Program-made: the position numbers and the translations under genes
Notes under the pieces: model-generated
What the model saw: only the letters and a program-made list of their open reading frames with translations
Told to the model about the DNA's origin: nothing
Database searches by the model: none
Sequence record: NC_048196.1
Length of the DNA: 64,000 nucleotides
Direction: 5' to 3' (one strand)
DNA from: Escherichia phage vB_EcoM_Schickermooser
In this document: piece by piece, positions 1 through 64,000 of the stretch
Position numbering within the stretch: position 1 is the stretch's first letter
Layout of the letters: each line of letters opens with the position of its first letter

Positions 1-165
1 AGCAAGTTCTCTTAAACGTAAATAAAATCAGAAAATTCTTGATTTATTTTAGTTTATATGTTAATAAACGTTTAAATAATAATCATTCTCATATAAATAA
101 TAGTCCGTCTGTCATGAGCGGGATTAGTTGACATTGTTCCGTCATATGATGAAGTTGCCAAACCA

Positions 166-196
166 TTGATAAATAAGTGTTTGTGTGATTTATAAT
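166..196 (+). promoter_or_regulatory. sigma70-like promoter candidate (TTGATA-N19-TATAAT)
   Basis: -35 TTGATA 166-171, -10 TATAAT 191-196; spacer is long (19 nt). Confidence 0.3.
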
Positions 197-613
197 CAAG
201 TGGCCCACCTTGTCGCTACGTTGGCATGAGCCTTGCATAAGTCATTGAATACGAATGATAATTATTCTCATTCGCATGATATTTGGGAATTGTCGCTGCG
301 TGGACCTGACGGCCCGAAAATTCGCGTTAAGCACTTCTTACGTATGCGCCATGATTATTGCCATATCATATTGATTCTATTAGATATTCTTGCCATTATT
401 GCCATTAAACAGGGTGTGTCGAAATAATCTCTCCCCGTAGATATTTTGGGTTACTTTTTATACAAGAGTGGGGTGTCAAAAATAATCGGTATATATGGGA
501 TAATTGATAGGAATCCCCTATGATAATTCGATTGTAATTGCCGAAGATTGATCGTATGATGTTGGTGATTGATGATTGCCATGAAAGATGGCTAACGATG
601 AGAGGAGATTGTC

Positions 614-958
614 ATGCAAGAGAGTAAAAATGTTCCGTTAAGTAGTTTACGTCTAATGAAGTTTTACAAAGCTTGGCTTGCTGGTGAGGTAGAAGGTCAC
701 ACAACGAGTGGTTTGTGCATATGTTTGATTAAGTATGTAGAGGGAACATACCCTGATGAACTGTTACCTCGTCTACAACAAGAGATGAAATCCCAGTTTA
801 TTGGTGCAGGACTAGATTACAATTTCCCGTTTAATGAAGGCGGTTATGAGGAATACACCTTCGAACATAAAAAACATATTTGCCATAAAAACAAACATCG
901 TATACAATGGGTGCTAGATAGAATTCAAGATTATGAAGGAGAGAAAAATGCCAAATAA
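614..958 (+). CDS. early paralog family A, member 1 (hypothetical)
   Basis: SD-like GAGGAG upstream; shares FYKAW / TSGLC.CL / GLDYN.PFN / RIQWV motifs with five other ORFs. Confidence 0.6.
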   Translation: MQESKNVPLSSLRLMKFYKAWLAGEVEGHTTSGLCICLIKYVEGTYPDELLPRLQQEMKSQFIGAGLDYNFPFNEGGYEEYTFEHKKHICHKNKHRIQWVLDRIQDYEGEKNAK

Positions 959-1316
959 TATTCCGTTGAGTAGTGCAACATTGCTTCGCTTCTATAAAGC
1001 ATGGATTGCCAACTATCCTGCAATGAATCGCACAACGAGTGGCTTATGTGGTTGTCTGGTAGACTATGTAGATGATTTTGTTGGTGAGACAACTAGAGAA
1101 GAAGATAGAAGATGGCGTGATCATTTGTTAGACCGTTTGAAATATGAAATGAGGAAACAATTTACATGTGCAGGGCTGGACTACAATCTTCCGTTCAATG
1201 CAGATTGCATGGATTACCTTTCAGAGTGTATAAACTTGGCGTGTCATACCAACGAGTTACGTATTCAGTGGGTGAAAGATCGCATTGAAGATGCAAATAA
1301 TGCTTGCATTGAATAA
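948..1316 (+). CDS. early paralog family A, member 2 (hypothetical)
   Basis: start moved to ATG 948 (AAGGAG upstream); same motif set; overlaps previous stop. Confidence 0.6.
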   Translation: MPNNIPLSSATLLRFYKAWIANYPAMNRTTSGLCGCLVDYVDDFVGETTREEDRRWRDHLLDRLKYEMRKQFTCAGLDYNLPFNADCMDYLSECINLACHTNELRIQWVKDRIEDANNACIE

Positions 1317-1365
1317 AGATGTTTGTATAATGGATGACATAACAGATAGCCAATGAGGAGATGAA

Positions 1366-1575
1366 ATGAAGAATTTGAAAACTGTCACAATGTTCTTGAC
1401 TAATCCTACACGTGTGCAAGCACTGGCTAAAGCCAGCCGTGTAGCTGTAGAATTCCAAAACTTTAAGCCGTCCGTTGTGACAGGCAGTGAAACGTGTGTT
1501 ATCGATTTCATTAACGAATACTTCCGAGGGAATCCGGTTGGTCGTTACTTTATTAAGGGTCTGAAGGATGCATAA
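1366..1575 (+). CDS. hypothetical protein
   Basis: ORF with GAGGAG upstream, co-oriented array. Confidence 0.45.
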   Translation: MKNLKTVTMFLTNPTRVQALAKASRVAVEFQNFKPSVVTGSETCVIDFINEYFRGNPVGRYFIKGLKDA

Positions 1576-1576
1576 C

Positions 1577-1798
1577 ATGAAACGCATGAAAATTCGTATT
1601 GAGAATGATGGTGGTTATAAAGGACTTACCCGTGCAAAATTCCCACTTGTGTTGGAAGCTACGGTGGAATACAGTGGGCTTGCTCATGTGCGATTCTCGA
1701 AGATGATGGAAGTGCAGGAATGGTTTTGGGACGAGATAGATGCACGAGAAGGGGAAGATTATGTTTTCTTTCCTCACGAATATGAAATTGTCTATTAA
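1577..1798 (+). CDS. hypothetical protein
   Basis: ATG 1577 after GAAGGA; co-oriented array. Confidence 0.45.
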   Translation: MKRMKIRIENDGGYKGLTRAKFPLVLEATVEYSGLAHVRFSKMMEVQEWFWDEIDAREGEDYVFFPHEYEIVY

Positions 1799-1810
1799 GG
1801 GTTGTGTGCA

Positions 1811-2050
1811 ATGATCACACCACAACAGAATGAAGCAGCAATGGATCTTCTCGATAGTTTGTATTTCGATAATTGGTACTCTGAATGTGAATGGATGAAT
1901 ATGCAAACTCTGAAAGAGAAGACAGAAGCGTTGATTACAGTAGATCAATTTCTTGCAGAGACGGAAAGAATGAATTATGATATGGCATCTCGCGCACGAC
2001 GCGTTTCCATTTTCAATAAAATGTTAGCATTATGGGGAGGTAGAAAATGA
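1811..2050 (+). CDS. hypothetical protein
   Basis: ORF; ATG 1811 preferred over TTG 1802. Confidence 0.4.
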   Translation: MITPQQNEAAMDLLDSLYFDNWYSECEWMNMQTLKEKTEALITVDQFLAETERMNYDMASRARRVSIFNKMLALWGGRK

Positions 2051-2508
2051 AACAACTATCTATACTGGAAGCGCATGTGCAATGTGTTGTAGATTATGTC
2101 AAAGAACACTCAAGTTTGTTGAATGTAACCTGTGCAGTGCAAAACGATGTAGGTATTGTCTGTGTGCAACATATCTTATCTGAAACTCGTTATGAAGTAT
2201 TTCGTGCCACGTTGTTTGGATGTGATCGAGTGCATGTAAACTTCCTGGACTCCAATTATCGTTATGCTTTAGAAAATATTGATGATTATCTTCCTTGCTC
2301 TCCGACAGGATATGTAATGGTAACAGCAAACGAAGTAACACCAAGCAACAGTGAGCGGGAAGCTTTGTTACGGAAGAAAATACGCCAACTGCAAGTGTTG
2401 AATGAACTGAAAGAAGAGATTGAAAAAGAGCTAAAAGAAGATTTTGGTATGCTTCCAAAAGACGCTTTGAAATGGTATGATGAACTAGGAGGAGAGAGCA
2501 ATGTTTAA
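2047..2508 (+). CDS. hypothetical protein
   Basis: GGGGAGG SD upstream; start overlaps previous stop. Confidence 0.55.
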   Translation: MKQLSILEAHVQCVVDYVKEHSSLLNVTCAVQNDVGIVCVQHILSETRYEVFRATLFGCDRVHVNFLDSNYRYALENIDDYLPCSPTGYVMVTANEVTPSNSEREALLRKKIRQLQVLNELKEEIEKELKEDFGMLPKDALKWYDELGGESNV

Positions 2509-2959
2509 AGAAGGTCATGTCTACCGTTTCCAGGATGAGGATTATATGCGACTATATTCTACCTTTGATAACAGTATTGCGGCTATCATTGGAGAGAATT
2601 TTTTCGAGGTGTTGAGCACTGATGCAAATGGTAATATCTTGTCAATGGTTGTAATAGGTATGAGAGATGGTATTATCACTGCTGGTGATGGGGATCGTTA
2701 CATAATCAATTCTGCTCATATAGATTATTTTGTTGACGGCGGTGTTCGTGGTGGTCGTGGAAAACCCCAAGAAGAACCTGTTGATACAACAAAAGAAGAG
2801 TGGTATGTTGTAATGACTGGTGACACCTGTATTTCTGGATCTCAAAATTATGAAGAAGCTTTGAAAGAAGCAGCGGAGCATAAAATGGCTAATCCTACAG
2901 AAGAGGTTGAAGTTTATAAACGTTTGGTTGTTGCTACCATCGGCGTATCTTTTGTTTAA
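2501..2959 (+). CDS. MFK-family protein 1 (hypothetical)
   Basis: N-terminus MFKEGHVYRF and C-terminal EVYKRLVVATIG shared with the next two ORFs. Confidence 0.55.
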   Translation: MFKEGHVYRFQDEDYMRLYSTFDNSIAAIIGENFFEVLSTDANGNILSMVVIGMRDGIITAGDGDRYIINSAHIDYFVDGGVRGGRGKPQEEPVDTTKEEWYVVMTGDTCISGSQNYEEALKEAAEHKMANPTEEVEVYKRLVVATIGVSFV

Positions 2960-2971
2960 AAGGAGAATGTT

Positions 2972-3757
2972 ATGTTTAAAGTAGGTTTTGTTTACAACTT
3001 CAAATCGGAAGATACCAAAAACAATTTTGGTAAAGCTAGTATTCGTAATGCCTTTTTTGTAGGTTGCATCCAAGATAGTAAATTTAAAGTTTTGGATGTT
3101 GATTTTCTTGGTTCTGTATCCAAGGTGAAGGTATTAGACACAAATAAAATCATCGAAGGTGGTTCTGGGCTTTTCCCTGAAGGTTATAAGCTTGTAAGTT
3201 GTATGGATTATACTCGTTTTGAAGAACATACTCCTGAAGATTATGAAGATTCTCCTACAGGAGGCTGTGTCTTTGTAGAAGGTGGTGTCTATAAGTTTGC
3301 AAGTGAACAAGATCGTAAGCTTTTCGCCAATTATATTGACGGAGGACAAACGACAAACAATGTAAACCGAAAAATTTCCGATCTTATTGGTGATGATCCT
3401 TTCGTGATCACAAAGATGGTTGGACAAGATGTAACAGCAATCCGTAGGCTTGTATGTAATACAAATCATGTAGCAGGTGAAGGTTGGTTCAAGGAAGCTT
3501 GTGCGCTGCTAATCAAAAGCGATAACCCTTATTTTAAAAATATTAAAGATGTTGTTGAGCCTAAACAAGAGGAATCCGCAGCGAATTTTAAACACTATGC
3601 TATTGTTAAAGGTATGAATGTCCAACTGGTGTCACATTCTTACGAAGAGATCGCCACAGAAGCAAAAAAGATGAAAGAAGAATACCCAATTTCTACTGTT
3701 GAGATCTATGAGCGTATTGGTGTTGTTAGTATTGAGCCTACTGCGGTAATAAAATAA
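2972..3757 (+). CDS. MFK-family protein 2 (hypothetical)
   Basis: N-terminus MFKVGFVYNF; AAGGAG SD upstream. Confidence 0.6.
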   Translation: MFKVGFVYNFKSEDTKNNFGKASIRNAFFVGCIQDSKFKVLDVDFLGSVSKVKVLDTNKIIEGGSGLFPEGYKLVSCMDYTRFEEHTPEDYEDSPTGGCVFVEGGVYKFASEQDRKLFANYIDGGQTTNNVNRKISDLIGDDPFVITKMVGQDVTAIRRLVCNTNHVAGEGWFKEACALLIKSDNPYFKNIKDVVEPKQEESAANFKHYAIVKGMNVQLVSHSYEEIATEAKKMKEEYPISTVEIYERIGVVSIEPTAVIK

Positions 3758-3766
3758 GGAGCTATT

Positions 3767-4204
3767 ATGTTCAAAGCTAATGCTGTTTACTGTTTCAAAA
3801 GCAAAGCTGCATGTGAAGCTTTCTCTACAATCTCTGATGAAAATTTCAAAATGGCAGCTTTGATTGAAGGGTCTTGTTTCCGCGTCGAAGATGTTAGTGA
3901 ATCAGGATCTGTTTGCTCGTTGACTTTATTGGACAGCGGAGATATTATTGAAGCTGGACAGTATCCGTTCAGAAGTTGGGAGATATTGTTAGCTCGCGGA
4001 GAGCGTAACTTTTTTATGTGCGTGTCTGCGGGGGAAGTTGTGAAAGAAACTAAGGATGTTTCTGTTTACAATTCTGAATTTATAAGTTATAGTGAGTATC
4101 AACATCTGGAAGGCATTGTTGGTCACTTGTTATCTCTGATTGACATTGAATGTGATTTGCCTGAATCATTGAAAGAAGAGTTGAAAGCATTAGATCTGCT
4201 GTAA
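3767..4204 (+). CDS. MFK-family protein 3 (hypothetical)
   Basis: N-terminus MFKANAVYCF; AAGGAG SD upstream. Confidence 0.55.
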   Translation: MFKANAVYCFKSKAACEAFSTISDENFKMAALIEGSCFRVEDVSESGSVCSLTLLDSGDIIEAGQYPFRSWEILLARGERNFFMCVSAGEVVKETKDVSVYNSEFISYSEYQHLEGIVGHLLSLIDIECDLPESLKEELKALDLL

Positions 4205-4231
4205 TGTTCCGCACAACGAAAGGAGAATAAA

Positions 4232-4531
4232 ATGAATCTGACCGAACAGTTACGCCGTATTGCAAAAGAAGCTTCCTTCAACTTCCCTGTTGAAGAAGTG
4301 ATCGAGACATGTTTTGCTGAAGCACGAGCGGGAAACTCTTCAAGAAATTTCACGCCATCTGATTTTGGTCTGGATAATTCCCCTACCCACCCAGGGGAAA
4401 TCTACAATCAGGTGAAATGGATGGATGAAGCAGTAGCAATTCTTCGTGAGCGTGGGCTTGTTGTTTATAAAGAAATGGATCTGAACGGGGCATACGAGTG
4501 GATCACTATTGATTGGTCGGAGGTGAAATAA
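4232..4531 (+). CDS. hypothetical protein
   Basis: AAGGAG SD upstream. Confidence 0.55.
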   Translation: MNLTEQLRRIAKEASFNFPVEEVIETCFAEARAGNSSRNFTPSDFGLDNSPTHPGEIYNQVKWMDEAVAILRERGLVVYKEMDLNGAYEWITIDWSEVK

Positions 4532-4740
4532 TGGTTACTATTACATTGACAGTTACACAAGAGCAAGCAGAAGAATTACGTGATGCAGTGGCATACATGG
4601 GACGCTCTTATTATATGCCTTATAAATCACAAGATGTTTTTGCTACAGCCATTGAGAAAGCTTTAAACAAATATCGAGAAACTCATGCCGTTCCTAAAGT
4701 AGCAGCAGAAGAGTTTGGCACTTGGCACGAAGTTAACTAA
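4531..4740 (+). CDS. hypothetical protein
   Basis: ATG 4531 overlaps upstream stop (TAATG); GGAGGTGA SD. Confidence 0.5.
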   Translation: MVTITLTVTQEQAEELRDAVAYMGRSYYMPYKSQDVFATAIEKALNKYRETHAVPKVAAEEFGTWHEVN

Positions 4741-4750
4741 GGAGGTATCG

Positions 4751-4984
4751 ATGAAAGGTAACAAGATGAAAGTTAATCAGGTACCGAGTGCATACACTTT
4801 GTGGCTTGCGCGAGCGTTACACCAGACGATCAAAAATCCTAAGAAGCCAATGAAGAGTGGGAAGAAGTTTATGTCTAAGGGCAAAACAACCTTTGGCTTC
4901 ACTCGTATGTCTGTTAAGATGAAAAGACTGGGGTATAAGCCAAACTACGCTCGTTACCCTTCCGAATACAACTGGTTTGACTAA
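4751..4984 (+). CDS. hypothetical basic protein
   Basis: ATG 4751 after AAGGAGG; lysine-rich product. Confidence 0.5.
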   Translation: MKGNKMKVNQVPSAYTLWLARALHQTIKNPKKPMKSGKKFMSKGKTTFGFTRMSVKMKRLGYKPNYARYPSEYNWFD

Positions 4985-4999
4985 AGAGGAGAACAAAAC

Positions 5000-5302
5000 A
5001 TGAAAACATTTATTCGCGTAAAACATGATCCGAACAGCAGTTACCCATACGCGTATGTTGAACGTCATGAAGGAGACTATTACACCATAAAACGTAAAGT
5101 CCCAACTGATACAGGGTTTAACTTCGATGTTATCGCACTGGATGATCAAGGTGTTGATAATCTGGTGAACGCATTACTCGCATTGAAGGAAGCACGATAT
5201 GAAAATCCGACTAATCGAAAAGGGGATACCATCTTCGAAACCCGTAAAGGGGAGATCACAGAGATTCCAGGAGAAAGATTATGGCTACTTTTCAACAACT
5301 GA
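5000..5302 (+). CDS. hypothetical protein
   Basis: AGAGGAG SD upstream. Confidence 0.55.
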   Translation: MKTFIRVKHDPNSSYPYAYVERHEGDYYTIKRKVPTDTGFNFDVIALDDQGVDNLVNALLALKEARYENPTNRKGDTIFETRKGEITEIPGERLWLLFNN

Positions 5303-5458
5303 AAGATGTTTCACGTTTAGTAAGAAAAATCCGAGAAGCAGACGCTGCTGTGCGAAATGCACTAACACCAGCAGAGCGTGAAGATCTTGAAGAGGAGGTG
5401 AAAACAGCCGAGAATGCTTTTGCTGCGTATCTTTCAACACTGCACACAGGAGGTTAAA
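5282..5458 (+). CDS. hypothetical small protein (58 aa)
   Basis: ATG 5282 after GGAGAAAG; stop overlaps next ATG (TAAATG). Confidence 0.4.
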
Positions 5459-5772
5459 TGTCAGAGGAACTTAAAGAATTTTATCAGGCATATCATAACT
5501 GGCTGTTAGCTGGTGCTCCAGATAATAATCCTTTCTGGCATGATAAAGGGTTATGTAGCTGCCTATATCTTTGGTCGGGTGGTTATGATGACCTAAATTA
5601 TGAAATGCAAATGCAATTCCGCGAAGCAGGTTTGTCTGAAGAATACCCGTTTGATGATGGGGATTGGTTTAAATATGATTTTGCACAAAGAAACGGGCTG
5701 CTACATTTGAATGCTGCCCGTATAAAATGGGTAAAAGATCATGCTACACAGGAGGATGTGCAATGCCTATAG
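5458..5772 (+). CDS. early paralog family A, member 3 (hypothetical)
   Basis: motifs FYQAYHNWL / GLCSCL / RIKWVKDH. Confidence 0.6.
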   Translation: MSEELKEFYQAYHNWLLAGAPDNNPFWHDKGLCSCLYLWSGGYDDLNYEMQMQFREAGLSEEYPFDDGDWFKYDFAQRNGLLHLNAARIKWVKDHATQEDVQCL

Positions 5773-5963
5773 TGTTTGTTTTCTTGGCGATTGCTATGGT
5801 AGTTCTTTTCGCTGCATGGCTTTGGGATTTTGACCCAGGAGCCGCGCAGCAAAGAGCTACGGACTTGAAAGAACAATGTATTGTGCTCAAACATGAACGA
5901 AATGCGGAGAAATTTCTTGACCTGGAGTGTGATCGCCTTGTAAGATACAAGCAAGACAAATAA
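5763..5963 (+). CDS. small membrane protein
   Basis: ATG 5763 after CAGGAGG; hydrophobic stretch IVFVFLAIAMVVLFAAWLW. Confidence 0.5.
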   Translation: MPIVFVFLAIAMVVLFAAWLWDFDPGAAQQRATDLKEQCIVLKHERNAEKFLDLECDRLVRYKQDK

Positions 5964-5977
5964 CCTTGAGGTGCAAA

Positions 5978-6166
5978 ATGGTAATTGAGATTAAACTTGA
6001 GTATGCTGGCGCTGTTGCTCTGATCGCACAAATGCTTGGAGCAAAGATTGAAGAAGTGTATATCAACGCTTGGAGCGTAGAGATTGATGTTCCTATGGAC
6101 AACATTGCTAATCGCTTGCTGGTGGCAGAGTGTGAACGCACCAACATAATCTACAAAGGAGCATAA
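5978..6166 (+). CDS. hypothetical protein
   Basis: ATG 5978 after GAGGTG. Confidence 0.45.
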   Translation: MVIEIKLEYAGAVALIAQMLGAKIEEVYINAWSVEIDVPMDNIANRLLVAECERTNIIYKGA

Positions 6167-6167
6167 T

Positions 6168-6389
6168 ATGAAAATTAGAGTTTGTGATGTATTGGGTTAT
6201 GTTGGTTTTGAGAATGTTCAGATTCCTTTTGTTGTTGAAGCACATCTTGTTAGTGAGGATATGACAACATTCTTTGTTACGATAGAAGAAATGTCCAAAG
6301 TCGAGGGATGGGAGTGGTTTGAAGAAGATGTTTGGGAAGGTTGTGATTACGTATTCTTCTCTGACGAAGTGAAGGTTCTTGCGGAGTAG
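6168..6389 (+). CDS. hypothetical protein
   Basis: AAGGAG SD upstream. Confidence 0.5.
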   Translation: MKIRVCDVLGYVGFENVQIPFVVEAHLVSEDMTTFFVTIEEMSKVEGWEWFEEDVWEGCDYVFFSDEVKVLAE

Positions 6390-6391
6390 GC

Positions 6392-6598
6392 ATGTCTTGT
6401 TTTACGAAAGCAGTGTCCATATGTAAGAAACAGTATGAAAGTGATTACGGAATATTTAATATTCCTGCGGATCATACAGAGTATTGTTCATGCGGTGGCA
6501 GAATGAAGAAAACAGTGATTTATGCGGATAATGGAGATGAACTTGTTCCGGTTATTGTTTGCAAAGCTTGTCATTCTGTTAAAACATTAAAAGCGTAA
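6392..6598 (+). CDS. small zinc-ribbon-like protein
   Basis: Cys pairs CSCGG ... CKACH. Confidence 0.45.
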   Translation: MSCFTKAVSICKKQYESDYGIFNIPADHTEYCSCGGRMKKTVIYADNGDELVPVIVCKACHSVKTLKA

Positions 6599-6694
6599 GG
6601 AGTCGGGACACCCGACGATTGGAGCTAAAAATTTTGCGTACAACCCTTTCTGCCCAACAGGGGGCGCATCGGGTAAACAAAGAGGAGAGTTTAT

Positions 6695-7093
6695 ATGAAA
6701 AAGATCATCGTAGGTTTCTTGTTACTCATTGCATCACTTGGAACAGCAAATGCGTCTCAAGTTTATGAGTGTGTGTCAGATGTGGTTGTTAAAAATCTGA
6801 AAGGTGAAGTGATTTCTGGTCCTAAGAAAATGGCTTCTGTTGTCATTAATAAAGATAACTCCTTTATCCTTAAAAATTCAGGTGGTGCTTTGATGAGTGG
6901 CATTCTGCAATACACAGGAGAAAAAAGTAAAGATGGTAGTGCTATGTACGGTTCACAACAATTTATTGGCACTACTGAAGTGGTTATGCTACGCACAGAA
7001 TATCGGGACACTTTAGCTTGGTTTGCATTTCTTAAAAATGATAAAACAATAACAAATGTTCTTACTCTAGAAGCTGATTGTACTCAACACTAA
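6695..7093 (+). CDS. secreted/periplasmic protein (signal peptide)
   Basis: N-terminus MKKIIVGFLLLIASLGTANA with AxA-type cleavage site; AGAGGAG SD. Confidence 0.6.
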   Translation: MKKIIVGFLLLIASLGTANASQVYECVSDVVVKNLKGEVISGPKKMASVVINKDNSFILKNSGGALMSGILQYTGEKSKDGSAMYGSQQFIGTTEVVMLRTEYRDTLAWFAFLKNDKTITNVLTLEADCTQH

Positions 7094-7180
7094 GAGAGTT
7101 CACCGTAAGATGTTCGAAATCATATTTTTCACTGTGTGTATATTTCTTTTAGGTAGCTTAGTTTATGAATAGGAGTTTAA

Positions 7181-7639
7181 ATGTCTAAAGTTAAACATTA
7201 TGGTGTAAATTGGAGTGATGCTTGGCCTCTATGTAAAGATGACCCTACAGAAGGGACATTTGTAAGATACGAGGATTATAAAGAATTATTAGATGCTGTG
7301 ATCGCATTGTTAGACGATATTCGTTCACGTTATCCAGGACAAGACTTCACTTGTCCTCACATTCAACTTCTTGCTTGTCTAGTAGAAGGTTTGCCAAAGG
7401 AGGTAGAAGAAGGGTTTAAGCGTGTGCAATATCAAGGTGAAACTCTAGATGTTCCTGAATTTGTTAATTATATTACAACAGATTCAAGTGGTGATCGTTA
7501 TGGTTACAGTCATAAGCCAGAGATTCCAGATTTCGTTCATGCTTGGCGTATTCCTTATGAAGTAATCAATGTTGCAGATTGTTGGTATTTAGGAGAAGGA
7601 GACAGCCGTAATTGGCGTGACTCTTTGATTCAGGTTTAA
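7181..7639 (+). CDS. hypothetical protein
   Basis: AGGAG SD upstream. Confidence 0.55.
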   Translation: MSKVKHYGVNWSDAWPLCKDDPTEGTFVRYEDYKELLDAVIALLDDIRSRYPGQDFTCPHIQLLACLVEGLPKEVEEGFKRVQYQGETLDVPEFVNYITTDSSGDRYGYSHKPEIPDFVHAWRIPYEVINVADCWYLGEGDSRNWRDSLIQV

Positions 7640-7643
7640 CAAT

Positions 7644-7907
7644 ATGAAAGAAACATTGCCAGCAGCATATCGTTTGAATGATGAACGTATTTGGGAGTGG
7701 ACCGACGTTTCTTGCTTTTACCCCGAAATAGTTCAGTATTGGCGAGCAAAAGGGTGTGTTGTAGTTATCAATCCTTGTGGACCAGTAGATGAAGATTGCT
7801 TGTATCTCGATGGGAAGTGGCACAGTTATTGTCGCTGGCCTTTTGAGTGGATGTGTAAAGAAGATCTCCCAGAGGGCTGGGAGTATCCAAAAGCAAATAG
7901 GAGATAA
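7644..7907 (+). CDS. hypothetical protein
   Basis: ORF in co-oriented array. Confidence 0.45.
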   Translation: MKETLPAAYRLNDERIWEWTDVSCFYPEIVQYWRAKGCVVVINPCGPVDEDCLYLDGKWHSYCRWPFEWMCKEDLPEGWEYPKANRR

Positions 7908-7908
7908 T

Positions 7909-8271
7909 ATGTCTAAAGATTTTGTTGAAGTATTTGTCAAAGATGAAGAAACTGGTTTAGGCACGGGTTTCATTTGTGAAGAAACTTTTAAACGTGAACA
8001 AGAAAAAGCTATCCTTATGCGAAACTATGATCATGCATTAGAACAATGGAAAAATGCAGAACAAAAATGCAAAAACCTTTATGCAGAAAATAGAAAACTA
8101 CAAGATCAAATGGAGTTGTTAGCTATCAGTTTACGATCTCTCATTTTGGCTGTAGAAGACGGTTTTAAAAATCCAGATGGTTTTCCTGTGAGCGATATTG
8201 AACATGATTTGTATCTTGCTCGTGGTGCTTACTTTTATGTTAAACAGAAGTCTGTAGAAGGAGAGAAGTGA
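7909..8271 (+). CDS. hypothetical protein
   Basis: ATG 7909 after TAGGAGA; upstream part of the listed ORF overlaps the previous gene. Confidence 0.5.
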   Translation: MSKDFVEVFVKDEETGLGTGFICEETFKREQEKAILMRNYDHALEQWKNAEQKCKNLYAENRKLQDQMELLAISLRSLILAVEDGFKNPDGFPVSDIEHDLYLARGAYFYVKQKSVEGEK

Positions 8272-8468
8272 TGGAAGAAAAACTGGAACGTATTATCGAG
8301 TTAGCCATGTCTATTGGCTACGACGATTGTTTTCTCCAAACTATTGGAGAAACACAGAACGATTACGACTCTTGGGTGAAAGAGTTGGAAGAACTCAAAA
8401 CTTCCTTGATTGCTGACTTTGCTGAAGCAGAGGATAAAGCGGATCGTTACAACTATCTGTGTCGATAA
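8268..8468 (+). CDS. hypothetical protein
   Basis: start overlaps previous stop (ATGA-type). Confidence 0.45.
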   Translation: MMEEKLERIIELAMSIGYDDCFLQTIGETQNDYDSWVKELEELKTSLIADFAEAEDKADRYNYLCR

Positions 8469-8471
8469 ACC

Positions 8472-8499
8472 TTGACATTTCTTTTATGTATGGTATACA
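8472..8499 (+). promoter_or_regulatory. sigma70-like promoter candidate
   Basis: TTGACA 8472-8477, 16-nt spacer, TATACA. Confidence 0.4.
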
Positions 8500-8529
8500 T
8501 ACATTATCAACACAGATAAGGAGAGAAAA

Positions 8530-8874
8530 ATGATTAAACTTTTATGTGCAGAGTCTTCTGTCGAGTTCCTTAAAGAGGGTAAGCAGTATCTAGCTTCCCA
8601 AGTTATAGATAATCCAGGTTTGTTTTATATTACAGACGAAGAAGGGGATACCCTGTGTATCTCTTTGATTATGGATTGTGGTCGGTTTCATGTAATTGAG
8701 GATGACACTATTCGTCTCTTTGAGGTTTCCTACACAAAAGACAATGGTCCTGTCCGTAAATATCAAATTCCCGCAAAATCCGCCTTTAACGCATGTGTAC
8801 GATTAGGTCAAATCTACGGGGACGATAAAGATTGTCGTGAAGATGTATTTATCAACGTGATCGAGGTAAAATAA
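8530..8874 (+). CDS. hypothetical protein
   Basis: AAGGAGAG SD upstream. Confidence 0.55.
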   Translation: MIKLLCAESSVEFLKEGKQYLASQVIDNPGLFYITDEEGDTLCISLIMDCGRFHVIEDDTIRLFEVSYTKDNGPVRKYQIPAKSAFNACVRLGQIYGDDKDCREDVFINVIEVK

Positions 8875-9200
8875 TGAAAACAAGTAAAGATTTGATGGAG
8901 TTTTATAAAATTTATCTAGCATGGATTGATGTTGGTGCTCCTGATGGTAAACCTTTTCGGCGGGATTGTGGTTTGTGTGCCAACTTGTTCGATTATGTGC
9001 ACAGAGGTAATTACAACCCCATTATAACAACCTTGTCAGATGAAATGCACGCACAGTTTTACCATAAAGGGTTGAATCAAGGACTCCCTTTCAATGAGAA
9101 CTACGATGCATATGTCTTAGAGTCAGATGCAGATGCCTGTCACCTGAACGTGGACAGAATTAATTGGGTAAGAGATCGTATTGCAGAGGAGGATGAATAA
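8874..9200 (+). CDS. early paralog family A, member 4 (hypothetical)
   Basis: motifs FYKIYLAWI / GLCANL / RINWVRDRI. Confidence 0.6.
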   Translation: MKTSKDLMEFYKIYLAWIDVGAPDGKPFRRDCGLCANLFDYVHRGNYNPIITTLSDEMHAQFYHKGLNQGLPFNENYDAYVLESDADACHLNVDRINWVRDRIAEEDE

Positions 9201-9417
9201 TGTCGGATTATAACTGGTATGAACTTGAAGCTGTTTGTCAGTTTTATGACTCAATAGTTCTGCGTGATCCAATCTGTCAAGAATTGAGTCGCCGTGCAAT
9301 GCAGAGGAGGATGAATAATGTCGGATTATAACTGGTATGAACTTGAAGCTGTTTGTCAGTTTTATGACTCAATAGTTCTGCGTGATCCAATCTGTCAAGA
9401 ATTGAGTCGCCGTGCAA
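9182..9417 (+). repeat. perfect tandem duplication, 2 x 118 bp
   Basis: 9182-9299 is identical base-for-base to 9300-9417. Confidence 0.9.
9200..9331 (+). pseudogene. truncated duplicate of the N-terminus of the 9318 gene (43 codons)
   Basis: first repeat copy carries the same ATG and first 33 codons (MSDYNWYELEAVCQFYDSIVLRDPICQELSRRA), then shifts frame and stops. Confidence 0.4.
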
Positions 9418-9545
9418 GTGCATTGGCAATCCGTGTTAAAATAAACGGTTGGAACGCAGATTTGGAAAAAGAGTTGGAATTTCTCTTAGAAAACACGCGG
9501 GTCTTCCGCAAAGTGTTCCCTGAATGGTTTGAGATGGAAGAATGA
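9318..9545 (+). CDS. hypothetical protein
   Basis: ORF starting in the second repeat copy; GAGGAGG upstream. Confidence 0.5.
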   Translation: MSDYNWYELEAVCQFYDSIVLRDPICQELSRRASALAIRVKINGWNADLEKELEFLLENTRVFRKVFPEWFEMEE

Positions 9546-9763
9546 TCATGTGGATTGTGCGTCTTAAGTATGATGGCCCTAATCCTTGGGTGAGAACAGT
9601 TTGCGGATGTGATACTAAAGAGTCAGCAGATAAAGCTGGAAGAATGATAAGTGCCTTTTATAATAGTAAACCTCTTTGTTTAGAAATGTCTGGTGTGGTT
9701 TGTATGAGCATGTTCGAATACTACTCTTATGAGATCAAAGAACACCAAGGGGAATGGAAATAA
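9542..9763 (+). CDS. hypothetical protein
   Basis: ATGA overlap with previous gene. Confidence 0.45.
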   Translation: MIMWIVRLKYDGPNPWVRTVCGCDTKESADKAGRMISAFYNSKPLCLEMSGVVCMSMFEYYSYEIKEHQGEWK

Positions 9764-9777
9764 ATAGTTGACAGAAG

Positions 9778-9806
9778 GATCTGTCTTTGTCATAATCATC
9801 TCATCG
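9778..9806 (+). promoter_or_regulatory. sigma70-like promoter candidate (TTGACA-N17-CATAAT)
   Basis: TTGACA 9778-9783, CATAAT 9801-9806. Confidence 0.5.
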
Positions 9807-9825
9807 AAACAAAGAGGAGAAAATC

Positions 9826-10314
9826 ATGAAAAAATTTATTTGCACCCGTTCCACTAACAGTGATATCCTTGTAGGTAAGGTTATCAAAGGAGAACTCTTC
9901 CATGCAAACGGTAAGAAATATATTCTGCTGAAAGATTCTTTCAACGGGGAATATCCGCGCTGTACTTTCTTCAATTACAACACTCCGTTTGCTTTAGAAG
10001 GAGATGCTTGGGACTGGGCTGAACTTCATCCTTTCTGTGAAGATGGACAGACAGAAGAGCAGGAAGAATCTACGGGAAGTTTACGTGATAAACTGCGTAA
10101 TAAAGCACTGCAAGCAAATTCCCATTTTACTGAAATGGTAGACGCCGTTCTATTAGAGATTGAAGATTGTGCGGAACAAGGGAAGTTTGAAAAATACTTT
10201 GAACCTTCCAGTTTTGGTTTGTGCAATAACCCTTCTTCTTATGAACAGATAAGTGAACAGAAAAGAGGGGCAAATGTTGTAGCTACAATGCTACGTGCAA
10301 AGGTTTGGATGTAA
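9826..10314 (+). CDS. hypothetical protein
   Basis: AGAGGAG SD upstream. Confidence 0.6.
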   Translation: MKKFICTRSTNSDILVGKVIKGELFHANGKKYILLKDSFNGEYPRCTFFNYNTPFALEGDAWDWAELHPFCEDGQTEEQEESTGSLRDKLRNKALQANSHFTEMVDAVLLEIEDCAEQGKFEKYFEPSSFGLCNNPSSYEQISEQKRGANVVATMLRAKVWM

Positions 10315-10389
10315 CATTGGCAACCGCAGAGCACAGTATTTTTGGGATTATCAAACACATCATTATTAGTTGGAACTAAAGGAGAGAAT

Positions 10390-10689
10390 ATGCAAGTTGA
10401 AGACCTGATCCACATTCTGAATAAAGCTAAAGAGAAGGGTGCTATCAAAGACTGGAAACGTGAAACAAGTGAAGATTTATCTCATTGTTGCCGAGAGTTT
10501 TACATCGAAGGTATTGCTGACGATCATTATACTATCGAATGGTATATCAACTTAATGACCCTTAAGCACGGTTCATTTGAGATTTGGTTTGATGCTATTG
10601 ATGTAAATGGTTTTCATCCTGGATATAAGATTGCTATGCAGTTATCTTATCGCAGAGAAGTTGTAGCTCATTTGGGTTTACATAACTAA
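10390..10689 (+). CDS. hypothetical protein
   Basis: ATG 10390 after AAAGGAGAG. Confidence 0.5.
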   Translation: MQVEDLIHILNKAKEKGAIKDWKRETSEDLSHCCREFYIEGIADDHYTIEWYINLMTLKHGSFEIWFDAIDVNGFHPGYKIAMQLSYRREVVAHLGLHN

Positions 10690-10699
10690 GGAGAAAAGA

Positions 10700-11023
10700 A
10701 TGCAAGCAGTTGTTAACGAAGCTATTATGAACTTATCTTTCTTGTTAGCTGGTTTAGGAGGTGTTCTCATAGGTTTGGCTCTTATCTGGTGTATTCGTCG
10801 ATTAATCGGGTACCGACAAAAAGGTGTTTCATGTTTTGTATCTTACAATTTTACAACTGCTTACAGCAATGAGGTTGGATCTGGCAATGCTCAAGCATTT
10901 TTACCAACATATCCTCCTACGGTGGAAGATATTAGAAACTTGGAAGTAGAACTTATGGGACTAGGTGATAACTATACATCTCTAGTTATTCAAAATATTT
11001 TTCGACTAAAACAGGGGGCGTGA
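10700..11023 (+). CDS. membrane protein
   Basis: AAGGAG SD; hydrophobic segment LSFLLAGLGGVLIGLALIWCI. Confidence 0.55.
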   Translation: MQAVVNEAIMNLSFLLAGLGGVLIGLALIWCIRRLIGYRQKGVSCFVSYNFTTAYSNEVGSGNAQAFLPTYPPTVEDIRNLEVELMGLGDNYTSLVIQNIFRLKQGA

Positions 11024-11215
11024 ATGAAGGTACATTACCCTCATCCATTTGATCCTAAAAAAAAAGCCGTAATTCTTCGTCAGTGGCAACGGGTTTGTCG
11101 TACTAAATGTCCAATCAATAGCCCACACAATGTAGACAAGGACTATCTGGGACATTTGTTGAATACACTACATAGAAAAACAAGCGTAAACAACATGTCG
11201 AGGAATACTGCTTAA
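11024..11215 (+). CDS. hypothetical protein
   Basis: ORF abutting previous stop. Confidence 0.4.
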   Translation: MKVHYPHPFDPKKKAVILRQWQRVCRTKCPINSPHNVDKDYLGHLLNTLHRKTSVNNMSRNTA

Positions 11216-11244
11216 GAGTAGAATGGCTGTAAATAATAAATACC

Positions 11245-11273
11245 TTGACAAGTGTTTATTCGTTTTGTAAAGT
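11245..11273 (+). promoter_or_regulatory. sigma70-like promoter candidate (TTGACA-N17-TAAAGT)
   Basis: TTGACA 11245-11250, TAAAGT 11268-11273. Confidence 0.45.
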
Positions 11274-11302
11274 GAGAATACAGCAATGGTTTAGGAGCGG
11301 TT

Positions 11303-11955
11303 ATGAAAAAGTTTGTTGTTTACAGTCGTCTTTCTAACAGAAAAAAGGTGAGGCACACATGGTATGGAGAGCCAAGAGAATGATATCCGTTACTTCTTAG
11401 GTGTGATGCGGAAGTTATTGGTCAATTTTCTGAATACTATTCGGGTAAGGCGATTGGAAGCAACGTAAGGAACTGGTTAAAGGTTGAAATGTGTAAAGCT
11501 ACCGGAGCATTATTGGTAAAGTTGACCGCTTGGGTCGTAACAACGCCTCCGTAGCAACTCTTCTAGAAATGATTGATGTTAAGATAGCCATCATGCCAGA
11601 CGCAGATAAAATGGTTATACAGCTTCTGTCTGTTCTGGCTGAACAAGAAGTTAGAGGTATTGCTGATCGTATTAAAAAGGGTCTTGCTGTAGCAAAAAGC
11701 AAAGGTGTTTTATTAGGCAGTGCTAATCCTAAAACTGCCGCTGCACGTAGAAAAGGAAAAATGGAATACAACTCTGTTAAAGCAGACGCTTTTGCAGAGA
11801 CATTCCGTGAACGCTTGGAGATCCTTAGAGATTTAAATACACCTTACAAAACTATTGCTGAAAAATTCAATAGTAAGAAAATAGCAACAGCACGTGGTGG
11901 TAAATGGGATGCTAAAACTGTTTCTCGTTTGTGTGCCAGACTGAACATTAAATAG
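11303..11955 (+). pseudogene. decayed serine recombinase (resolvase/invertase-like)
   Basis: N-terminus MKKFVVYSRLS (Y.R.S catalytic-like) hits in-frame TGA at 11381-11383; downstream SGKA and, in another frame, KVDRLGRN; one missing base near 11524 would restore VKLDRLGR. Confidence 0.45.
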
Positions 11956-11963
11956 GAGAGGAT

Positions 11964-12371
11964 ATGAAACAAGAAAATGAATCTATAGATCACTTAATCA
12001 TGCTGTCAGCCCTTTTTGCCGGATGGGACGTATTTTTTGAAAATTTGTTCAATTCTGCTACAGATGGTTCCGATTTTATGCGCCAATTTAAACGACGAAC
12101 TGTTGAGGACTATGCTTTCTATTCAGGTCGGATTGAAAAAGGTTACGAAGATACAAATACAACACTCACCATTAAAGTTTTAGATGTGATGTTTAGTGTT
12201 ATAGATGCTATCGACGAAAGTCTTCCGATCCTAGATAATTGTAATACGAAAGCCTATGTTTACAAAATAGCCCGTGCTTATGTGTCTGCAAACAGTTGTC
12301 TTCTTTCCACCCAAATTGCGGTGAACAATCTTGCCAACTTGTCGATGAAGGAAACTTTTTATGACAATTGA
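11964..12371 (+). CDS. hypothetical protein
   Basis: AGGAGAGG SD upstream. Confidence 0.55.
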   Translation: MKQENESIDHLIMLSALFAGWDVFFENLFNSATDGSDFMRQFKRRTVEDYAFYSGRIEKGYEDTNTTLTIKVLDVMFSVIDAIDESLPILDNCNTKAYVYKIARAYVSANSCLLSTQIAVNNLANLSMKETFYDN

Positions 12372-12723
12372 TTTGAAGTGTAAGAGGATTCTTTTAGATT
12401 TCTATAATAATTGGTTAGAACACCTCCGTCTCTTTCCACGAGAAAGTGGTTACGCTGATGTTGGCTTATGCCGAGGTCTACGTATGTATATAAGTGATGA
12501 ATTTCGAGCCGATCATTCTTTATATTCTGTTTATGGTATGCAATTAGCCAGTTTTGAAAATGCTGGTTTAGATACAACTTTCCCGTTTAACACAGCAAAA
12601 TCTTTTGAGCAAGAGTGTAAGGAAAAACGTTGCATGTTTAATGAAAAACGTGTACAGTGGGTTAAGGAGCGAGTTAAACAACTGGAACAAGAGTTGGATT
12701 TCTTCTATGATGAGGCAGAATAA
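12361..12723 (+). CDS. early paralog family A, member 5 (hypothetical)
   Basis: motifs FYNNWL / GLCRGL / RVQWVKERV. Confidence 0.6.
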   Translation: MTIDLKCKRILLDFYNNWLEHLRLFPRESGYADVGLCRGLRMYISDEFRADHSLYSVYGMQLASFENAGLDTTFPFNTAKSFEQECKEKRCMFNEKRVQWVKERVKQLEQELDFFYDEAE

Positions 12724-12995
12724 TGGATAGACAAACCTTAAAAACAATGGCAGATGCCACTAATTCCCCGTACTTTGAAAAAGTAAGTAAATTGGTAGCT
12801 CAAGCCGCAGAGGAAGGATATTATAACATAAACATCCACAACCCAAGTCTTATACTAGAAATGCCAGGTGATAAGAAGATACAAGAGAGTATCTGTGAAG
12901 GTATTGTTAGTTACTGGCGCGAGCGTGGGTGTGGTGCAAACATGGCTTTAGACAGTGCAAACATTGTAAGATATATAAATATTTCTTGGGGGTGA
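12723..12995 (+). CDS. hypothetical protein
   Basis: TAATG overlap with previous gene. Confidence 0.5.
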   Translation: MDRQTLKTMADATNSPYFEKVSKLVAQAAEEGYYNINIHNPSLILEMPGDKKIQESICEGIVSYWRERGCGANMALDSANIVRYINISWG

Positions 12996-12999
12996 TTTT

Positions 13000-13611
13000 A
13001 TGATTCAATGCACTCATATCCAAATTACTTGGAGAGATGAACTTTACCATTTAGGACAATTTACTGTAGGGGAAACATACCCTGTCATTAAACATAATCC
13101 TAACATCGCAAACTTTGACAGGATGGTTCTTGTTGAGGACGATCTAGGTCAAACTTATTCTTTAGATCTAAAATATCCGTTTTCTTACGGCTACGATTGG
13201 ATCGTTACTTTTGAAGACGTGGAGGAAAATAAAACAATGAACGAAAAAAATTCTTGGTATTATCGTTGTGAACTGCCGCCAGTAGGTGAAAAGGTTATCT
13301 TTGTTCCTGATTTGGAAAGATATTCTTGGGACAGTTCTTATTCTGTTCCTAAAGAAGGCACCGAAGTTGAAGTTATTGCACATCGCACAACTTCGCATGG
13401 TAACGATGTAGCAGTTGTTTTCTGGGATGATGAAGGCGCTGCTTGTGCAGGGGGCTTTGTTGCAGGTAATTTTGAACCACTGCCAGATCCTTTGAAGGAG
13501 GCAATTTTAGGCGTAGCTTCTTTTGGACTCTCTTACACATCTGCACAAGAGATCGTAGAAGGTATTTTAAACGGTACCGTTCCAAACGAAATTTTTAAAC
13601 AGATTAAATAA
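13000..13611 (+). CDS. hypothetical protein
   Basis: 203-aa ORF. Confidence 0.55.
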   Translation: MIQCTHIQITWRDELYHLGQFTVGETYPVIKHNPNIANFDRMVLVEDDLGQTYSLDLKYPFSYGYDWIVTFEDVEENKTMNEKNSWYYRCELPPVGEKVIFVPDLERYSWDSSYSVPKEGTEVEVIAHRTTSHGNDVAVVFWDDEGAACAGGFVAGNFEPLPDPLKEAILGVASFGLSYTSAQEIVEGILNGTVPNEIFKQIK

Positions 13612-13618
13612 TAGTTGC

Positions 13619-13645
13619 ACCCCGTTCTGCGGGGTGTTATTGTAT
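13619..13645 (+). terminator. intrinsic terminator candidate
   Basis: 7-bp GC-rich stem CACCCCG/CGGGGTG followed by T-rich tract. Confidence 0.45.
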
Positions 13646-13661
13646 ACGTAAAGGAGCGCTA

Positions 13662-14000
13662 ATGTATTACACTGAAGACTACATATTATATAACTTTTTT
13701 AAAGGCTGGTTGGAATGGGCGGAAAAAGCTCCTGTTGGAGATTGTGTTTTTCCTTGGGACTCTCGTCAAGGTTTGTGTCGTTGTTTGGAAGATTGGCTTA
13801 TAACCACAAGCTACAACTCAGAAACTAAGAAATCTACATCAAACAGATTAAAAATGTTATTTGAAGAAGATGGTTTAGATCCAATTTATCCTTTCGGTGC
13901 TGAAAGCTTCCACAATGGTCTTTTTCTTGGTACTCAACATTATGACAAAGATCGCGTAGATTGGGTAAAAGAAAAGGTAGCACAGTATGAATGGGGTTAA
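13662..14000 (+). CDS. early paralog family A, member 6 (hypothetical)
   Basis: motifs FFKGWLEW / GLCRCL / RVDWVKEKV. Confidence 0.6.
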   Translation: MYYTEDYILYNFFKGWLEWAEKAPVGDCVFPWDSRQGLCRCLEDWLITTSYNSETKKSTSNRLKMLFEEDGLDPIYPFGAESFHNGLFLGTQHYDKDRVDWVKEKVAQYEWG

Positions 14001-14326
14001 GAATTATCACCATTGGTTAGAAAGTTATATTAAGAAATGTGAACTTGGTGTTCCAGGTTATACTTACGACACGGACGAGATTCTTGATGAAATGGAAGTT
14101 TGGTTTAAAGAGCCTCGTGAACTATTGGCAAATATTCTAATGGCTTAGGATGGTACGGCACAAAGGGGAGGTAGAAATGAGTAAGAAATTGTTTAATATT
14201 CGTGAGAACCGTGATGATCGTTCTCTGTAGTCAATGAGTTTAACGTTTCGGTTGGGACTTTTATTACTAAACGTCAAGCAGAACAAGTCAGAGATACTTT
14301 AAACAAGTAAATTTTTAAGGGGACTT

Positions 14327-14746
14327 ATGTTAGGTAAGATCAAAGCTTTTTTCAAACGTATTGTTGAAGGAAGTCCAACAGAAGGTGCATTAGGAAGATC
14401 TCTAACAGGAGAACCACTTGCCATAATTTCTATCAGTCGGCATGGTGGATATTCCATTCGACAAACACCTTTAGGTATAGAAGGTAGTATGCTTTCTTGG
14501 ACAATATCTCAAGTTGGTGATAACAGACTTGCAGCTATAGCGTTACTTCGTGGGGAGTATGACTATTGTTTATCAGCACCTTGTAAAAAGCACCTCATAG
14601 AGCACATTAGAGACAGAGTAGAAAGAGAAGGCGGATACTTCTTCGAAACTAAGAGAAACGAACAAGGAACTCTTGACTTCACTAAGGTTTACTGGGACAA
14701 TCATACTCGTCAAACTGTTGAACAACTTCTGGAGGAAAGATGTTAA
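14327..14746 (+). CDS. hypothetical protein
   Basis: AAGGGGA SD upstream. Confidence 0.55.
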   Translation: MLGKIKAFFKRIVEGSPTEGALGRSLTGEPLAIISISRHGGYSIRQTPLGIEGSMLSWTISQVGDNRLAAIALLRGEYDYCLSAPCKKHLIEHIRDRVEREGGYFFETKRNEQGTLDFTKVYWDNHTRQTVEQLLEERC

Positions 14747-14949
14747 AAGCTTTTGCTGTATACTCTACTGTAGGATTCTTTTATTGGATTATAGTTGTTG
14801 TTGGATGTTGGTTGGGTTCTTCTGTTGTGATGGGAGAATGGTTAACATACAATGTATTTGAATGGGATGTAGTTTGTAGATCATTACTTGTTATATGGAC
14901 TGCTATTGTTTGTTGGATAACTGTTAGTCTAACATTAGATCTATATTGA
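14740..14949 (+). CDS. small membrane protein
   Basis: GGAGGAAAG SD; two hydrophobic segments. Confidence 0.5.
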   Translation: MLKAFAVYSTVGFFYWIIVVVGCWLGSSVVMGEWLTYNVFEWDVVCRSLLVIWTAIVCWITVSLTLDLY

Positions 14950-15117
14950 TTAATAGATGGTAGATAGATGATCATAGTTTATCTACCTTCACTTACGTTT
15001 CATACCTCACTATCGTGAGTAACATGAAACATTATTATATAGAAATCTACTACTCGCTATCGCTCGTAAACATATGTTTAGGGTACCATATTTTTTTGAA
15101 AAAGTCAATGCTGACTC

Positions 15118-15207
15118 ACCTATCAATTATCCGTTTAAGATAAGTCTTACCTATCAATCTAACTCTTAACTAGTATTGCACCTATAGTAAGACTATTCCT
15201 ATAGTTA
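15118..15207 (+). promoter_or_regulatory. direct-repeat cluster in a 360-bp non-coding region
   Basis: ACCTATCAAT at 15118 and 15149; CCTATAGT at 15181 and 15198. Confidence 0.35.
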
Positions 15208-15242
15208 TTAACCCTCTTCTTCTGTAGAATGTAATTAGATCC

Positions 15243-15272
15243 TTGACAAACTCACAAAGCTTGTGTTACATT
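15243..15272 (+). promoter_or_regulatory. sigma70-like promoter candidate
   Basis: TTGACA 15243-15248, N17/18, TTACAT/TACATT. Confidence 0.35.
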
Positions 15273-15309
15273 GTGTCTCACAGGTGAATAATACCGAACA
15301 GGAGGAAGA

Positions 15310-15525
15310 ATGAGTTCCAATTTTCTATACAAAGCAAAAGATTCACGAGATGGAGAGAACCATTGGTGGTTGATCACAGGAGATGGTGTTATCATCCTAC
15401 CGTGGGACGGAGAGACAAAAGTTCAAATACTAGAGAAAGTAAAAGGTGTTAGTTTTAATGTTAGTCATGACATAACAACTTTCAAAGCTTTTGCTATGAA
15501 TCCTAGTCTTGTTGCTGAATGGTAA
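15310..15525 (+). CDS. hypothetical protein
   Basis: CAGGAGGAAG SD upstream. Confidence 0.5.
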   Translation: MSSNFLYKAKDSRDGENHWWLITGDGVIILPWDGETKVQILEKVKGVSFNVSHDITTFKAFAMNPSLVAEW

Positions 15526-15538
15526 TCCAGGAGAAAAT

Positions 15539-15757
15539 ATGACTAAAATGTATGCAGCCGTTGATAAGCTGGATGGGTCTGATTCTGTTTTTATTTTGAA
15601 TAAAATGGGTGTCTTAGTTTATGCCCGAACTTCTCAAAACATAGAACACCAAGTGGAAGCAGCACAAATTTTAGAGCAAATAACCCCTCCATACCTATAC
15701 TCAAATGTTGAGCGTTTTAACGATGCACTTGGTTTGACGTTAATAGCGGAATGGTAG
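15539..15757 (+). CDS. hypothetical protein
   Basis: ATG 15539 after CAGGAGAAAAT. Confidence 0.5.
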   Translation: MTKMYAAVDKLDGSDSVFILNKMGVLVYARTSQNIEHQVEAAQILEQITPPYLYSNVERFNDALGLTLIAEW

Positions 15758-15759
15758 TA

Positions 15760-15957
15760 ATGGCGAAAATGTTGGAAATTGATAATGTCGTAACAATCAC
15801 TACGTCCATACCTTGTCCTCCTATACCTTGCCCCTATTGTGGTGGTGCAGGATATGTTATGGCGGACGTAGGTCAAATTTACGAGTGTAACCCGTGCAAA
15901 ACCACAGGTTATATCCAAATAGAATCAGAGGAGAAACACTATGAGCCAAAACGCTAA
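15760..15957 (+). CDS. small Cys-rich protein
   Basis: CPYCGG ... CNPC motifs. Confidence 0.4.
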   Translation: MAKMLEIDNVVTITTSIPCPPIPCPYCGGAGYVMADVGQIYECNPCKTTGYIQIESEEKHYEPKR

Positions 15958-16390
15958 AGAAAAAGAAGTAATCACGGTAATCCGTCAGATGGAAGGTGCC
16001 GAAAACAATGCTTTTGTTACTAAGATTCTTCTTAATATTTTTGAAGATGTTATTTTAAACAACCCTGGTCATAAAGATTATCAGTATGATGTTATGATGG
16101 GTGCTTTGCTTGAGATTAACAAAAACACTTTTGCTGAATATGAGCAACACATGCTTTTACCAGAGGAAGATCAGGATTATTTGTTATCTGGTGCTTTAAG
16201 TGCACAAGAAAATTTCTACCACGTTCTTAATATGGCTTATGCAGATGAACTTGCTGTTTCCCTTGAAGAGCGTATTCAAATGGTTCGTGATGTGATGAAT
16301 GAACAAATCCAAGAAGTTGAAGACTTGGTAGCAGAACCTTTAGCAGAAATTCGTGCAGCTATTGAAAAACAAAAAGGAACTCAATCATGA
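15941..16390 (+). CDS. hypothetical protein
   Basis: GAGGAGAAA SD upstream. Confidence 0.55.
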   Translation: MSQNAKEKEVITVIRQMEGAENNAFVTKILLNIFEDVILNNPGHKDYQYDVMMGALLEINKNTFAEYEQHMLLPEEDQDYLLSGALSAQENFYHVLNMAYADELAVSLEERIQMVRDVMNEQIQEVEDLVAEPLAEIRAAIEKQKGTQS

Positions 16391-16554
16391 TGCAAGTAGG
16401 TGATGTGGTTTGCCTTAAAGGTGCAAACAAACAAATGACAGTAATAGAAAGTTATGGTGAATCTTGTAAAGTAACTTGGTTCGATGAAAACGGGGAATTG
16501 CAACACGCCATATTCGATCAAAAAGCTTTGAGGAAGGTTGAAGAAAAAGAATGA
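16387..16554 (+). CDS. hypothetical small protein (55 aa)
   Basis: ORF bridging two genes with overlapping start/stop. Confidence 0.4.
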   Translation: MMQVGDVVCLKGANKQMTVIESYGESCKVTWFDENGELQHAIFDQKALRKVEEKE

Positions 16555-16814
16555 GCCATCCGTCAATATTTTTCTGTTTTGTAGATCTTGAAAACGAGTC
16601 TTTAATCGTTGATAGTGAGGGTTACTTCACTTATTGGGAATCCGAGCACGAAACTATAAGTGTAGTGAAAGAAATTATGCAAACCAATCCAAGCCTACCA
16701 GCGCATAAGTACGGTATTGCAAAAGTGTTTGTTACTAAAACAGAGTACACAAAAGAGCGAAGCACTTTGTACCATAATATTGAAGTGATTCACTATTTCA
16801 AAGATGTTATTTAG
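16551..16814 (+). CDS. hypothetical protein
   Basis: ATGA overlap with previous ORF. Confidence 0.5.
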   Translation: MSHPSIFFCFVDLENESLIVDSEGYFTYWESEHETISVVKEIMQTNPSLPAHKYGIAKVFVTKTEYTKERSTLYHNIEVIHYFKDVI

Positions 16815-16822
16815 GAGGTTAT

Positions 16823-17431
16823 ATGGAAGAGAAGATTTGGGATGGTAAAGATCCTTTAGAAGTTGGACATGTAGCGCGTGTCAAAAAATCTACTACAGGT
16901 CCTGGTTTTTCTGGTTTGTATCATATACCAGAAGAAGGTCAGCACGTTACAATTTTGGCTCGTGACAAACAAAACGGAGCAACGCCTGTGTGGATTGTTC
17001 GTTGGTATGACAAAGATCTTAACATTTGCTTGTCACCTATTATGGCTCATTTGCTGGAAGCCCCTTGCTCTGAAGAAGCTCTGATTTTTGTTTCGGCTTT
17101 TCAGAAAGCCACAGGTTTAACATTAGATGCAAAAGATGTGCAAAAAGCATTTGACATTATTCAGGAAGACAACGATACTACATCTAACGACGAACTGGTT
17201 GAAGTTACAATCTTATCTTCAGCAGATATCCGAGAGATTGATAAATGTGATTTTCCAATCACATTTAAAATGTCGCAGAAAGACATGCAGTCATCTGGAA
17301 GTTGTTTTGGTATACCTCGTTGGTTTTTTGATTCTATCAAAAATTCTACTACAGAGGGATCAGACTATGATCAAGATGACATGCTTTGGTTCTTAAAAAA
17401 CCGAGAGATTGTTCTCTCACCACTTAAATAA
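16823..17431 (+). CDS. hypothetical protein
   Basis: TTAGGAGG SD upstream; 202 aa. Confidence 0.6.
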   Translation: MEEKIWDGKDPLEVGHVARVKKSTTGPGFSGLYHIPEEGQHVTILARDKQNGATPVWIVRWYDKDLNICLSPIMAHLLEAPCSEEALIFVSAFQKATGLTLDAKDVQKAFDIIQEDNDTTSNDELVEVTILSSADIREIDKCDFPITFKMSQKDMQSSGSCFGIPRWFFDSIKNSTTEGSDYDQDDMLWFLKNREIVLSPLK

Positions 17432-17440
17432 GGAGAAATA

Positions 17441-17542
17441 ATGGTTTCATTTATCGTAGGTGTAGTTGTAGGCTATCTTATTAACAAATATCAAGACGTT
17501 ATCACGGCAAAAGTAAAAGACATTTTAGACTCATCTAAATAA
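17441..17542 (+). CDS. small membrane peptide (33 aa)
   Basis: AAGGAGAAATA then ATG; product MVSFIVGVVVGYLI... Confidence 0.35.
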   Translation: MVSFIVGVVVGYLINKYQDVITAKVKDILDSSK

Positions 17543-17594
17543 TCTATCAAAGCTGCATCTTCAATAGGTGCAGCCTTTTAAAAGGAGATATGGC

Positions 17595-17768
17595 ATGACT
17601 AAACGCACTGATTTTAAATGTATGCATTGTGGGAAATCTTTTGGGGATCATCAAGCTCGCACATTCAACTGTCCACGTAAAGGTCGCGGAAATTTTAAAG
17701 GTTTTAATCCCGCACATGTTTATTCTCCAGATTACGATAAGCCAGAAGAAGAAAAATTTGTTATTTAA
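17595..17768 (+). CDS. small zinc-finger-like protein
   Basis: ATG 17595 after AAAAGGAGA; CMHCG ... C motif. Confidence 0.45.
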   Translation: MTKRTDFKCMHCGKSFGDHQARTFNCPRKGRGNFKGFNPAHVYSPDYDKPEEEKFVI

Positions 17769-17780
17769 TAAGGAGGTCAT

Positions 17781-18062
17781 ATGGAACTCGTTCAAGAATT
17801 GTATAATGCTTTAGGAGCAAAAGGAAAAGATTGGCCCGAACATGCACTTATTGCTATAAGAGACTCCGATGGTGAGATTAAGTTTTCAAGCGTAAGTAAA
17901 GAGCACATCGTAGAAACAAAACTGGGTATTTACATGCGTGGAACTTATTGCTTATTCAACACCAGAATGGTAGAAGCCCCTGTTATCGAGGATGGAACAA
18001 AAGATTGCCCCACAATCGTAACAAAATCTGAATATGAGAAGTTTTTCTACGCTAAGGCTTGA
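17781..18062 (+). CDS. hypothetical protein
   Basis: TAAGGAGGT SD upstream. Confidence 0.55.
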   Translation: MELVQELYNALGAKGKDWPEHALIAIRDSDGEIKFSSVSKEHIVETKLGIYMRGTYCLFNTRMVEAPVIEDGTKDCPTIVTKSEYEKFFYAKA

Positions 18063-18107
18063 CACAGAAACAATACTATAGGATAGTGATCCTATCGTAG
18101 CAATAGA

Positions 18108-18128
18108 ACCCGCTTCGGCGGGTTTTTT
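18108..18128 (+). terminator. intrinsic terminator
   Basis: ACCCGC-TTCG-GCGGGT hairpin followed by TTTTTT. Confidence 0.6.
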
Positions 18129-18153
18129 CATATCTGTAGCAATAGGAGGTCGT

Positions 18154-18384
18154 GTGTTAAATAAAATCGAAGAAGGTTGTATGGCATTTTTGGTAGATAA
18201 CCCGTTTCCCTTTATGGTTAAGGTCCATGTAGGAGAGTATTTAGGTTATGACGAATGGGATTGTAGTATCAATAGTGAAATGCACCACTACCAACCAACA
18301 ATACTTAAGACGGATCAAATGGCGCGTATTACAGTAGAGGATGAATTGATCATTGAGTTATACGAGAGAGCACTACACAAGTAA
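18154..18384 (+). CDS. hypothetical protein
   Basis: ORF; start at 18154 or ATG 18181 unresolved. Confidence 0.4.
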   Translation: MLNKIEEGCMAFLVDNPFPFMVKVHVGEYLGYDEWDCSINSEMHHYQPTILKTDQMARITVEDELIIELYERALHK

Positions 18385-18428
18385 GCTAGAACCCACCTAA
18401 ATCGAACAGAGACGCTCTAAAATAGAAA

Positions 18429-18450
18429 AGGCACCCACTTGGGTGCCTTT
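18429..18450. terminator. bidirectional terminator between convergent genes
   Basis: 10-bp stem AAGGCACCCA/TGGGTGCCTT with A-run upstream and T-run downstream. Confidence 0.55.
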
Positions 18451-18453
18451 GTT

Positions 18454-18726
18454 TTATTCTTCGTTAGATTGCGTCTCAGACGCGTTAAATTCGGTTTCAG
18501 TACAACTTGCTAGGTAACTTATATTTTGCATCACTACAACTACAGGTGTTTGAAGTTTATCTTCTAGCCCCGCAGCCACTTGAGCCAAGGCATTATCAAT
18601 ATTTGATTTCCTAACGCCTGTTCCATGTCCTGTTGCCAAGTAAAGATTACCTTCCCCTTTTTGTGTAGCATTGGCAAAGTAGTAAACGTAATGTGCAAGG
18701 TAGTAATCACGGATTTCTTCAGTCAT
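18454..18726 (-). CDS. hypothetical protein
   Basis: AGGAGAA SD upstream on minus strand. Confidence 0.5.
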   Translation of the reverse strand: MTEEIRDYYLAHYVYYFANATQKGEGNLYLATGHGTGVRKSNIDNALAQVAAGLEDKLQTPVVVVMQNISYLASCTETEFNASETQSNEE

Positions 18727-18744
18727 TTTATTCTCCTAATAAGA

Positions 18745-18762
18745 AAGGGGCCGAAGCCCCTT
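18745..18762 (-). terminator. recurrent stem-loop AAGGGGC-CGAA-GCCCCTT
   Basis: same hairpin recurs at 30844 and 37013. Confidence 0.4.
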
Positions 18763-18769
18763 GAGTGGT

Positions 18770-19585
18770 TTATTTGTTTAAGTGGTCTTCGACCATTTTA
18801 ATGAAACCTTCATTGCTGAAGGCTGTTGCAGCTTTTTCTCGGTAAACAAAAACTCCACGATCTTCATAGAGAAGTGTTTCTTCGTAATTAACTCCAGGGT
18901 TAACTACAACCATTTTTGTACCCATACTAAGTGCAGGAAATAATTCCCAATTAAAATTGATAACTTGGTTTGAACATCCTACTACTACAACCAAATCTTG
19001 CATGGTCAAAGTATCGAACAAGTGAGCCATATCTGCATACAAAGGTGCAGCCTCACCAAAAAATACAACATTAGGCTTCACCCAGTTATAATCATCTATG
19101 TTTATACTATTGTAACCAATATCTACCAGTGTTTTGTAATCTCCAGGATGCATACGGTAAACTACTTCAGGAAGATATCCGTGTACGTGAATAACAGAAT
19201 CTCTGTCTACACCTGCTCGCTCTAGTAGATCATCAACGTTTGTTGTCAAGTTTACTATTTGGTTAGGATATTCCTTAAACCACTTTGCTATTTGAATATG
19301 TGCAGCATTAGGTTGTACATCTTTAAGCTCAACACGTCTTTTGTTATAAAATTCGTGTGTTTTGGCATACAAATCCATACCGTTCTCGTCTACACCACCG
19401 ACCACTGGAAGATCTGGAGATGTTCTAACACGATAACCTGCTTGGAAAGCTCCAATATCGCAGACCTCTTCTAAATCATATTCTTCCCATAAAGCACGAC
19501 CACTATCTGTGTCTGTTCTAAATGTTCGAATCCCACTGTCTGCACTTAAACCTGCACCGCTTACAAAAATCACTCGTCTTGGCAT
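18770..19585 (-). CDS. Sir2-family NAD-dependent deacylase/ADP-ribosyltransferase
   Basis: GAGLSADSGIRTFR matches the sirtuin GAG(I/L)S..GI..FR signature. Confidence 0.65.
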   Translation of the reverse strand: MPRRVIFVSGAGLSADSGIRTFRTDTDSGRALWEEYDLEEVCDIGAFQAGYRVRTSPDLPVVGGVDENGMDLYAKTHEFYNKRRVELKDVQPNAAHIQIAKWFKEYPNQIVNLTTNVDDLLERAGVDRDSVIHVHGYLPEVVYRMHPGDYKTLVDIGYNSINIDDYNWVKPNVVFFGEAAPLYADMAHLFDTLTMQDLVVVVGCSNQVINFNWELFPALSMGTKMVVVNPGVNYEETLLYEDRGVFVYREKAATAFSNEGFIKMVEDHLNK

Positions 19586-20055
19586 TCTTCCTCCTCAAAT
19601 GGATCATAAGAATTGTACTCGTAAGTATCATCTTCTGAAAATTCTACTTCGAAATAAATATCAAACTCTGCAAACAGACGTAGGATGTTAGCCATGCTGT
19701 AATAATTATCGTAGGCAGATTCAGCTTCATAGTAAACATAAAGCAAATGGTTAGCCTTATCATCTTCCAAATATTTCCCGTCTGCATACGCATAGTCTGC
19801 ATATGCTTTACCTGCATCTTCCACAAGAGAACGATCAAGCAGAGTAGGAAATGGTTTCTCTTTTTCTTTTAGTTTGCTCACTAACCAATGTGCAATATCA
19901 TTCCATTCTGCATCCATACCACTAAAGCAACTTGCTTCTTCTCCAAAAGAAGCTTCTCCTAAATCGCCACTAATACGAATAACATTAGATGAATTATAGC
20001 CACACGTTTCACAATCAGAGTAACTATTATGCACATTGACATTTACTTGAAACAT
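19570..20055 (-). CDS. acidic hypothetical protein
   Basis: 161-aa ORF rich in D/E/Y. Confidence 0.5.
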   Translation of the reverse strand: MFQVNVNVHNSYSDCETCGYNSSNVIRISGDLGEASFGEEASCFSGMDAEWNDIAHWLVSKLKEKEKPFPTLLDRSLVEDAGKAYADYAYADGKYLEDDKANHLLYVYYEAESAYDNYYSMANILRLFAEFDIYFEVEFSEDDTYEYNSYDPFEEEECQDE

Positions 20056-20113
20056 ATTCCCTCCTATAAAAGAAAAGCCCCCTGAAACAGGAGGCTTTGT
20101 TCAGATGCTGGCA

Positions 20114-20767
20114 CTATACCAGACTTTGTAGGTATTTGTCAAGGGCTTCTTGATCGCCTTGACAAACATAGCAACGGAAGTCTTGAGCCGAAGGTTGTTT
20201 ATTTTCATCCCAGTCCCAATAAACATTACCCTTATAACGTGAACCAGGAAACTCAAAAGAGGCTGTATGTGTAATGTATCCTGGGCCACCAATGAAATCA
20301 CAGAATGAGAATTGGGGGTATGCCGCCTTTACTGCCTCAATAAACCAAGCTTTACGATCTAAAGCTTCATTGATGCTATACGCATGTCTCTCCATTTCTT
20401 CCCACGTTTTCCAGACACTTCTCTCATCAGGAGAAAAGACAAGCCATTCTGGAAGGTATAGAGTGTCATAGTAATCATCATATTCGATCTCGGAGGCGCA
20501 CGAAGCTGACTCCTCCAGTTTTGAGTAATCAAAAGCAGAATATACCCACCAACCATCTTCCAGTAACGCTTTGATAGGGACGAAGCCTTTATCAGCATAT
20601 TGATCGAATTGTTTGACACGGTGGCTTGTGCAGTCTTCAAACTCACATTCTAAACGATATGCACCTTTTCGACGAGCCTCAAGACCGTGTGTACTGAAAA
20701 TAACAACACTTCCTTCACCATCATTACGATCTACTTGATAAGCAACCACTGGTTTTGAATTTGACAT
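20114..20767 (-). CDS. hypothetical protein
   Basis: 217-aa ORF. Confidence 0.5.
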   Translation of the reverse strand: MSNSKPVVAYQVDRNDGEGSVVIFSTHGLEARRKGAYRLECEFEDCTSHRVKQFDQYADKGFVPIKALLEDGWWVYSAFDYSKLEESASCASEIEYDDYYDTLYLPEWLVFSPDERSVWKTWEEMERHAYSINEALDRKAWFIEAVKAAYPQFSFCDFIGGPGYITHTASFEFPGSRYKGNVYWDWDENKQPSAQDFRCYVCQGDQEALDKYLQSLV

Positions 20768-21450
20768 TATTTCTCCTTATCTAGAAGATTGTTAGACAAA
20801 AACACTGCACGAGCAAAACCACGTGCGGTTAGTGATCTAAGTTGTTTTGTTTTTGCACTAGCTCCACCTAAGCTTTTCCAACCCCAGAAGCAGCCTATAT
20901 GATCTACTGGTTTCTTCACTGGTTGAACAAAACCATTGCCGTGCCAAATACAAGTTTTCTTTGTATACCCATCACGGGTAGGCATTTTAGGATGAAAGCT
21001 TCCTTCCTCTTCAAACAAATACCCACCATACTCATAAGGATCAAAGTAAAAATCGGGTTTACGCCATAAGGTTGAAAGTTTACCTACTGGGTTCTCAATC
21101 ATCCAAGGAACATTATATTTGTTACCCAAAGCTTCCACTACACGAATATTAGCTAAAGCTTCATCCAATTCCTCTGTGCTGCGTTCGTGTTTGCTGCCAC
21201 TACCTGCTAACATAGTGCAAGGTGGAAATCCAAAAATAATATCGGGTTTAGGTATCCCATGATCTTCAGGGTTGAATGTAGAATCTATCCAGGCATTCAC
21301 ATAGGTTATGTTTGGGTGCTCCATCCTAACCTCGTATTTACCGTGATCCCCTTCATCAGCGTTTACACAAAAACACTTGTGACCTGCTTCGGCATAACGT
21401 AACACCATGATCCCAGATCCGTCAAACATAGACAAAACTGTTTTACTCAT
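20767..21450 (-). CDS. C5-cytosine methyltransferase-like protein (variant motifs)
   Basis: ATG 21450 after GGAGGGG; FDGSG (motif I-like), GFPPCT (PC motif IV-like), ENP (ENV-like). Confidence 0.45.
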   Translation of the reverse strand: MSKTVLSMFDGSGIMVLRYAEAGHKCFCVNADEGDHGKYEVRMEHPNITYVNAWIDSTFNPEDHGIPKPDIIFGFPPCTMLAGSGSKHERSTEELDEALANIRVVEALGNKYNVPWMIENPVGKLSTLWRKPDFYFDPYEYGGYLFEEEGSFHPKMPTRDGYTKKTCIWHGNGFVQPVKKPVDHIGCFWGWKSLGGASAKTKQLRSLTARGFARAVFLSNNLLDKEK

Positions 21451-21856
21451 TACCCCTCCATTCAAGACAAGCCATAACTTTACGCCAATCACTTTCTGTA
21501 AGAAAAATCTCGTTTGCTTTCTTCCACAAATCTAAATCGTGAAGGGTTGGAATACGGTATGTTAGTTCACAGAATCTATGCTCTTCTTCTGTAATATAAC
21601 CAAAATGCAGAGCCACATCGTGAAACCAACACCAACCATGCATCTCTCGAACAACATGGTCATGTTGAGACATTATTTTATGCCGTAAACCTAACCAACA
21701 AGGAACAGATACTTTAGTAGTCTTTAATCTGTGATCAACAGTATTAGAGTATTCAATAATAGCTGTCAGTTTCAATCGTGCTTTTTCTAAATCCTCATGC
21801 GTCACTTTGAAATAACTTTCTGAAAGATATCCACACATATTAATAACCTCCTTCAA
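21443..21856 (-). CDS. hypothetical protein
   Basis: 137-aa ORF overlapping neighbours by a few bases. Confidence 0.5.
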   Translation of the reverse strand: MKEVINMCGYLSESYFKVTHEDLEKARLKLTAIIEYSNTVDHRLKTTKVSVPCWLGLRHKIMSQHDHVVREMHGWCWFHDVALHFGYITEEEHRFCELTYRIPTLHDLDLWKKANEIFLTESDWRKVMACLEWRGNE

Positions 21857-22781
21857 AAGGCTTTACTACATGTTGATTAGCTTTAAAACGTTCAACATAG
21901 TCGTTTTCGCCCATGTTTTCATATAGCTTAATAACAACATAAAAGTTTTCCCAAGCATATTCCCTAAACCAACCACTAGTGATGGATGTGCAGACTTTAG
22001 ATAAAGCCATTATAAAACTTTGCTTAGGGGTTGGACCTCCGATCTCTCCACCGAAAGGAATTTGTGAACGTTCCAAAGCCAAAACACACGCTTCTTCATA
22101 AACACCTAACAGGCGCACATGTTTTGGTTGAGCAAAAAACTTTTCTTTGCTGGTCATAACTTCACTTCCATCTTTCATATAAGATTTATATGCCGGAGCA
22201 TCCATTACCGCGATTGCTTCATGGATAGAATCATGATCATAAACATACGGAACCTCATCACCTTTAAAAAAGTCTTTACTTTTTACGTTTAAGTTCGGAT
22301 GAGAGTAAGTGTATGTTTCTTTCTCACGCAACTCATAAATACTCTTAAGATTTTCTGGGATCTTTGCGCCCAGTGACCGCATGAAATGAATATCTTTCAT
22401 AGTTTTAAAGAAGTGAGGACTATCCTTTTTAAAACGATGACTCATTTTAAGAAGGTAGAGCACATCTAAAGGAGCAACAACATGTCCCGCGTAAGTTCGA
22501 CGAACATCATCAGAATCTTCACAATAACTAATCAAAGCTTCTGTGCTATCTCCTTGAGAAGCAATATCGTATTCCAAATGTGCACCAGCTATCATTTTGA
22601 CATGGCCTTTGTTTCCTTTACGTTCTACAAGTTCAACAAACTCCTCTTGAGAGAACATTTTTGATAATTCTTCCCACTCTTGTTCTGTACACAGGTAATC
22701 TAAATCTACACAAGGGCGATACAAGTCTTTTCCCATGTCCATAGCATGAATTTGCAATGCACGGCTACCAATTAACACCAT
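21840..22781 (-). CDS. hypothetical protein, possible nucleotidyltransferase fold
   Basis: N-terminal LIGSRALQ...DLDYL resembles GS...D.D of minimal NTase folds; GAGGAG SD. Confidence 0.45.
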   Translation of the reverse strand: MVLIGSRALQIHAMDMGKDLYRPCVDLDYLCTEQEWEELSKMFSQEEFVELVERKGNKGHVKMIAGAHLEYDIASQGDSTEALISYCEDSDDVRRTYAGHVVAPLDVLYLLKMSHRFKKDSPHFFKTMKDIHFMRSLGAKIPENLKSIYELREKETYTYSHPNLNVKSKDFFKGDEVPYVYDHDSIHEAIAVMDAPAYKSYMKDGSEVMTSKEKFFAQPKHVRLLGVYEEACVLALERSQIPFGGEIGGPTPKQSFIMALSKVCTSITSGWFREYAWENFYVVIKLYENMGENDYVERFKANQHVVKPFEGGY

Positions 22782-22811
22782 AATATTTCTCCTCTATTGG
22801 TTGATAGGTTA

Positions 22812-22840
22812 AGTTTATCAAGCTTCCAGATTCCTGTCAA
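22812..22840 (-). promoter_or_regulatory. sigma70-like promoter, minus strand (TTGACA-N17-TAAACT)
   Basis: immediately downstream of terminator hairpin, upstream of the 22781 start. Confidence 0.5.
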
Positions 22841-22845
22841 TAAAA

Positions 22846-22863
22846 AACCCGCCGAAGCGGGTT
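22846..22863 (-). terminator. intrinsic terminator, minus strand
   Basis: AACCCGC-CGAA-GCGGGTT hairpin followed on minus strand by TTTTTTA. Confidence 0.55.
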
Positions 22864-22871
22864 ATTATTTA

Positions 22872-23144
22872 CTAACACATTGAGGAAGAAGAGATCCAAA
22901 CACCTCTTGTGGTTAAACCGTTTTCATCCAACTCTACACCATAATCTTCACAAATGAAATCAATATAGTGATCTGCGGCTGGCGTTCCTGTAGGGTAATA
23001 AGTTTCTCCGTTACCGTAGTCACCTATCCAAGCTTGTTCCTGAAACTGTTCACAAAGTTCTTCAATCTCCTTACGAAACTTTCTTTGTGCTTGTTCCATC
23101 TCTTTAACTTTCTTTTTTATCAGCAGTTCGCCTTCAGACTCCAC
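22872..23144 (-). CDS. small acidic protein, 'SS-C tail' family member
   Basis: C-terminus GVWISSSSMC; two paralogs downstream. Confidence 0.5.
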   Translation of the reverse strand: MESEGELLIKKKVKEMEQAQRKFRKEIEELCEQFQEQAWIGDYGNGETYYPTGTPAADHYIDFICEDYGVELDENGLTTRGVWISSSSMC

Positions 23145-23153
23145 AATCTCTCC

Positions 23154-23414
23154 TTAACAGCTACTACTGTGCCAAACGCCTTGAGAATTAACGACGAAAC
23201 CATCATCACCTTCACCATAACAAGAAGAGGATTGCCAATCTTCAAAACAGATTGCGTCATTTTCTAAACTAAGACCAAAACCAGCATCTTCAGCTTCTTT
23301 TGTAAGTTCGTCCACTAAAGCCATAATAGCTTGGGCTTTTTCAGTTAATTCTTCAACATTACGATCACTCATTAGTATTTCTCCTCCGGTTGGAAAACTG
23401 AACGACAAGCCCAC
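23154..23414 (-). CDS. small acidic protein, 'SS-C tail' family member
   Basis: C-terminus GVWHSSSC. Confidence 0.5.
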   Translation of the reverse strand: MGLSFSFPTGGEILMSDRNVEELTEKAQAIMALVDELTKEAEDAGFGLSLENDAICFEDWQSSSCYGEGDDGFVVNSQGVWHSSSC

Positions 23415-23686
23415 ATACTAGCTTCTTTTAAATGTTTAATAGCACAACGGATTTGATCAATACGCTCGTATGCAACATCTAATTCTTTTTCTGTGCCGTC
23501 AAAAGACCCATGATATGCTTCACAATACTCTTCCTCTAAAGCTTTGAAGATTAAACCTAAACGCTCTTCTGCATCTTTAATAGCGTTAACCTTGCCAATC
23601 TTATCGTCAGTATGCGCCTTATAACCTTTGATATCTTCGATTCCCACTTTACCTCCTATTAACAACTTAAAGAAGATGGATGCCAA
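23372..23686 (-). CDS. hypothetical protein
   Basis: 104-aa ORF. Confidence 0.45.
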   Translation of the reverse strand: MASIFFKLLIGGKVGIEDIKGYKAHTDDKIGKVNAIKDAEERLGLIFKALEEEYCEAYHGSFDGTEKELDVAYERIDQIRCAIKHLKEASMWACRSVFQPEEKY

Positions 23687-23856
23687 TTTGTCCCAGTATT
23701 CTCATTTTCATCTTCTGGATCATAATAACCCCCCATCCCATATTCAGGGGAGAAACGGAAACCTTCTCCAGTCTCGTCTGCTAACTGCTCTGCTTCCGCT
23801 AAAGCATCATAAGCTGCTTTTACGGCTTCTTCTACTGTTTTAAACTTGGTCGTCAT
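23659..23856 (-). CDS. small acidic protein, 'SS-C tail' family member
   Basis: C-terminus TNWHPSSLSC. Confidence 0.5.
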   Translation of the reverse strand: MTTKFKTVEEAVKAAYDALAEAEQLADETGEGFRFSPEYGMGGYYDPEDENENTGTNWHPSSLSC

Positions 23857-24130
23857 AAAATTTCTCCTCTCCTAAAGACATGGTGACATGAAATGCACGA
23901 TATGTAAATTCGTTGTCCGTTGTGTTTGAATAAAACTCAAATTGAACAACACCGTCTTGAGAAGACAAATACATGCCAATTTGAACTGTACCTTCTGGTA
24001 CCAGGTAAGCATACTCTGGGCGTAGTGTTACATTGTAAAAATAAAGTTCCCCAACACCCATTTCATCCCAAGCTTCCCAAGCGGTAACGAAGTTACTTTC
24101 AAAACTTGTTACTGATCCGAACTCTGCCAT
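23840..24130 (-). CDS. hypothetical protein
   Basis: 96-aa ORF. Confidence 0.5.
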   Translation of the reverse strand: MAEFGSVTSFESNFVTAWEAWDEMGVGELYFYNVTLRPEYAYLVPEGTVQIGMYLSSQDGVVQFEFYSNTTDNEFTYRAFHVTMSLGEEKFYDDQV

Positions 24131-24621
24131 AAAACCTCCTCAATCTTGTAGTTTGACTCCATCTCCAACACATTTCCACGAACGTCTCTCCGAAGAAAGG
24201 CATAAGCTTTATTAGGTATTGTAGACTCATATTTAACCATATCTGGCACAGCAAAAGATACTACTACTCCTGCTGGACTTCTGTCAAGAGCCTTATTAAT
24301 ATTTCTAAGGATATCATTAGCCAAGATCTCTGCCAATTCTCCAAGAACAGTTTCGGTTATATCTTTATATCCCATTAAGTATTTGTTGATATCTTTCATC
24401 TCTGTATTGTTCAGAGTATAATCTAAAGGATAGAAATTCAAAGCGGAGTCACTTTTATGTGTCCACATGAAATGTACCCGATCCGAGCAGAATCGTAACC
24501 CTCTACGAAGAATATCTTCTACAACAGGGAGAATTTCTTTTGTCACATCATTAACCATGTTGTAATCTAAGATTTCTGCCAAATTTGTTCTTTGTTCACC
24601 ACGTTTACGTTTAGGAATCAC
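24109..24621 (-). CDS. hypothetical protein
   Basis: 170-aa ORF. Confidence 0.5.
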   Translation of the reverse strand: MIPKRKRGEQRTNLAEILDYNMVNDVTKEILPVVEDILRRGLRFCSDRVHFMWTHKSDSALNFYPLDYTLNNTEMKDINKYLMGYKDITETVLGELAEILANDILRNINKALDRSPAGVVVSFAVPDMVKYESTIPNKAYAFLRRDVRGNVLEMESNYKIEEVLWQSSDQ

Positions 24622-25192
24622 TTGTTATTGCCCTCATTACCAAAGGTCGTAGAAAATCGTAAATCTCTTGTTTTGTTTTCCCACGAATGTTTAAACAAGG
24701 AACATTATTGGCTTTAGCTATCTTCCAAGCCGTAGCTGTTCCACCTTTTGCATCTCCATGTTTATCAGTATTAGCACAAGCCAACAAGAAACATGATGGA
24801 GCAGGATTCTCCAAATCTCTACCTAACACTTGATGCACATTACGTTGGTGCAATTTTCTAGCACCCTGCTTAAGCTTTTCATAGGCTGGGTGAACATCTT
24901 TGATCCATTGCACAGAGATAGCATAGTTCATTGTATCTGGTTTTGCAAGAACAATAACATCCCCTGGAATCTGATTACCTTTGAAATTTTCCCAAGGAAC
25001 ATAAATCTCCTTGTTAGTAGGATTTTCAGACTCTTGGACACCTGTTTCAAAAGCAGAATCACTACCCTCTGCCTTCCCAGACCTTAATTTAAACCCAAGG
25101 TTTGAAAGCCATTTCCCTATACCTACCATCAAAGCCCACTCTTCTTCGGATATGTCTCTACTTCCAACTCCCGTATAGAACAGTTCTGCCAT
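24611..25192 (-). CDS. DprA/Smf-like (SLOG-type Rossmann) protein
   Basis: ATG 25192 after GAGGTGA; YTGVGSRD and SGKAEGSD motifs. Confidence 0.45.
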   Translation of the reverse strand: MAELFYTGVGSRDISEEEWALMVGIGKWLSNLGFKLRSGKAEGSDSAFETGVQESENPTNKEIYVPWENFKGNQIPGDVIVLAKPDTMNYAISVQWIKDVHPAYEKLKQGARKLHQRNVHQVLGRDLENPAPSCFLLACANTDKHGDAKGGTATAWKIAKANNVPCLNIRGKTKQEIYDFLRPLVMRAITSDS

Positions 25193-25199
25193 AATCACC

Positions 25200-25508
25200 T
25201 CAACAAGTAATTTCAAAAGGTGTATACGGTTCCGTATTTCTCATGATCCAAGGACTGCTAGGATTGCTCGGATCATAAGGACCAAAAGGTTTTATGGTCG
25301 GTTGTGTTTCTTTCTTCTGAATCTCTTCAAAAATACGACGAAGTTCAGAATATTCTTGATCCACCATAAGATTCGGTGCATCTGATTCTACAGCTTGCAG
25401 GTTATCTTCCTTAAGAACAATCTCACGAACAAGATTAACATCTTCTGTTTCTAAGATAACTTCTTTACGGATATTACCTACACTTTGAATAATTGTAATC
25501 TTATACAT
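25200..25508 (-). CDS. hypothetical protein
   Basis: 102-aa ORF. Confidence 0.5.
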   Translation of the reverse strand: MYKITIIQSVGNIRKEVILETEDVNLVREIVLKEDNLQAVESDAPNLMVDQEYSELRRIFEEIQKKETQPTIKPFGPYDPSNPSSPWIMRNTEPYTPFEITC

Positions 25509-26251
25509 TAATCCTCCTCAAGAGTTGAATAAAATTGAAGACCACCGTCCATATCGAAATAAGCAAATGTTAAGTTATTATTGAACACAGATCCAGTATC
25601 CATATAAACACGATTCGCATTGATAATAGGTGTTTTTACATAAGAGTGTCCATGAAACACATAATCCACACCCATCACAACAGGAAGTTTCATTCCCTCT
25701 TTAGCACAGTCTACCATATCTCTGTCCCACATAAGTGCTTCAGCAAAACGGTTTTCCTGTGTTTTTGTCATCTTCGAAATGTATTCTGGAATATCTGTTA
25801 CAGGGAGATATTCCAAAGAAGATGGATACCCACCATGAATAAACGCAAGTTTCATGCCTCTGTAGTTAACAATGAGAACAACAGGTAAATCTTCTGTCAT
25901 CATTGCTAAGGCTGTAGCTCCTTCTTCACCACATTCTTCAAAGACCGTATATCCTCCATTTTGATACCAACACTCGTAGTAGCTACGATCTCCTTCCAGC
26001 ATACCTTTAATCATCATGTCTTCATGATTGCCACGAATAGCGTAGCGATTGTGTTTACGAGTAAATTCTAAAACACAACGAAAGTTTTGCTTTCCACGGT
26101 CAGTAAGATCTCCTAGAGATACAACCACATCTGTATCTCGGATACCTAACTTTGCCTTTCCTTTTTCATACAAATTATAACAACCGTGTAGATCTCCAAT
26201 TATAAAAAGATCTTGATCGCTTTTAACAGTAATTTCTCTGTGTATGATCAC
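25508..26251 (-). CDS. Ser/Thr protein phosphatase (lambda-phosphatase-like metallophosphoesterase)
   Basis: GDLHG, GDLTDRG and GNHE motifs. Confidence 0.7.
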   Translation of the reverse strand: MIIHREITVKSDQDLFIIGDLHGCYNLYEKGKAKLGIRDTDVVVSLGDLTDRGKQNFRCVLEFTRKHNRYAIRGNHEDMMIKGMLEGDRSYYECWYQNGGYTVFEECGEEGATALAMMTEDLPVVLIVNYRGMKLAFIHGGYPSSLEYLPVTDIPEYISKMTKTQENRFAEALMWDRDMVDCAKEGMKLPVVMGVDYVFHGHSYVKTPIINANRVYMDTGSVFNNNLTFAYFDMDGGLQFYSTLEED

Positions 26252-26577
26252 TTATCCTCCTCAAAATCTAAGAAAATAAAAATATTCACCTTTCCTTCAA
26301 TCTCTTGTTCTAAAACAAGATCGGCAAATTCTGCATAAGCTTTCTCTTCAACTTTTTCAATATGTTCTGCGGCATCTTTAAAAGGTGTATCCCCATCCAC
26401 CTTTACTAATAAGAAAAGAGATCGCATTTCGACGCTTTTACTGTTACGAGGAAGGAAATCTACAGCTTCAACAATTCTCCAACCCAAATAGCCAGGGGTT
26501 TTATGAATCTCCCCTAAATACTTTTCTAAGATTTTACGACCCTCGTCGATAAGGGCTTGTTCTGTAGTAATTTCCAT
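26248..26577 (-). CDS. hypothetical protein
   Basis: 109-aa ORF. Confidence 0.5.
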   Translation of the reverse strand: MEITTEQALIDEGRKILEKYLGEIHKTPGYLGWRIVEAVDFLPRNSKSVEMRSLFLLVKVDGDTPFKDAAEHIEKVEEKAYAEFADLVLEQEIEGKVNIFIFLDFEEDK

Positions 26578-26587
26578 TCCTTCCTCC

Positions 26588-27178
26588 TCAAATTATTAAC
26601 GAAACCGCATGACTAAATCTTGGTTCAGATATAACCTCTGCTACAGTCACATATGTATCGTGCAGCCAAAAAGATTCTACTCTACAAACACAAATACCGT
26701 TGATAATGAAATCTACACAGGATTTATTATTTTCGCACACCTGTTGACTATAAACAACCCCTAAAGAGTCATAAAGTGATCTCACTGTTGCTACCATTTC
26801 ATCTGTTTCGTCTTCCTGTGAAACAAAGAAAACGAATACAGACAAGTTATTAGCGAAAGTATTGCTATTCTCTACTTCAACCGACTTACAAGGTAAAAAG
26901 GAGTAATATTTACCGTTAGGTATCAATTTCGCCTCAACCTGGTTAAGTATGCTTTGAGATGGTTTTGTTACATAAAAAAGATTTTCTGTTGGGTTTTCAA
27001 CATTACTCCTTACTATGCAACGAGTGGGGTTCGAAGGATCAAAAACATGATCGAAATCGACACACACAGGTAAGTTAACAACTTTAAACTTTTTGCTAAG
27101 AATGCTTACTGCTGTAAAAATCAAACCAGCATTTATTTTGCCAGTGAAAGTTGAACGCATAACTACTCCTCGGATCAT
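26588..27178 (-). CDS. hypothetical protein
   Basis: 196-aa ORF. Confidence 0.5.
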   Translation of the reverse strand: MIRGVVMRSTFTGKINAGLIFTAVSILSKKFKVVNLPVCVDFDHVFDPSNPTRCIVRSNVENPTENLFYVTKPSQSILNQVEAKLIPNGKYYSFLPCKSVEVENSNTFANNLSVFVFFVSQEDETDEMVATVRSLYDSLGVVYSQQVCENNKSCVDFIINGICVCRVESFWLHDTYVTVAEVISEPRFSHAVSLII

Positions 27179-27369
27179 TCTACCAAAGAGAATTCCGCCT
27201 CTTCCAGGTAGATTACAGACCTTGTTGCATGATATTTAACGCTCCAGAAATTACCTTCGCGCCGTAAAAGTATCTCATTCACATCAAGATTGCTTAGAAA
27301 AACCATATAACTTAAAGCTTGTTGACGCGTTGAGAATTGTTTCTCTAAAAGTTCTTCTCCGCTCTGCAT
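27175..27369 (-). CDS. hypothetical protein
   Basis: 64-aa ORF, ATGA overlap. Confidence 0.45.
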   Translation of the reverse strand: MQSGEELLEKQFSTRQQALSYMVFLSNLDVNEILLRREGNFWSVKYHATRSVIYLEEAEFSLVE

Positions 27370-27414
27370 AATCCCTCCTTAAAATACTCCCTCCGAAAAG
27401 GGAGTATAAGTATA

Positions 27415-27618
27415 TCACGTAGTTGTTATGTTGTCTTCTTGGATACTAGAATCCACTTCTGCAAACATATCTTCTGCACTGTAATTATTTCCAGTCCAGC
27501 GTGATAAAAGGATAGCACCAATCTCTTTTGCATGAGATTCGGACTCTGCATAAACGTTAGTCCCAGTGTCACCTTTTTTCTTTTCATGTGCATAAATGCA
27601 GTAATAATTGTAAGCCAT
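27415..27618 (-). CDS. hypothetical protein
   Basis: 67-aa ORF. Confidence 0.45.
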   Translation of the reverse strand: MAYNYYCIYAHEKKKGDTGTNVYAESESHAKEIGAILLSRWTGNNYSAEDMFAEVDSSIQEDNITTT

Positions 27619-27854
27619 TAATCTTCCCAGTCATTGCCCTCGGTAGAGTGAACTAAAGCTCGCACGATACCACCGTAATCTACTGCCTGATTTGCAGCAT
27701 GTTCGGCATAAACTTCAATGGCTTTTTTGAAGAAAAGAGCAGTAGCTGCTTCAATATTATCCATTTCGCCATCTACGTCAGTAGAAAGTGAAAGGTTGAG
27801 GCTTTCATCTACTTCATCAAAATCAATAGCCACTGTCATAATTAGTTTACCCAT
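27618..27854 (-). CDS. hypothetical protein
   Basis: 78-aa ORF. Confidence 0.45.
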   Translation of the reverse strand: MGKLIMTVAIDFDEVDESLNLSLSTDVDGEMDNIEAATALFFKKAIEVYAEHAANQAVDYGGIVRALVHSTEGNDWED

Positions 27855-27866
27855 AGTTCACACTCC

Positions 27867-28376
27867 TTAAACAAAATAAAATGGTTGAGAGAGGCCCAAA
27901 CGATTCTTTGGGTCGTATACATACCAAGCGTATGCTGTCTTATCTGTTCCACCTGCAACAAACGAAGGACGTTCTGAAAGGACTATAAGGTTTGTTGGTG
28001 GATTCTTTTGATGGAACTCTCGTCGTTTCTTTGACTCCAAGAAGCCCAACCGAAGAAGATAAATACAAACATCCGCCTCTTTTAAGCTCTTTTCCAAGAA
28101 CTCCATTGCTAACTTAAATGGAGGATTTGTGATTATAATGTCGGGACGATTTTCCCATTCATGACTAAAATAATCTTTACCTTCTTCAAGTTCGCAATAT
28201 TCTGAACCTTCAGGAAAATGGCGATAAATCGCTTCAGCTTCACCTCTGCAAGGTTCTGCAAAAACCCAACCTTCTTCCTTTAGATTTTTGAAATCTATAA
28301 CACTAAACAAACTATTGATTGCTTTTTGCGGTGTCGGATAATAATCGCTCGTTGGGCGATCATAATCTAATGCCAT
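27867..28376 (-). CDS. small Dam-like N6-adenine DNA methyltransferase (putative)
   Basis: DIIITNPPF resembles catalytic motif IV (D/N)PP(Y/F); 169 aa. Confidence 0.45.
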   Translation of the reverse strand: MALDYDRPTSDYYPTPQKAINSLFSVIDFKNLKEEGWVFAEPCRGEAEAIYRHFPEGSEYCELEEGKDYFSHEWENRPDIIITNPPFKLAMEFLEKSLKEADVCIYLLRLGFLESKKRREFHQKNPPTNLIVLSERPSFVAGGTDKTAYAWYVYDPKNRLGLSQPFYFV

Positions 28377-28794
28377 CTAAAATCTCCTCTTTTGTAATAT
28401 TATCCAACTCTTTAAAGGATGAAATCTCGTTTAATAATCCTATTTGATCAGCCTCTAGAGGATAAGTGTTTTTATCTGTTTTTCTAGACAGAATATCTTC
28501 AACAAACTTATCAATAGCCAAAGAAGAATCATAAAATTTTAAAAGTTGGTAATCCATAGGAGATATTTTGTCATCTCTTAGAAATATTTCTAACATGTTT
28601 TCAGGAGTATCGTGGTTTAGTTTATGTTCACCAAAAATATTAACTTCGTAAACATCTTTGCCAAACCAACGTTTCTTCTTTTCAACAGTATAGGTTTTTG
28701 CCACCAGACCATCTAAACAGTTTCTTGCCCTCTTACATGTTTGACGGTAAGAGTGGATAGCGCCTTCAACAAACTTAGCAGGAACTTGTAACAT
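28360..28794 (-). CDS. hypothetical protein
   Basis: 144-aa ORF. Confidence 0.5.
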   Translation of the reverse strand: MLQVPAKFVEGAIHSYRQTCKRARNCLDGLVAKTYTVEKKKRWFGKDVYEVNIFGEHKLNHDTPENMLEIFLRDDKISPMDYQLLKFYDSSLAIDKFVEDILSRKTDKNTYPLEADQIGLLNEISSFKELDNITKEEILDGIRL

Positions 28795-28818
28795 TATTAA
28801 TCTCCTATGTTTAAGAAA

Positions 28819-28834
28819 TGCCCCCGAAGGGGCA
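28819..28834. terminator. intergenic stem-loop TGCCCC-CGAA-GGGGCA
   Basis: GC-rich hairpin flanked by T-rich sequence on both strands. Confidence 0.4.
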
Positions 28835-28839
28835 GTTTG

Positions 28840-29532
28840 TTAAATAGCGGTTCCTTCGAAATCCGCCACATTTACGAGATTAATATTTTCAGATTTAGAA
28901 GTCAAGTTGTTTTCTGCAACAGATTTTTCTTCAGTATCCGCCTCGTTACCTGCCACGTTACGAGGTTCTTCTTCACCGTAGGGATTACCGAATTTCAAAA
29001 GATTGATCAATTCTTCTTTGGAGAAGTTTTCTAAATCATCATCTGTTAATTCAATAATCTCGTCTTGTTCTTCAATAAATGTTTCACCACCAGAAAAAGC
29101 ATCTCGCTTTTTAGCTACTTCCATAGCCTGTTCTGGTGTTGCCCCTGCATCAAGAGCAGCTAAAGCAAAGTCTGACCCGCTTCCTACCGCATAATATTCT
29201 TCATCAATCGGATATGCACGTGTTGGGTTATTACCTTCGTGCAGGAAAATACGTCCGTCTGGATGAACAACAAGTGCAATAAACTCTTCATCTTCTTTAT
29301 CTGGATCAGAGTGAATCATCAAACCAGGGACAGCATCACGTGCTGCTTCGCACTGTAGATTTTGTTCAAACCATTGAAAGAAAGAAAGCACGGAGGTCAG
29401 ACGACCAGCACCACCTACAAGGTAATCTCCAATTTTTCGGACCTTTTTGAAATTAATAGAATCTACACGTCCACCAAAAGTTACCTTACCGTCACTCAAA
29501 ATCTTATTTTTGGTTGCAATAATTGTCGTCAC
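28840..29532 (-). CDS. HslV/proteasome-beta-like Ntn-hydrolase peptidase
   Basis: N-terminus MTTIIATKN (Thr right after Met), GGAGR and AVGSGSDFALAA resemble HslV; acidic C-terminal extension. Confidence 0.55.
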   Translation of the reverse strand: MTTIIATKNKILSDGKVTFGGRVDSINFKKVRKIGDYLVGGAGRLTSVLSFFQWFEQNLQCEAARDAVPGLMIHSDPDKEDEEFIALVVHPDGRIFLHEGNNPTRAYPIDEEYYAVGSGSDFALAALDAGATPEQAMEVAKKRDAFSGGETFIEEQDEIIELTDDDLENFSKEELINLLKFGNPYGEEEPRNVAGNEADTEEKSVAENNLTSKSENINLVNVADFEGTAI

Positions 29533-30035
29533 TATTCTTCCTCCTCTGTTAATGTTTTAAGAACCGCTTTCCCGCCATTCACATATTTGCAGATGTATTC
29601 TATCGCACGTAGTGTCTCTTTGTCAACAAAAATTTGATCAGACGTTGCGAGCGGGTTATTAAGAAGATCACTACAATCACGAACAAGCAGTGCTTTCTTA
29701 TTAAACAAATTACTTAAGAACAGTAACTTCGCCTCTTCTTCTGTTATGTGCAGAAGGCTAGGATCGGAGCCAGCTATTCCTATTATACAATCAAACAAGC
29801 TTTCTTTACTATCAGAAAGTTCTTGAAAATGGTTTAAAAGCCAATCTTCTCCTAGACACCAACATTTAAACATTTCCAGTTTATCTCGGAGGGTCATATT
29901 CTCTAAAGTAAGAGCAATCTCTTTTTCAATATGGTTTACACAAATTTGACGAAATTCGTTAGGTTTTACGAGTCCCGTTTGATAGCACTCATCTATACCG
30001 CTTCTTCCGATAGCTATTGTTGCTACACCCATCAA
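29532..30035 (-). CDS. hypothetical protein
   Basis: 167-aa ORF. Confidence 0.5.
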   Translation of the reverse strand: MMGVATIAIGRSGIDECYQTGLVKPNEFRQICVNHIEKEIALTLENMTLRDKLEMFKCWCLGEDWLLNHFQELSDSKESLFDCIIGIAGSDPSLLHITEEEAKLLFLSNLFNKKALLVRDCSDLLNNPLATSDQIFVDKETLRAIEYICKYVNGGKAVLKTLTEEEE

Positions 30036-30067
30036 TCCTCCTTATAAATGGCTTCCCTGCCACATTA

Positions 30068-30826
30068 TTAAATAAACACTTCAGTAATCAGTTTAGACAA
30101 ACGTCCACGTTTATTATCGTCCGTTGTCAGTTCAACGTATCCAATAAAATCTACAATTGGCTCACGAACACCTTCTTCATTTTCTGGATATAAAAGTTCC
30201 AAAATTTGATGCAGACCATTGCTACGTTTTTTAATTGCATATGTCTGGCGAACATCGCCTAATACAATAACATGCGTATTAATACCTGCACGTTCAATAA
30301 GAAGTTTAAGTGTTTCTGTTGACATAAGTTGTGCTTCGTCAATAATGACGATTGTATTATCCAGGGTAGCCCCCAACAAATAGTTAGGAATATTCAATTC
30401 GATCTTACCTGATCCAATATCGTTTTCCAATTTGTTGGCTGTCATGAATTGCTGGAAAATACGTTTTGTAGATTCATAGTGTGCTGCTAGTTTATCTGTT
30501 TTATCCCCAGACAAGAAACCAATCTGGTCATCTCCGACTTCAGTAGGGTTCTTGATAAAAAGTAGTTTACGGAAGTCTCCTGAACGAAGCATCTGCAAAG
30601 CTTTCCATAAAGCAACAGAGGTTTTACCAGTCCCTGCCGGAGCATTTACAACAGTCAGATCATTCCAAATCATGCTTTGAACAATCTTATTTTGGTCCCC
30701 TTCAGGCATAAATTCATCTAAACGGTAATCGTCATTACCTACCGCTTTTGCTGCATAACGGCTTTCAATCTTTGCTGAATTAGCCAGTTTCTGCCGTTGT
30801 GTTTTAGCTGCGGTTTTATTTCCCAT
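30068..30826 (-). CDS. phoH: PhoH-like ATPase
   Basis: Walker A NAPAGTGKT; start set to ATG 30826 (AAGGAG upstream) because the listed N-terminal extension covers the terminator hairpin. Confidence 0.75.
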   Translation of the reverse strand: MGNKTAAKTQRQKLANSAKIESRYAAKAVGNDDYRLDEFMPEGDQNKIVQSMIWNDLTVVNAPAGTGKTSVALWKALQMLRSGDFRKLLFIKNPTEVGDDQIGFLSGDKTDKLAAHYESTKRIFQQFMTANKLENDIGSGKIELNIPNYLLGATLDNTIVIIDEAQLMSTETLKLLIERAGINTHVIVLGDVRQTYAIKKRSNGLHQILELLYPENEEGVREPIVDFIGYVELTTDDNKRGRLSKLITEVFI

Positions 30827-30843
30827 AGTAGCACTCCTTTTAG

Positions 30844-30861
30844 AAGGGGCCGAAGCCCCTT
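30844..30861 (-). terminator. recurrent stem-loop AAGGGGC-CGAA-GCCCCTT
   Basis: between lysozyme stop and phoH SD. Confidence 0.45.
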
Positions 30862-30863
30862 TA

Positions 30864-31364
30864 TTAGTTGTAAGCATCTAAAGTTCCAGAAGTCAGAACT
30901 TTAATTACTCGTTCAGCACGGTTTGGCGTCTGGCTATACCATCGGCTTTTACGCATGTTTTTACCTGCTTGAGTATAATATGCATTGCTGATTAAAGTCA
31001 AGCTATTTTGAAACCCTTCAGCACCTTTTAACCCCAACTGGAAAACCATGTTGATTATTCCCAATTTACGAGTATCACTCACCTTATCATAGATTGGTGA
31101 TAAGATAGCACTGTTTTTTATGTCTCTCTTCACTTTTGCAACATCGTCAGCAAAGATTTGACGGGCTTCTTTTTCTGTGATAACTCCATTGGTCTTACGA
31201 CCAAGGAGATTATCTAAGATTTGAATAGCCTTTGCTTTATCTTTTATTTTAGTCAGAAGGTGTCCTATGCCGACTGTCCAATAACCAAGATGGTCTTGAT
31301 AAACAGTAAGCTTCAGTCCTTCATCGACTCGTAGCATATCAAACTCATCTACTACTTTAGCCAT
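30864..31364 (-). CDS. T4-type lysozyme (endolysin, muramidase)
   Basis: DEGLKLTVYQDHLGYWTVGIGHLL and SRWYSQTPNRAERVI closely match T4 lysozyme E as recalled. Confidence 0.8.
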   Translation of the reverse strand: MAKVVDEFDMLRVDEGLKLTVYQDHLGYWTVGIGHLLTKIKDKAKAIQILDNLLGRKTNGVITEKEARQIFADDVAKVKRDIKNSAILSPIYDKVSDTRKLGIINMVFQLGLKGAEGFQNSLTLISNAYYTQAGKNMRKSRWYSQTPNRAERVIKVLTSGTLDAYN

Positions 31365-31371
31365 TTACTTC

Positions 31372-31521
31372 CTATTCGTCGTCTCCTACTCCGTGATCCA
31401 ACTCATTAAACAACAGATGTTCTGGAGAAGTTTCACGTTTTGGTTTCGTTTTCTTTATGTTGGACTTCAGCTCATTTGCCAAAGCACGAGAAAAGATCTT
31501 ACGTTTCTGTTTACTTTTCAT
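31372..31521 (-). CDS. small basic protein (49 aa)
   Basis: GGAG SD upstream; K/R-rich N-terminus. Confidence 0.3.
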   Translation of the reverse strand: MKSKQKRKIFSRALANELKSNIKKTKPKRETSPEHLLFNELDHGVGDDE

Positions 31522-31526
31522 AATTG

Positions 31527-31787
31527 TTACTCCGCAATTTGAGCCATGAGATCACGCAGTTCGGTAAAACCGCCTACGTATGTTACCTCCCCGTTCACTT
31601 CAGACAAAATTTGTGGAAATGTGCGTGGAGGAACTCCGGTAAGATCAACAACTGTTTTAGTCATTGATTCTAAATCGTAGTCTTGGTCAAGACTTAAATA
31701 TTCAAACTGTTTATTGCGCATGGTTAATAGTTGTTTTGACATTTCGCAAAATTGACAGTTAGGTTTACCAAAAATTACAAATTCCAT
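31527..31787 (-). CDS. glutaredoxin (NrdH/Grx-like)
   Basis: CQFC redox motif in GKPNCQFCEMSK; 86 aa. Confidence 0.65.
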   Translation of the reverse strand: MEFVIFGKPNCQFCEMSKQLLTMRNKQFEYLSLDQDYDLESMTKTVVDLTGVPPRTFPQILSEVNGEVTYVGGFTELRDLMAQIAE

Positions 31788-32629
31788 TACCTCTCCTTAT
31801 TAAGTAATACTGCTAAAGACCGTTCAATACCTTTATTTAAATCTGATTTTGTAAGATAGTGACTGGTTACTAGTTGTGACTTCACCGGACGTGCTGCTGG
31901 AGCATTATAGGTTGAAGCTGATACCGCCGATATCTTAACAGGTTCTGGCATCTGTGTCAAGATCTTTTCCGCAAACTCCGCCCAAGAAATAAGATGGCTT
32001 CCTGCAAAATGGTAAGTCTTTACAGATCTTGACCAACCTGTTTTTAATACTTCAAAAATAGCTTCTGCTAAATCTGGGGCATATGTTGGACAAGAGAACT
32101 GATCTGCAACGATAGTAAAATCACGTTGTCCATCATTATAGCGAGACAACATAGTTTTTAGAAAGTTATTTCCAAATTCACTATATACAGACGCTGTTCG
32201 AATAATATATGCGTTCGGGTTAACTCCTCGCACCATTTTTTCACCGAGTTCTTTCGTATACCCATAATTGTTTATCGGGTTAGGTGTAGTATCTTCAAAA
32301 ATAGGATGAGAATAATTAAAAATATAGTCTGTAGAAATATGCACAAAATCAATTTTAAGTTTGCTGCACACTGCCGCAATATTTGCAGGGCCATAGGCAT
32401 TAACAGCCAAAGCAGTAGCAAAATCATGTTCTGCTTTATCTACAGCCGTATAAGCAGCGCAATTAATAACACCATCTACATAATCTTCAATAATAGCGTT
32501 TCGCACAGCTTCAAAATTTGTAATATCTACACGTTCTTTAGGATAAATTAAAGACACATTTGAAGGAGCCACTTTACGTAAAGCTTGTCCCAGTTGTCCA
32601 TTACCACCCAATACCAGATATGTTAGCAT
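31787..32629 (-). CDS. rmlD: dTDP-4-dehydrorhamnose reductase
   Basis: N-terminal GGNGQLG Rossmann motif; about 280 aa; last gene of rml operon. Confidence 0.7.
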   Translation of the reverse strand: MLTYLVLGGNGQLGQALRKVAPSNVSLIYPKERVDITNFEAVRNAIIEDYVDGVINCAAYTAVDKAEHDFATALAVNAYGPANIAAVCSKLKIDFVHISTDYIFNYSHPIFEDTTPNPINNYGYTKELGEKMVRGVNPNAYIIRTASVYSEFGNNFLKTMLSRYNDGQRDFTIVADQFSCPTYAPDLAEAIFEVLKTGWSRSVKTYHFAGSHLISWAEFAEKILTQMPEPVKISAVSASTYNAPAARPVKSQLVTSHYLTKSDLNKGIERSLAVLLNKER

Positions 32630-33189
32630 ACACCCTCGCTACGTAGCTGTTGAAAAGACTTAGCCATTGCATCTTTTGTTGATAAGATAGGTTTAAAATC
32701 TTCGTCAAAAATCATATCGAAGCCCCAATCAATCCCTATATCAGGATCATCCCAACGTAAACTTTGTTCGCTGGAAGGGTCGTATGGAGTTGTGCATTTG
32801 TATTCGAAGATAGCATCCATACTCAACACTATAAAACCATGTGCCAAACCAGGTGGAAGCCAGAACTGTGTATGGTGTCGTGCACGAAGAACAACACCGT
32901 CCCAAGCACCGTAAGTAGGACTATCTTTACGTAGGTCTACAGCGAAATCCAATACTTCCCCACTTACACAACGAACAAGCTTACCTTGCGGATTATTTGT
33001 TTGAAAGTGCATTCCTCGCAAAACACCGAAGTTTGATTTAGACATGTTATCTTGAACGAAAGTTTGTCTACCAATGATATCTTCATATTTTTGTTCATTA
33101 TATGTTTCTAAAAAGAAACCACGGTCATCTTTATAAACGTCTGGTTTGATAATTACCGCACCTTCAATTTTTGTTTTTTCTACTTTCAT
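32623..33189 (-). CDS. rmlC: dTDP-4-dehydrorhamnose 3,5-epimerase
   Basis: start set to ATG 33189 (GGAGG upstream, ATGA overlap with rmlA stop); DDRGFFLE cupin motif. Confidence 0.7.
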
Positions 33190-34064
33190 TTTCCCTCCGC
33201 TAATTTGAGTAGGTATTGCCCGTACTCTGTTTTCTTCAGTGAGTTTCCATGGTAGACCAAAGTCTCTAAAGAAATCCACCCTTTTTTGAAAGCAATTTCT
33301 TCCAGGCACGCAATCTTCAATCCTTGACAGTTCTCAATAGTCTGCACGAATTGACCAGCTTCCATCAGACTGGCGTGTGTTCCTGTGTCAAGCCAAGTAA
33401 ATCCTCGTCCGAGAACTTCTACTTGTAACTTCCTGTCTTCGAGGTAGCTGCGATTGATATCGGTGATCTCCAGTTCTCCACGCGCGGAAGGGGTTACTTC
33501 TAATGCACGTTGAATAACAGAGTTATCATAGAAATATAAACCTGTGACAGCATAATCTGATTTAGGATTTTCAGGTTTCTCTTCAATAGAAATAACTTGA
33601 CGATTACTCCCAAATTCAACCACACCGAATCGTTCAGGATCTTTCACCAAACACCCGAAGATACAAGCTCCGCCCCAAACATCTACCATCTCACTAGCGT
33701 TAATCAGTAGTTTACCAAAGCTTTGTCCGAAGAATAGGTTGTCACCTAAAATAAGAGCAACAGAGTCTTCTCCGATAAAATCTTTACCGATGATGAAAGC
33801 GTCCGCAAGACCTCGTGGCTCGGATTGGATTGCGTAAGTGAGTTTTATCCCAAACATAGACCCATCTCCAAGAAGATGCTCAAAGTCTTCCTGATCGCCT
33901 GGTGTGGTGATGATTAAGATATCCTTAATGTCAGCCAACATCAATACCGATAAGGGGTAGTAGATCATAGGTTTGTCATACACAGGGAGCAATTGCTTGC
34001 TCACACTGCGTGTTACCGGATGAAGGCGGGTTCCACTTCCTCCCGCCAAAATAATACCTTTCAT
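33186..34064 (-). CDS. rmlA: glucose-1-phosphate thymidylyltransferase
   Basis: N-terminus [18 protein letters not shown]. Confidence 0.8.
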
Positions 34065-34072
34065 AACCCTCC

Positions 34073-35065
34073 TTAAATCTTCTTACTCCACCATTGAGGG
34101 TTGTTTAAGTACCATTCAATCGTTGAGTAGAGATCTTGTTCAAATGTAGAGTTTGCACTCCAACCCAGTTCAGACTCTATTTTAGAAGGATTGATTTCAT
34201 AACGCAAGTCATGTCCTTTACGATCTTCAACAAAAGTTATCAAGTTGGAAGAAGGGTAGGTTCCTGCTTCTGGATGTACAGCATCCATGTAGTCACAAAC
34301 CATATAGATGATCTCCATATTGGTTTTGGGATTACGTGTTCCAACATTATACGTTTGACCTGGTTCTCCACCTGTTGCCACTTGAAGAATAGCTCGCGCA
34401 TGATCCTCAACAAAAAGCCAGTCTCGCACCTGATCGCCTTTACCATACACCGGAATCTCTTTATTCGTCAAGATACTTGTGATGATTTTTGGGATCAGCT
34501 TTTCTGGATGTTGATAAGGTCCAAAGTTATTGGAGCAGTTGGTTATCACAACAGGTAAACCGTAGGTACGGTACCAAGCTTTCACAAGATGGTCAGATGC
34601 TGCCTTAGACGCACTGTACGGGCTTGAAGGCGCATAAGCTGTCTCTTCGGTAAAGGGAACGCCAGAGTCTGCCATATCGCCGTACACTTCGTCTGTGGAG
34701 ACATGTACGAACATCTTAAGTTTATTTTTTGGGAGGAGCCTTGCAGCTTCCAATAAATTGTATGTACCAATAATATTGGAGTCGATGAAAACTCGTGGAT
34801 TCTTGATAGAATTATCCACATGACTCTCTGCCGCTAAGTGAATGATGAAATCGGGATTGCACTCTACTACTAAACTTTTGACCTGGGTTTCGTTTGCCAA
34901 ATCTGTTATGCTTAGTTTAACGTGAGTGATATCGCCTACATTCTCAATATCTGCTGCATAGCCCATCTTATCAACGACAAAAACTTCGTTATTGGGATCT
35001 TGACAAAGAGAGCGCACCACGGCACTCCCAATAAAACCAAGACCACCTGTTACCAGATAGCGCAT
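34073..35065 (-). CDS. rmlB: dTDP-glucose 4,6-dehydratase
   Basis: GGLGFIGS Rossmann motif and YSASK catalytic motif; first of rmlB-A-C-D. Confidence 0.75.
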
Positions 35066-35074
35066 CAGTTCTCC

Positions 35075-35401
35075 TTACCAGACATGTTGAGAAATAATAG
35101 TTTCCGTTTTAATGTTATATTTTTCAAGTAGCTTTGCATAGGCTTCTTTTGCATTCTCATTCAATTGCTCAAGATCTACAGCTATGCTTCCTTCTCCGCC
35201 TTCTAAATCAAGGCCATATATGCAATAAGACTCATCCGCATCGTAGAAAGGAGAGATGCGGCTTAAGTCAAGACCTTCTTGTAAGAACCAGTTAAAATCT
35301 CCGTCAAATTCTTCTTCAATTCTAGGATCTTCTCCTACAGCCTCTTCCCACTTATTAAAAGGTGCACCCTGTAACATACGCCATTCGATATCAATACCCA
35401 T
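35075..35401 (-). CDS. hypothetical acidic protein
   Basis: 108-aa ORF. Confidence 0.5.
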   Translation of the reverse strand: MGIDIEWRMLQGAPFNKWEEAVGEDPRIEEEFDGDFNWFLQEGLDLSRISPFYDADESYCIYGLDLEGGEGSIAVDLEQLNENAKEAYAKLLEKYNIKTETIISQHVW

Positions 35402-35553
35402 TTTTCATCTCCTCCTCTTCTTGAGCAGCTTTAATAATTGCTTCATAAATATCGTAAGCAATGCCTCCACAACATCTAGCTTCGAAAGCTATTGCTTCTG
35501 CAATGTGATCTGTTAATTCTCGTGGAATGCGAACATACTCTTTTTCACTCTCC
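35389..35553 (-). CDS. small hypothetical protein (54 aa)
   Basis: GGAGGTAGAAG SD then ATG. Confidence 0.35.
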
Positions 35554-35697
35554 ATCTTCTACCTCCAACCCTTCTTTTTCAAAGACTACTACTCGTCCCT
35601 CACCATGACAATTCAGGCAAGGAAATGTTACCATAATTTCCACTTCCATCTGTCCCGTCCCACCGCACACAGGACAAAAAATAAGTTTTTCAGCCAC
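35545..35697 (-). CDS. small zinc-ribbon protein (50 aa)
   Basis: GTG start 5 nt after AAGGAGG; CPVCGG ... CLNCHG. Confidence 0.4.
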   Translation of the reverse strand: MAEKLIFCPVCGGTGQMEVEIMVTFPCLNCHGEGRVVVFEKEGLEVEDGE

Positions 35698-35906
35698 TAT
35701 TCCTCCTTAATTATTTCAAATTTGGCAACACCATTTACAATAATATGACCACAAGACATAACTCCTAGCCAAGGATCGCCGTTTTTCTTCAGGCGTTTAC
35801 CGAATACATCACAAAAACCATTCTTCATTTCAGAGGCTTCATAAGAAGCCCCTTTATCAAAAACGTCTTTGAATGTGTCGATTATACCAACACATTTCAA
35901 AATCAT
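35697..35906 (-). CDS. hypothetical protein
   Basis: 69-aa ORF, ATGA overlap with nrdB. Confidence 0.45.
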   Translation of the reverse strand: MILKCVGIIDTFKDVFDKGASYEASEMKNGFCDVFGKRLKKNGDPWLGVMSCGHIIVNGVAKFEIIKEE

Positions 35907-36991
35907 TCGAAGTCAAGCTCCTCATCATCAGAGAGATCTTTGTTAGCTGAATTCAATTTGTAGTTAGTTAACTGAATCTCTTGGGCTGCTGACTGAATCA
36001 AATCAGGATTCAACCATTTTTCCATCCAAGCTAAAGGGCTATGTTTAGGTGCTTTAAACTTGGCTTTCATTTTCAATCGACGATAAATAGGAGCAGCATT
36101 GAAATAAACCCACTGTTTAGACAATTCGGCGTTAAGACCTACAATAAAACGACCTTCACTAAACAGGTAGTCACACCACTGTTCCTCTTGTTCAACAACA
36201 GTGTCGAGGATCAAAGTCAACTCTTCAATATTGTCTTCGTAAATTTTACGCCAAATTGGGTCATGCATCAATGCATCAATTACAGCATAATCCATCTTAA
36301 CATGCAAGATTTCATCTAGCATAATTTTCTGGATCAGTTTACAAGCTCCAACAAACAGTTGTTGTTCTGCCATAGCAAAAGTAGCAGAGAAGGAAGATAT
36401 AAACTGAATACCTTCTAATCCAATCAGGGCTACCATCCCTTTAAGAATCAGCAATCGAAGTTCATCGTTAGCTTCAATCAATCCTAGAGCATACTTATGA
36501 CCAGCTTCTTCCAACTGACCCATGATATCAGCAATGATACCCATACGATTGAAAATTTTATCATTAATCATAATCTGATTGATGACTTCAATTGGATCTG
36601 GAGTACATTGACGGATTATTTCAGAATACGTTAACGCATGGAGAACTTCCATTTCACTCTGCTTCATCATCATAGCACAGGCTTCATTATTACTCAAGAA
36701 TGGAGAGAACAAAGTGATGATTGATTTTGCAAGAGAATCATTTTCCCATTGGAACGATAAGTTTTTAATCATAACATCATAATTGTTTTTAGAACAAGCT
36801 ACGAAATCTTTACGTGTCTGATCCAGATTGACTTCATTCTCATCCCAATCTTGTGCTTTTTGAAGTTTGTAGAGTTTGTGCATCTCTGGATAAGTTACGT
36901 TAACAGAATCAAAGATCCCTAATTGTTCCCCTAAAAATACTGGATATTTTCCTGTTTTGTAAACTTCATTGTGTAAATTAATTGCTGCCAT
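35903..36991 (-). CDS. nrdB: ribonucleotide reductase class Ia beta subunit
   Basis: 362 aa; ferritin-like helical protein adjacent to nrdA. Confidence 0.75.
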   Translation of the reverse strand: MAAINLHNEVYKTGKYPVFLGEQLGIFDSVNVTYPEMHKLYKLQKAQDWDENEVNLDQTRKDFVACSKNNYDVMIKNLSFQWENDSLAKSIITLFSPFLSNNEACAMMMKQSEMEVLHALTYSEIIRQCTPDPIEVINQIMINDKIFNRMGIIADIMGQLEEAGHKYALGLIEANDELRLLILKGMVALIGLEGIQFISSFSATFAMAEQQLFVGACKLIQKIMLDEILHVKMDYAVIDALMHDPIWRKIYEDNIEELTLILDTVVEQEEQWCDYLFSEGRFIVGLNAELSKQWVYFNAAPIYRRLKMKAKFKAPKHSPLAWMEKWLNPDLIQSAAQEIQLTNYKLNSANKDLSDDEELDFE

Positions 36992-37012
36992 TTAAAATTC
37001 TCCTCAATAAAA

Positions 37013-37028
37013 AGGGGCCGAAGCCCCT
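37013..37028 (-). terminator. recurrent stem-loop AGGGGC-CGAA-GCCCCT
   Basis: between nrdA stop and nrdB start. Confidence 0.4.
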
Positions 37029-37035
37029 AGTTTCA

Positions 37036-39276
37036 TCACATCTTGCAAGCTTCACAACCACCATCAGAATCTTCTTGTGCTAAAGAGTCTGCTGATTTTG
37101 TTCTACTATTAAGGTAATACAATGATTTGCCACCCAGTCTAGCAAAATTCAGAATAAACTGCATCTCAGCTTTCACGGATAAACGTCCACCTACCAATTT
37201 AGAATAATCTAGCCAAGAATCACAAGAAATTCCTTGGTCAGTAAACTTGGTAAAGATACCATACATTTCTGCAAGGTCTTTAGCCGGAGTATCCCAGGCA
37301 GATTGGTAGAACATTTTCAGTTTTTCGTAGTCTGGAACAATAAATAATACACTACCTTTCTGACTTTGTTTATACATAATGGTATCACGAACAGGATACA
37401 GAGAGTTAGTAGTATTGCTTACCAAACTGCTGGACTCATTAGGTGCAATAGCAGCCAATACACTGTTACGGATACCACCTTGTTCAATGATTTCAGCACG
37501 TAAACCTTCCCAGTCCATTTTAAGATCAAAATTACCGATACTATCTACTGTTTTAGCATAGGTGTCAATTGGTAGCCAACCTTGAGGCCATTTGGTCTTA
37601 TCGATCCATTCCGCATTACCTTTTTCCTTAGCCAGACGCAGAGAGGCTTTTGCCAACCAAAAGTAATGACGTTCTGCAAGTTCATGCATTAATTTTTTAG
37701 CATAAGCATCTGAATAATTTACAAAATTACTTGCCAAGTAATGCGCTAAGTTTGTAATACCTACACCAATAGATCTACGTGCTTTAGCAGTTATTTCGTT
37801 ATGTTTAAATGGATAATCCATTGTTTCAATAACGTTGTCAATTGTCAATACAGTGTAGTATGCAACATCCTCATATTCTTCAGGTAATACACGACCAGCA
37901 ACAATAGAAGATAAGAAGCATAAAGCCAATTCTTGATCTTCTGTATTCTCACCAGTAAAGAGATCCGGCATACTGTGGAAAGCTTTAGTTGGCAAGAAGA
38001 TCTCTTGACACAGGTTTGATTGATACACCGTATCCAGGAAAGGTGTATGGTTGTTAACGTTGTCAGCAAAGAACATGTAAATACGTCCTGTTTCTGCACG
38101 TTGAACAATAATCTCTGTCAGAAGATCACGAGCCTTAACAAATTTTTTCTTAATGCGACGACGACTTACTTTGTCATAAACTGCATCAAACTCTTCTTCA
38201 CTTTTATATAAAGCTTCATAAAGTTCAGGAGCATCATCACAACTAACTAACATCCAGTCTTCGTTTTTTGCTGCTCGACGCAAGAACGAACGGTTAACAA
38301 CAATAGAATAATCTAGTTTATCCACTCGTTTATCTATAGGTGTTGTTGGATTCTTCAGTCGAATCAGATCGTCGAAGTCTGGTTCAAGTATGGTAAAGGT
38401 AACTGTAGCACTACCTCCACGGCTTGCTTGCTTTGAAGCTCCAACACTATCTTCCATCCATTTCAGATACGGAAGAAGACCACCGTGAATAATACGATTA
38501 TTCTTAACACCTTGACCTGTGGCACGAGTTTGAAGATTAACACCAATACCTGCGTTATTCAACGTATACTCATGAGCTAAGTAATTAGCAATGGCTAAAG
38601 ACTCTGCCGTATCGTCTGCACGGAATAAACAACAAGACGCACTTCCTTTGATTGGAGTTCGTAGAGTTGTCAGATATGGCGATGGCAGATTAATCTTAAG
38701 ATCGCTGACATAAGTATAAAGTTTTTTAATATCTTCTATACGGCGTTCTTTTGGTTGGATCTCCATAACCTTCATTGCGATACCAATGAAAAGGAACTGT
38801 GGAGACTCATGCACCACATCGTTTACTGCATCTCGAATAAGATATTTATCCACCATTTGACGTAAAACAGAATAACCATAAGTTAGATTTTTATTATGCT
38901 TTACAATCTTACCGATTTCTTTGATCTCTTCATCAGTATAATCCATTTTAGCCCAATGACCACGTTCTACCATATCATGATAAAAGGTATTCAGTGAAGG
39001 GATACTGTGGTATCCCCCATGAGCCTGTTTGTAAATCATACCCAGAAGAAGTCTTCCTGCCATATCACTGTAAGCTTGTGTTTTCTTGTCAATACACGCT
39101 GCAATCATTGCTTTATGCAGATCACGTGTAGACACACCGTCATAACACCGCTTCACAGCTTCTAATTCAATTTCAGACCAGTTTAGTTTACCTGCTGCAA
39201 ATTCAGACCACTTGCGAAGTTTTTCTGGATTAAACTCCTCTGTCTTACCGTTAGATTTAGTTACAAAACGAATCAA
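37036..39276 (-). CDS. nrdA: ribonucleotide reductase class Ia alpha subunit
   Basis: 746 aa; ATP-cone-like N-terminus; C-terminal Cys pair (CEACKM); TTG start after GGAGGAGAAG. Confidence 0.85.
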   Translation of the reverse strand: MIRFVTKSNGKTEEFNPEKLRKWSEFAAGKLNWSEIELEAVKRCYDGVSTRDLHKAMIAACIDKKTQAYSDMAGRLLLGMIYKQAHGGYHSIPSLNTFYHDMVERGHWAKMDYTDEEIKEIGKIVKHNKNLTYGYSVLRQMVDKYLIRDAVNDVVHESPQFLFIGIAMKVMEIQPKERRIEDIKKLYTYVSDLKINLPSPYLTTLRTPIKGSASCCLFRADDTAESLAIANYLAHEYTLNNAGIGVNLQTRATGQGVKNNRIIHGGLLPYLKWMEDSVGASKQASRGGSATVTFTILEPDFDDLIRLKNPTTPIDKRVDKLDYSIVVNRSFLRRAAKNEDWMLVSCDDAPELYEALYKSEEEFDAVYDKVSRRRIKKKFVKARDLLTEIIVQRAETGRIYMFFADNVNNHTPFLDTVYQSNLCQEIFLPTKAFHSMPDLFTGENTEDQELALCFLSSIVAGRVLPEEYEDVAYYTVLTIDNVIETMDYPFKHNEITAKARRSIGVGITNLAHYLASNFVNYSDAYAKKLMHELAERHYFWLAKASLRLAKEKGNAEWIDKTKWPQGWLPIDTYAKTVDSIGNFDLKMDWEGLRAEIIEQGGIRNSVLAAIAPNESSSLVSNTTNSLYPVRDTIMYKQSQKGSVLFIVPDYEKLKMFYQSAWDTPAKDLAEMYGIFTKFTDQGISCDSWLDYSKLVGGRLSVKAEMQFILNFARLGGKSLYYLNSRTKSADSLAQEDSDGGCEACKM

Positions 39277-39292
39277 CTTCTCCTCCCTATTA

Positions 39293-39547
39293 TTAATGCA
39301 TATTCAAAACATCTACATCATAACCGAACTTCATTTCATTAAAAAGTCCATTAGCATATAGAAAACCTTCAAAATGAGTTATGTCATCAAACCCTTTTGC
39401 TTTTGCTCGACGGTCTGCTTCTTGTCTTTTAGGAGATAAACGTTTTGAAGTGTCTAGAATTACAGTTACATTACAACCAACAGTTTCATCAAAATAGACT
39501 TCGATTTCACAGCCTTCATATTTATTATCAGTCATTGTCCCTCTCAT
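39293..39547 (-). CDS. hypothetical protein
   Basis: 84-aa ORF. Confidence 0.45.
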   Translation of the reverse strand: MRGTMTDNKYEGCEIEVYFDETVGCNVTVILDTSKRLSPKRQEADRRAKAKGFDDITHFEGFLYANGLFNEMKFGYDVDVLNMH

Positions 39548-39954
39548 TGATTAGTATCATCTGCTTTCGCAGGATCATAAGAGTTACCGAAATCATCCAT
39601 CTTAATATGTGACGCACCCCAACCTGTAAATTCTTCATCACCAAAATGAAAAATATCATTTTCTTGGTAGATTCGTTTAAAACCACAATTAGGTGAAACA
39701 GGGAAAGTGAAAAGCGTTGTATTTGCAAACACTACTCGCTTATCGTTATTGCTTCGGATATTCACATTACGCTCAACAGAATAGTGTGAATCTTCAGCCA
39801 TACCCAGCATTACAAGCGACGCTCTAATAACAGCATTTTGTTTCTCGTGTGGGATATTACCATTGTGTTTATTTGATTCTAGTTTCCAGATAGGGGTAGA
39901 CATTACAGTAGACATGCTTACGGTAGCCCAAGTTGTAGTATTTACTAATGACAT
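39544..39954 (-). CDS. hypothetical protein
   Basis: ATG 39954 after AAGGAGAAAAT. Confidence 0.5.
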   Translation of the reverse strand: MSLVNTTTWATVSMSTVMSTPIWKLESNKHNGNIPHEKQNAVIRASLVMLGMAEDSHYSVERNVNIRSNNDKRVVFANTTLFTFPVSPNCGFKRIYQENDIFHFGDEEFTGWGASHIKMDDFGNSYDPAKADDTNQ

Positions 39955-40052
39955 ATTTTCTCCTTCATTTTGAATGGGAGGACTCACCTCCTCCCAGTAT
40001 TGTGCTATATTATACTAAAACTAATACTAAAGTCAATAACTATTTAAACAGA

Positions 40053-41051
40053 TCACCATTTAGTATGATTTGTTAAAAGTTGACGATGTTGAATCCAGCC
40101 TTTGAAATTGCCAGACCAAAACTTACCATTACGATCTACATGGGTAATACCTGGTTCCCAAGAGTTAAAATCCCAAGGAGCATTGATAAACAAATCTTCA
40201 AAACAGTTCTCTCCGTATTGTTCGCATGTTTCTTGCATTGGGGTGGCTTGATGTTCAAACGGAGAAGCATGAACCTTGCGCCCAGTTAGCAAACGACCAT
40301 AGATATCTAAAGCTTTATCTTTAGTTGCATTCAAACGACGATAGCTAACCTGTGCACAACACGAAGCTGAAATAGCTTTGGCTTCTTCCAAAGTAAGCAC
40401 AACAACTTCTCCAGATTCATCTTGAACATAGTATCCACCAAAAACAAAATGATCGTCACCTTCTGTGCCAATACTATCATAGAAATGGTCTACATAAGGT
40501 GTGTGCCATTGCCCTGGTTTCAGCACTTCTGGTGTAGATTCTTCATACTCTTTGTGCATCTCTTTAGCCAAAGCCTCGATAGTAGGATCGGCTTCTTTGT
40601 CATCACGTAGCCACCAGAAATTTTCATATTCTGTTGCTGTCAGAACTGTTTTAATTCGTTGGAAAGGTTCCAGAAGACGGTTTGCAACTTGTTTGTGGTA
40701 CCCTGCCAAAGAGAATTCTTCTGCAAAACGTGCTGCACTAAGCGCGGCAAGATCCCACCACTCTTGAGCAGTATAACCTGCATCAATAAGAGCATCATGG
40801 TCAACACCTTTATCCTGCATACCAGGTTGGTTAGCCCCAAAACGATAAGGACGAGCAGGTTGACTTCGCACCATTTCAATCAGTGTTTTAACAGGTATAG
40901 CACGGCTAGAAGCAGCATTACGACTGAACAGGCGGTGAGTCATCAATTCTGAATGAATAATACGTGGATACTCTAGTTCAAAAGTTACAATCTCTTTTCC
41001 GTCTTCAGTGATGGAATGCGCAATAATACTAGCCGAAATCTGTTTTGTCAT
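40053..41051 (-). CDS. thyX: ThyX-like flavin-dependent thymidylate synthase (variant motif)
   Basis: THRLFSRNAASSRA aligns to the ThyX RHR-x7-S-x-R signature, with Thr in place of the first Arg. Confidence 0.55.
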   Translation of the reverse strand: MTKQISASIIAHSITEDGKEIVTFELEYPRIIHSELMTHRLFSRNAASSRAIPVKTLIEMVRSQPARPYRFGANQPGMQDKGVDHDALIDAGYTAQEWWDLAALSAARFAEEFSLAGYHKQVANRLLEPFQRIKTVLTATEYENFWWLRDDKEADPTIEALAKEMHKEYEESTPEVLKPGQWHTPYVDHFYDSIGTEGDDHFVFGGYYVQDESGEVVVLTLEEAKAISASCCAQVSYRRLNATKDKALDIYGRLLTGRKVHASPFEHQATPMQETCEQYGENCFEDLFINAPWDFNSWEPGITHVDRNGKFWSGNFKGWIQHRQLLTNHTKW

Positions 41052-41060
41052 TTTTTCTCC

Positions 41061-41669
41061 TTAGTTTTTAAAATTGTTCAAAGTGTTAAAAACATCCAAA
41101 CATGTTAACCACTGATCTTCTAAACCTGTGATCACAACATTTGGTTTTTTCTTTAGTTCTTCTAGATGGTTATCTTTATAAGGCGTATTAAAATATATTT
41201 TAACCACTTCATCTGGAAAATATAGTAGGTTATCAGCCCTGTCATCTATTGCTATATCACAAGGCAATAAGTATTTTTCTTTCGTAGCAAAAAAGCCGTT
41301 ACCAGATCCTTTGCTAAAATCAATCGTATCTAACGTTCTTAAAACATGCTTATGTTTAGAACTTAAGTGACCACCTTTTGTCACACTTGCGATCAAAAGA
41401 TTGCTACCTTTCCTTGAAACATACTTTAAGAAATCTGGCATACCTGGAACAAAACCCATTGTATCATAGAGATGAGGATTATCCAGAAATCCGTAAGGAT
41501 CTATATTGAACTCCTCCCTGAAACCAGGAAAGTAGTTGGTAAGATCATAGTCTGCATTTTTTGTGAATGTGTCTATCTTAACACCAAGTCCACTAATCTT
41601 ATTCAACCATTCTAACCAAGCAACATCTAATGGAGCCACAACTAAATCCCAATCACATACTATCTGCAT
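41061..41669 (-). CDS. HAD-superfamily nucleotidase (putative 5'-deoxynucleotidase)
   Basis: N-terminal CDWDLVV matches HAD motif I DxDx(V/T). Confidence 0.45.
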   Translation of the reverse strand: MQIVCDWDLVVAPLDVAWLEWLNKISGLGVKIDTFTKNADYDLTNYFPGFREEFNIDPYGFLDNPHLYDTMGFVPGMPDFLKYVSRKGSNLLIASVTKGGHLSSKHKHVLRTLDTIDFSKGSGNGFFATKEKYLLPCDIAIDDRADNLLYFPDEVVKIYFNTPYKDNHLEELKKKPNVVITGLEDQWLTCLDVFNTLNNFKN

Positions 41670-41705
41670 AAAACCTCCTCTCTCTTTTAGTATAGTTATC
41701 TTATA

Positions 41706-42260
41706 CTAACTTTCAATTTCCTGCAATAGGATTTTGACTATTTGTTTGCGGCGTTTCGCTACTGTGCTTTCAGGTTCTATTTTACGCTTCTTCAACCAAG
41801 CTTTATCTTTCTTAGCTCTACACAAAGCTATTGCTTCTTTTTCAGCTTTCGCTTCTTCAAAAGATATGCCTTGCTTGTCTGCATAAGCAAGAATAGAGTT
41901 GCACAATTTACAAACCATTCGCAAATCTTCTTCTTTCACATAGATTAAACGGAAAACAAAAAGAGGAATATCATCAAAACATTGAAGTTGTTTTGCTGCG
42001 TGAATATGATCCACTTGGAAGTCTTTCATTCCTCCTCTATGTCCACATATTTCGCACTCACAATTCCAAACTTGTTTTGGTTTTCCAGTTTTCTTGTCTA
42101 TCATCACATTGCCGTCTTTATCTACGCGATCAACTTTAAAACGCCTTGCATTGATAACCTTAATTTTATTAGGGTGTCTCATCCATGCTTTTCTAAAACA
42201 TCCTCTAAGATAAGTATAAAATTCCGCTTGTGTTTTCCAGGGTGTTCCTTCACCCCACAT
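41706..42260 (-). CDS. HNH endonuclease
   Basis: CECEICGH ... DHIH ... CKLCN; ATG 42260 preferred over TTG 42281. Confidence 0.55.
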   Translation of the reverse strand: MWGEGTPWKTQAEFYTYLRGCFRKAWMRHPNKIKVINARRFKVDRVDKDGNVMIDKKTGKPKQVWNCECEICGHRGGMKDFQVDHIHAAKQLQCFDDIPLFVFRLIYVKEEDLRMVCKLCNSILAYADKQGISFEEAKAEKEAIALCRAKKDKAWLKKRKIEPESTVAKRRKQIVKILLQEIES

Positions 42261-42448
42261 TATTTTTGGTTCACCTGCCAATATTGCTCACCTTTTTAGC
42301 TGTATATTCCCCTGGTGGGATATTGTGTTTAAAAAACAAAAGGCGGTCTAACCCCGCCTTGCACATTGTTTCTGGAATAGTCAAAGTTAGTAAAAGTTTA
42401 TCACCTTTTCGGTTGAATATTTTATAAACTTCTCCTGCTCCATATTGT

Positions 42449-42850
42449 TTAGTATTGCTCGCCACTAATACGTTCCTTAAGTTGTTTAATAGCTTCAACT
42501 GCATCTACATAAGAAGAGTTATACATGTGTTTCAGTGCCACTCGGATTAAAGGATCTTTTGTGAAGAAATCAATAAGAAGCATAGCTTGATCATGTTTAG
42601 CTGCATTTGTCATAGATGGATAATTTTCACGAACCATATACGTGTTATTTTGCATAAGGGTTCTTTCTAGTTCGATACAATGAATAGCTTTATCTAGGTT
42701 AATCTGACGTTCACCTTTAATACGTGTTGCGTATTTTGCCAATTTGCAAAAACAAGGTGTGCCACCAACCAAATAAGTTAGTTCGATAGGTTGCATTGCC
42801 ATTTTTGTGTAGTGATCACCGTCAACCTGATTATCAAAAGCATTAGACAT
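42449..42850 (-). CDS. hypothetical protein
   Basis: 133-aa ORF. Confidence 0.5.
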   Translation of the reverse strand: MSNAFDNQVDGDHYTKMAMQPIELTYLVGGTPCFCKLAKYATRIKGERQINLDKAIHCIELERTLMQNNTYMVRENYPSMTNAAKHDQAMLLIDFFTKDPLIRVALKHMYNSSYVDAVEAIKQLKERISGEQY

Positions 42851-43115
42851 AATTTTCCTCCTGAATTCCTACTGCGCCTTCTTCTGGGTAATCTGTATAA
42901 TAAGCTACCCTACCTTGATAGATAACATCACCATCATCATTGTAGATTGCTGTATCTTCTTGAATTGTTATTTTAACGTCAAGTAAATCTGGGTCTTTCT
43001 CGATGGTGTAGTTTAAACCTAACATTTCAAACAGTTCGAAAATTTCGTTACCTGTTAATGTAATGCTCATATTTCCTCCTTTTATTGTGGTTAGCAGAGT
43101 ATACACTAATATCAA
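42843..43115 (-). CDS. hypothetical protein
   Basis: AAGGAGGAAAT SD then ATG. Confidence 0.5.
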   Translation of the reverse strand: MILVYTLLTTIKGGNMSITLTGNEIFELFEMLGLNYTIEKDPDLLDVKITIQEDTAIYNDDGDVIYQGRVAYYTDYPEEGAVGIQEENYV

Positions 43116-43125
43116 ATTTTTGTCA
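43097..43125 (-). promoter_or_regulatory. sigma70-like promoter, minus strand (TTGACA-N17-TATACT)
   Basis: directly downstream of terminator hairpin 43132-43150. Confidence 0.5.
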
Positions 43126-43131
43126 ATAAAA

Positions 43132-43150
43132 AAGGGAGCAATAAGCTCCC
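43132..43150 (-). terminator. intrinsic terminator, minus strand
   Basis: AGGGAGC-AATAA-GCTCCCT hairpin followed by TTTTTTA. Confidence 0.5.
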
Positions 43151-43156
43151 TGATTA

Positions 43157-44116
43157 TTAGATTCCAATAATAGTTGCTGCTCGTTTATCTTTGGATCTGG
43201 TGTTTGCTCTACTACGTGACAAACCTCCACAAGATTCACAACGAATGATATCGAAAGAACTTACCGCAGTGTGGTATTGTTTACCAGTAACAACGTGAAC
43301 GTGATCACTGCCACAACGAGAACAACGGACCTTCTCATCTGGGTAATAAGCGGATAAGTTAGGATGCTGTGGAATCCACGGAAGGATTTTCATATACAAA
43401 TCACGGAGCGAAACAACATCACCATCATTGTAAATCTGCATACGTTCAAAAGCATCACGATCACCTTCACAACATGCTTTCCATAAAGGGAACCCCTCGT
43501 TATCCAGTTTTTCACTTTCTGTTTCGAAATATGCTCCCATTTCTTTAAGGGAGTTGGAAGGAAGTGCAAATTGTTTCTTAGCTGCCTTCAATGTATCAAC
43601 AACTACATAATTAGAAGGAGGAGCCATATCGTGATATGCAAATCGTTGGTTAATGTATGCACGGTCAAACTTATATCCGTTGTGTGCCACAACTACATCT
43701 GCCTCATTCAGAAGGTTCCAAAGATCTTGGCAAAGCTCCCAATCATCTGTATGATCAATATCAAAAAGAGGATAAGAAGACAAGTTCTTACCTTCCACTT
43801 CACCAGTATACAGGTCGGCAGAAGAGTAAGATAACAAATAACCCCTACGAATTACTTGATCTGGAGAAATGAAGGCTTTGAATCGACGGAAAGTATATGC
43901 AATCTCTGGTGCAGTTTCAACATCAATAATTTTAATAACTGGTTGTTTCTTTTTAACTGGCTCTTGTTTACTTGCTCCGAATCGTGCAAGGAAATCGTTC
44001 ACTGTGCTTTTTCTTGTTGGACTACCTAAAACAATTGCTGCAATATTGCGAGAAGACATACCCTCTGCACTCATACTAAGGATATCTGCTTTCTGCTCTT
44101 CTGTTAATCTGCTCAC
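43157..44116 (-). CDS. DEDD-type 3'-5' exonuclease with N-terminal HTH and C-terminal zinc ribbon
   Basis: IIDVETA (Exo I), VVAHNGYKFD (Exo II), YNDGD (Exo III-like); CSRCG ... CESCGG. Confidence 0.55.
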   Translation of the reverse strand: MSRLTEEQKADILSMSAEGMSSRNIAAIVLGSPTRKSTVNDFLARFGASKQEPVKKKQPVIKIIDVETAPEIAYTFRRFKAFISPDQVIRRGYLLSYSSADLYTGEVEGKNLSSYPLFDIDHTDDWELCQDLWNLLNEADVVVAHNGYKFDRAYINQRFAYHDMAPPSNYVVVDTLKAAKKQFALPSNSLKEMGAYFETESEKLDNEGFPLWKACCEGDRDAFERMQIYNDGDVVSLRDLYMKILPWIPQHPNLSAYYPDEKVRCSRCGSDHVHVVTGKQYHTAVSSFDIIRCESCGGLSRSRANTRSKDKRAATIIGI

Positions 44117-45243
44117 TCTGCCTCCTGTTGCGAGATGTATGACTGAAGCATACTCTCAAATGTTGTATCGTCATTATCCCAGCGTTTCATGTATACCAAC
44201 TGGAAAATTGTTTCTATCCATTCATCTGTTGTCATATGGACTTCTTCTCCATCCCAAGAAGTAAAATTAACACCATCTGGGAACCATGAGTAGTAAGTAT
44301 CTTTAACTGTTTGGAAAAGTTCTGCTTGAGTTTTACAAGCTGAAAGAAGATTAAAACAAGTAATATCTCCGAACTTAATATCAAAATCTTGATAAGGTCG
44401 GATACTATCTGTTTTATCTCCCATTAGCATCTGATATGCTAACCAGTAACTGCCCCAACCTTTAACTTCTTTCTTTTTACCTTTATCTACGATCCATATG
44501 TCGCCAATAGACTCGTCAATAAGAATTATATCTGGATTTTTAAATACTCCATCCTCTTTGTAGAAATTAAAAAGGATACTAGGAGTATGTAAACTATCTT
44601 TATCTATAGATACAACGATATAAGAAAATTTACCCGTCCTTTTATAATCTTTATAACCTTGGAAACCATACTTCTCTAACTCATCATCAGCTTCTATTAC
44701 AGTAACAACATCACCATTGTGGAACTCCACAAGATAATCTTTGGTTTCTGAAAGCTGGAGTGGTTTGATATCTAATCGTTCAGATTTATATTCTACAGGC
44801 ATTTTGAAGGCGTGTCTGAAAGTTTTTCCTACGCCAATAACTCCGCAATATTTTTCTAAACGTAGATGTTTTAGAATACCTAAGACTTTTGTTTTAGCTG
44901 CTTGGAAGGTGTGTCCGATATCTTCTGGCGGATATTGCTTATCAATGATTTCGAACTCTTCCTTTGTGAAGGGACGTTTGTTTTTGGAGGCTCTTTCTGC
45001 ATTTGTATCTCCTAGCCAACCTCCAATTTTAGTCTTGCTTTTACCCCAAAACTCTGTCTTATTTTTAAATTCCTTTTGAGCACCTGAAGGGATGTGCTTC
45101 GCAATGATTGTTCTTTTCTCTAATGCAGACGCTGCTTGGAAAGCGATCTGATCATAATCAATTGCAGCTATTGTTTCTTCGTTGACATATAAATGAAGAT
45201 CTTCAGGTTTAATTAAAATATAACCGCTAATATTTCCCCCTAA
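44113..45243 (-). CDS. FEN-family 5'-3' exonuclease/flap endonuclease-like protein; start unresolved
   Basis: EADD, SIDKD and GDKTDSIRP motifs; frame is open from first ATG (44802) up to 45243 with no ATG/GTG/TTG. Confidence 0.45.
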   Translation of the reverse strand, partial: LGGNISGYILIKPEDLHLYVNEETIAAIDYDQIAFQAASALEKRTIIAKHIPSGAQKEFKNKTEFWGKSKTKIGGWLGDTNAERASKNKRPFTKEEFEIIDKQYPPEDIGHTFQAAKTKVLGILKHLRLEKYCGVIGVGKTFRHAFKMPVEYKSERLDIKPLQLSETKDYLVEFHNGDVVTVIEADDELEKYGFQGYKDYKRTGKFSYIVVSIDKDSLHTPSILFNFYKEDGVFKNPDIILIDESIGDIWIVDKGKKKEVKGWGSYWLAYQMLMGDKTDSIRPYQDFDIKFGDITCFNLLSACKTQAELFQTVKDTYYSWFPDGVNFTSWDGEEVHMTTDEWIETIFQLVYMKRWDNDDTTFESMLQSYISQQEAE

Positions 45244-45453
45244 TTATTCATCGTCATCCTCTGTTGAGAATGTTTTAGTATACGGACATTGACGACTTTT
45301 CGGGATTGCTATAACTTCATCTTGGTTAGCGTTAGAATAGTAGCAATATTTTGTGTTGCCATTAACTTCAGAATCAGACAAGATTAAAGTAATTTGACCT
45401 GCTGCTACTGTGAAACTAAAAGCTAAAAGAACGACTGTCAGAATCTTTTTCAT
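45244..45453 (-). CDS. small secreted protein
   Basis: signal-peptide-like MKKILTVVLLAFSFTVAAG; AGGAGG SD. Confidence 0.5.
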   Translation of the reverse strand: MKKILTVVLLAFSFTVAAGQITLILSDSEVNGNTKYCYYSNANQDEVIAIPKSRQCPYTKTFSTEDDDE

Positions 45454-45468
45454 AACGCCTCCTAAAAA

Positions 45469-45492
45469 GCCTACCTCATTAAGTAGGTAGGC
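45469..45492 (-). terminator. stem-loop GCCTACCT...AGGTAGGC
   Basis: perfect 8-bp inverted repeat followed on minus strand by TTTTT, then the SD. Confidence 0.4.
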
Positions 45493-45521
45493 ATAATATC
45501 ATAACTAATCCCGCAAGTCAA
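45493..45521 (-). promoter_or_regulatory. sigma70-like promoter, minus strand (TTGACT-N17-TATTAT)
   Basis: -35 is the reverse complement of 45516-45521, -10 of 45493-45498. Confidence 0.5.
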
Positions 45522-45525
45522 GAAC

Positions 45526-46404
45526 TTATTTAAGGATTGTTGCTTTGGTTAAATCTTCCATCAGACCTCGAATCTCATTGAAGCACAGAAGGACTGAAGC
45601 TTCAATACTACCTTCTTCGTCTGCAAAATATTTCGGAAAACGTAGTTTAGAAAGTTTAAACTCTTTATCCACTACAAAATCTACAACACCGTCATATTCA
45701 AGACCGATTGCAACAACATCTTTACCATCTTCTTTTAGTTCGACAGCTTTAGACTCGTATAGAGATTCTTTACTCCAAACAACAACGCCCTCGCTATCCT
45801 CCATTTTGATATAATTTCCGAGAGTAATACGATCTGCTTCGTGATTCTCCAGCAATTCACCAAAACCTTTTACAATAGCTTCTTCGTGCACACTAAAACC
45901 TACCGAAGGGAAAGTCCCCAGGACGGAACGGAGGAAAGAAGTAATCTCTTCTGCAACCTTTTTACTTCCATTAAGAACATAAAGAAGATTCGTAGTTTTA
46001 TCCAAGACAACATAGTTAAAGAAATCTTCAGGTTCTGTTTCAGGCAATAGTGCAAATTCAATATCTTCTTTCATTGCTTTGACTACTTCTTTATCGACAT
46101 AAAACTCTTTACCTTCGCTCTCCATGTCCTGACGCATTTCTTCTAGACGTTCATTCAGAATACGTTTAACTTTCTTTTTATCTACCTTCTTCACAGATTG
46201 ACCTACATTAAGCAGTTCAAGATCTGAAAACTCTTTTACAAATTTAGAGTCATCTTCGAAACGAACAAGACCGATAGTGTGTGACTGGGAGCCTTCTGCT
46301 GTTACAAATTCCAGAGGAATATCTGTAATGCTGTTAAGGGATGCTACAGAAGCATTGTCACCAACAACCATAGGCAGAGCGGATTTAAAAGATTTTACAA
46401 ACAT
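45526..46404 (-). CDS. hypothetical protein, possibly RdgC-like
   Basis: 292 aa; LNGSKKVAEEITSFLRSVLGTFPSV loosely resembles RdgC as recalled. Confidence 0.35.
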   Translation of the reverse strand: MFVKSFKSALPMVVGDNASVASLNSITDIPLEFVTAEGSQSHTIGLVRFEDDSKFVKEFSDLELLNVGQSVKKVDKKKVKRILNERLEEMRQDMESEGKEFYVDKEVVKAMKEDIEFALLPETEPEDFFNYVVLDKTTNLLYVLNGSKKVAEEITSFLRSVLGTFPSVGFSVHEEAIVKGFGELLENHEADRITLGNYIKMEDSEGVVVWSKESLYESKAVELKEDGKDVVAIGLEYDGVVDFVVDKEFKLSKLRFPKYFADEEGSIEASVLLCFNEIRGLMEDLTKATILK

Positions 46405-46460
46405 GTTTCCTCCTATTTAATACATCTCACATTACCGCCCATAAAGGGCGGCTTACAACA

Positions 46461-47186
46461 TTACTTATTAATAATACCTGCAATATTAGGTTTGACAAAG
46501 GTCGATGGTTTCATGATCTTACCTTTATCATCAAAGAACACATACACTTTCTGTTTTTCATTATAAACAGCATGAACACCAGTGTATGCCCCTTCTGGAC
46601 GATTGGCATTTCGTTCTTCAATTGCAGCGCATTCTTGTGCAATGGCTGAATCGATATCCGAAGTTTTCCAAGTTTTCAGCAACTGTTGTTTAGTTGGATA
46701 CTTGGAATCATTACTTTTCAATACCTCTTTAATAACTTTCTTTTCTGGATATTTTGAACGGATTAGAGTGTCACGAGACATACGCATAATACCAGCAGCC
46801 ATTAGTGCCATTTGAACTGGCTCTGTAAATGTTTGTTCCAAAGCATCAAAATCAGTATACACAGTTGGAGTAAAAACATCGCCTACAGCATAGTCCAAGA
46901 AATTCATCGTATGTTCTTCACCAAAGAACATGTAGGTCAGATAACTGGATACTACAAAAATATCCGCTGCTGCATCCAAGAGTTCTACATGATCGTTTAC
47001 TTTCGCGGCTGTTTCATACTCTTTAAGCTCTTCACGAACGAATCCGATTTGGGACATAAATAGCTCTTGAGTGAATTCAGGTTGTTCACCACCTCGTGCT
47101 TTAGCATTCCAATCAATCACGTGCTTCGCTGCATTTTTGAAAAATTCAGTATCGAACTTAATATCTTTAAAAAAATTCTCGATCAT
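46461..47186 (-). CDS. hypothetical protein, possibly MazG-like NTP pyrophosphohydrolase
   Basis: all-alpha E-rich segment EELKEYETAAK...ELLDAAADI. Confidence 0.35.
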   Translation of the reverse strand: MIENFFKDIKFDTEFFKNAAKHVIDWNAKARGGEQPEFTQELFMSQIGFVREELKEYETAAKVNDHVELLDAAADIFVVSSYLTYMFFGEEHTMNFLDYAVGDVFTPTVYTDFDALEQTFTEPVQMALMAAGIMRMSRDTLIRSKYPEKKVIKEVLKSNDSKYPTKQQLLKTWKTSDIDSAIAQECAAIEERNANRPEGAYTGVHAVYNEKQKVYVFFDDKGKIMKPSTFVKPNIAGIINK

Positions 47187-47195
47187 TATAACTCC

Positions 47196-47378
47196 TTATT
47201 TAAAATAGCTTTCTAGAAAGTTGCTAATATTTACTACAGTCTCACCCATGTAAATTCCTGCGAAACCGAAAACAAGCATACGTGGAATATTGAAATACCA
47301 TTTATCCGCTGGAAAAGATGCCAGAATTACAATAGCAATTGCTATCAGCATCATAAGAATTGTTGCTAAAATTATCAT
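47196..47378 (-). CDS. small membrane protein (60 aa)
   Basis: ATG 47378 after GGAGG; single TM; ATGA overlap with upstream ORF. Confidence 0.4.
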   Translation of the reverse strand: MIILATILMMLIAIAIVILASFPADKWYFNIPRMLVFGFAGIYMGETVVNISNFLESYFK

Positions 47379-47569
47379 AAAAATGCCTCCAGGTATTTTG
47401 AACAATGATAAGCTAAGAAACAAGAAACTACCGCATACCCAACTCCAGACATACATGAATCAATCACAACACATACGGTTCTTTTCTTTGAATTCTTAGG
47501 AAAGTTTTCCGAAGCATTCATACAATAAAAAGAAAGTACACTGAAAACGATTAAAATGGCTAAGAACAT
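47375..47569 (-). CDS. small membrane protein (64 aa)
   Basis: AAGGAGG SD; hydrophobic N-terminus MFLAILIVFSVLSF. Confidence 0.45.
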   Translation of the reverse strand: MFLAILIVFSVLSFYCMNASENFPKNSKKRTVCVVIDSCMSGVGYAVVSCFLAYHCSKYLEAFL

Positions 47570-47578
47570 TTTTCCTCC

Positions 47579-48706
47579 TTACTCTGCTGGTTCCCAAGTG
47601 CCTGGGATCATTTCTCGAATACGAACACCAACAGGTTTTGTTGGAATACCTTCATCTGAAAATTCTTCATACTCTATTTCAACGAACTGATTAATCAAGG
47701 TAGAAGCATTCTCTGCTTTACGATAATTGATAGTCTCATGAGCATCTTTACGCATTAAGAATTCGACTACTTTACCATTTTCCATCTCACCTGTCAACAC
47801 TCCATCGCCATTTTTATCGCTTTTTGAATTTGTTACTTTAACTTCAAGGGTGTGGCGAGGCTTACGTTTAATAACGTCATAAGAACGTTTATCAAATTCG
47901 TAAACTCCGTGAGCATTACGATATACTACACCTTCAGCTTTCTCAAGTAAAGCTTTTTCATAGAAAGCGTCAAACTGCTCTTGGTTTTCAATATACTCTG
48001 TATGAACTACACAAATAAGCTCGTCAAGACCATAATCTTCAACTACTGCCTTAAGAGCAGCAAGAGCATCAACACGTTTTTCAAACGGTAGACCTGGAAC
48101 TGGAATATCGTATACGTAATAATTCAGCAAAGGTGTATTTGCATTATGCTTCTTCCAAGCACTGTTAATTTGTTGCAGACTAAGGACACCTAACCCAGCA
48201 AACACTTCACCATCAAGAGGATGACCAACAACTTCACTAATAAAGTTTGGAATACCTTTCCAATGAGGTGGCAGGTTATACACTTCCCCAGCTTTTGATA
48301 AACACTCCCCTTTCATGTTAATCATAGAACGTAACCCGTTCAGTTTGTATTGTGCATAACCAGGGAACACAACCCTTTCAGGATAATCTTTATAATCCTG
48401 GCATTTCATTGGTGTGGAAGGAACATGGTTTTCAGCTTCTTCTTTTGTTTTATAATAGCCATTCTTTAACTGTTTTGTCCATTTGGCAAAAGCTTCAAGT
48501 TCAGCTTGTTCTTCCGGTGTTGTTTCATTGGAACGACCAATGTTTTTTGCTTCTGCTGTATAAGATTTTTCTGTGATCTTTCCACCTACTCTTCCATGAG
48601 CTACAGTAACAACTGCACCATCTGTATATACTGTCCACTGTTTAAGTTTTCCTTTTGAATCTTTACCATACAGCGTTTGATTTGTTTGTTGCATTAGTCC
48701 TCCCAT
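47579..48706 (-). CDS. ATP-dependent ligase (nucleotidyltransferase family; DNA-ligase-like)
   Basis: motif I KLNGLR (KxDG variant), motif III LDGEVF, motif IV EGVVYR, motif V-like VIKRK. Confidence 0.5.
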   Translation of the reverse strand: MGGLMQQTNQTLYGKDSKGKLKQWTVYTDGAVVTVAHGRVGGKITEKSYTAEAKNIGRSNETTPEEQAELEAFAKWTKQLKNGYYKTKEEAENHVPSTPMKCQDYKDYPERVVFPGYAQYKLNGLRSMINMKGECLSKAGEVYNLPPHWKGIPNFISEVVGHPLDGEVFAGLGVLSLQQINSAWKKHNANTPLLNYYVYDIPVPGLPFEKRVDALAALKAVVEDYGLDELICVVHTEYIENQEQFDAFYEKALLEKAEGVVYRNAHGVYEFDKRSYDVIKRKPRHTLEVKVTNSKSDKNGDGVLTGEMENGKVVEFLMRKDAHETINYRKAENASTLINQFVEIEYEEFSDEGIPTKPVGVRIREMIPGTWEPAE

Positions 48707-48915
48707 TTAAAAACTGAAATTTTCAATCTGTTACACACTTCATCCAAATCTGCGTCGAGTAACGTTGTAGATGTTGCCAACATATAATCAATGCTTGTGA
48801 AACCTTGCCCTTTGGCATAGTCAAGCATATCTTCATACATATCTTCAAGATCACCGTCATCAAAAGTAGCTAGAAAATCCTCTTCTCCGCTACGAACATA
48901 AAATGCAGTACTCAT
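48694..48915 (-). CDS. hypothetical protein
   Basis: 73-aa ORF. Confidence 0.4.
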   Translation of the reverse strand: MSTAFYVRSGEEDFLATFDDGDLEDMYEDMLDYAKGQGFTSIDYMLATSTTLLDADLDEVCNRLKISVFKWED

Positions 48916-49103
48916 TCTTCTTCATCCCAAGATTCAAAAGCACAACAATCATCGGTTTCTATAATACCAACACGTCCGCAGGTATTGCAAGTGATTTTAT
49001 CCCCGTAGAATAAATAATTTTTATCACCCTCTGTGTTTACAGTTATGTCATTACTACCACAAGGGCAAGTCAGCCAACCAACAACAACGATATCTTTTTT
49101 CAT
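48912..49103 (-). CDS. small zinc-ribbon protein
   Basis: CPCG ... CNTCG. Confidence 0.45.
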   Translation of the reverse strand: MKKDIVVVGWLTCPCGSNDITVNTEGDKNYLFYGDKITCNTCGRVGIIETDDCCAFESWDEEE

Positions 49104-49112
49104 AATCCCTCC

Positions 49113-49439
49113 TTAAGCGTTCAGTTCGTTGTTGAGTTCGTAAATCTCTTCTTGAAGAGCATCAATCTCTTCCTCCAAACGGGAGATCTCTTCTTTTAGA
49201 TATACCATTTCGGATTCTTTCTCTTCTAATTCATTTTCAAATTTTACTTTATTAGCCTCATTTTCATAATGCAGTTCAGCGTAATCATCACGCATTTGTT
49301 CAATAAGATGAATCAGAGACAAGATATAATTGTCTCCCGTTTCATCACGCCACTCTTCACCGTGACGGAGAACGGTAATTCGTCCAGTATCTTCATCTAA
49401 AATTGTCTCATATTTACGATCATCTGTATAAATCTGCAT
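49113..49439 (-). CDS. coiled-coil protein
   Basis: C-terminal repetitive EE..E..L heptad-like sequence. Confidence 0.5.
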   Translation of the reverse strand: MQIYTDDRKYETILDEDTGRITVLRHGEEWRDETGDNYILSLIHLIEQMRDDYAELHYENEANKVKFENELEEKESEMVYLKEEISRLEEEIDALQEEIYELNNELNA

Positions 49440-49448
49440 TATTTCTCC

Positions 49449-49853
49449 TTATTGAAGTTTAAGTGAACCACGAAGACGTTTCTCTTGCTGATCACGGATA
49501 TATTGTGGAACCTCGTGAATTGAATCATTACCGTGCCTATTTTCAACAATTAAAGAGATAACTTGATAACCAAACTCTTCAGCAAGAGCTAGATAAGGTT
49601 TAAGTTCTTTCTCTGTGGTTGAAGTATTAGAAACAATAATCTTGTTAAGATTAGATGCCATAGCATCACGAACAATACCCTGACACCATGCGTGTGCTTT
49701 ACCTACATTTTCTGGCTTCCAATCGTAAACACCACTCTCTGTGTAATGATATTGATCTGCCTCACAGATAGGCCAATAACCTTCAGAAATAATTTCTGCT
49801 ACTGTAGATTTACCAGCACCTGAAACGCCACGTAAAATGATAAGTTGTTTCAT
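49449..49853 (-). CDS. P-loop kinase (polynucleotide-kinase-like)
   Basis: Walker A GVSGAGKST; 134 aa; adjacent to ligase and phosphoesterase. Confidence 0.55.
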   Translation of the reverse strand: MKQLIILRGVSGAGKSTVAEIISEGYWPICEADQYHYTESGVYDWKPENVGKAHAWCQGIVRDAMASNLNKIIVSNTSTTEKELKPYLALAEEFGYQVISLIVENRHGNDSIHEVPQYIRDQQEKRLRGSLKLQ

Positions 49854-50786
49854 TTATCCTCCAAAAAAGTTTTCGATTTTTTCACGTCGCTCTTGCTGAT
49901 TTAAAGCAGCCCATTGAGTCTTCGTAAAATTATTTCGAATCCATTCTAACAAAGCGTAATATTCTTCGTCAACCATTTGTTTGGCATTTTTTGGATTATC
50001 CCAAATCAGATCCCACTTTTTATCTCCACCGCGCATAAGAAACTTCTTAGTAAGATAGTGTGGTGATTTAATTTTTAAAAGTAAGTTGAACGGATAGTTT
50101 GTTTCACGAACTACAAACCCTTCGTGTTTACAATGTTTAGACATTTCAACAACATCTGAAAACTTAACCATTGGATGAACTTCAGGACGCTTAAATTTGG
50201 TGACAGAAGCAATTCCATCAAGAGCACCTTCAGGTAACATAAAACTTGTCCCATCAGGATTTTGAATTCTGGCACCAATTAAGTATGCACCTGGTTCTTC
50301 TTCGACAATATGCGGATCAGAAGGATCACAGATTTCAAAAAGGAAAGTTGCTTTTGCACTCTCTGTCCATTTGATGAAATGTTCTATGTCATCACACTCT
50401 GAAACAATACGATTCTTTGCAATACTTGCAAAATCTGATTCAAGGCTTCCTGTTGTCGATACAATAAGTTGACCTTTATATACACCTACAGAGGCCATAA
50501 AACCATTTACTTTACGAACCACATCTACAAGTTCATCCAATGGTAGATCTGTGCCATTCTCAAAACGATTAAAAATCTTAGTGAAAGGCCAAATAACAAC
50601 ATTGTCATCAGCATCAACAACGATTCCGCGACATTCTAGAAGACGAGAATCAATGCTCCATAAGTTATCCCAGAAAACTTTGTTCTTATACTTAAGAACA
50701 GATAGACCAGAATACTCTCCTTCTTTATATGTTTTCTTATGAACTAAACCTTTTTCAACCAAATCGTCGCAATTAAATTTAGTCAC
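49854..50786 (-). CDS. RNA-ligase-like nucleotidyltransferase
   Basis: motif I KVNGFM, motif IV EGFVVRE, motif V LLKIK. Confidence 0.5.
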   Translation of the reverse strand: MTKFNCDDLVEKGLVHKKTYKEGEYSGLSVLKYKNKVFWDNLWSIDSRLLECRGIVVDADDNVVIWPFTKIFNRFENGTDLPLDELVDVVRKVNGFMASVGVYKGQLIVSTTGSLESDFASIAKNRIVSECDDIEHFIKWTESAKATFLFEICDPSDPHIVEEEPGAYLIGARIQNPDGTSFMLPEGALDGIASVTKFKRPEVHPMVKFSDVVEMSKHCKHEGFVVRETNYPFNLLLKIKSPHYLTKKFLMRGGDKKWDLIWDNPKNAKQMVDEEYYALLEWIRNNFTKTQWAALNQQERREKIENFFGG

Positions 50787-50787
50787 A

Positions 50788-51339
50788 TTACTCTCCTTTG
50801 ATTATTTTGTGATGGTCTACAGTCACGATATCTCGTTTACTCATCATAGAAATTATCTCATCAAAATGCAAGATTTTTCCGTGTGCATCCCAACCCACAT
50901 CTAACATTTTACCATAAGCTTCATCAGGGAAAGATCCGTGGGAATGCCCGTGTAGCATGATTGATCCACGACCTTGTTTATTCCAGGAGGCCATAGGGTA
51001 ATGACTTAAGACGAAGAACAGCTTCTGATATTTCACTTCGTCATAATACACCACTTCCCCATACTCTGCAAGCACTTCTCGGTGTTTGCTGTAGTCATGG
51101 TTCCCAACACAGTAGGTGATATCTCCTTGGAGACGAGAAGCAATTTTACGGGTATCTTCTTCAGTTCCGAAACAGAAGTCGCCCAAATGCCACATCTTAA
51201 CACCAGGAGTAGTAGCACATTTGTTCCATGCTTCGATCAAGGCTTCTGTCATGTGGTCCATATCTTCCCACGGACGATATTCAGGAGCAAACTCTCGAAT
51301 ACGTTTATGCATAAAATGCAAATCGCTTGTAATAAACAT
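50788..51339 (-). CDS. calcineurin-like metallophosphoesterase
   Basis: SDLHF, LGDFCFG, GNHD and HGHSH motifs. Confidence 0.65.
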   Translation of the reverse strand: MFITSDLHFMHKRIREFAPEYRPWEDMDHMTEALIEAWNKCATTPGVKMWHLGDFCFGTEEDTRKIASRLQGDITYCVGNHDYSKHREVLAEYGEVVYYDEVKYQKLFFVLSHYPMASWNKQGRGSIMLHGHSHGSFPDEAYGKMLDVGWDAHGKILHFDEIISMMSKRDIVTVDHHKIIKGE

Positions 51340-51695
51340 TAGTATAATCCCTCGCTAAATAATTCATGGTCGTGACCATTACGCTCATGGTCGATCTGGT
51401 CAGCATTTTCCGCGATGATGTAAGCATCCGCACGACTCCACCAATTGTAATACTGATCGATAAAGCCTTGATTATCTGGTGTGCACAAAGTTTTGTTGAT
51501 TACACCTGCTTCTTTCAACACGTTTAACTGTGCATATAGTACAGGATTTGCATGTCGAACACAAGGAATAATTAACTCTTCACCATTATTCAAAATATAC
51601 TTATTTGCAGCACAGACGATAACACGTTGCGCATAATGACCCTCACCCATCCAGGTAAGAGGTTGGTAACAAATATTGTTTTCAATACCACTCAT
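51339..51695 (-). CDS. hypothetical protein
   Basis: 118-aa ORF. Confidence 0.5.
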   Translation of the reverse strand: MSGIENNICYQPLTWMGEGHYAQRVIVCAANKYILNNGEELIIPCVRHANPVLYAQLNVLKEAGVINKTLCTPDNQGFIDQYYNWWSRADAYIIAENADQIDHERNGHDHELFSEGLY

Positions 51696-51701
51696 TGTTT
51701 C

Positions 51702-51845
51702 CTAATCCTCCTCTCTTAAGTTATCCTCGAAAAAACTAGTGTCTGGAAGTAAAAGATCATTACTTGTGTCGGGCCAATCCTCTTCTTCTCGGTAGATAAA
51801 GTAACCTTCGTCCTCTTCTTGTTCCGACCAAACCGAATGATGCAT
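51702..51845 (-). CDS. small acidic protein (47 aa)
   Basis: AAGGAGAG SD then ATG. Confidence 0.3.
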   Translation of the reverse strand: MHHSVWSEQEEDEGYFIYREEEDWPDTSNDLLLPDTSFFEDNLREED

Positions 51846-51854
51846 GTTCTCTCC

Positions 51855-52199
51855 TTAGTAGTGCACACGAATCATTTTAATACCATAACGCAGCATAGAT
51901 TCTTTTGCAAGCATGAATTTATCCCCAGCGGCGGGATTAGAAGTATGCACGAAAATGGTGGGTGAACCAAAGCAAGGTTTACCAAACGCCAGAAGTTCTT
52001 CCAGGTACAGGAAAACATCATACCCATCTTGGTCTGACTCCATACCTAAATCATTGTCAAAAGACCACTCGGTTACTCTTCGATACAGTTTAGCAGGATC
52101 GTTGAGAAAGGCCATAGCTTCTTGTGACGTTTTAAACCAAATTGCATCCTCCTGTCCATAGTCGGCTGGGTTCCGCATATCATCTATCCAAACTTTCAT
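51855..52199 (-). CDS. hypothetical protein
   Basis: 114-aa ORF. Confidence 0.5.
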   Translation of the reverse strand: MKVWIDDMRNPADYGQEDAIWFKTSQEAMAFLNDPAKLYRRVTEWSFDNDLGMESDQDGYDVFLYLEELLAFGKPCFGSPTIFVHTSNPAAGDKFMLAKESMLRYGIKMIRVHY

Positions 52200-52209
52200 A
52201 TAACCTCCT

Positions 52210-52680
52210 TTAAGCTGGCATGATTAAAAAAGAACTTTCCACTTCAAAATGCCAATCATCAACAAGCCCTGATTCCCAATCCTTCTCTTCATGGAAAGAG
52301 CAAATCCAACGGTACATACCTGGCGGTGTATTCTCAACATCTTCTGGCAACCCATAATCCAAAGCTGTCTTACCGTTCTCTGTAAAACTAGGATGGAGAT
52401 TAGGAGCCTTCAGTACAGAAACCATACCTCCAACATCCACAGCTACGATCCACTCTGTCATGTATGGGCTGTCATATTGAGGCTCATCAGAACCTACCTC
52501 AACAGCCTCTGTGCGTAAGATGATAATAGCCTGCTCTGTGATTGGGGCTTTGACAATATAACCGTGGTCCTCAAAAAGATCGATAACCTCGAACTCATCG
52601 CCGTTTTCGACACCATAACTCTTATTCAAAGAGATAAACTTCGGGTTATCATCGTAAGCTTTAGTTACTTTAATTCTCAT
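52210..52680 (-). CDS. hypothetical protein
   Basis: 156-aa ORF. Confidence 0.5.
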   Translation of the reverse strand: MRIKVTKAYDDNPKFISLNKSYGVENGDEFEVIDLFEDHGYIVKAPITEQAIIILRTEAVEVGSDEPQYDSPYMTEWIVAVDVGGMVSVLKAPNLHPSFTENGKTALDYGLPEDVENTPPGMYRWICSFHEEKDWESGLVDDWHFEVESSFLIMPA

Positions 52681-52898
52681 TTTTCCTCCTTCACTTTAAC
52701 CTCAAATTCTACAGGATTACCCTCAATGTAAAAACACTGATACTCTGCCTTATCATCATCACGAGGCCAAGTTACCAAGGAGTTATAGCAATCTTCTGGT
52801 GCTTTGAAGATGGTTTTAGTCTCCACAGTAACATTCCCATTAAGTGTTGCCAATACCACCCACCCAGCTACAGGGATCATAGTGCCTCCACTTTCCAC
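52677..52898 (-). CDS. hypothetical protein
   Basis: 73-aa ORF. Confidence 0.45.
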   Translation of the reverse strand: MESGGTMIPVAGWVVLATLNGNVTVETKTIFKAPEDCYNSLVTWPRDDDKAEYQCFYIEGNPVEFEVKVKEEK

Positions 52899-53059
52899 GT
52901 TTTACCCTTATCAACCAAGGTCTTTGCTACAGCATACTCCTTCCCATTAACAATGAAATAATAAACTATAAAAGATTTTCCGATTGTTACTGTCTTAGTA
53001 ACCTCTACGCGTTTAACACCTTGCATGTATTTTGCCTTACCGGAATAGAGTAAAATCAT
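52877..53059 (-). CDS. hypothetical protein
   Basis: 60-aa ORF. Confidence 0.4.
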   Translation of the reverse strand: MILLYSGKAKYMQGVKRVEVTKTVTIGKSFIVYYFIVNGKEYAVAKTLVDKGKTWKVEAL

Positions 53060-53337
53060 TTTGCATTCCTCTTGTTGTTGATAACATCCATAGTAGTATA
53101 TGGTTTATTAGTGCCATGATACTCCAGAATCATTGGAGATCCTTCTTGCACTACTTCAAAGATACCATAAACAGAACTTTCAGCAAATACCATTTGCTTC
53201 GTACCTTCATCGTTTACAACGAGAGAAAACTTCTTGCCTGTCCCGTTGAGGATCTCGTATTTCTTGCCAGCAGTGAATAATCCAGAGTACCACTCATTAT
53301 CTGTTGCTTTTACACACTTCAGGAAAGTCTTGATCAT
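53056..53337 (-). CDS. hypothetical protein
   Basis: 93-aa ORF. Confidence 0.45.
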   Translation of the reverse strand: MIKTFLKCVKATDNEWYSGLFTAGKKYEILNGTGKKFSLVVNDEGTKQMVFAESSVYGIFEVVQEGSPMILEYHGTNKPYTTMDVINNKRNAK

Positions 53338-53687
53338 TTCTTTTTGCTCCTCTTTTTAGATTTCTCATACAAACCTAACACAGCCGCTTCTTTTGCACAA
53401 GTAGGAACTGAAGTCATTCCTCTTCGTTTTGCTTCTGGTAGTTGCAAAGTCCATATTCCCCACCAATAAATTTGGTCTGCCGTGAGTGGTTCAGCCATTG
53501 GATCTGCCTCCTGCTCCTCAAGACGTTGCAACGCTTCTTCAATCTTCTCGATTGGTGTGTCAAAGACGAATGCCTCCGTATCAAATTTATCTTTCTTAGG
53601 AACTGATTTGGCTACTTTGAGAACCTCGTTTTTCTGTTTCTTAGTAACGTTCTTTGGCTTTGATAACTTCTTCGGTGTTTTCGCCAC
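53334..53687 (-). CDS. hypothetical protein with lysine-rich N-terminus
   Basis: MAKTPKKLSKPKNVTKKQKN; 117 aa. Confidence 0.5.
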   Translation of the reverse strand: MAKTPKKLSKPKNVTKKQKNEVLKVAKSVPKKDKFDTEAFVFDTPIEKIEEALQRLEEQEADPMAEPLTADQIYWWGIWTLQLPEAKRRGMTSVPTCAKEAAVLGLYEKSKKRSKKK

Positions 53688-53880
53688 TTACTACCTCCAT
53701 ACGATCTAAAAAGTCATTCACAAATCTCCAGTAACGTTGACCTGTTCTAAGATCTTCATAGATAACCACAGGATCAAACACTTTAGATATTCCGGCAGGT
53801 TTTGGAAATTCCACTACCGTATATAAACCACCTTTTGCTACACAAGAATAGGTTACGCCTGTAATTGGATAGTTGCTCAT
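53641..53880 (-). CDS. hypothetical protein
   Basis: 79-aa ORF. Confidence 0.45.
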   Translation of the reverse strand: MSNYPITGVTYSCVAKGGLYTVVEFPKPAGISKVFDPVVIYEDLRTGQRYWRFVNDFLDRMEVVSGENTEEVIKAKERY

Positions 53881-54071
53881 TTCTTTACGTACTCCATGAT
53901 TGGAGTATGGTCGCCAGTAAGCGTAACACGGCTGTAGGACACATCTTGTGTCTTCAATGTATCAATCCACTCTAAGAAGTGTTCTTTCGCTTCTGTGTAG
54001 TTCTGTGTGCCTTTAACAACGTGTATACCATCTAGCGTTACACGGAATACCATTTGAATAACGTCTTTCAT
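53877..54071 (-). CDS. hypothetical protein
   Basis: 64-aa ORF. Confidence 0.45.
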   Translation of the reverse strand: MKDVIQMVFRVTLDGIHVVKGTQNYTEAKEHFLEWIDTLKTQDVSYSRVTLTGDHTPIMEYVKK

Positions 54072-54184
54072 TTCTTACCTCCTTTGTTGTCAAAGTAGCT
54101 TACCAGAACATCGTGAACCACACACATGGCAAAAATCAGAACAATTGTTGCCAGGATTGGGTTCTCACTAATTAGTGCTATCAT
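54068..54184 (-). CDS. small membrane peptide (38 aa)
   Basis: ATG 54184 after GGAGGTGG; hydrophobic core. Confidence 0.3.
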   Translation of the reverse strand: MIALISENPILATIVLIFAMCVVHDVLVSYFDNKGGKK

Positions 54185-54491
54185 CTTTAACCACCTCCAA
54201 TTGCCTTTCGAGTTTGACTTTGTTTGAGAACTGATAATGACACAACTTACATTGCATGTCAACAATCTGATCGTGATTTAACCCTACAATTTTAACTTCC
54301 TTTGCACCATCCCACTCCAAATACTCAAAGCCATCCAAATGATTACTCTTGTCCAACAGGAATGCTATCTGCTGCCATTCAATCTGAATATCATTTAAAT
54401 GATATGCTGCACAGAAGATATCCTCGTAGTAAAAGACGATCATTGTCATTGCTTCGTCCAGCACAACTACCTCTTGTCTTGTAAATCTCAT
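54168..54491 (-). CDS. hypothetical protein (first gene of minus-strand block)
   Basis: TAGGAGG SD upstream. Confidence 0.5.
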   Translation of the reverse strand: MRFTRQEVVVLDEAMTMIVFYYEDIFCAAYHLNDIQIEWQQIAFLLDKSNHLDGFEYLEWDGAKEVKIVGLNHDQIVDMQCKLCHYQFSNKVKLERQLEVVKDDSTN

Positions 54492-54756
54492 TCTAGCCTC
54501 CTAAACGCGTCTCTGACGCACTTTTTATATATAAGATGATAAATCACCTTACCTAGTAAGTGAACTTTCTCTACGAGCCTCTTATGAAGCTTATGTTATA
54601 GGCTATACTATTGCTACCTATTTAAGCAAGGTTTTTTGCACAAAGAAAATAATTTTTAATAAAACTCTTGACTTTTGTGTTCGAAGTGTGCTACCCTAGA
54701 AATCTATTAACGAGCGCAGCGAGTTAAGGTTTTAGGTTGTTGATGTAGTACTCTGT

Positions 54757-54941
54757 ACTCAAGTACTGTACTCCGTACTAGATTAATAATTATTAAATAT
54801 TAATAATAAATAATTATTAGATCTAACAAACAGGTACAGTGTATCAGAACTGGTACGTACAGATCAACTTCTATCAATTAAAAATAATAAATTATTATAA
54901 ATAATACTTGATCTATAGATTAGTATGAAGTACAGTACGGA
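54757..54941. promoter_or_regulatory. divergent control region with GTAC-rich repeats flanking an AT-rich palindromic core
   Basis: five GTACT units at 54757-54778, AT-only near-palindrome 54781-54819, AGTACAGTAC inverted copies at 54833 and 54929. Confidence 0.45.
54908..54936 (+). promoter_or_regulatory. sigma70-like promoter candidate (TTGATC-N17-TACAGT)
   Basis: upstream of first plus-strand gene at 54969. Confidence 0.35.
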
Positions 54942-54968
54942 ACATCTTAACAAGAATGGAGGTGTGCA

Positions 54969-55154
54969 ATGATTAGTGAGAATCCGTGCAAATGGCATCA
55001 TGTGCCTATTAAAGATTGTATGTCTTGTAATCCACGTTCTATTTATAACATTGCATCTTATGACGATGACAATGTGTTAGACGATGATGAAGGCTGGGAG
55101 GATTTAGATTGGACTGGTTATGAAACCAAAAAGGATAAAATTATTCCTAGTTGA
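54969..55154 (+). CDS. hypothetical protein
   Basis: GGAGGTG SD upstream. Confidence 0.5.
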   Translation: MISENPCKWHHVPIKDCMSCNPRSIYNIASYDDDNVLDDDEGWEDLDWTGYETKKDKIIPS

Positions 55155-55191
55155 CTTAAGATATCCTTCGTGCTAAACTAGAAGTGAGGAG

Positions 55192-55443
55192 ATGCCGATC
55201 ACTCCCCATTTGGGGTTCGAAGGATATATGCAAAATAGTTTTTATTTTAGGTGCCGTGCTTGTAATAGGCATTTGACAAACCACTCCAGACGTGATAAAA
55301 ATGGAGTCATCAAGGAATCAGACCTCTGTTCTATTTGCACAGGTTTGGCTTTTGATGATAGTCCCGAAAGGGTTTATCAGCATCAATGTATAACAGACGT
55401 TCTCGTGTCAAACTTGGTAGAGGACGAACAACTAACAGATTAG
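55192..55443 (+). CDS. Cys-rich hypothetical protein
   Basis: GTGAGGAG SD; CRACN ... CSICTG. Confidence 0.5.
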   Translation: MPITPHLGFEGYMQNSFYFRCRACNRHLTNHSRRDKNGVIKESDLCSICTGLAFDDSPERVYQHQCITDVLVSNLVEDEQLTD

Positions 55444-55451
55444 GAGGAACA

Positions 55452-55700
55452 ATGTCTCTATTAGAAAAACACGTGTTTGAAGATGGTAACGGCAATGCAG
55501 TTTTTCTTTTCCATCCAGAAAAATACACATCTGAAAACAATGGTACAACTTCTATTGTAATCACTAAAGATGTTAAAGTTATTGATTTCTTGGCTCTGAT
55601 GCGAGAGATGGATCTTGAAATTAATACTTTTAACGCAGAAGCTTTGGTTGTTGCTCTTCTGGAAAAGAAAGATAGTGAAGAAGTAGCAGAATATGCTTAA
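55452..55700 (+). CDS. hypothetical protein
   Basis: ATG 55452 after TTAGGAGG. Confidence 0.5.
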   Translation: MSLLEKHVFEDGNGNAVFLFHPEKYTSENNGTTSIVITKDVKVIDFLALMREMDLEINTFNAEALVVALLEKKDSEEVAEYA

Positions 55701-55707
55701 ATAACTA

Positions 55708-55737
55708 TTGACAAACGTATCCTTCATATGTTAGGAT
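55708..55737 (+). promoter_or_regulatory. sigma70-like promoter candidate (TTGACA-N18-TAGGAT)
   Basis: shares the cTATTGACA ... TAG..T architecture seen at 56295, 57264 and 63426. Confidence 0.45.
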
Positions 55738-55750
55738 ACGTTCATCAAGT

Positions 55751-55940
55751 GTGGTAACAGGGTCGTTGACTTTTGTTAAGAGGGGCTTGCACTGCGGTAG
55801 TGTTAGAGACTACTTCTTCAGAGGTTAGCTACCAAAGAGGAAAAGGAATAGTCTCGGCTCAAGAACTTTTACGCTGAAAGTTGGGCTTGGTCTTAGAGAA
55901 TGTAGCGGTTCTCTACAATCGTCAGCGTCTCTGTTACCAC
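55751..55940 (+). ncRNA. candidate structured RNA flanked by 10-bp inverted repeat
   Basis: GTGGTAACAG at 55751 pairs with CTGTTACCAC at 55931; internal stems GAGACTA/TAGTCTC and TGTAG/CTACA; no ORF. Confidence 0.3.
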
Positions 55941-55946
55941 ATTTAT

Positions 55947-56021
55947 GGCCCTGTAGCTCAATGGGAGAGCTGTCGGCTCATAACCGATAGGTAGCTGGAT
56001 CGAAACCAGCCAGGGCCACCA
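55947..56021 (+). tRNA. tRNA-Met (anticodon CAT; could be Ile2/lysidine type)
   Basis: manual cloverleaf: acceptor GGCCCTG/CAGGGCC, anticodon loop CTCATAA, encoded CCA. Confidence 0.6.
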
Positions 56022-56023
56022 AA

Positions 56024-56098
56024 GTCTTTATGGTGTAATGGATAGCACAGGAGTCTTCTAAACTCTTAGTCAAGGTTCGATTCCTTGTAAAGACACCA
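56024..56098 (+). tRNA. tRNA-Arg (anticodon TCT)
   Basis: acceptor GTCTTTA/TAAAGAC, anticodon loop CTTCTAA, T-loop TTCGATT, CCA. Confidence 0.6.
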
Positions 56099-56100
56099 GA

Positions 56101-56286
56101 ACATTTTAACATGAATTAGCTCAAGTGATTTGAACCCACTACTGATCATGGTGGCAGAGAATGAGGCAAGTATGTCAGACATTATAAACAAAGGCCACGG
56201 TTATATTAGAAGACATAAATGCTCGAAGAGCACCGTTCGTGGAGAACGGGGGTTGGTGGAGTCACCATTCATGGTAAAATGTTTTA
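56101..56286 (+). ncRNA. candidate structured RNA flanked by 17-bp near-perfect inverted repeat
   Basis: AACATTTTAACATGAAT at 56101 pairs with ATTCATGGTAAAATGTT at 56270 (one mismatch). Confidence 0.3.
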
Positions 56287-56294
56287 AAAAACTA

Positions 56295-56324
56295 TTGACA
56301 ACAAGTATTATTTTATGTTAGATT
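56295..56324 (+). promoter_or_regulatory. sigma70-like promoter candidate (TTGACA-N18-TAGATT)
   Basis: TTGACA 56295-56300; immediately upstream of tRNA-Ser. Confidence 0.45.
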
Positions 56325-56332
56325 ATAAGTAT

Positions 56333-56423
56333 GGAAGGGCAAATCGACGTGGCGACGAAAACGGTCTTGAAAACCGCCGAGCTTTAAAGAGCCTTGGGAG
56401 TTCGACTCTCCCTCCTTCCGCCA
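56333..56423 (+). tRNA. tRNA-Ser (anticodon TGA), type II
   Basis: acceptor GGAAGGG/TCCTTCC, loop CTTGAAA, long variable arm, CCA. Confidence 0.55.
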
Positions 56424-56428
56424 GGTTA

Positions 56429-56514
56429 GGTAGATTGGTGAAATGGTAGCCACGACAGTTTGCTAAACTGTAGTCGGAAACGGCGTGTAGGTTCGAGTCC
56501 TACATCTACCGCCA
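56429..56514 (+). tRNA. tRNA-Ser (anticodon GCT), type II
   Basis: acceptor GGTAGAT/ATCTACC, loop TTGCTAA, long variable arm, CCA. Confidence 0.6.
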
Positions 56515-56516
56515 AG

Positions 56517-56625
56517 TTCTTTTTAATGTAGCTTACTTTAATAGAGTAAACTTTCGGCAAATGGCCCCCACCATCTTACCGATAACTCATAGTTAGTGGT
56601 GCGAACACTGGCTATTTTAAAAAGA
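56517..56625 (+). ncRNA. candidate structured element between tRNAs
   Basis: TTCTTTTTAA at 56517 versus TTAAAAAGAA at 56616 inverted repeat; internal hairpins. Confidence 0.2.
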
Positions 56626-56643
56626 ATTTAAATACTAGCATTT

Positions 56644-56731
56644 AGGTGAGTTAATTCCGTAGGGGTAGCGGGGCAGACTGTAAATCTGTTATCATTGCGA
56701 TTCGGGTGGTTCGACTCCATCACTCACCACC
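56644..56731 (+). tRNA. tRNA-Tyr (anticodon GTA), type II
   Basis: acceptor GGTGAGT/ACTCACC, loop CTGTAAA, long variable arm, CCA. Confidence 0.55.
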
Positions 56732-56737
56732 AAATTA

Positions 56738-56823
56738 AGATGAGTTGGCTGAATGGTTTAAGCGGCGGACTGTTAATCCGTGTTCGAAAGAACGATATAG
56801 GTTCAAATCCTATACTCATCGCC
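56738..56823 (+). tRNA. type II tRNA with apparent anticodon GTT (Asn anticodon on long-variable-arm body)
   Basis: acceptor GATGAGT/ACTCATC, anticodon stem GCGGA/TCCGT, loop CTGTTAA, variable hairpin GTTC-GAAA-GAAC, CCA. Confidence 0.45.
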
Positions 56824-56830
56824 AGAATTA

Positions 56831-56908
56831 TGGACTTGTAGAGTTAAGGTAAACCCCCCAGTCGCCAAGAGGCTTCTGGAATTGCAGGTATCGAATCCTG
56901 CCGAGTCC
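56831..56908 (+). tRNA. tRNA-like element, atypical (anticodon not assignable)
   Basis: 7-bp acceptor pairing GGACTTG/CGAGTCC and T-arm GCAGG/CCTGC with 8-nt loop; no canonical anticodon arm. Confidence 0.3.
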
Positions 56909-56914
56909 CAGCTT

Positions 56915-56989
56915 TGCTCCTATAGTATAATGGCTATTACAACGGTTTTGTAATCCGTGGATCTCTGTTCGATTCAGAGTGGGAGCACC
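56915..56989 (+). tRNA. tRNA-Thr (anticodon TGT)
   Basis: acceptor GCTCCTA/TGGGAGC, loop TTTGTAA, T-arm CTCTG-TTCGATT-CAGAG, CCA. Confidence 0.55.
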
Positions 56990-57263
56990 AACACAACATT
57001 AAGGGCACTGTGATTGATCGTCGTATCCTGTGCACAAGGTCTGTTCGAAAGACAGTGTTCTTAGTATTGTGTTGATCACAAAAAGAGTTACCTGAAACTT
57101 GACCGGAGTAGGGTTGGATGGGGCAAAAGAAGAAGCGGCTCTCCCATCGACAGCAACGAAGAATAATATTTGACTTTGGTTTTGTATTATTTTAAGTTAG
57201 CTTACCGAACGTAGGGCTAGTCACCCAATGGGATACTCGTCACTGTCCCACTCAATAAAACTA

Positions 57264-57293
57264 TTGACAACCAATAGTAAAATGTAGTATAGT
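57264..57293 (+). promoter_or_regulatory. sigma70-like promoter candidate (TTGACA-N18-TATAGT)
   Basis: TTGACA 57264-57269, TATAGT 57288-57293; upstream of tRNA-Gly. Confidence 0.5.
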
Positions 57294-57304
57294 AAAGATG
57301 TAGG

Positions 57305-57378
57305 GCGTTCTTGGTGTAGCGGTAGCATTCCGTCCTTCCAAGTCGGCGGCACGAGTTCGATCCTCGTAGAACGCTCCA
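57305..57378 (+). tRNA. tRNA-Gly (anticodon TCC)
   Basis: acceptor GCGTTCT/AGAACGC, loop CTTCCAA, T-arm ACGAG-TTCGATC-CTCGT, CCA. Confidence 0.55.
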
Positions 57379-57476
57379 AATTATTTAATAAAGGGTTGCC
57401 AGAAAACTTTCTCTTTTACTCATGGTTTTCTCCTTCTCTCACACCTCTTCTGGTTGCCCTTCATTAAATGATTTAT

Positions 57477-57552
57477 TGGTTTGTAGTGTAGTCAGGTAGC
57501 ACACGACACTTTGACTGTCGTAGGTTTGGTTCAAATCCAGACAGACCAGCCA
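57477..57552 (+). tRNA. tRNA-Gln (anticodon TTG)
   Basis: U1-A72 acceptor TGGTTTG/CAGACCA, anticodon stem CGACA/TGTCG, loop CTTTGAC, CCA. Confidence 0.55.
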
Positions 57553-57557
57553 TATAA

Positions 57558-57634
57558 CGGAATTTAGCTCAGTTTGGTAGAGCATACGCTTTGGGAGCGT
57601 AGGGTCGCAGGTTCGAATCCTGCAATTCCGACCA
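57558..57634 (+). tRNA. tRNA-Pro (anticodon TGG)
   Basis: acceptor CGGAATT/AATTCCG, loop TTTGGGA, T-arm GCAGG-TTCGAAT-CCTGC, CCA. Confidence 0.65.
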
Positions 57635-57640
57635 ATTTAA

Positions 57641-57714
57641 TGTTTCGTAGTTCAATGGTAGAACCCACGACTGATAATCGTGAGACACAAGTTCGATTCT
57701 TGTCGAAACAACCA
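57641..57714 (+). tRNA. tRNA-Ile (anticodon GAT)
   Basis: acceptor TGTTTCG/CGAAACA, anticodon stem CACGA/TCGTG, loop CTGATAA, CCA. Confidence 0.55.
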
Positions 57715-57717
57715 ATT

Positions 57718-57786
57718 TCCCGTTAGACTTACAGGATAAGAGTTCCACAGCTTATTGTGATGCTGGTTCGAATCCAGCACGGGATA
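57718..57786 (+). tRNA. tRNA-like element with non-canonical anticodon arm
   Basis: T-arm GCTGG-TTCGAAT-CCAGC and 6/7 acceptor pairing; best anticodon stem CACA/TGTG encloses a 6-nt loop; no CCA. Confidence 0.3.
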
Positions 57787-57792
57787 CATAAT

Positions 57793-57871
57793 AGCGGGAT
57801 AGAGGAGTCTGGTCGTCCTCGCCAGTTTCATATGCTGGAGATCATCGGTTCAAATCCGATTCCCGCCTCCA
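57793..57871 (+). tRNA. tRNA-Met (anticodon CAT), 1-72 mismatch (initiator-like?)
   Basis: acceptor AGCGGGA/TCCCGCC with A1-C72 mismatch, anticodon stem CCAGT/GCTGG, loop TTCATAT, T-loop TTCAAAT, CCA. Confidence 0.5.
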
Positions 57872-57984
57872 AATATCGCTTGCCAGCGGTATCTTTGAAG
57901 ACCTTGCCTGGTTCCTTCTAAGATGGAGGGGTGCGACTCCTTAACGCACAACATACTACTACTAAATACTTATCAGGAGATATC

Positions 57985-58254
57985 ATGTATACTTTAAAAG
58001 TAATTCGCAAGTTTCCTCAAGAAGAGGAAGTAAGAATTTATAACACTGTACCATTCGTAGTAAATGAAGAAGAATTCTTTTATTGCTTAGAAGATGAAGT
58101 AATTATTCAATATCATTGGGAAGGTTACGACAGACAAGATGGTGTTGTAGCTTCTGTGCTTGCTGGTGATAGAGTGTTATTCATTCACAAAACTGAATCA
58201 GCATATCTAATGAATGATAAAGGACAAACTGTTAAAGTAATTAACAGACCATAA
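57985..58254 (+). CDS. hypothetical protein
   Basis: ATG 57985 after AGGAGA; listed upstream extension runs into the tRNA region. Confidence 0.5.
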   Translation: MYTLKVIRKFPQEEEVRIYNTVPFVVNEEEFFYCLEDEVIIQYHWEGYDRQDGVVASVLAGDRVLFIHKTESAYLMNDKGQTVKVINRP

Positions 58255-58264
58255 AGAATTTTAT

Positions 58265-58292
58265 AAAAGCCTCCTTATTGGAGGCTTTTTGC
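58265..58292 (+). terminator. intrinsic terminator
   Basis: AAAGCCTCC-TTATT-GGAGGCTTT hairpin followed by T-run. Confidence 0.55.
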
Positions 58293-58309
58293 TATCTATT
58301 GAATAAAAC

Positions 58310-58338
58310 TTGACTTATTATTTTTTATATGTTAAGAT
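58310..58338 (+). promoter_or_regulatory. sigma70-like promoter candidate (TTGACT-N17-TAAGAT)
   Basis: TTGACT 58310-58315, TAAGAT 58333-58338. Confidence 0.45.
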
Positions 58339-58359
58339 AAGGTTTAGGAGGATTTTATT

Positions 58360-58656
58360 ATGCCTAAACTAAAACGTGGTCGTGGAAGACCAACAGCCGA
58401 AATGCAACAGATTTACGCAATGGATGCGGCGCAAGCAAGTGTAAAAGAATTATTTGCAGAGCATTATTTAGAAGCTATGCGATATATTGTTGAACTTGTT
58501 AATGATAAGGATGCAGCAAAACCTCTCCGCTTCCAAGCAGCTAAAGCTATTAAAGAGCAAGTAGAAGAATGGTTAGAAGAACATTATGAAGCTATGGAAG
58601 AAGAAACCCCTGCCGTGCAGAATACAGATGACGTTCCTAAAAAGATCGTAATCTAA
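58360..58656 (+). CDS. hypothetical protein
   Basis: TTTAGGAGG SD upstream. Confidence 0.55.
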   Translation: MPKLKRGRGRPTAEMQQIYAMDAAQASVKELFAEHYLEAMRYIVELVNDKDAAKPLRFQAAKAIKEQVEEWLEEHYEAMEEETPAVQNTDDVPKKIVI

Positions 58657-58705
58657 TCCCTCTCCTCTCTTGGGGCTTTGCCCCTCCTCCTTGTTATTTT
58701 TAACA

Positions 58706-58740
58706 CCCCTCTCCGAAAGGTTAGGGGCTTTTTTATTTTT
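58706..58740 (+). terminator. terminator candidate
   Basis: CCCCT ... AGGGG stem followed by TTTTTTATTTTT; a second small hairpin GGGGC-TTT-GCCCC lies at 58672-58684. Confidence 0.45.
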
Positions 58741-58796
58741 AATGCTTGCAATTGTATATCATTTTGTGATAAGATCAGATATGAGGAGGATAAAAT

Positions 58797-58967
58797 ATGC
58801 GCAATTTTGTAGTTAAAAATGACTTTAACCGCTCTTCTTATCATAAAGATAAAAAGAATGATTACACACGTGTTTGGAATTTGGAGGAAGAACTCTATGA
58901 CGATAGAGAAGACGTGGGAAGAGATCCTAGCGGAATCTCAACCAATGGAAGTGAAGAAGATAGTTAA
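58797..58967 (+). CDS. small hypothetical protein (56 aa)
   Basis: GAGGAGGATAAAAT then ATG; overlaps alternative ORF 58897-59034 in another frame. Confidence 0.4.
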   Translation: MRNFVVKNDFNRSSYHKDKKNDYTRVWNLEEELYDDREDVGRDPSGISTNGSEEDS

Positions 58968-59017
58968 TAATGCCCCTTCTCTTCCTAAAATAAAATTTTA
59001 TGAGGAAGCAGAAGATA

Positions 59018-59410
59018 ATGAATCTAAAGACTAAAACTGTATTAGGTTTTGTTTTAATTGTCGTTCTTATTCTTGCTGGAATGTTTGCTTATAACAAGAT
59101 ACATGAGTCTGGCTACAAAGATGGTGTTGTCTATCAAACGCAATTGTATCAAGCAGCCCAAGCAAAAGCAAAACAAGATTTTGATGTTCTTCAAAAAAGA
59201 GCAGATGAAGAAAGAGCATTATTAAATACTCAAATAAACAACTTGTCTAAAAACAATGCACAATTAAAAGCAGATTTAGAGAAGAAGAAACAAACGATCA
59301 ATGAGGATACAACGAATTATGCAAAAACTAATTCTGGCAGTATGTCTTGCTTTGCCCCTAATGATGACGGGTTGTTCATCATCAACAAAAGCTTCCCCAG
59401 TTCTTATTGA
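59018..59410 (+). CDS. membrane-anchored coiled-coil protein (possible i-spanin-like)
   Basis: ATG 59018 after GAGGAAG; N-terminal TM LGFVLIVVLILAGMFAY then coiled-coil-like region. Confidence 0.45.
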   Translation: MNLKTKTVLGFVLIVVLILAGMFAYNKIHESGYKDGVVYQTQLYQAAQAKAKQDFDVLQKRADEERALLNTQINNLSKNNAQLKADLEKKKQTINEDTTNYAKTNSGSMSCFAPNDDGLFIINKSFPSSY

Positions 59411-59645
59411 TGAGTGTAAGGCCGTAGCAATAGAAAAGGTTAAAGGTCCAGATTCGGACTTGATGGATAAAGTATCGACACCTGTGCCATACACTAAAAA
59501 TCAAATTGCAAAAGGGGTTAGTAGATCTGAAGTTGTCAACAACCAAACTCAAAACAATGCTCTTTGGGAGCAAGATAGACGAAAGGTTTTAGGTTTACAA
59601 GCATATATTAAAACACTGCAAGAAAAAGGTATTATTGCTGAATAA
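59319..59645 (+). CDS. lipoprotein (possible o-spanin or superinfection-exclusion lipoprotein)
   Basis: signal peptide with lipobox LMMTGC; starts inside the preceding ORF in another frame. Confidence 0.45.
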   Translation: MQKLILAVCLALPLMMTGCSSSTKASPVLIDECKAVAIEKVKGPDSDLMDKVSTPVPYTKNQIAKGVSRSEVVNNQTQNNALWEQDRRKVLGLQAYIKTLQEKGIIAE

Positions 59646-59654
59646 GGAGGGAAT

Positions 59655-61730
59655 GTGGCAAAGAAAAAGGCAGCAGGTAGTTTAGCTGGAGTAGATATTG
59701 AAGTAAAGGCTCAACCAGGTAAACAGACTCTTGCAATGGATTTAATGCCAGAAGTTATGATTTATGGTGGTGCCGCTGGATGTGTTTCTGCTGAAACGGA
59801 ATATCTTACAAAAGACGGTTGGAGACAGATTAGTAAATATTCGGGAGAAGATATTTACCAATACAACCCTAAGAATAAGCGTTTAGAATTGGTAACACCT
59901 TACTTTGTAGAATACGATTTAAATGGAGATAATCTATACAGAATAACAAATGGTGTAGGATTGTTCCAAGAACTTAGTATGGAACACCGTTTTGTATTCT
60001 ATAAGAAAAAGAAATCAAAGAAACATTTCGAGATTCTTGTAGGAGATCTTATTGCATTACAGCAAATAGGAAAACCCCTGCAAGGTTATGTAGAAAATCC
60101 ATTCGGTAAACGTGTTCCTTTTAACATACCTGGTAAAAAGAGCACTTACTTAAAAATACACGAGGTTATTTCAACAGATGATAAGAAATATTGTTTTGAG
60201 ACTCCAAGCAGCTATATTGTCTTTAGACGTGGCGATCACTGCTTCGTTACTGGGAATAGCGGCAAGTCTCGTCTGCTATTGCTGAAAGCTTTAAAATACG
60301 CCTACAAAGATCCTTTGTTTGGTGGAATACTTTTCCGTAAGAACACCACTGCTCACCGTAAACCAGGTGGTCTGTTTACAGAAGCAAAACGTTTGTATCT
60401 TCCTTTACAACCGCACGTAAAAGAAAGTACAATGGATATCATTTTTGAAGCCACTGGTGGTGGAACCCTCAAATTTGACCATTTGGAAAATGACAACGTA
60501 ACAGCAGAAACAAACCATCAGGGTACACAGTATTCAATGGTAGGTTTTGACGAGTTAACCCACTTCACGCAATATGAAATGCTCTATCTTCTGGGACGTA
60601 TGCGTTCAGAATCAGAAACAAGCTTCATGTTGTGCACATGTAACCCCGATGCAGATAGTTGGGTTTTGAATTGGGTATTACCTTATCTCGATGAGGGCGG
60701 TTATCCTAGAGAAGATATGTGTGGTAAACAAAAATATTTCATCATTGTTAACGATGAACCTGTTTTTGCTGACACACCTGAAGAACTGAAAGAAAAATAT
60801 CCAGAAAACTGTTTCATGGAAAACCCTAATACAGGGGAGACAGTTGTTATTGAACCACAAACTTTCGTATTTATCGGTGGGACAATATTTGATAACCCAG
60901 AATTGATTAGGCTTAACCCTAATTATTTAGCACAGCTTAAATCACAAACAGCAATCAAAAGAGCACAACTCTTGGACGGCTGTTGGTTTGCACGTATACA
61001 GAAAGAGTCTTTCTTCCAACGTGAATGGTTGCATAAGATATCTTATAAAGATGTTCCTAATAATCTTAAACTAATGCGAGCATGGGATAAAGCTGTTTCA
61101 GTTCCTACAGAAACTTATCGTTATCCAGACTATACAACATCTGTCAAAATGGGTAAAGACCAAGATGGTAATATCTACATCTTTGGTGACTATGATTATG
61201 ATGCTGTGGATGAGAAAAGTAAAATTTTCGGAAGGTTTCGAAGATTACCTGGGGAAAGGGATAACCTGATTCTAAATCAATGTAAGATTGATGGACCAGA
61301 AGTTACAGTAGTTCTTCCTAAAGACCCATCTGGTGCTGGGACAATAGAATATACAGAGTCTGCAAAGAAACTTATTCTAGAGGGTTTTGTTGTTAAACCA
61401 GATGCTATGCCAGGCAACAAGAAAAAGCTTCAGCGTTTTATGCCTTTTAGTAGTGCGTGTCAAAACGGTTTTGTTTATATTGTTGAAGATTCTTTCCCTA
61501 ATGTGGAAACTTTAACCCACTTTTATAAAGAATTGGAATCTTTCAATGGTGAAAGATCTACAGCCACTATTAAAGATGACATTCCCGATGCTGCTGCTTC
61601 TTGTTTCAATACTCTGTCAAAAGAGAATACTTTCAAAGCAGTAGCTATCCCTGCAACAACAAATGCTCCTACAGGATACAGTAGAATGAACAGCGGATTT
61701 CACCAACCGTATAGTGTCCGTAAAAGATAA
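59655..61730 (+). CDS. terL: terminase large subunit, interrupted by a mini-intein in the Walker A motif
   Basis: GTG start after AGGAGGG; P-loop GGAAG | intein | SGKS; nuclease-like C-terminal half; 691 aa (about 532 aa without the insert). Confidence 0.75.
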   Translation: MAKKKAAGSLAGVDIEVKAQPGKQTLAMDLMPEVMIYGGAAGCVSAETEYLTKDGWRQISKYSGEDIYQYNPKNKRLELVTPYFVEYDLNGDNLYRITNGVGLFQELSMEHRFVFYKKKKSKKHFEILVGDLIALQQIGKPLQGYVENPFGKRVPFNIPGKKSTYLKIHEVISTDDKKYCFETPSSYIVFRRGDHCFVTGNSGKSRLLLLKALKYAYKDPLFGGILFRKNTTAHRKPGGLFTEAKRLYLPLQPHVKESTMDIIFEATGGGTLKFDHLENDNVTAETNHQGTQYSMVGFDELTHFTQYEMLYLLGRMRSESETSFMLCTCNPDADSWVLNWVLPYLDEGGYPREDMCGKQKYFIIVNDEPVFADTPEELKEKYPENCFMENPNTGETVVIEPQTFVFIGGTIFDNPELIRLNPNYLAQLKSQTAIKRAQLLDGCWFARIQKESFFQREWLHKISYKDVPNNLKLMRAWDKAVSVPTETYRYPDYTTSVKMGKDQDGNIYIFGDYDYDAVDEKSKIFGRFRRLPGERDNLILNQCKIDGPEVTVVLPKDPSGAGTIEYTESAKKLILEGFVVKPDAMPGNKKKLQRFMPFSSACQNGFVYIVEDSFPNVETLTHFYKELESFNGERSTATIKDDIPDAAASCFNTLSKENTFKAVAIPATTNAPTGYSRMNSGFHQPYSVRKR
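59781..60257 (+). mobile_element. mini-intein (159 aa, no homing-endonuclease domain) in terL
   Basis: begins with Cys (CVSAETEYLTKDGW) right after GGAAG, ends ...HCFVTGN followed by Ser; excision restores GGAAGSGKS. Confidence 0.65.
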
Positions 61731-61733
61731 TTG

Positions 61734-61762
61734 TTGACAAAAGTCACTTTAAAGTGTATTAT
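61734..61762 (+). promoter_or_regulatory. sigma70-like promoter candidate (TTGACA-N17-TATTAT)
   Basis: TTGACA 61734-61739, TATTAT 61757-61762; upstream of putative portal gene. Confidence 0.5.
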
Positions 61763-61831
61763 AACTAGATAGGTGAGGTTGTATATAATACAGCCTTGCC
61801 TTAACGATTTTATACCTGACTGGAGGAACAA

Positions 61832-63397
61832 GTGTCAACAGGAAAAAGAACGTACACTAAAAAGTCAGAATACTGGGACAAAGGTGCTGCAAATAAAGCT
61901 GCTCTCTCTCCAACAAAAGAGGCAGAGAAAGAGAAAACGTTACTCCTGTCACCTGAAATAGGAACGATCGGATTAAACTCAATCAAAGCATTTACGAATT
62001 TCATGCAACCTTATGAGACTCGTTTCCCAGAATGTATTCGCACTTTTAAAGAGATGGGTGAAGACCCTGATGTAGCTACTGCTCTTGACGCTACATATAT
62101 CTTTGTAGATAGAGCATTCTTTGATTTCAAGATAAAATACAATGTAAACTCGGCAAAGTCAAGAAAAGCTGCTAAGTTTATTGATTACATGTTACGCAAT
62201 ATGCAAGCCCCTCTACGTCAATATGTTAGATCACTTTTGACATATAAGCAATACGGGTTTGCATTCGCAGAAAAAGTTTATGAGTTGGATGAAGATCCTA
62301 AGAGTCCTTACTTTGGGTATTGGCGATTGACCAAACTGGCTTTTAGACCACAAGACACTCTTCACATGGCTCAACCTTTTACATATTCGGCAGACGGACG
62401 TTCTATTCTATCTGTTAACCAGAATATCACCAATACGATGTTAGCTCCAGGTAATACAACTTTAGAAACTGGTATTAAAGAAATTCCTTTCAGTAAAGTT
62501 TTATTTGTTGGTAGTAACATTACAGAGAATAACCCACTAGGAGTTAGTCCGCTTTTAGCTGTATATCGTAGCTGGCGTGAAAAATCTCTTATTCAGGAAT
62601 TTGAGGTTATTGGGGTATCTAAAGATTTAGGCGGTATGCCAGTTCTTAAGGTTCCAAGTGACATTCTAAACAGGGCATCTTTAGATCCTGCTGGGGATGA
62701 AGCACAATCTCTTCGAGTTCTCCAAGCCAATATCGCTAACCTGCACTCTGGTGAGCAAGCCTATATGGTATTGCCTTCAGACGTTTATGAAGGCACAGTG
62801 ATGCGTCAATACGATCTTGTATTCCAAGGTGTTGATGGCACGGGTAAACAGTTTGACACTCAAGCACTAATCAAACAACGCAAACTGGATATTTATAACC
62901 GCTTTGGTGCGGGTGTGTTGATTATGGGTGATGGTGATGCAGGAAGTTTTGCGCTTTCTGACAACAAACAAACACTATTGTCTCATTTTATTGAGCGAGA
63001 TGTAGATATTGTTGTAGAAGCTATAAACTCTCAACTGATCCCTCAAACACTACGACTAAACAATATCTTCCTTTCTGATGAAGATATGCCTAAGTTTGTC
63101 AGTGGTGAAATGGGTGATCCTGATATTGAAGTAAATGCTAAAGCTATTCAGCAGTTGGTAGCCTCTGGTGCAATACCTTTAACCCCAGAAGTTATTAACG
63201 AGTTCCTTGAAAAAATTGGTTTTGAATATCGTATCCCTGACGATATTGTTGCCAATAAAGAGAAATTCTTTGAATTCATGGATAACTATATGCCTGACAA
63301 AACTTCACGATCAGGAGATGGTTTAGCTACAGCGGGAACTGGAACGTCTGATACTGTTTCTGCTTTAGATCCTTCGGCACAAAACCTGTCGAATTAA
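61832..63397 (+). CDS. putative portal protein
   Basis: 521-aa ORF directly downstream of terL; GTG start after TGGAGGAACAA; assignment from position and size only. Confidence 0.5.
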   Translation: MSTGKRTYTKKSEYWDKGAANKAALSPTKEAEKEKTLLLSPEIGTIGLNSIKAFTNFMQPYETRFPECIRTFKEMGEDPDVATALDATYIFVDRAFFDFKIKYNVNSAKSRKAAKFIDYMLRNMQAPLRQYVRSLLTYKQYGFAFAEKVYELDEDPKSPYFGYWRLTKLAFRPQDTLHMAQPFTYSADGRSILSVNQNITNTMLAPGNTTLETGIKEIPFSKVLFVGSNITENNPLGVSPLLAVYRSWREKSLIQEFEVIGVSKDLGGMPVLKVPSDILNRASLDPAGDEAQSLRVLQANIANLHSGEQAYMVLPSDVYEGTVMRQYDLVFQGVDGTGKQFDTQALIKQRKLDIYNRFGAGVLIMGDGDAGSFALSDNKQTLLSHFIERDVDIVVEAINSQLIPQTLRLNNIFLSDEDMPKFVSGEMGDPDIEVNAKAIQQLVASGAIPLTPEVINEFLEKIGFEYRIPDDIVANKEKFFEFMDNYMPDKTSRSGDGLATAGTGTSDTVSALDPSAQNLSN

Positions 63398-63425
63398 AAA
63401 TATTTAATATTTTTTAATTTTTCTA

Positions 63426-63454
63426 TTGACAAAACAACAAATATCCTGTAGACT
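63426..63454 (+). promoter_or_regulatory. sigma70-like promoter candidate (TTGACA-N17-TAGACT)
   Basis: TTGACA 63426-63431. Confidence 0.4.
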
Positions 63455-63490
63455 AAGATTTATGGGATATCTGTTTTTAAGAGGTTTCAA

Positions 63491-63970
63491 ATGGAACTCA
63501 ATAAAGATACACTGTGGGAACTCTTCAAAACCTTCGCTGGTTTTAAAGAGAATTCTGAATCCCAACAAGATTCTATACCATCTCAAAAACCTGAAACTCT
63601 AGTCAAACAAAATAAATTTGATGAAGAAAAGATGCAGGTTATTGAGGTCTTGTATTGTCCACCTGAAGAAGACGATCTCCACGGAGAGCGCATGTCTGAT
63701 TTGGAAATCAGGAAGATGGTTGACAACTTCAATGAGAATATTACCAACATTAGTGGTAATCTTGGTCACATGAAGAACACCGATAAGTTTTCTCCAATTA
63801 AAGCTTGGGTAAATGAAGTCGATTGTTACATTGGTGACGAACTCGTTGTGGAAGGAACTCCCCTCGTTAAAATCCAATTCAACGACCCTGAATTATATCA
63901 AGCTCGTAAAGACGGCGTTCTTAAAGGTTTGAGTATAGGCGCAATGGGCGTTAAAGTCAAGAAGGACTAA
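63491..63970 (+). CDS. hypothetical head-morphogenesis-region protein
   Basis: 159-aa ORF following the putative portal. Confidence 0.45.
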   Translation: MELNKDTLWELFKTFAGFKENSESQQDSIPSQKPETLVKQNKFDEEKMQVIEVLYCPPEEDDLHGERMSDLEIRKMVDNFNENITNISGNLGHMKNTDKFSPIKAWVNEVDCYIGDELVVEGTPLVKIQFNDPELYQARKDGVLKGLSIGAMGVKVKKD

Positions 63971-64000
63971 TCGTGGCAAATACATATTTAACTAACGTAG

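Follow-up and report, generated by a model that had tools for sequence, protein, structure and literature searches.

A gene on the minus strand of a 64,000-nt stretch of phage DNA (the whole stretch that was analysed, referred to as the window) was found to encode a 230-aa peptidase at 28840..29532. From sequence comparisons and a structure model, its product is probably a phage-borne member of the proteasome/Ntn-hydrolase family, of an extended PPH type, that acts without docking to the host HslU. Methionine aminopeptidase would expose a threonine as the N-terminal nucleophile, and the peptidase would self-assemble and act as a threonine peptidase during infection without host HslU docking. 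A C-terminal arm would face outward and recruit or gate substrates or a partner, possibly a co-translated helical protein. The gene would provide an accessory host-interaction function that is not essential for replication or morphogenesis. An earlier note on this DNA had proposed an HslV/proteasome-like phage peptidase with an acidic C-terminal extension, and this was supported by fold prediction and conserved catalytic residues.

The coding sequence was predicted as a proteasome-family (HslV/PPH-like) Ntn threonine peptidase from the ORF list, profiles and the model. It starts with GTG at 29532-29530 and ends with TAA at 28840-28842, and the translation opens with MTTIIATKN. The interval had been given exactly in the earlier note, with the strand unstated. 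The GTG shares one base with the TAG stop codon of the ORF that precedes it (TAGTG), which couples the two genes translationally. The upstream ORF (29532..30035, minus strand) encodes an all-alpha protein of 166-167 aa (phrog_14834), which is a possible but unproven partner of the peptidase. A strong Shine-Dalgarno sequence (GAGGAGG; 29540..29546, minus strand) was read directly 7 nt 5' of the GTG. A consensus scan gave a sigma-70-like promoter match (TTGACA, 18 nt, TAGAAT; 11/12; 29597..29626, minus strand) within the upstream ORF, 65 nt ahead of the GTG. This match is weak evidence of a promoter, with 29 such sites in the region versus 21 expected by chance. Downstream, a GC-rich hairpin (TGCCCC-TTCG-GGGGCA, followed by TTTCTT; 28819..28834, minus strand) begins 5 nt past the stop codon and was recognised by consensus scan and from the sequence. 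By pattern match only, it is a candidate terminator-like or RNA-stabilising element.

The likeness of the peptidase to the proteasome/HslV family exceeds chance by far. Matches were obtained to Pfam PF00227 (Proteasome; 25.6 bits, E=1.1e-5, gathering cut-off 22.4), to PHROG 1040 ('peptidase HslV family'; E=1.6e-63, residues 1-229 against profile positions 14-247 of 277) and, by sequence, to T. maritima HslV (1m4y; E=4.9e-9). HslV was the top sequence match among solved structures. The peptidase is 99.6% identical to RefSeq phAPEC8 gp175 (YP_007348462.1), which is labelled 'peptidase HslV family', and the window comes from a Phapecoctavirus (phAPEC8-like coliphage). With this RefSeq label already in place, the gene is not a new one: an accessory gene that had been annotated before, in a coliphage genus that is well sampled, has been correctly found again. 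The label 'HslV family' exaggerates the closeness of the peptidase to HslV.

The catalytic core comprises residues 1-155 (29068..29532, minus strand), as delimited by conserved columns and the secondary structure of the model. After removal of Met, Thr2 (codon 29527-29529) would presumably act as the nucleophile. That a Thr nucleophile directly follows the initiator Met had been read from the translation before, and T2 was indeed aligned to HslV T1, together with D14 to D17 and K30 to K33 (alignment A3). Asp14, Lys30, Gly41/Gly43 and Gly117-Ser118-Gly119 thereby correspond to HslV Asp17, Lys33, the Gly-rich loop and the GSG motif. Both stretches that had been said to align to HslV did so: GGAGR (residues 40-44) with GFAGG, and AVGSGSDFALAA (residues 115-126) with AIGSGGPYAQAA. 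M1, T2, T3, D14, K30, G41, G43, G117, S118 and G119 were invariant in an alignment of 20 sequences (A1), and the same ten residues were invariant or conserved to at least 90% among 64 sequences (A2). An MTT start was present in 209 of 233 family members. Identity of the core to the query averaged 68.6% over 62 homologues.

The AF2 model of the peptidase had a mean pLDDT of 84.5, with core blocks at 89-99 except for the 71-80 loop (78). Searching the PDB with this model by Foldseek returned 760 matches at E<=1e-3, with BPH, HslV and proteasome beta on top (probability 1.0). The Ntn-hydrolase fold on which the earlier proposal depended, with its alpha-beta-beta-alpha architecture, was predicted with confidence by AF2 and Foldseek. 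The modelled helices are one long H1 (45-67), H3 (120-128) and H4 (133-143). Helix H2 is missing from the model; at the place where HslV has H2, residues 68-83 form a 16-residue Pro-containing loop.

The peptidase is not an HslV orthologue, since it scored far under the cut-offs of the NCBIfam HslV equivalogs (NF003964, 32.2 bits versus 137; TIGR03692, 31.4 bits versus 157.75) and lacks H2. Non-orthology and the absent helix make a partnership with host HslU doubtful, and the peptidase is probably not a true partner of this ATPase. The suggested independence is built on missing features of sequence and model. In HslV, the H2 residues Ala79 and Lys80 belong to the pocket for the HslU C-tail (PMC6429459). 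HslV Lys28 was aligned with a variable residue, Ser25, and HslV Phe57, a pocket residue on H1, with the near-invariant Phe52, by which the H1 part of the pocket is kept.

A functional replacement of HslV was considered, in which phage rings dock onto host HslU and either feed a phage-controlled chamber or titrate HslU from host HslV. The retained Phe52, a hydrophobic H1 residue, the conserved catalytic apparatus and the rank of HslV as top sequence match among solved structures are consistent with this. The family occurs in phages of Escherichia, Klebsiella, Vibrio, Aeromonas, Shewanella, Caulobacter, Rhizobium and Pseudomonas, hosts which encode HslUV, and with no phage HslU found any HslU would have to be that of the host. 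The host has HslU, and HslV-type rings on their own generally show weak peptidase activity until they are activated, which counts against a peptidase that acts without HslU. Such a replacement is nevertheless unlikely, if conceivable, given that the model lacks H2 as the source of pocket residues Ala79 and Lys80, that Lys28 is not conserved, that equivalog scores were four- to five-fold under the cut-off, that 8-9 residues are deleted between H3 and H4, and that the C-terminal extension is unknown in HslV.

With E. coli HslU as phmmer query, neither the window nor positions 1-146,799 of the 147,737 in the phAPEC8 record yielded an HslU-like ORF at E<=10, and a search of the phAPEC8 genome for a further proteasome-like gene gave none. 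The sole AAA-family ATPase of phAPEC8 is gp014 (PF00004, 29.9 bits), which adjoins an endonuclease. As an HslU-type partner gp014 was rejected, being encoded about 105 kb away with nothing that links it to the peptidase gene. A phage-encoded partner of the peptidase is conceivable, since phAPEC8 does encode this AAA-family protein.

HslV has nothing equivalent to the last 75 residues of the peptidase (156-230), which carry a net charge of -15 (pI 4.05). In these respects the acidic tail of the earlier note was recovered; it is not uniformly loose, in that residues 164-181 (LTDDDLENFSKEELINLL; 28990..29043, minus strand) form a conserved two-helix element behind the core. This element was defined by model and conservation, with helices modelled at 164-169 and 172-181 and mean AF2 pLDDT of 87-91 in the 10-residue blocks over 161-180. 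Its family motif, L-T/S-x-E-x5-S/T-K-E-E-L-I, is conserved in phage homologues of Escherichia, Klebsiella, Aeromonas, Vibrio and Shewanella, and the element was present in every extended homologue aligned from these five host genera. The strict motif occurred in 93 of the 143 members that reach 180 aa versus 3 of 90 shorter members.

The distal acidic tail (residues about 187-230; 28843..28974, minus strand) was delimited by pLDDT, conservation and charge. Among homologues it showed 16% identity and 40% gaps. Residues 190-214 had pLDDT <50 and were modelled as disordered, and residues 189-230 have a net charge of -6. The distal tail is thus predicted to be fast-evolving and disordered. The C-terminal motif L-K-x2-A-x2-L-x-I-x-Y-A-H-N-I-G-x-E-K-L, carried by many relatives, is absent from it. 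Overall, the conserved helical element of the extension gives way to an acidic remnant that is decaying. A resemblance by eye of the conserved motif, and of the C-terminal motif of relatives, to HeH/SAP/Rho-N-type helix-extended-helix motifs was discarded after Pfam scans of seven tails gave nothing credible. A profile of 19 C-terminal motifs matched among PDB sequences only a repeat-protein artefact and, weakly, IST1.

Enzymes that do not degrade proteins, connectase among them, also belong to the proteasome-like superfamily, and several of its new families are possibly incompatible with a closed double ring according to Fuchs et al. (PMC8665760). The phage protein could accordingly be a repurposed Ntn scaffold, that is, a specific processing enzyme, a transpeptidase/ligase comparable to connectase or an amidohydrolase whose substrate is not a protein, with the arm selecting a single target. 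A closed double ring may be precluded by the missing H2 and the additional arm, and the varied C-terminal modules of relatives fit target recognition. This explanation is quite improbable: the model contains no active-site-covering insertion as in the connectase signature, the closest structural matches are genuine proteases without exception (HslV, BPH and proteasome beta), and no gene presents itself as a candidate substrate by a conserved motif for cleavage or ligation.

The C-terminally extended subfamily as a whole might be an HslU-independent 'mini-proteasome', in which the helical arm and the AHNIG-type motif of relatives tether a specific partner, and which would serve as a regulated-proteolysis module removing particular host proteins. 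Candidates for the tethered partner are the helical protein that is co-translated, the PhoH-like ATPase next door and nucleic acid. This proposal is speculative and is given a low probability. If true, it would describe a previously undescribed phage module for clearing host proteins, e.g. defence or stress-response factors.

A PhoH-like ATPase gene (30068..30877, minus strand; PHROG 170) is a conserved syntenic neighbour. In all extended-subfamily phages examined the order was lysozyme, PhoH, none to several small ORFs, and peptidase; PhoH is not adjacent to the short 140-aa homologues. As a functional partner PhoH was dismissed, the adjacency being confined to one set of syntenic large myoviruses and missing beside short homologues. 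It is attributed to shared descent. A PhoH-peptidase 'fusion' (P0066) was ruled out as Rosetta-stone evidence and is a deletion product. The minus-strand block around the peptidase gene further contains genes for RNR, thymidylate synthase, dTDP-rhamnose, glutaredoxin, a methyltransferase and a phosphatase, in addition to lysozyme and PhoH. The gene thus belongs to a block of nucleotide-metabolism/early type, at a distance from the head genes. PADLOC gave no defence-system match for the peptidase or its two small neighbours.

The family was matched in 232 phage records, the peptidase is 99-100% conserved in 62 phage records, and homologues were located on viral contigs of 140-156 kb. Among 185,579 bacterial and archaeal species genomes a single close match was obtained, on a 425-bp contig. 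The extended subfamily consists of about 57 representative clusters at 50% identity; each of the five lineages examined has it in large myoviruses of gamma-proteobacteria, with lysozyme and PhoH upstream of it. In phage VEcB, a 1122-bp in-frame deletion removes peptidase codons 1-62 including the Thr, Asp and Lys. The deletion is taken as natural, although it could in principle be an assembly error. Because viable phage VEcB carries it, the gene appears dispensable for growth. This dispensability, together with loss from the distal tail of a C-terminal motif retained by relatives, would also fit a decaying or non-functional passenger gene. A passenger is very improbable in view of the 68.6% core identity over 62 homologues with invariant or nearly invariant catalytic residues, the near-complete protein conservation in 62 phage records, the strong Shine-Dalgarno site with translational coupling, and retention across at least five host genera.

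Large myoviruses require head maturation proteases, and processing of phage proteins had been suggested in the earlier note; both would accord with a protease for morphogenesis, acting in the maturation of the prohead or of some other part of the virion. The peptidase gene is located about 33 kb from the head module, on the opposite strand and amid metabolic genes. Neither a head-module position nor an S78/S80/U9/U35-type fold, as for a prohead protease, was found for it. An XkdF-like S78 prohead protease (PF14550, 1.4e-11; 63491-63967) is encoded at the canonical site in the head module, directly after the portal gene, and a head-maturation role of the peptidase is unlikely because of this dedicated enzyme. 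With VEcB being a viable isolate in which the catalytic N-terminus is deleted, a morphogenetic function is hardly credible.

Phage-encoded proteasome-family proteases were catalogued by computation in 2021, and experimental work on phage HslV/PPH homologues, including biochemistry or genetics of close relatives, was not found in the literature. If active, HslU-independent and directed at defined host targets, the peptidase would represent a novel type of tool for host takeover or counter-defence by phages. As a minimal form of the proteasome without H2, it would also be of structural and evolutionary interest.

Among known systems, PHROG 1040 and phAPEC8 gp175 do not differ from the peptidase of the window and represent the same gene. 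HslV (ClpQ; E. coli b3932; PDB 1m4y, 1g3i, 1e94) likewise has its Thr directly behind Met, the aligned Asp17, Lys33, Gly loop and GSG motif, and the same fold as predicted for the peptidase, at 28% identity for the E. coli protein. HslV has two helix pairs, H1/H2 and H3/H4, and forms a dodecameric double hexamer that HslU activates. Unlike HslV, the peptidase has no H2 helix, no adjacent hslU and no conserved Lys28, is shortened by 8-9 residues between H3 and H4, and bears a C-terminal extension.

BPH of Thiobacillus denitrificans (PDB 5ovs/5ovt) was the top Foldseek match to the model (E=8e-10). It forms heptameric double rings, is not phage-encoded and is 21-22% identical to the peptidase; unlike the peptidase, it retains four flanking helices and a long acidic pore loop. 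According to PMC5777263, BPH is a protease of proteasome-like type for whose activity no AAA+ partner is known, and it offers a precedent for a stand-alone ring.

PPH and RPC are characterised by the lack of H2, and PPH occur in Caudovirales phages (Fuchs et al. 2021; PMC8665760). Compared by description, RPC (2021) resembles the peptidase in having a PPH-like core without H2 and an extra C-terminal region, but is listed only for Proteobacteria, not for phages, and as a cluster that diverges further. With PPH the peptidase shares tailed-phage origin, a compact proteasome-like core, the Thr/Asp/Lys triad, the lack of a propeptide and the lack of H2. PPH are placed in group I, related to HslV and BPH, as is the peptidase. 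The two differ in length: PPH are described at about 140 residues, whereas the 230-aa peptidase has a core of ~155 aa and a 75-aa extension including the two-helix element. Shorter relatives of 137-160 aa exist, and a profile search beyond the 57 extended-subfamily representatives matched mostly proteins of this size (1e-23 to 1e-30). With a core profile, short phage homologues scored 58-89 bits and E. coli HslV 50 bits. The assignment to PPH was made by features and not by sequence comparison to the published representative WP_042125023.1; on these features, the description that suits the peptidase best is that of a PPH-type homologue, phage-specific and akin to HslV and BPH, with an extended C-terminus.

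The peptidase gene was confirmed at 28840-29532, as the earlier note had it, from the ORF list of the window; it lies on the minus strand, which had gone unstated, and encodes 230 aa. Its GTG start codon (29532-29530, minus strand, read from the sequence) shares one base with the upstream ORF's TAG stop (TAGTG) and stands 7 nt 3' of a strong Shine-Dalgarno sequence, GAGGAGG. The translated N-terminus is M-T-T-I-I-A-T-K-N. A near-consensus match to a sigma-70 promoter (TTGACA, 18 nt, TAGAAT; pattern match only) is located at 29597-29626 on the minus strand, within the upstream ORF and 65 nt 5' of the GTG. This candidate promoter could allow expression of the peptidase without that of the upstream gene. 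A GC-rich hairpin with UUCG tetraloop (TGCCCC-TTCG-GGGGCA), followed by TTTCTT, was found at 28819-28834 (minus strand), beginning 5 nt 3' of the peptidase stop and 24 nt ahead of where the next gene starts. The hairpin resembles a terminator or may act as an mRNA-stabilising element; the phAPEC8 annotation has no equivalent.

The window belongs to Phapecoctavirus, phAPEC8-like E. coli myoviruses with genomes of about 150 kb. The 8 kb around the gene were 99.9% identical in DNA to phage vB_EcoM_3A1_SA_NWU and 99.1-99.8% to the remaining records listed, and 62 phage records carry the protein at 99% identity or more. In RefSeq, gp175 (the copy in phAPEC8) has the name 'peptidase HslV family', and the family is catalogued in the literature; the gene is thus a rediscovery. 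No experimental study of any phage member of the family was found in the literature, and the protein showed no similarity to known defence-system proteins. Two records labelled 'Campylobacter phage B15' and 'Campylobacter phage C3' (MG065650.1, MG065656.1) are close to E. coli phages in this region: B15 has 99.3% DNA identity to the window across 8 kb, and the C3 peptidase has 67.7% identity to the query, on a par with Justusliebigvirus records. Their host labels are doubtful.

Assignment to an HslV/proteasome-like peptidase proved right at the level of fold and superfamily. The protein scored 25.6 bits with Pfam Proteasome (PF00227; gathering cut-off 22.4) and 1.6e-63 over residues 1-229 with PHROG 1040 'peptidase HslV family', and its best PDB sequence matches were HslV structures (1m4y at 4.9e-9). 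An AlphaFold2 model built from 64 homologues had a mean pLDDT of 84.5, with core blocks at 89-99 except for the 71-80 loop (78). Foldseek matched it to BPH (the beta-proteobacterial homologue), HslV and 20S beta subunits, all with probability 1.0; the Ntn-hydrolase fold, whose absence had been named beforehand as refutation, is therefore predicted. The motifs noticed earlier, GGAGR and AVGSGSDFALAA, are present at residues 40-44 and 115-126, and Thr does follow the initiator Met directly, as claimed. M1, T2, T3, D14, K30, G41, G43 and G117-S118-G119 show no or almost no variation among homologues; the conserved residues align to HslV Thr1, Asp17, Lys33, Gly loop and GSG, and 209 of 233 family members start with MTT. 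Judged from these alignments, the catalytic apparatus is intact and under selection. That the gene is a decaying passenger is very improbable, and conversion of the Ntn scaffold into a specific processing enzyme or ligase is considered quite unlikely. Met1 would be removed by methionine aminopeptidase, since the specificity of that enzyme for Thr at P1' is established.

The protein is not HslV in the orthologue sense. With two NCBIfam HslV equivalog models it reached 32.2 and 31.4 bits versus cut-offs of 137 and 157.75. HslV Lys28, which touches the HslU C-terminal carboxylate (1G3I structure), aligns to a variable Ser25, and the H3-H4 span is 8-9 residues shorter than in E. coli HslV; one H1 residue of the pocket is kept (HslV Phe57, here Phe52). 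In the model, a single long H1 (45-67) leads into a proline-containing loop of 16 residues that takes the place of HslV H2. In HslV, H2 contributes Ala79 and Lys80 to the pocket that accepts the HslU C-terminus (PMC6429459). Neither an HslU-like ORF nor a second proteasome-like gene was found in the window or the phAPEC8 record (for the former, positions 1-146,799 of 147,737). The low equivalog scores, missing H2, H3-H4 deletion, Ser25 and lack of an HslU-like ORF make host HslU a doubtful partner, and we regard its use or titration by the peptidase as unlikely.

Absence of H2 marks out PPH, the phage-specific proteasome homologue, and its relative RPC (Fuchs et al., PMC8665760). When 1.84 billion representative proteins were searched with a profile, 57 clusters came up at E<=1e-30, almost all 183-350 aa in length (the extended subfamily), and the next tier was made up largely of 137-160-aa proteins at 1e-23 to 1e-30. 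With a core-only profile, extended Aeromonas, Vibrio and Shewanella phage proteins scored 116-133 bits, short Caulobacter, Rhizobium and Pseudomonas phage proteins 58-89 bits and E. coli HslV 50 bits. From the graded scores, the tiers and the missing H2, the protein was filed as a C-terminally extended PPH-type homologue, matched to published PPH by described features. A single-peptide-pattern scan of one genome each from 185,579 bacterial and archaeal species gave one close copy only, and its contig, just 425 bp long, probably represents contamination by phage DNA; within that scan, the extended subfamily looks phage-restricted.

The acidic tail absent from HslV was borne out: residues 156-230 (net charge -15, pI 4.05) have no HslV counterpart in the alignment. 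This tail divides into a conserved helical element and a degenerate acidic remnant. Residues 164-181 (LTDDDLENFSKEELINLL) form two helices in the model (161-180 blocks, mean pLDDT 87-91) and carry the motif L-T/S-x-E-x5-S/T-K-E-E-L-I, present in all extended homologues aligned (Escherichia, Klebsiella, Aeromonas, Vibrio and Shewanella phages) and, in strict form, in 93 of the 143 members that reach 180 aa versus 3 of 90 shorter ones. Conservation is low over residues ~187-230 (16% identity, 40% gaps), and 190-214 are disordered in the model (pLDDT <50). Many relatives have a further C-terminal motif, approximately L-K-x2-A-x2-L-x-I-x-Y-A-H-N-I-G-x-E-K-L, and some also a middle domain; the Phapecoctavirus protein retains a vestige of the terminal motif at most. 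A by-eye resemblance of the tail motifs to HeH/SAP (helix-extended-helix) was unsupported by Pfam or PDB-sequence profile searches and is not put forward here. The arm may recruit or gate something, because C-termini in the superfamily mostly point away from the ring and are possible interaction sites (Fuchs et al., PMC8665760).

The gene lies within a long minus-strand block with ribonucleotide reductase, thymidylate synthase, PhoH, DNA methyltransferase and Ser/Thr phosphatase genes. The block also holds four dTDP-rhamnose pathway genes (~31787-34000 and upstream; glucose-1-phosphate thymidylyltransferase, 3,5-epimerase, reductase and another nucleotide-sugar epimerase), followed by glutaredoxin and T4-type lysozyme genes, all in the direction of the peptidase. 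The head module is ~33 kb away on the opposite strand and contains an XkdF-like S78 prohead protease (63491-63967, plus strand; PF14550, 1.4e-11) directly behind the portal gene (61946-63394). Its presence speaks against head maturation as the function of the HslV-like protein; that the latter is a morphogenetic protease is hardly credible. The identical phAPEC8 gene of the S78 protease, gp117, bears the name 'DNA methyltransferase' in RefSeq, apparently in error. The order lysozyme, PhoH, none to several small ORFs, peptidase recurs in Justusliebigvirus, Klebsiella KP13-16, Aeromonas 2L372D, Vibrio qdvp001 and Shewanella 1/40, and was absent beside the short homologues in the Caulobacter, Rhizobium and Pseudomonas phages examined. 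Common descent of these myoviruses suffices to account for the shared order. Within Stephanstirmvirinae, phrog_14834, the coupled ORF upstream, stays directly next to the peptidase and is a possible partner; its product is confidently modelled as all-alpha (pLDDT 91), and the model gave no informative structural match. Elsewhere in the window, both PHROG 4806 and RefSeq call a 196-aa product (26588-27178, minus strand) 'histidyl tRNA synthetase'. It is much too short to be a complete synthetase, phAPEC8 gp042 bears the same label elsewhere, and the label is probably misleading. The sole AAA-type ATPase noticed in the phAPEC8 genome, gp014 (42206-43345 of stretch L012, record 139005-140144, outside the window; PF00004, 29.9 bits versus cut-off 21.2), lies beside an endonuclease gene and showed no link to the peptidase.

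Escherichia phage VEcB (NC_052663.1), an isolated Justusliebigvirus with complete genome, carries an in-frame deletion of 1122 bp with 8-nt microhomology (2501-3304 of its stretch L014 versus 3065-4186 of comparison stretch L003). PhoH codons 1 to ~114 are joined to the peptidase from ~codon 63; the entire intervening ORF and the part of the peptidase with Thr, Asp and Lys are lost, leaving a chimera of the PhoH N-terminal half and the C-terminal two-thirds of the HslV-like protein. It is labelled 'peptidase HslV family' in RefSeq and 'PhoH-like protein domain-containing' in UniRef. The viable isolate thus amounts to a natural triple knockout. If the deletion is not an artefact of assembly, none of the three genes is needed for plaque formation, which fits an accessory, host-interaction role of the peptidase.

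The picture favoured, with somewhat better than even confidence as a whole and less for each inferred step, is an HslU-independent, self-assembling proteasome-type threonine peptidase with an outward arm. It would be produced alongside early or middle metabolic genes; Met1 would be taken off, exposing Thr as N-terminal nucleophile; and the helical arm and acidic tail would point outward and bind or gate substrates or a partner. Beyond the annotation, this analysis adds the lack of HslV orthology, the missing H2 part of the HslU pocket, the two-part tail and the natural deletion in VEcB. The role of phage proteasome homologues deserves experiment.

Aeromonas phage 2L372D has two tandem PHROG 1040 genes (L005 3432-3983 and 4001-4885, counted within its stretch). 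The first encodes a divergent 183-aa paralogue with an MTC start and an insertion at the place of H2, the second a 294-aa extended form; they could make up a two-subunit arrangement, one that is lacking in the coliphage.

Follow-up and report, generated by a model that had tools for sequence, protein, structure and literature searches.

A dTDP-L-rhamnose gene cluster and a distant glycosyltransferase module in a Phapecoctavirus: predicted supply of a donor sugar for phage-encoded glycosylation

The window analysed here covers the initial 64 kb of the genome of a Phapecoctavirus, a phAPEC8-like phage of E. coli. Four contiguous minus-strand ORFs, at window positions 31787-35065, make up an rml cluster, which is found in the following surroundings.

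30068-30877: PhoH (Pfam)
30864-31364: T4-type lysozyme (PF00959)
31527..31787, minus strand: glutaredoxin (grx, NrdC-like), downstream neighbour (PF00462, E 1.8e-9)
31787..32629, minus strand: rmlD, dTDP-4-dehydrorhamnose reductase, 280 aa (TIGR01214)
32623..33189, minus strand: rmlC, dTDP-4-dehydrorhamnose 3,5-epimerase, 188 aa (TIGR01221)
33186..34064, minus strand: rmlA, glucose-1-phosphate thymidylyltransferase of the short tetrameric type, 292 aa (TIGR01207)
34073..35065, minus strand: rmlB, dTDP-glucose 4,6-dehydratase, 330 aa (TIGR01181)
35071..35076, minus strand: Shine-Dalgarno sequence AAGGAG of rmlB (sequence read)
35075..35401, minus strand: orf108, conserved acidic protein with no assigned function (phrog_15453), co-oriented with and abutting rmlB
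35903..36991, minus strand: nrdB, class Ia RNR beta subunit, upstream boundary (annotation in relatives)
from 37036: nrdA (annotation in relatives)
40053-41051: ThyX-type thymidylate synthase (Thy1, E 1.9e-8)

The identity of the enzymes was judged against the curated equivalog cut-offs of the NCBIfam models, and Pfam was concordant. RmlB reached 429.9 bits (cut-off 365.1), RmlA 461 bits (360.65) and RmlC 224.5 bits (155.75), the 188 residues of the latter being counted from the ATG annotated in relatives, while the mechanical ORF reaches a GTG at 33309. RmlD passed narrowly, with 238.8 bits for a cut-off of 224.05; it matched PF04321 with an E value of 7e-74 and stayed below the cut-off of the enterobacterial subtype NF007440 (120.7 vs 308). 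An initial annotation of this DNA had proposed a complete rmlB-rmlA-rmlC-rmlD set, with profile-HMM searches as a check, and both the position of the four ORFs and their equivalog scores bear it out. GalE for RmlB (121.4 bits) and GalU for RmlA (82.8 bits) were rejected as identities, with scores far under those of the Rml models.

The RmlB translation contained the motifs STDEVYG and YSASK, and the extended-SDR features GxxGxxG, T-D-E and YxxxK were found; among solved structures it came nearest to 1g1a (S. enterica RmlB, E 7e-111) and 1bxk (E. coli RffG), the two matches lying at E 1e-109 to 1e-111. In RmlA, the G-G-x-G-T-R-L loop was present as GGSGTRL, and PDB entries of RmlA and RffH were matched with E values of 1e-113 to 1e-124. 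RmlC was aligned with S. enterica RmlC (1dzr) at E 4e-56, and the His of LRG(M/L)HFQ, the Lys of QGKLVRC, the Tyr of (E/L)YK and the Asp of W(D/N)D were retained in this alignment. The RmlD motifs STDY(I/V)F and YGxxK were likewise retained, STDYIF and YGYTK aligning with B. anthracis 3sc6 and C. acetobutylicum 1vl0; these two Firmicutes proteins, and not S. enterica 1kbz, were the nearest solved structures. The same four enzyme families are thus shared with the bacterial rfb/rml loci of Salmonella, E. coli and others (solved-structure homologues at E 1e-44 to 1e-124). The phage cluster differs from these loci in its location, next to nrdB and grx in the genome of a virulent myophage, in the mixed origin of its closest solved homologues (S. 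enterica for RmlC, Firmicutes for RmlD) and in having no adjacent O-antigen, Wzx/Wzy or rhamnosyltransferase genes.

The genes are closely packed. A gap of 8 nt, with an AGGAGG Shine-Dalgarno sequence, separates rmlB from rmlA. The stop codon of rmlA and the start codon of rmlC overlap as ATGA, which is seen in the junction sequence and had been put forward earlier as a sign of translational coupling. The next pair, rmlC and rmlD, shares 7 nt, and the rmlD stop and grx start have 1 nt in common (TAATG). The Shine-Dalgarno sequence of rmlB starts inside the TAA stop codon of orf108. Such tight junctions suggest that the rml genes may be co-translated.

The flanks were also as first described, with lysozyme and glutaredoxin on one side and nrdB/nrdA and a ThyX-like gene on the other, as confirmed by Pfam matches and by the annotation of relatives. 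For orf108, neither Pfam nor NCBIfam gave a match; its product is 91.7% identical to phi92 gp069, as against 54-72% for the Rml proteins, and nrdB shows 84% identity to phi92 at the protein level. The next gene downstream of orf108 is rmlB, or rmlC in the forms without rmlB-rmlA described below (deletion and Klebsiella phages); this arrangement is kept in ESCO37, phi92 and FKP3, with one additional small ORF (gp068) in between in phi92. In the notes of the phi92 record, the PVP-SE1 homologues of nrdB and grx are gp139 and gp141, just two genes apart. grx marks the site at which the rml genes were inserted, with nrdB on the other side.

The dTDP-rhamnose cluster of these phages is already known from years of annotation and discussion, and the window adds one more case. 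Its DNA is 99.8% identical to Escherichia phage AV125, and the cluster is 97.5-99.8% identical to the listed Phapecoctavirus records (phAPEC8, ESCO5/13, AV125 group). The clusters of phAPEC8, ESCO5/13, AV125 and the phi92-like Justusliebigvirus do not differ in substance from that of the window, and the genes are annotated in GenBank in dozens of phage records, from phAPEC8 (JX561091) and phi92 onward. Olsen et al. 2020 (PMC7552041) termed the cluster "peculiar" and proposed hydroxymethylated bases as targets of rhamnosylation; phage rml genes were also discussed by Maffei et al. 2021 (PMC8594841). What the present analysis adds is the distant module of four glycosyltransferases (GTs), the double independent loss of rmlB-rmlA and the case against bulk glycosylation of DNA.

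In the phi92-like Justusliebigvirus, the order and synteny of the rml genes are identical. At the 55-72% amino acid identity that separates them from the window, substitution at synonymous sites has reached saturation (pS 0.63-0.82), with pN at just 0.21-0.30. Read from this substitution pattern, the intact ORFs persist under purifying selection, with long-term maintenance. The homologous rfb and rff genes of E. coli, and a GC3 of 0.39-0.41 in rmlB/rmlA against 0.23-0.33 in rmlC, rmlD and the neighbours, could be taken for signs of a host-derived passenger or an assembly chimera with no phage function. This idea, raised with the initial annotation as the chimera alternative, is already refuted and has practically nothing left to it: the cluster is carried with the same synteny at the same locus by more than 100 independently sequenced phage genomes of two genera, purifying selection has kept its ORFs intact over a distance at which synonymous divergence is saturated, the genes are ordered B-A-C-D in the phage and B-D-A-C in E. 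coli (rfbD between rfbB and rfbA), and RmlD is nearest to Firmicutes structures, not to S. enterica RmlD. Furthermore, DNA similar to the rml query was found in all 5426 of 5426 complete E. coli genomes, with a best match only ~64% identical over 45% of the query. The matches listed were rfb genes; the universal coverage is probably due to rffG/rffH.

One segment of the cluster is dispensable.

33195..35070, minus strand: rmlB-rmlA segment, ~1.87 kb, cleanly missing from a subset of Phapecoctavirus genomes

When the window was compared with ESCO37 by BLAST, the alignment broke at window positions 33198/35070, with a 5-nt overlap. The deletion takes out exactly rmlB-rmlA and joins two Shine-Dalgarno sequences, so that in the ESCO37 junction, GGTAAGGAGAGAAAATG, rmlC is placed behind the RBS of rmlB. 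The same pattern of 73% coverage was observed in Mt1B1_P17, anhysbys, nepoznato, ZCKP1 and others. At the same site, Klebsiella phage FKP3 carries rmlC-rmlD alone, and because FKP3 is closer to phi92 than to the phage studied here, the losses are independent. Judged from these genomes, rmlB-rmlA was lost twice within the subfamily and rmlC-rmlD was always retained. At 95% identity or above, RmlC was matched in 63 phage records and RmlA in 46.

In the proposed pathway, RmlA would convert glucose-1-phosphate and dTTP to dTDP-glucose, which RmlB would dehydrate to dTDP-4-keto-6-deoxyglucose; epimerisation at C3 and C5 by RmlC and reduction at C4 by RmlD would then yield dTDP-L-rhamnose. The genes may secure this donor sugar whatever the enterobacterial host. 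All hosts are expected to produce dTDP-4-keto-6-deoxyglucose via RffH/RffG for enterobacterial common antigen (ECA), and RmlC/RmlD would be present in some of them only; this would be why rmlC-rmlD is never lost and rmlB-rmlA is expendable.

The window itself contains no recognised GT, as had been stated at the outset: none was found by Pfam (E <= 0.01) among its ORFs of at least 140 aa without an assigned function, which were scanned via their 99%-identical Ro121lw counterparts. A search of the rest of the genome, which had been recommended as a check, revealed four adjacent GT genes with Pfam and PHROG matches, ~70 kb from the rml cluster and already named glycosyltransferase or 'disaccharide synthase' in RefSeq and BASEL. 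In the E. coli phages, the module corresponds to phAPEC8 gp071-gp074, two GT-A-like and two GT-B/GT4-like enzymes; in Klebsiella-infecting relatives it is reduced to one gp071-like enzyme and one GT-B. It adjoins and lies upstream of primase/helicase, DNA methyltransferase and DNA polymerase. The GT-B was matched at 95% identity or above in 63 records, a number equal to that of RmlC, and is present in phi92-like and Klebsiella relatives. In addition, two distant relatives carry a dTDP-glucose-4,6-dehydratase-like gene within the GT module. The co-occurrence of rml and GT genes falls largely inside one subfamily and therefore represents few independent events. No membrane segment was detected in the GTs (19-residue hydropathy maximum <=1.65), which are predicted to be soluble and would be the consumers of the dTDP-rhamnose donor, although UDP-sugars could also serve them. 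We consider it rather probable that the four genes form a functional dTDP-L-rhamnose pathway maintained by the phage, as predicted, and that its product serves the phage's own GTs on an acceptor other than DNA, possibly a virion protein.

DNA, virion proteins and the host envelope had been named as acceptors in the initial annotation, and DNA is the least supported of the three. Rhamnosylation of a modified phage base, in the manner of T4 glucosyl-hmC or RB69 arabinosyl-5hoC, was the first option there and had been hypothesised by Olsen et al. 2020. The positions of the two modules, rml between nrdAB and grx and the GTs by primase/helicase, place both among DNA-metabolism genes; the placement, like that of two distant GT cassettes among replication genes, would suit a nucleic-acid target equally well. 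In known systems of sugar hypermodification, too, an NDP-sugar pathway of the phage goes together with several GTs (PMC13326640). gp072 has weak local likeness to TAGT and beta-glucosyl-HMC-alpha-GT, and the structural neighbours of gp074 include T4 AGT and BGT. Nevertheless, a base-activating enzyme was not found: the Pfam scan of 48 ORFs of at least 140 aa without an assigned function, from the near-identical genome, which took in the hydroxymethyl-pyrimidine enzymes proposed earlier as a check, gave no ThyA-family hydroxymethylase/hydroxylase, TET/JBP or 2OG-oxygenase family. The sole thymidylate synthase is of the ThyX type, which occurs in 1033 phage records, more than 1000 phages having it without the rml and GT genes. 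The pI is acidic (4.9-6.0) in three of the four GTs, and gp074 resembles GT4 enzymes for small molecules and lipid-linked glycans more than it does T4 AGT.

The composition of the genome also speaks against modified DNA. Type II restriction sites are avoided to an extreme degree, with 16/61 testable 6-bp palindromes absent from the genome as against 10/3960 non-palindromes (6/43 vs 4/3584 in the window), and no PstI or BamHI site where 30 and 25, respectively, were expected; such avoidance implies that the DNA can be cleaved. Vequintavirinae and relatives have been described as exceptionally susceptible to restriction-modification (RM) 'despite a putative dTDP glycosylation machinery' (PMC8594841), in isolates that took in three phi92-like phages and apparently no Phapecoctavirus. 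Overall, the use of dTDP-rhamnose as donor for a modified base appears quite improbable and bulk glycosylation of the phage DNA unlikely; sparse or site-limited rhamnosylation of DNA/RNA, without a hydroxymethyl handle, is very unlikely. T4 and the arabinosyl-5hoC phages RB69/DLP3 (PMC13326640) likewise combine a phage NDP-sugar supply and several GTs among DNA-metabolism genes. However, their defining ThyA-homologue hydroxymethylase/hydroxylase is missing here, the virion DNA of such a system would be expected to resist restriction without avoidance of sites, whereas the present genome avoids them and its phi92-like relatives are reported to be RM-sensitive, and their donor is a UDP-sugar rather than a dTDP-6-deoxyhexose.

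Among the nearest structural neighbours are enzymes of undecaprenyl-linked glycans and LPS (PglA, WlaC, WbnH, WaaG, WaaB), which is compatible with remodelling of the host envelope. The GTs might attach units containing rhamnose to LPS core, O-antigen or ECA intermediates, or RmlC/RmlD might merely drain dTDP-4-keto-6-deoxyglucose from ECA synthesis; in either case receptors would be masked, superinfecting phages excluded or progeny kept off debris. The substrate of RmlC/RmlD stands at the branch point common with ECA synthesis, and it is precisely there that the two retained enzymes act. These phages also have many glycan-binding fibres and spikes, with capsule, ECA and LPS as proposed targets (PMC10844046; PMC8594841). 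But the GTs lack membrane segments, the Pfam scan of the phage gave no flippase, polymerase or bactoprenol GT, and a strictly lytic phage would have little time to replace outer-membrane glycans. The drain alone, moreover, leaves unexplained the rmlA and rmlB of most genomes, which enlarge the pool. Together, the two variants seem doubtful. The GtrABC seroconversion of temperate phages is similar as a phage-driven glycan change, possibly on the host surface. It has no dedicated sugar pathway and uses UDP-glucose, whereas the present phage is lytic with soluble GTs; neither a GtrA flippase, nor a GtrB bactoprenol GT, nor a membrane GT was found in the phage scan, in which a TerC-like protein was the only membrane protein detected.

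The strand and the gene blocks of the two modules, which are those of replication and nucleotide metabolism, and the many candidate counter-defence genes of the genome (Sir2, Macro, NADAR, ComF-like PRTase) would fit glycosylation of a non-structural target (host protein, immune signalling molecule or RNA, for example) in anti-defence or host take-over. This support is purely circumstantial and the gene neighbourhood suggests no target; in addition, distant GT cassettes lie mostly within structural modules. We regard this role as unlikely.

Returning to a non-DNA acceptor served by the phage's own GTs, those distant cassettes provide a hint of a virion target. In five of them, homologues of the GT genes lie beside terminase, portal and capsid genes, and in another alongside tail genes; a methyltransferase accompanies such a cassette once in the structural module. 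No obvious Ser/Thr-rich tail was seen in the capsid proteins, and we know of no report of a glycosylated virion protein in phi92 or phAPEC8. As precedent, mycobacteriophage GTs glycosylate virions, according to the account of Freeman 2023 given in PMC11256854. A protein, most likely a virion component, is ranked first among the acceptors, as a tentative assignment; a host-envelope glycoconjugate is improbable, and so, to a like degree, is another host or phage protein or a small molecule. DNA comes last and is a poor candidate.

The Che8-type mycobacteriophages, as cited in the same source (Freeman et al. 2023, in PMC11256854), have phage GTs in common with this subfamily and decorate their capsid proteins; in the present phage a virion target is putative, and the GTs of its subfamily stand in the replication block. 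In giant viruses, the UDP-L-rhamnose synthesis of Mimivirus and the GDP-sugar enzymes of chloroviruses feed virus GTs that build virion glycans. To our knowledge, mycobacteriophages have no NDP-sugar pathway of their own. The trait shared with giant viruses is a virus-encoded pathway to a 6-deoxyhexose nucleotide together with GTs, and independence from host glycosylation. They differ in their eukaryotic hosts, their UDP/GDP route and their bifunctional enzymes, whereas the phage uses the bacterial four-enzyme dTDP route.

We tentatively propose that Stephanstirmvirinae may be self-sufficient in glycosylation, with dTDP-L-rhamnose and two to four soluble GTs placing a glycan that contains rhamnose on a virion, phage or host protein. 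If true, phages that infect Gram-negative bacteria would have their first described protein glycosylation system of this kind, and the glycosylation machinery of giant viruses would have a counterpart among bacterial viruses.

The dTDP-L-rhamnose pathway that the initial annotation had read at window 31787-35065 is predicted to be complete within the phage nucleotide-metabolism block, and both the observation and its reading held. Four contiguous minus-strand open reading frames (ORFs) were found, each product being assigned by a score above the NCBIfam equivalog cut-off for its family, with concordant Pfam assignments:

34073-35065, minus strand, rmlB: TIGR01181 equivalog, 429.9 bits (cut-off 365.1)
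33186-34064, minus strand, rmlA: TIGR01207 equivalog, 461 bits (cut-off 360.65)
32623-33189, minus strand, rmlC: TIGR01221 equivalog, 224.5 bits (cut-off 155.75)
31787-32629, minus strand, rmlD: TIGR01214 equivalog, 238.8 bits (cut-off 224.05)

The Rml scores were far above those obtained for GalE (121 bits) and GalU (83 bits), and these margins excluded a misassignment of GalE/GalU proteins. When solved structures were searched, RmlA was nearest to RmlA and RffH (E 1e-113 to 1e-124), RmlB to S. enterica RmlB and E. coli RffG (1e-109 to 1e-111), RmlC to S. enterica RmlC (4e-56), the alignment showing the catalytic His, Lys, Tyr and Asp positions to be kept, and RmlD to the B. anthracis and C. 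acetobutylicum enzymes (~1e-44), with STDY and YGxxK motifs present. Judged by homology, the closest solved structures of all four products are bona fide Rml enzymes.

The tight junctions first described, which suggest translational coupling, could be read in the sequence. The rmlA and rmlC genes overlap by ATGA, rmlC and rmlD by 7 nt, and rmlD and the glutaredoxin gene (grx) by TAATG; rmlB and rmlA are separated by 8 nt with an AGGAGG ribosome-binding site. The flanking genes matched too: next to rmlD come glutaredoxin, T4-type lysozyme and PhoH, and beyond rmlB lie nrdB, nrdA and a thymidylate synthase of the ThyX type. A scan for promoters and terminators gave nothing informative for the rml operon, the sole clear hairpin (37013-37028) lying between nrdA and nrdB. 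A 108-aa acidic ORF (window 35075-35401, minus strand; phrog_15453, without family annotation) abuts rmlB. It is invariably upstream of the rml genes, one small ORF intervening in phi92, and is 92% identical to its phi92 counterpart, against ~54-72% for the Rml proteins and 84% for nrdB.

Third-position GC content divides the cluster, with values of 0.39 for rmlB and 0.41 for rmlA against 0.29 for rmlC, 0.23 for rmlD and 0.28-0.33 for the neighbours. This split hints that rmlBA and rmlCD have different histories, and perhaps separate origins; among solved homologues, the closest to RmlD are from Firmicutes and those to RmlC and RmlB are enterobacterial.

Over the window region, identity was 99.8% with AV125 and vB_EcoM_3A1/10C3/118_SA_NWU, 99.5% with Ro121lw and 97.7% with phAPEC8, values on which the source is assigned to Phapecoctavirus, subfamily Stephanstirmvirinae. 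The Ro121lw record and the window run collinear over 64.1 kb, base 1 on base 1, so that the window begins a deposited genome with the arbitrary origin of Ro121lw. Small replacements occur in the early region (647-952, 2100-2376, 8512-8872). Four records labelled Campylobacter jejuni ('Campylobacter phage B15, C3, A150, A110a'; MG065650, MG065656, MG065639, MG065689) are 99-100% identical to Phapecoctavirus/Justusliebigvirus and are probably mislabelled or contaminant genomes; 'Acinetobacter phage vB_AbaM_ABPW7' and 'Klebsiella phage ZCKP1' are Phapecoctavirus too.

Dozens of related GenBank records annotate the four genes as dTDP-rhamnose enzymes. Olsen et al. called it "peculiar" to find rml genes in the DNA-metabolism region, and suggested that they might glycosylate hydroxymethylated nucleotides in a T4-like manner (PMC7552041); for phi92-like phages, Maffei et al. 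2021 spoke of "a putative dTDP glycosylation machinery" (PMC8594841), and the "rhamnose modification" idea was repeated by Vitt et al. 2024 (PMC10844046). Given these annotations and this discussion, the cluster is an already known feature of Phapecoctavirus and Justusliebigvirus, and neither the finding nor its leading interpretation is new. No experimental test of its function was found in the literature searched.

A host chimera or a recent capture from E. coli was excluded. When the 3.3-kb cluster was compared with 5426 complete E. coli genomes by sensitive blastn, the best match reached ~64% identity and covered no more than 45% of the query. In E. coli the matching pieces extend over 2.8 kb, in the phage over 1.8 kb, because E. 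coli rfbD sits between rfbB and rfbA; the gene order therefore differs (B-D-A-C in E. coli, B-A-C-D in the phage). Furthermore, RmlD scored 120.7 bits on the enterobacterial subtype model, against a threshold of 308. In phi92-like Justusliebigvirus the cluster occupies the same site, from nrdB (plus small ORFs) to grx, with amino acid identities of 63% for RmlB, 72% for RmlA, 62% for RmlC and 55% for RmlD. Between the two groups, synonymous divergence has reached saturation (pS 0.63-0.82; pN 0.21-0.30), and by this measure the rml genes have been held intact under purifying selection since before Phapecoctavirus and Justusliebigvirus split.

The two halves of the cluster are not equally retained. 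At an identity of at least 95%, RmlC was found in 63 phage records and RmlA in 46; the rmlB-rmlA segment is absent from ~17 of the 63, a natural presence/absence polymorphism in Phapecoctavirus. ESCO37, Mt1B1_P17, anhysbys, nepoznato, ZCKP1 and others carry a clean 1.87-kb deletion (~window 33195-35070) which fuses two Shine-Dalgarno sequences (junction GGTAAGGAGAGAAAATG), so that rmlC takes over the ribosome-binding site of rmlB. That ESCO37 has neither rmlA nor rmlB was noted earlier (PMC10269720). One reading of that paper would place a second rmlA/rmlB copy in ESCO5; tblastn located a single place per record, and the passage concerns the ESCO37 deletion. Another member of the subfamily, Klebsiella phage FKP3, carries rmlC-rmlD alone at the rml site. 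Its proteins are nearer to those of phi92 than to those of this phage, and its lack of rmlBA is thus an independent loss. By this count rmlB-rmlA would have been lost twice and rmlC-rmlD never.

In Enterobacteria, RffH and RffG make dTDP-4-keto-6-deoxyglucose for enterobacterial common antigen; to our knowledge, RmlC and RmlD are restricted to strains with rhamnose-containing glycans. DNA similar to the rml query was present in all 5426 E. coli genomes, which fits a supply by RffH/RffG. Since rmlBA is lost and rmlCD kept in hosts that provide dTDP-4-keto-6-deoxyglucose, the pattern indicates selection on the end product, dTDP-L-rhamnose, for which rmlBA would merely raise the supply.

No glycosyltransferase (GT) had been recognised in the window, and none was found there; such genes lie elsewhere in the near-identical Ro121lw genome. 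When 48 ORFs of unknown function from that genome were scanned with Pfam, GT-family matches fell in four consecutive genes at 103.9-107.1 kb (L003:3939-7080). Their phAPEC8 equivalents (L005:3798-6945), gp071-gp074, encode proteins of 187, 227, 316 and 314 aa, and gp071 has a conserved RDxDT motif. The genes are immediately upstream of a 92-aa ORF, followed by primase/helicase, DNA methyltransferase and DNA polymerase. RefSeq names all four "glycosyltransferase", PHROGs are concordant, and BASEL calls two of them "putative glycosyltransferase" and two "putative disaccharide synthase". PDB sequence searches with the four proteins gave no match, nor did hhalign of gp071 against gp072. Charge and hydropathy, which are weakly informative, show four soluble proteins, three of them acidic. 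The conserved 92-aa ORF is very acidic (pI 4.2). A tellurite-resistance-like set adjoins the module at Ro121lw ~108-118 kb (TerC, TerD, vWA-TerF-like, TelA, ComF-like PRTase and SprT-like) and is kept in distant relatives (L009, L010).

The GT-B protein was found at an identity of at least 95% in 63 records, a number equal to that for RmlC; its identity is 76% in phi92-like phages and ~39% in Klebsiella relatives. The Klebsiella phages are reduced on both sides, with rmlC-rmlD, one gp071-like GT and one GT-B, and the GT count in relatives ranges from one to four. In two more distant viral sequences, L008 (135.6 kb; 2667-3737) and L022 (7952-9016), a dTDP-glucose 4,6-dehydratase-like SDR lies inside the GT module, adjoining primase, with a TIGR01181 score of 171 bits that falls short of the cut-off; this divergent SDR suggests that one GT cassette can be served by different 6-deoxyhexose supplies. 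Together, these distributions support a coupling of the rml genes with the GT module, within few independent lineages.

The initial annotation had proposed DNA as one possible acceptor. Known sugar hypermodifications begin with a ThyA-family enzyme that adds a hydroxyl or hydroxymethyl group to a pyrimidine, a recent example being the arabosylated 5-hydroxycytosine of RB69 and DLP3 (PMC13326640). Unlike the RB69/DLP3 type, this phage type has no base-activating enzyme of the ThyA family that we could find: the scan of the 48 Ro121lw ORFs gave no ThyA-, TET/JBP- or 2OG-oxygenase-type protein. The ThyX-type synthase (window 40053-41051, minus strand, 332 aa), in which THR replaces the canonical RHR motif, was considered as a hidden rhamnose-linked base modifier and rejected, because the family occurs in 1033 phage records, most of which lack rml/GT genes; ICP1, PAK_P1-like and N4-like phages are among those without them. 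An NT5C-like deoxyribonucleotidase gene (window 41061-41669, minus strand) adjoins it.

Restriction sites are also avoided to an extreme degree. Of the 61 6-bp palindromes that could be tested, 16 do not occur in the 150-kb Ro121lw genome, against 10 of 3960 non-palindromic hexamers; PstI (30 expected), BamHI (25) and SphI (14) sites are all missing. In the window alone, 6 of 43 palindromes and 4 of 3584 non-palindromes are absent. Such avoidance is what would be expected if the phage DNA is a substrate of restriction enzymes. SalI, XhoI, SacI, NheI and other sites are also absent from the 150-kb genome, GTAC, CCGG and GGCC are underrepresented (O/E 0.33-0.41), and EcoRI, EcoRV, HindIII and GATC sites show no avoidance. 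The absent non-palindromes include GACATC/GATGTC and type IIS-like hexamers such as GGTCTC/GAGACC, GGTCTC being the BsaI site. Furthermore, Vequintavirinae and relatives, with three phi92-like isolates in the collection, were "exceptionally susceptible" to RM systems (PMC8594841). These four lines of counter-evidence make bulk glycosylation of the DNA bases with rhamnose improbable; a sparse or site-limited modification may occur. The idea of rhamnosylated DNA is probably wrong on several independent arguments: the lack of a base-activating enzyme, site avoidance, the reported RM sensitivity of phi92-like relatives and the retention of rmlCD while rmlBA is lost probably point to an acceptor other than DNA.

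A GT-B profile scan of IMG/VR gave more than 560 viral relatives, and gene neighbourhoods were compared among the more distant ones retaining a GT-A partner. In L028 and L030 the cassette adjoins the genes for terminase, portal, protease and capsid. It directly follows terminase and portal in L034 and in L029 (there with an extra GT2 and a methyltransferase), and it is close to tail genes in L026 and to the terminase, portal and Mu-F genes of L024; in L031 and L033 it adjoins helicase, primase or polymerase genes. Mixed as they are, these neighbourhoods lean towards a virion-associated role. Some giant viruses encode both the synthesis of a rhamnose nucleotide and the GTs that build virion glycans. 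In Che8-type mycobacteriophages, phage GTs glycosylate capsid proteins (Freeman 2023, as cited in PMC11256854). When the structural proteins were scanned for Ser/Thr-rich tails, none was convincing except the Ser/Thr/Gly-rich C-terminus of the portal.

Host-envelope remodelling and an anti-defence target are also reasonable alternatives to a virion-associated role. The early/middle block encodes a Sir2-family protein (window 18770-19585), a DUF7277/DUF7275 protein (21840-22781) and an HslV-like peptidase (28840-29532), all on the minus strand, and the ORF scan of the near-identical genome also gave Macro and NADAR domain proteins; these are possible counter-defence or host take-over candidates. 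GC skew and gene orientation flip at ~18.5 and ~55 kb, and just past the latter strand switch lies a cluster of 10 tRNA genes (window 55947-57871, plus strand: Met x2, Arg, Ser, Asn, Thr, Gly, Gln, Pro, Ile).

As a find of a genome scan, the rml cluster itself is ordinary and previously annotated. What is added here is its link to four adjacent GT genes outside the window, the recurrent loss of rmlBA while rmlCD stays, and the arguments against rhamnosylated DNA, which make the acceptor question cleanly testable; phages lacking rmlBA and Klebsiella phages with two GTs offer natural comparison material. In the literature, 'rhamnose DNA modification' is repeated as a hypothesis; the evidence gathered here turns the question towards a non-DNA acceptor. 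Therapeutic and biocontrol cocktails make use of Phapecoctavirus and phi92-like phages, which are among the coliphages of broadest host range (PMC10844046, PMC10269720). If true, a virion glycan or envelope remodelling would matter for immune recognition and for the stability and host range of the phages.

Follow-up and report, generated by a model that had tools for sequence, protein, structure and literature searches.

The window analysed here is a 64,000-nucleotide stretch of Escherichia phage vB_EcoM_Schickermooser (NC_048196.1). A gene for a ThyX-like protein and a gene for a HAD-type phosphatase lie side by side in it in the same orientation, and genes for ribonucleotide reduction and dTDP-L-rhamnose synthesis are found downstream of the pair. 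The features discussed below are the following, where aa numbers within thyX refer to its 332-aa product, and Tm and Mtb denote the ThyX proteins of T. maritima and M. tuberculosis.

46461-47186, minus strand: MazG/PRA-PH-like all-alpha NTP pyrophosphohydrolase (Pfam PF01503, 28.2 bits against a gathering score of 21.3)
41061-41669, minus strand: NT5C-like HAD phosphatase of 202 aa, putative 5'(3')-deoxyribonucleotidase, directly upstream of thyX
40053-41051, minus strand: ThyX-like flavin-dependent thymidylate synthase gene, 332 aa, of a rearranged phage clade
40530-40991, minus strand: catalytic core, aa 21-174, equivalent to Tm 61-199 and holding R125, N144 and R149 (hhalign profile-profile comparison, probability 93.5%, E 2.3e-7)
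40899-40940, minus strand: variant ThyX motif T38-H39-R40-x7-S48-S49-R50-A51, aligned by HMMER and hhalign with Tm R78-H79-R80...S88-G89-R90-Y91
40374-40529, minus strand: clade-specific insert, aa 175-226, a beta-hairpin region by AF2 secondary structure, with invariant H183 and P185
40248-40373, minus strand: relocated element, aa 227-268 (α1-α2 and H261-A-S-P-F-E-H267), equivalent to the N-terminal Tm 21-60 (H53-E-T-P-F-E-H59)
40056-40247, minus strand: clade-specific C-terminal module, aa 269-332, a variable loop followed by conserved N315 and Q321 and invariant R323 (from conservation)
37036-39276, minus strand: NrdA, large subunit of a class Ia ribonucleotide reductase (open reading frame and annotation of identical relatives)
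35903-36991, minus strand: NrdB, small subunit of the class Ia ribonucleotide reductase (open reading frame and annotation)
31787-35065, minus strand: rmlB-rmlA-rmlC-rmlD, dTDP-L-rhamnose pathway (all four above their NCBIfam equivalog cut-offs)
31527-31787, minus strand: glutaredoxin-like protein, likely the reductant of the ribonucleotide reductase (sub-threshold NCBIfam matches, e.g. TIGR02181 with 5.2e-8, and annotation)

Family assignment and segment order of the ThyX-like protein

The thyX and HAD reading frames are real conserved genes and not chance open reading frames, since this region of the window is 100% identical to GenBank MH160766.1 and homologues of the locus genes number in the thousands. 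A first-pass annotation had described a 332-aa ThyX-like enzyme with an altered signature on the minus strand, and this gene was confirmed. Its product matches Pfam Thy1 (PF02511) with 34.8 bits against a gathering score of 24.8, in an alignment confined to aa 22-175 and to positions 59-191 of the 191-position profile, and it matches PHROG 85, 'thymidylate synthase', with 4.8e-109. The NCBIfam equivalog for thyX, TIGR02170, gives 32.3 bits, which is far under its cut-off of 87.9. A PDB search with the single 332-aa sequence returned nothing relevant, and one with a 17-sequence profile reached a best E of about 1, its local alignments being later confirmed by hhalign. An initial AF2 model from 17 close homologues was of middling quality (pLDDT 76, with values under 50 in the motif region and Foldseek E-values of only about 1e-3), and a model from 127 sequences took its place. 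The ThyX fold is present in the 332-aa protein, and the profile comparisons support its classification as a divergent ThyX in Phapecoctavirus.

Canonical ThyX (PF02511, TIGR02170) is represented by structures from T. maritima (1KQ4/1O26), M. tuberculosis (2AF6), H. pylori (3AH5) and PBCV-1 (2CFA/4FZB). The phage protein shares with it the xHR-x7-S-x-R block, the dUMP-binding Ser and Arg residues, the equivalents of R147 and R174, the H-x-[ST]-P-F-E-H element and a genomic place beside ribonucleotide reductase. The order of the segments, however, is swapped. The HxSPFEH element, which precedes the RHR motif in the canonical chain, is found on the C-terminal side of the core in the phage clade, so that the equivalent of Tm 21-60 follows that of Tm 61-199. 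The match of aa 227-268 to Tm 21-60 has an hhalign probability of 93.1% and an E of 3.2e-7 (9.7e-5 in the single-sequence version), and within this relocated element H261 is invariant while S263, E266 and H267 are conserved to at least 94%. By these alignments, the position of α1-α2-HxSPFEH after the catalytic core represents a permutation-like rearrangement. It appears to be undescribed so far, as the literature on ThyX, including that on permutation and on specific phages, yielded no description of a permutation, structure, assay or complementation for this clade.

The phage protein is also about 110 residues longer than canonical ThyX, with two clade-specific modules. Neither has a ThyX counterpart that hhalign could detect: aa 176-226 gave no significant match to canonical ThyX, and aa 269-332 resembled neither canonical ThyX nor the N-terminal part of the phage protein to a significant degree. 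A C-terminal 'W-I-Q-H-R-Q...N' string was considered as what a tandem duplication might have left of a second RHR motif; this was rejected because aa 296-332 matched neither the canonical profile nor the protein's own N-terminus in hhalign and because the conservation of H322 does not extend to the wider clade.

Variant motif, active-site residues and distribution of the clade

The 332-aa reading frame contains ELMTHRLFSRNAASSRA, that is, T38-H39-R40-x7-S48-S49-R50, which departs from the RHR-x7-S(-x-R) signature in having Thr as its first residue and keeps the remaining positions. The replacement of the first Arg by Thr, noticed already in the first pass, is borne out by the alignment, in which this Thr stands opposite Tm R78 / Mtb R95, a dUMP-contacting residue (PMC6514825). 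Thr is the clade-wide state and not a local oddity. Among 126 representatives at 50% identity, T38 is conserved in 96%, H39 in 99%, S48 in 98%, R50 in 99% and A51 in 99%, and Thr was found in 228 of 232 motif matches as well as in 94 of 97 environmental loci.

According to hhalign, H39, S48, R50, R125, N144, R149 and H261 are the equivalents of Tm H79, S88, R90, R147, N169, R174 and H53, respectively, and R30 is that of Mtb R87 (Mtb numbering was checked against PDB 3gwc, and the Tm sequence against the PDB). R149 and H261 are invariant in the clade, and S48, R50, R125, R149 and R30, which are predicted from the alignment to bind dUMP through contacts taken from PMC6514825, are conserved to 94-100%. 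The Tyr lid (Tm Y91, Mtb Y108), which covers dUMP C5 and flavin N5 and shields them from solvent (PMC6514825), is absent, and the almost uniform Ala A51 takes its place. In comparison with canonical ThyX, the clade-fixed substitutions are R78 to T, E86 to A, Y91 to A, N163 to T and R165 to T, of which those at E86, N163 and R165 alter FAD-contact positions in the alignment. Given clade-wide differences at several active-site and cofactor positions, a change in chemistry or in the handling of the cofactor is conceivable from the sequence. Moreover, inteins were found in homologues at no fewer than five insertion sites (at least five), every one within conserved motifs, a pattern typical of essential nucleotide-metabolism enzymes.

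The 'THR' clade comprises 4,997 clusters at 50% identity and was found in 1,033 phage genomes from unrelated groups, including rV5, phi92, ICP1, Pakpunavirus and N4-like phages. Where annotated, all proteins of this set are called thymidylate synthase, the label already in use in GenBank. A search of cellular genomes, limited to relatives keeping two peptide patterns, returned only 17 loci, mostly on phage-sized MAG contigs, and the clade is essentially phage-restricted, in contrast to canonical ThyX. In 47 dereplicated loci, canonical ThyX was never found alongside the clade gene, and a ThyA homologue was found in one. With about 5,000 phage clusters at 50% identity and reordered segments, this is among the largest ThyX clades in sequence space. 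It lacks two residues that structural work treats as hallmarks, namely the Arg that opens RHR and the Tyr of the lid, and might therefore show, as a natural experiment, which active-site features ThyX cannot do without. The curated equivalog models miss its proteins because the segments are reordered and the hallmarks are lost. The same concern extends to RHR-based criteria for cataloguing thymidylate synthases, such as that in PMC2826268, since these leave out the 'THR' clade.

The adjacent phosphatase and the gene neighbourhood

The neighbouring gene had been read as a HAD nucleotidase with a DWD motif, and it was indeed identified as an NT5C-like HAD phosphatase. The protein begins MQIVCDWDLVV (D6-W7-D8), and in 15 homologues down to 50% identity the HAD motifs are invariant, namely D6-x-D8-L-V (motif I), S95/T97-K98 (motif II region), K130/K132 and D142-D143 (motif IV), while the W of 'DWD' varies among W, C and V. 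The gap between the HAD gene and thyX is 9 bp; a promoter and terminator scan of the pair found no terminator-like site in between and nothing decisive, and the two genes are probably co-transcribed. In 19 of the 47 dereplicated loci, a HAD homologue lies upstream of the ThyX gene at a distance of no more than 3 kb.

The similarity to 5'(3')-deoxyribonucleotidases (PF06941; mammalian cdN/mdN) lies in the DxDx[V/T], S/T, K and DD motifs and in the thymidylate-metabolism setting, whereas the phage protein differs in its marginal score, in having no solved relative detectable by sequence, in being phage-encoded and in its tight linkage to thyX. Cellular NT5C enzymes prefer dTMP and dUMP and take part in substrate cycles with thymidine kinase. 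By analogy, the phage HAD protein, most likely a 5'(3')-deoxyribonucleotidase-type phosphatase, would trim or balance the dUMP/dTMP pool, although the usefulness of a dNMP phosphatase beside a dTMP-producing enzyme is not obvious. Phages are known to encode dNMP phosphatases such as T5 Dmp and the dTMP phosphohydrolases of PBS2 and the hmU phages, the latter two being thymine-excluding phages. These also reshape the nucleotide pool by acting on dNMPs; they do so, however, to dump host nucleotides or to exclude thymine and are carried without a dTMP-forming enzyme, whereas the partner of the HAD gene here is a presumed dTMP synthase. The conserved association of thyX with an NT5C-like phosphatase poses a small question in phage nucleotide-pool control.

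There is a minor chance, clearly smaller than that of a nucleotidase role, that the HAD protein is a phosphatase for another small phosphorylated metabolite, such as a flavin or a sugar phosphate, and that its adjacency to thyX is synteny inherited among related myoviruses. The NT5C match is marginal (26.1 bits against a gathering score of 24.8), NCBIfam and PDB sequence searches with the protein gave no match, and the core motifs do not reveal the substrate specificity of a HAD enzyme. Of the 403 phage records with a HAD homologue, moreover, most are rV5-, phi92-, PVP-SE1- or phAPEC8-like relatives. Against this, NT5C is the sole family matched, and the PF06941 domain is precomputed for many of the homologues (the protein also matches PHROG 420). 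The pairing with thyX is still seen where identity has fallen to about 50% for ThyX and about 32-37% for the HAD protein, and it occurs on uncultured viral contigs outside the close group. Away from thyX, the HAD homologues adjoin thymidine kinase or dNMP kinase genes, thymidine kinase being the neighbour in phi92-like phages.

The NrdAB and rml genes, to which the first reading had also pointed, are both present downstream of thyX and the HAD gene, and the rmlBACD set is complete, with scores of 429.9 against a cut-off of 365.1 for RmlB, 461 against 360.65 for RmlA, 224.5 against 155.75 for RmlC and 238.8 against 224.05 for RmlD. The two neighbours differ in how they accompany the clade. A ribonucleotide reductase of class Ia, II or III is the commonest neighbour, lying in the flanks of 35 of the 47 ThyX loci, and rml occurs in only seven of them. 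Phapecoctavirus anhysbys is without rmlA and rmlB, yet its ThyX is 99.4% and its HAD protein 100% identical to those in the window. Given this loss and the scarcity of rml in the other neighbourhoods, rml was judged not to be functionally tied to ThyX and the HAD protein.

Other genes for pyrimidine deoxynucleotides were also considered. The MazG-like pyrophosphohydrolase is a possible source of dUMP from dUTP, and a dCTP deaminase gene lies near the clade thyX in one N4-like phage. thyX and dcd have been reported to co-occur in the same four Rhodovirinae genera (PMC11934525). In tblastn against a complete Phapecoctavirus genome and the window, no ThyA, canonical ThyX, DHFR, Dut, Dcd, dCMP deaminase or Tdk was found (the T. 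maritima ThyX query was checked against the PDB, and the queries for the other enzymes were unverified sequences). The clade gene is thus the sole thymidylate synthase candidate in a genome with its own aerobic and anaerobic ribonucleotide reductases.

Probable thymidylate supply and competing explanations

The product of 40053-41051 is most likely the phage's own flavin-dependent thymidylate synthase, belonging to a rearranged clade and accompanied by the putative nucleotidase-type HAD protein. It would convert dUMP to dTMP with methylene-tetrahydrofolate and reduced flavin, and thymidylate would thereby be supplied for replication of the AT-rich 150-kb genome alongside the phage ribonucleotide reductases. 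Thr stands in place of the Arg and Ala in place of the Tyr lid, the residues expected to contact the uracil ring and the phosphate have been retained, and the added modules, for example through invariant R323, may replace the lost Arg and Tyr contacts. The function assigned to the clade ThyX draws wholly on homology and context. The role would then be ordinary and the architecture unusual; for phage biology, such a role would add nothing beyond the GenBank annotations, by which phages carry their own ThyX.

A different role had been proposed in the first-pass annotation, in which a divergent ThyX beside a nucleotidase, NrdAB and an rml operon was taken to suit synthesis of a non-canonical pyrimidine nucleotide. 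In its most explicit form, ThyX would make a 5-substituted dUMP, for instance 5-hydroxymethyl-dUMP by hydrating the exocyclic-methylene intermediate instead of reducing it, while the HAD protein would remove competing dTMP and dUMP, and rml together with glycosyltransferases could decorate the base. This is improbable, even if several observations fit it. The clade-fixed changes of R78 to T and Y91 to A remove a phosphate contact and the lid, the NT5C-like phosphatase lies directly upstream, and, in addition to the complete rmlBACD set, four glycosyltransferase genes are present elsewhere in a sister phage genome. Rhamnose glycosylating hydroxymethylated nucleotides has been raised by Olsen et al. 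2020 (PMC7552041). The same Thr and Ala, however, recur in over 1,000 phages from unrelated groups, the majority of which have neither the HAD gene nor rml, and the equivalents of R90, R147, R174, S88 and Mtb R87, which would read uracil and the phosphate, show little or no variation. The clade gene keeps company with genes for ribonucleotide reductase and dC deaminase, which fits a simple supply of dTMP, and in P. anhysbys half of the rml set has been deleted beside a nearly identical ThyX. The unverified tblastn queries for ThyA, DHFR, Dut, Dcd, dCMP deaminase and Tdk gave no match. Thymine-replacing systems are expected to join a dUMP-modifying enzyme with enzymes that exclude dTTP or dUTP, a dNMP kinase of their own and linked post-replicative transferases, and to render the phage DNA restriction-resistant. 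Neither a dNMP kinase nor a dTTPase is listed in the annotation of the sister genome, and several DNA methyltransferases are encoded by the phage, an approach commonly taken by phages whose bases are canonical.

Restriction data point the same way. The BASEL phages JohannJBalmer and MaxBurger carry the clade thyX, and their group was described as 'exceptionally susceptible' to restriction-modification systems, the tested relatives being rV5-like and phi92-like with no Phapecoctavirus among them (PMC8594841). A small modification, 5-hydroxymethyluracil for example, would nevertheless be compatible with such sensitivity. In the literature on phAPEC8 and Phapecoctavirus, no base analysis or restriction digest of the DNA was found. 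Since the sister phage lacks rmlA and rmlB and the BASEL relatives are restriction-sensitive, the non-canonical pyrimidine is left without support. The first-pass annotation had regarded its proposal as overturned if the variant residue proved common among functional ThyX enzymes and the phage DNA contained only canonical bases. This holds only in part: the variant is common among homologues, but no clade member with a measured activity was found in the literature.

A broader version, still less probable, holds that the whole 'THR' clade is not a plain thymidylate synthase. Its more open active site could release a product such as 5-hydroxymethyl-dUMP, and where the gene is paired with the NT5C-like phosphatase (and, in this phage, with rml and glycosyltransferases), thymine would be partly replaced by a modified, possibly rhamnosylated base that went unnoticed because the restriction enzymes tested are not blocked by it.

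Very doubtful as well, compared with the thymidylate synthase assignment, is the idea that the protein is a flavin-dependent methylase for another substrate (UMP or another nucleotide as in PolB, or uracil in nucleic acid) or a remnant of ThyX that has lost catalysis and serves in regulation or binding. The failed thyX equivalog cut-off and the large clade-specific modules at aa 175-226 and 269-332 would suit it, but conservation reaches at least 94% in a very diverse clade for all the arginines of catalysis and substrate binding, for S48 and for the H261 element, which disfavours a dead enzyme, and the inteins target exactly these motifs. PolB itself, the UMP/dUMP C5-methylase of polyoxin biosynthesis (PDB 4P5A), has the canonical segment order and belongs to an antibiotic pathway, whereas the neighbourhood of the phage gene, without ribonucleotide or antibiotic hints, is one of deoxynucleotide synthesis and not of RNA modification or antibiotic biosynthesis, in a genome that encodes its own ribonucleotide reductases and has this gene as its only thymidylate synthase candidate.

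Genomic setting of the ThyX-like gene

The ThyX-like and HAD genes singled out by the first-pass annotation are both present on the minus strand, the former with an altered THR-x7-SSR motif, and NrdA, NrdB, glutaredoxin and a complete rmlB-A-C-D set lie a short way downstream of the ThyX-like gene.

31787-35065, minus strand: rmlD, rmlC, rmlA and rmlB, all four above the NCBIfam equivalog cut-offs, a complete dTDP-L-rhamnose operon
40053-41051, minus strand: ThyX-like protein, 332 aa, with T38-H39-R40-L-F-S-R-N-A-A-S48-S49-R50-A51
41061-41669, minus strand: HAD protein, 202 aa, N-terminus MQIVCDWDLVV
46461-47186, minus strand: MazG/PRA-PH-like NTP pyrophosphohydrolase, 241 aa

The HAD and ThyX-like genes are separated by 9 bp, and a promoter/terminator scan found no terminator-like site between them. 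A strong sigma70-like promoter match (11/12) is located at 40036-40009 (minus strand), just past the thyX stop codon. Directly upstream of the pair, an HNH endonuclease gene (41706-42281, minus strand; PHROG 1985, 8.5e-66) is probably a homing endonuclease of the free-standing kind that has settled among the nucleotide-metabolism genes. Two small conserved ORFs (39544-39987 and 39293-39547, minus strand; PHROG 15711 and PHROG 15807) lie between thyX and nrdA; the former is labelled "minor head protein" in one record, which is implausible given its position.

The stretch 39000-43000 matches Escherichia phage vB_EcoM-Ro121lw (MH160766.1) at 100% identity, about ten more records at 99% or better, and phAPEC8 with its remaining close relatives at about 99%. 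The matched phages are phAPEC8-like myoviruses (genus Phapecoctavirus, subfamily Stephanstirmvirinae), in whose GenBank records the ThyX-like ORF is already labelled "putative / FAD-dependent thymidylate synthase" and the HAD ORF "hypothetical protein" or "deoxyribonucleotidase". In addition, the unannotated records of Campylobacter phages B15, A110a, A135 and A13b, with C. jejuni as host (MG065650.1, MG065689.1, MG065690.1 and MG065677.1; hits H2, H26, H32, H44 and H101), either match E. coli Phapecoctavirus here at 99.9-100% identity or have the gene in its phi92-like or rV5-like form, and look mislabelled or derived from coliphage contaminants.

Chain rearrangement and active site

The ThyX-like protein matches PHROG 85 "thymidylate synthase" over its whole length (4.8e-109) and passes Pfam Thy1 (34.8 bits; gathering score 24.8), with an alignment covering only aa 22-175 and only the C-terminal two thirds of the profile, while it fails the NCBIfam thyX equivalog (32.3 bits; cut-off 87.9). 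The tabulated comparison figures, which carry no label, were 12.5 for PBCV-1 ThyX, 12.3 for M. tuberculosis ThyX, 12.0 for H. pylori ThyX, and 11.1 for both T. maritima ThyX and the UMP/dUMP methylase PolB. The earlier description of a divergent ThyX adjoining a nucleotidase is right, the Pfam NT5C match of the neighbour being marginal.

The profile of the clade, that is, the phage homologues sharing the rearranged chain described here, nearly all with Thr at the first Arg of RHR, was aligned by hhalign to a canonical profile (T. maritima ThyX and 119 relatives; T. maritima, Tm, sequence checked against PDB 1KQ4), and single-sequence versions were also run. Two separate, significant alignments were obtained: aa 21-174 to Tm 61-199 (Prob 93.5%, E 2.3e-7) and aa 227-268 to Tm 21-60 (Prob 93.1%, E 3.2e-7), the latter pairing ISASCCAQVSYR...HASPFEH with LSAVRAARVSF...HETPFEH. 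The two blocks occur in swapped order, and therefore the N-terminal element (helices α1-α2 and the H53-x-T-P-F-E-H59 loop), which precedes the core in canonical ThyX, follows the catalytic core in the clade; this order explains the partial Pfam match and the failed equivalog score. The predicted secondary structure of aa 183-271 (β-β-α-α-PFEH-β) mirrors canonical residues 1 to about 63, an order that would agree with an origin through duplication and truncation. No ThyX counterpart was detectable for two further segments: the β-hairpin region aa 175-226, in which H183 and P185 are invariant, and aa 269-332, where N315 and Q321 are conserved and R323 is invariant. The C-terminal "WIQHRQ" was considered as a relic second RHR motif and dropped, having no statistical support in hhalign.

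Active-site residues of the ThyX-like protein, from HMMER/hhalign alignments and clade conservation (Tm and Mtb, numbering of T. maritima and M. tuberculosis ThyX; Mtb numbering checked against PDB 3GWC)
R30 = Mtb R87: kept, 94%
H39 = Tm H79: kept, 99%
R40 = Tm R80: kept, about 80%
S48 = Tm S88: kept, 98%
R50 = Tm R90: kept, 99%
R125 = Tm R147: kept, 99%
N144 = Tm N169: kept, 99%
R149 = Tm R174: kept, invariant
H261 = Tm H53: kept, invariant
T38 = Tm R78 / Mtb R95: changed, fixed
A46 = Tm E86: changed, fixed
A51 = Tm Y91 / Mtb Y108: changed, fixed
T138 = Tm N163: changed, fixed
T140 = Tm R165: changed, fixed

In the M. tuberculosis enzyme, dUMP is held by R95, R199, R87, S105 and R107, and Y108 forms a lid over dUMP C5 and flavin N5 (review, PMC6514825). 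The Thr at position 38, noted earlier as replacing the first Arg of the signature, does take the place of a substrate-contacting residue, and the Tyr lid is absent as well (A51). The residues reading the uracil ring are unchanged, an argument that the substrate is a uracil nucleotide; another residue, such as R323, may make up for the lost contacts.

Many clade members are 520-680 aa long and are interrupted by inteins (Intein_splicing with HNH, or LAGLIDADG), as in homologues P0128, P0135, P0141, P0154, P0189, P0203, P0206, P0214, P0223, P0237 and P0261. The at least five insertion sites, all inside conserved active-site motifs (THR...SSR, the R149 block, H|SPFEH), correspond to positions after H33, R40, L42, S48, about R149 and H261 of the copy studied here, which has no intein.

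Distribution of the clade and thymidylate supply

An exhaustive HMMER search of 1.84 billion representatives returned 4,997 clusters at 50% identity with E ≤ 1e-3, including 1,623 with E ≤ 1e-30, and tblastn located the protein in 1,033 of 50,697 phage records. Carriers include rV5-like, phi92-like and PVP-SE1-like phages, Vibrio phage ICP1, Pseudomonas Pakpunavirus (KPP10, PAK_P1 group), N4-like podoviruses of E. coli, Achromobacter and roseobacters, and Caulobacter jumbo phages, among others; gp30 of coliphage N4 has been described as the homologous "putative thymidylate synthase" (PMC2784036). In a scan limited by sequence pattern and covering a single genome for each bacterial or archaeal species, only 17 loci turned up; nearly all sat on phage-sized MAG contigs of unrelated phyla, and the clade looks essentially viral. 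Thr occupies the first-Arg position in 228 of 232 motif matches, 96% of 126 full-length representatives and 94 of 97 environmental loci, and is the normal state within the protein's own clade. Because it is near-universal in these counts, the "altered signature" is the signature of a large phage ThyX clade. Two features of this very large, phage-only and uncharacterised clade deserve to be recorded: its permutation-like chain rearrangement, of which no earlier description was found in the searchable literature, and the absence of two textbook active-site residues.

Among 47 dereplicated loci with at least 5 kb on either side, a ribonucleotide reductase of class Ia, II or III was present in 35, a HAD homologue within 3 kb upstream in 19, rml genes in 7, a ThyA homologue in 1 and a canonical ThyX in none. 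For instance, the gene lies near a class III reductase in ICP1, a class II reductase in Pakpunavirus, the HAD gene and class Ia NrdAB in rV5, and a dCTP deaminase in an N4-like coliphage. Among N4-like roseophages, the four genera that have thyX are exactly the four that have the dCMP deaminase gene (PMC11934525). Searches by tblastn, in which the canonical ThyX query was the PDB-checked T. maritima sequence, found no ThyA, canonical ThyX, DHFR, Dut, Dcd, dCMP deaminase or thymidine kinase in the window or the complete genome of the sister phage Phapecoctavirus anhysbys; on this evidence ORF 40053-41051 is the only candidate thymidylate synthase of the phage. Ordinary dTMP synthesis is the most probable function of the ThyX-like protein. 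The MazG/PRA-PH-like protein, whose gene lies about 6-8 kb from thyX in 8 of the 47 neighbourhoods, may convert dUTP to dUMP (or serve house-cleaning), no recognisable dUTPase being found in the genome.

The single ThyA-superfamily homologue paired with a rearranged ThyX in the 47 neighbourhoods is in L102 (IMGVR_UViG_3300028615_000018), about 5.5 kb downstream of the ThyX-like gene, with a HAD homologue also present. Its product may duplicate the thymidylate synthase function or act as a dUMP/dCMP hydroxymethylase, and this locus offers the best prospect of finding a phage with functionally diverged ThyA-type and rearranged ThyX enzymes.

The HAD protein, the rml operon and the proposed base modification

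The HAD protein passes Pfam NT5C marginally (26.1 bits; threshold 24.8). D6-x-D8, S95/T97/K98, K130/K132 and D142-D143 are kept in 15 homologues down to 50% identity, among which the W of "DWD" varies, and these residues make up a complete HAD catalytic set. Homologues are found in 403 phage records, with thyX immediately downstream or with a thymidine kinase or dNMP kinase gene as neighbour. Our best guess, with the NT5C assignment marginal, is a putative 5'(3')-deoxyribonucleotidase of the type balancing dUMP and dTMP.

The first-pass annotation had read the ThyX, HAD, NrdAB and rml set as compatible with a non-canonical pyrimidine, which now seems very improbable: distribution, context and the behaviour of relatives give it no support. 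In P. anhysbys, ThyX is 99.4% and HAD 100% identical, while rmlA and rmlB are absent from the whole genome and only rmlC and rmlD remain of the rml genes (listed with L003, 36465-37873); the rml genes are therefore an accessory cassette and not a partner of ThyX/HAD. In favour of modification, Olsen et al. noted the odd rml placement and speculated on glycosylation of hydroxymethylated nucleotides (PMC7552041); the rhamnose target, whether DNA, virion or host surface, is a matter of speculation in both PMC7552041 and PMC8594841. Against it, Maffei et al., in a sample without Phapecoctavirus, found that Vequintavirinae and their relatives were "exceptionally susceptible" to RM systems even though they carry that machinery (PMC8594841), and the BASEL phages JohannJBalmer and MaxBurger carry a ThyX homologue. 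Such sensitivity would be compatible with a small change such as 5-hmU. Taken with the clade-wide Thr, the reductase context and the dispensable rml genes, it leaves the suggestion unsupported; the variant residue, which by the first-pass annotation would count against its reading if common in functional ThyX enzymes, is common among the putative ThyX enzymes of the clade.

P. anhysbys also has a block of four glycosyltransferase genes (L002, 10294-13438), outside the window. Bacillus phage SP-15, with dihydroxypentyl-uracil in its DNA, encodes a 413-aa ThyX-like "thymidylate synthetase" (BFVD A0A127AWA5) that is a weak structural match (E 0.1) and belongs to a different clade; its example warns that some long ThyX-like phage proteins might be enzymes other than thymidylate synthases.
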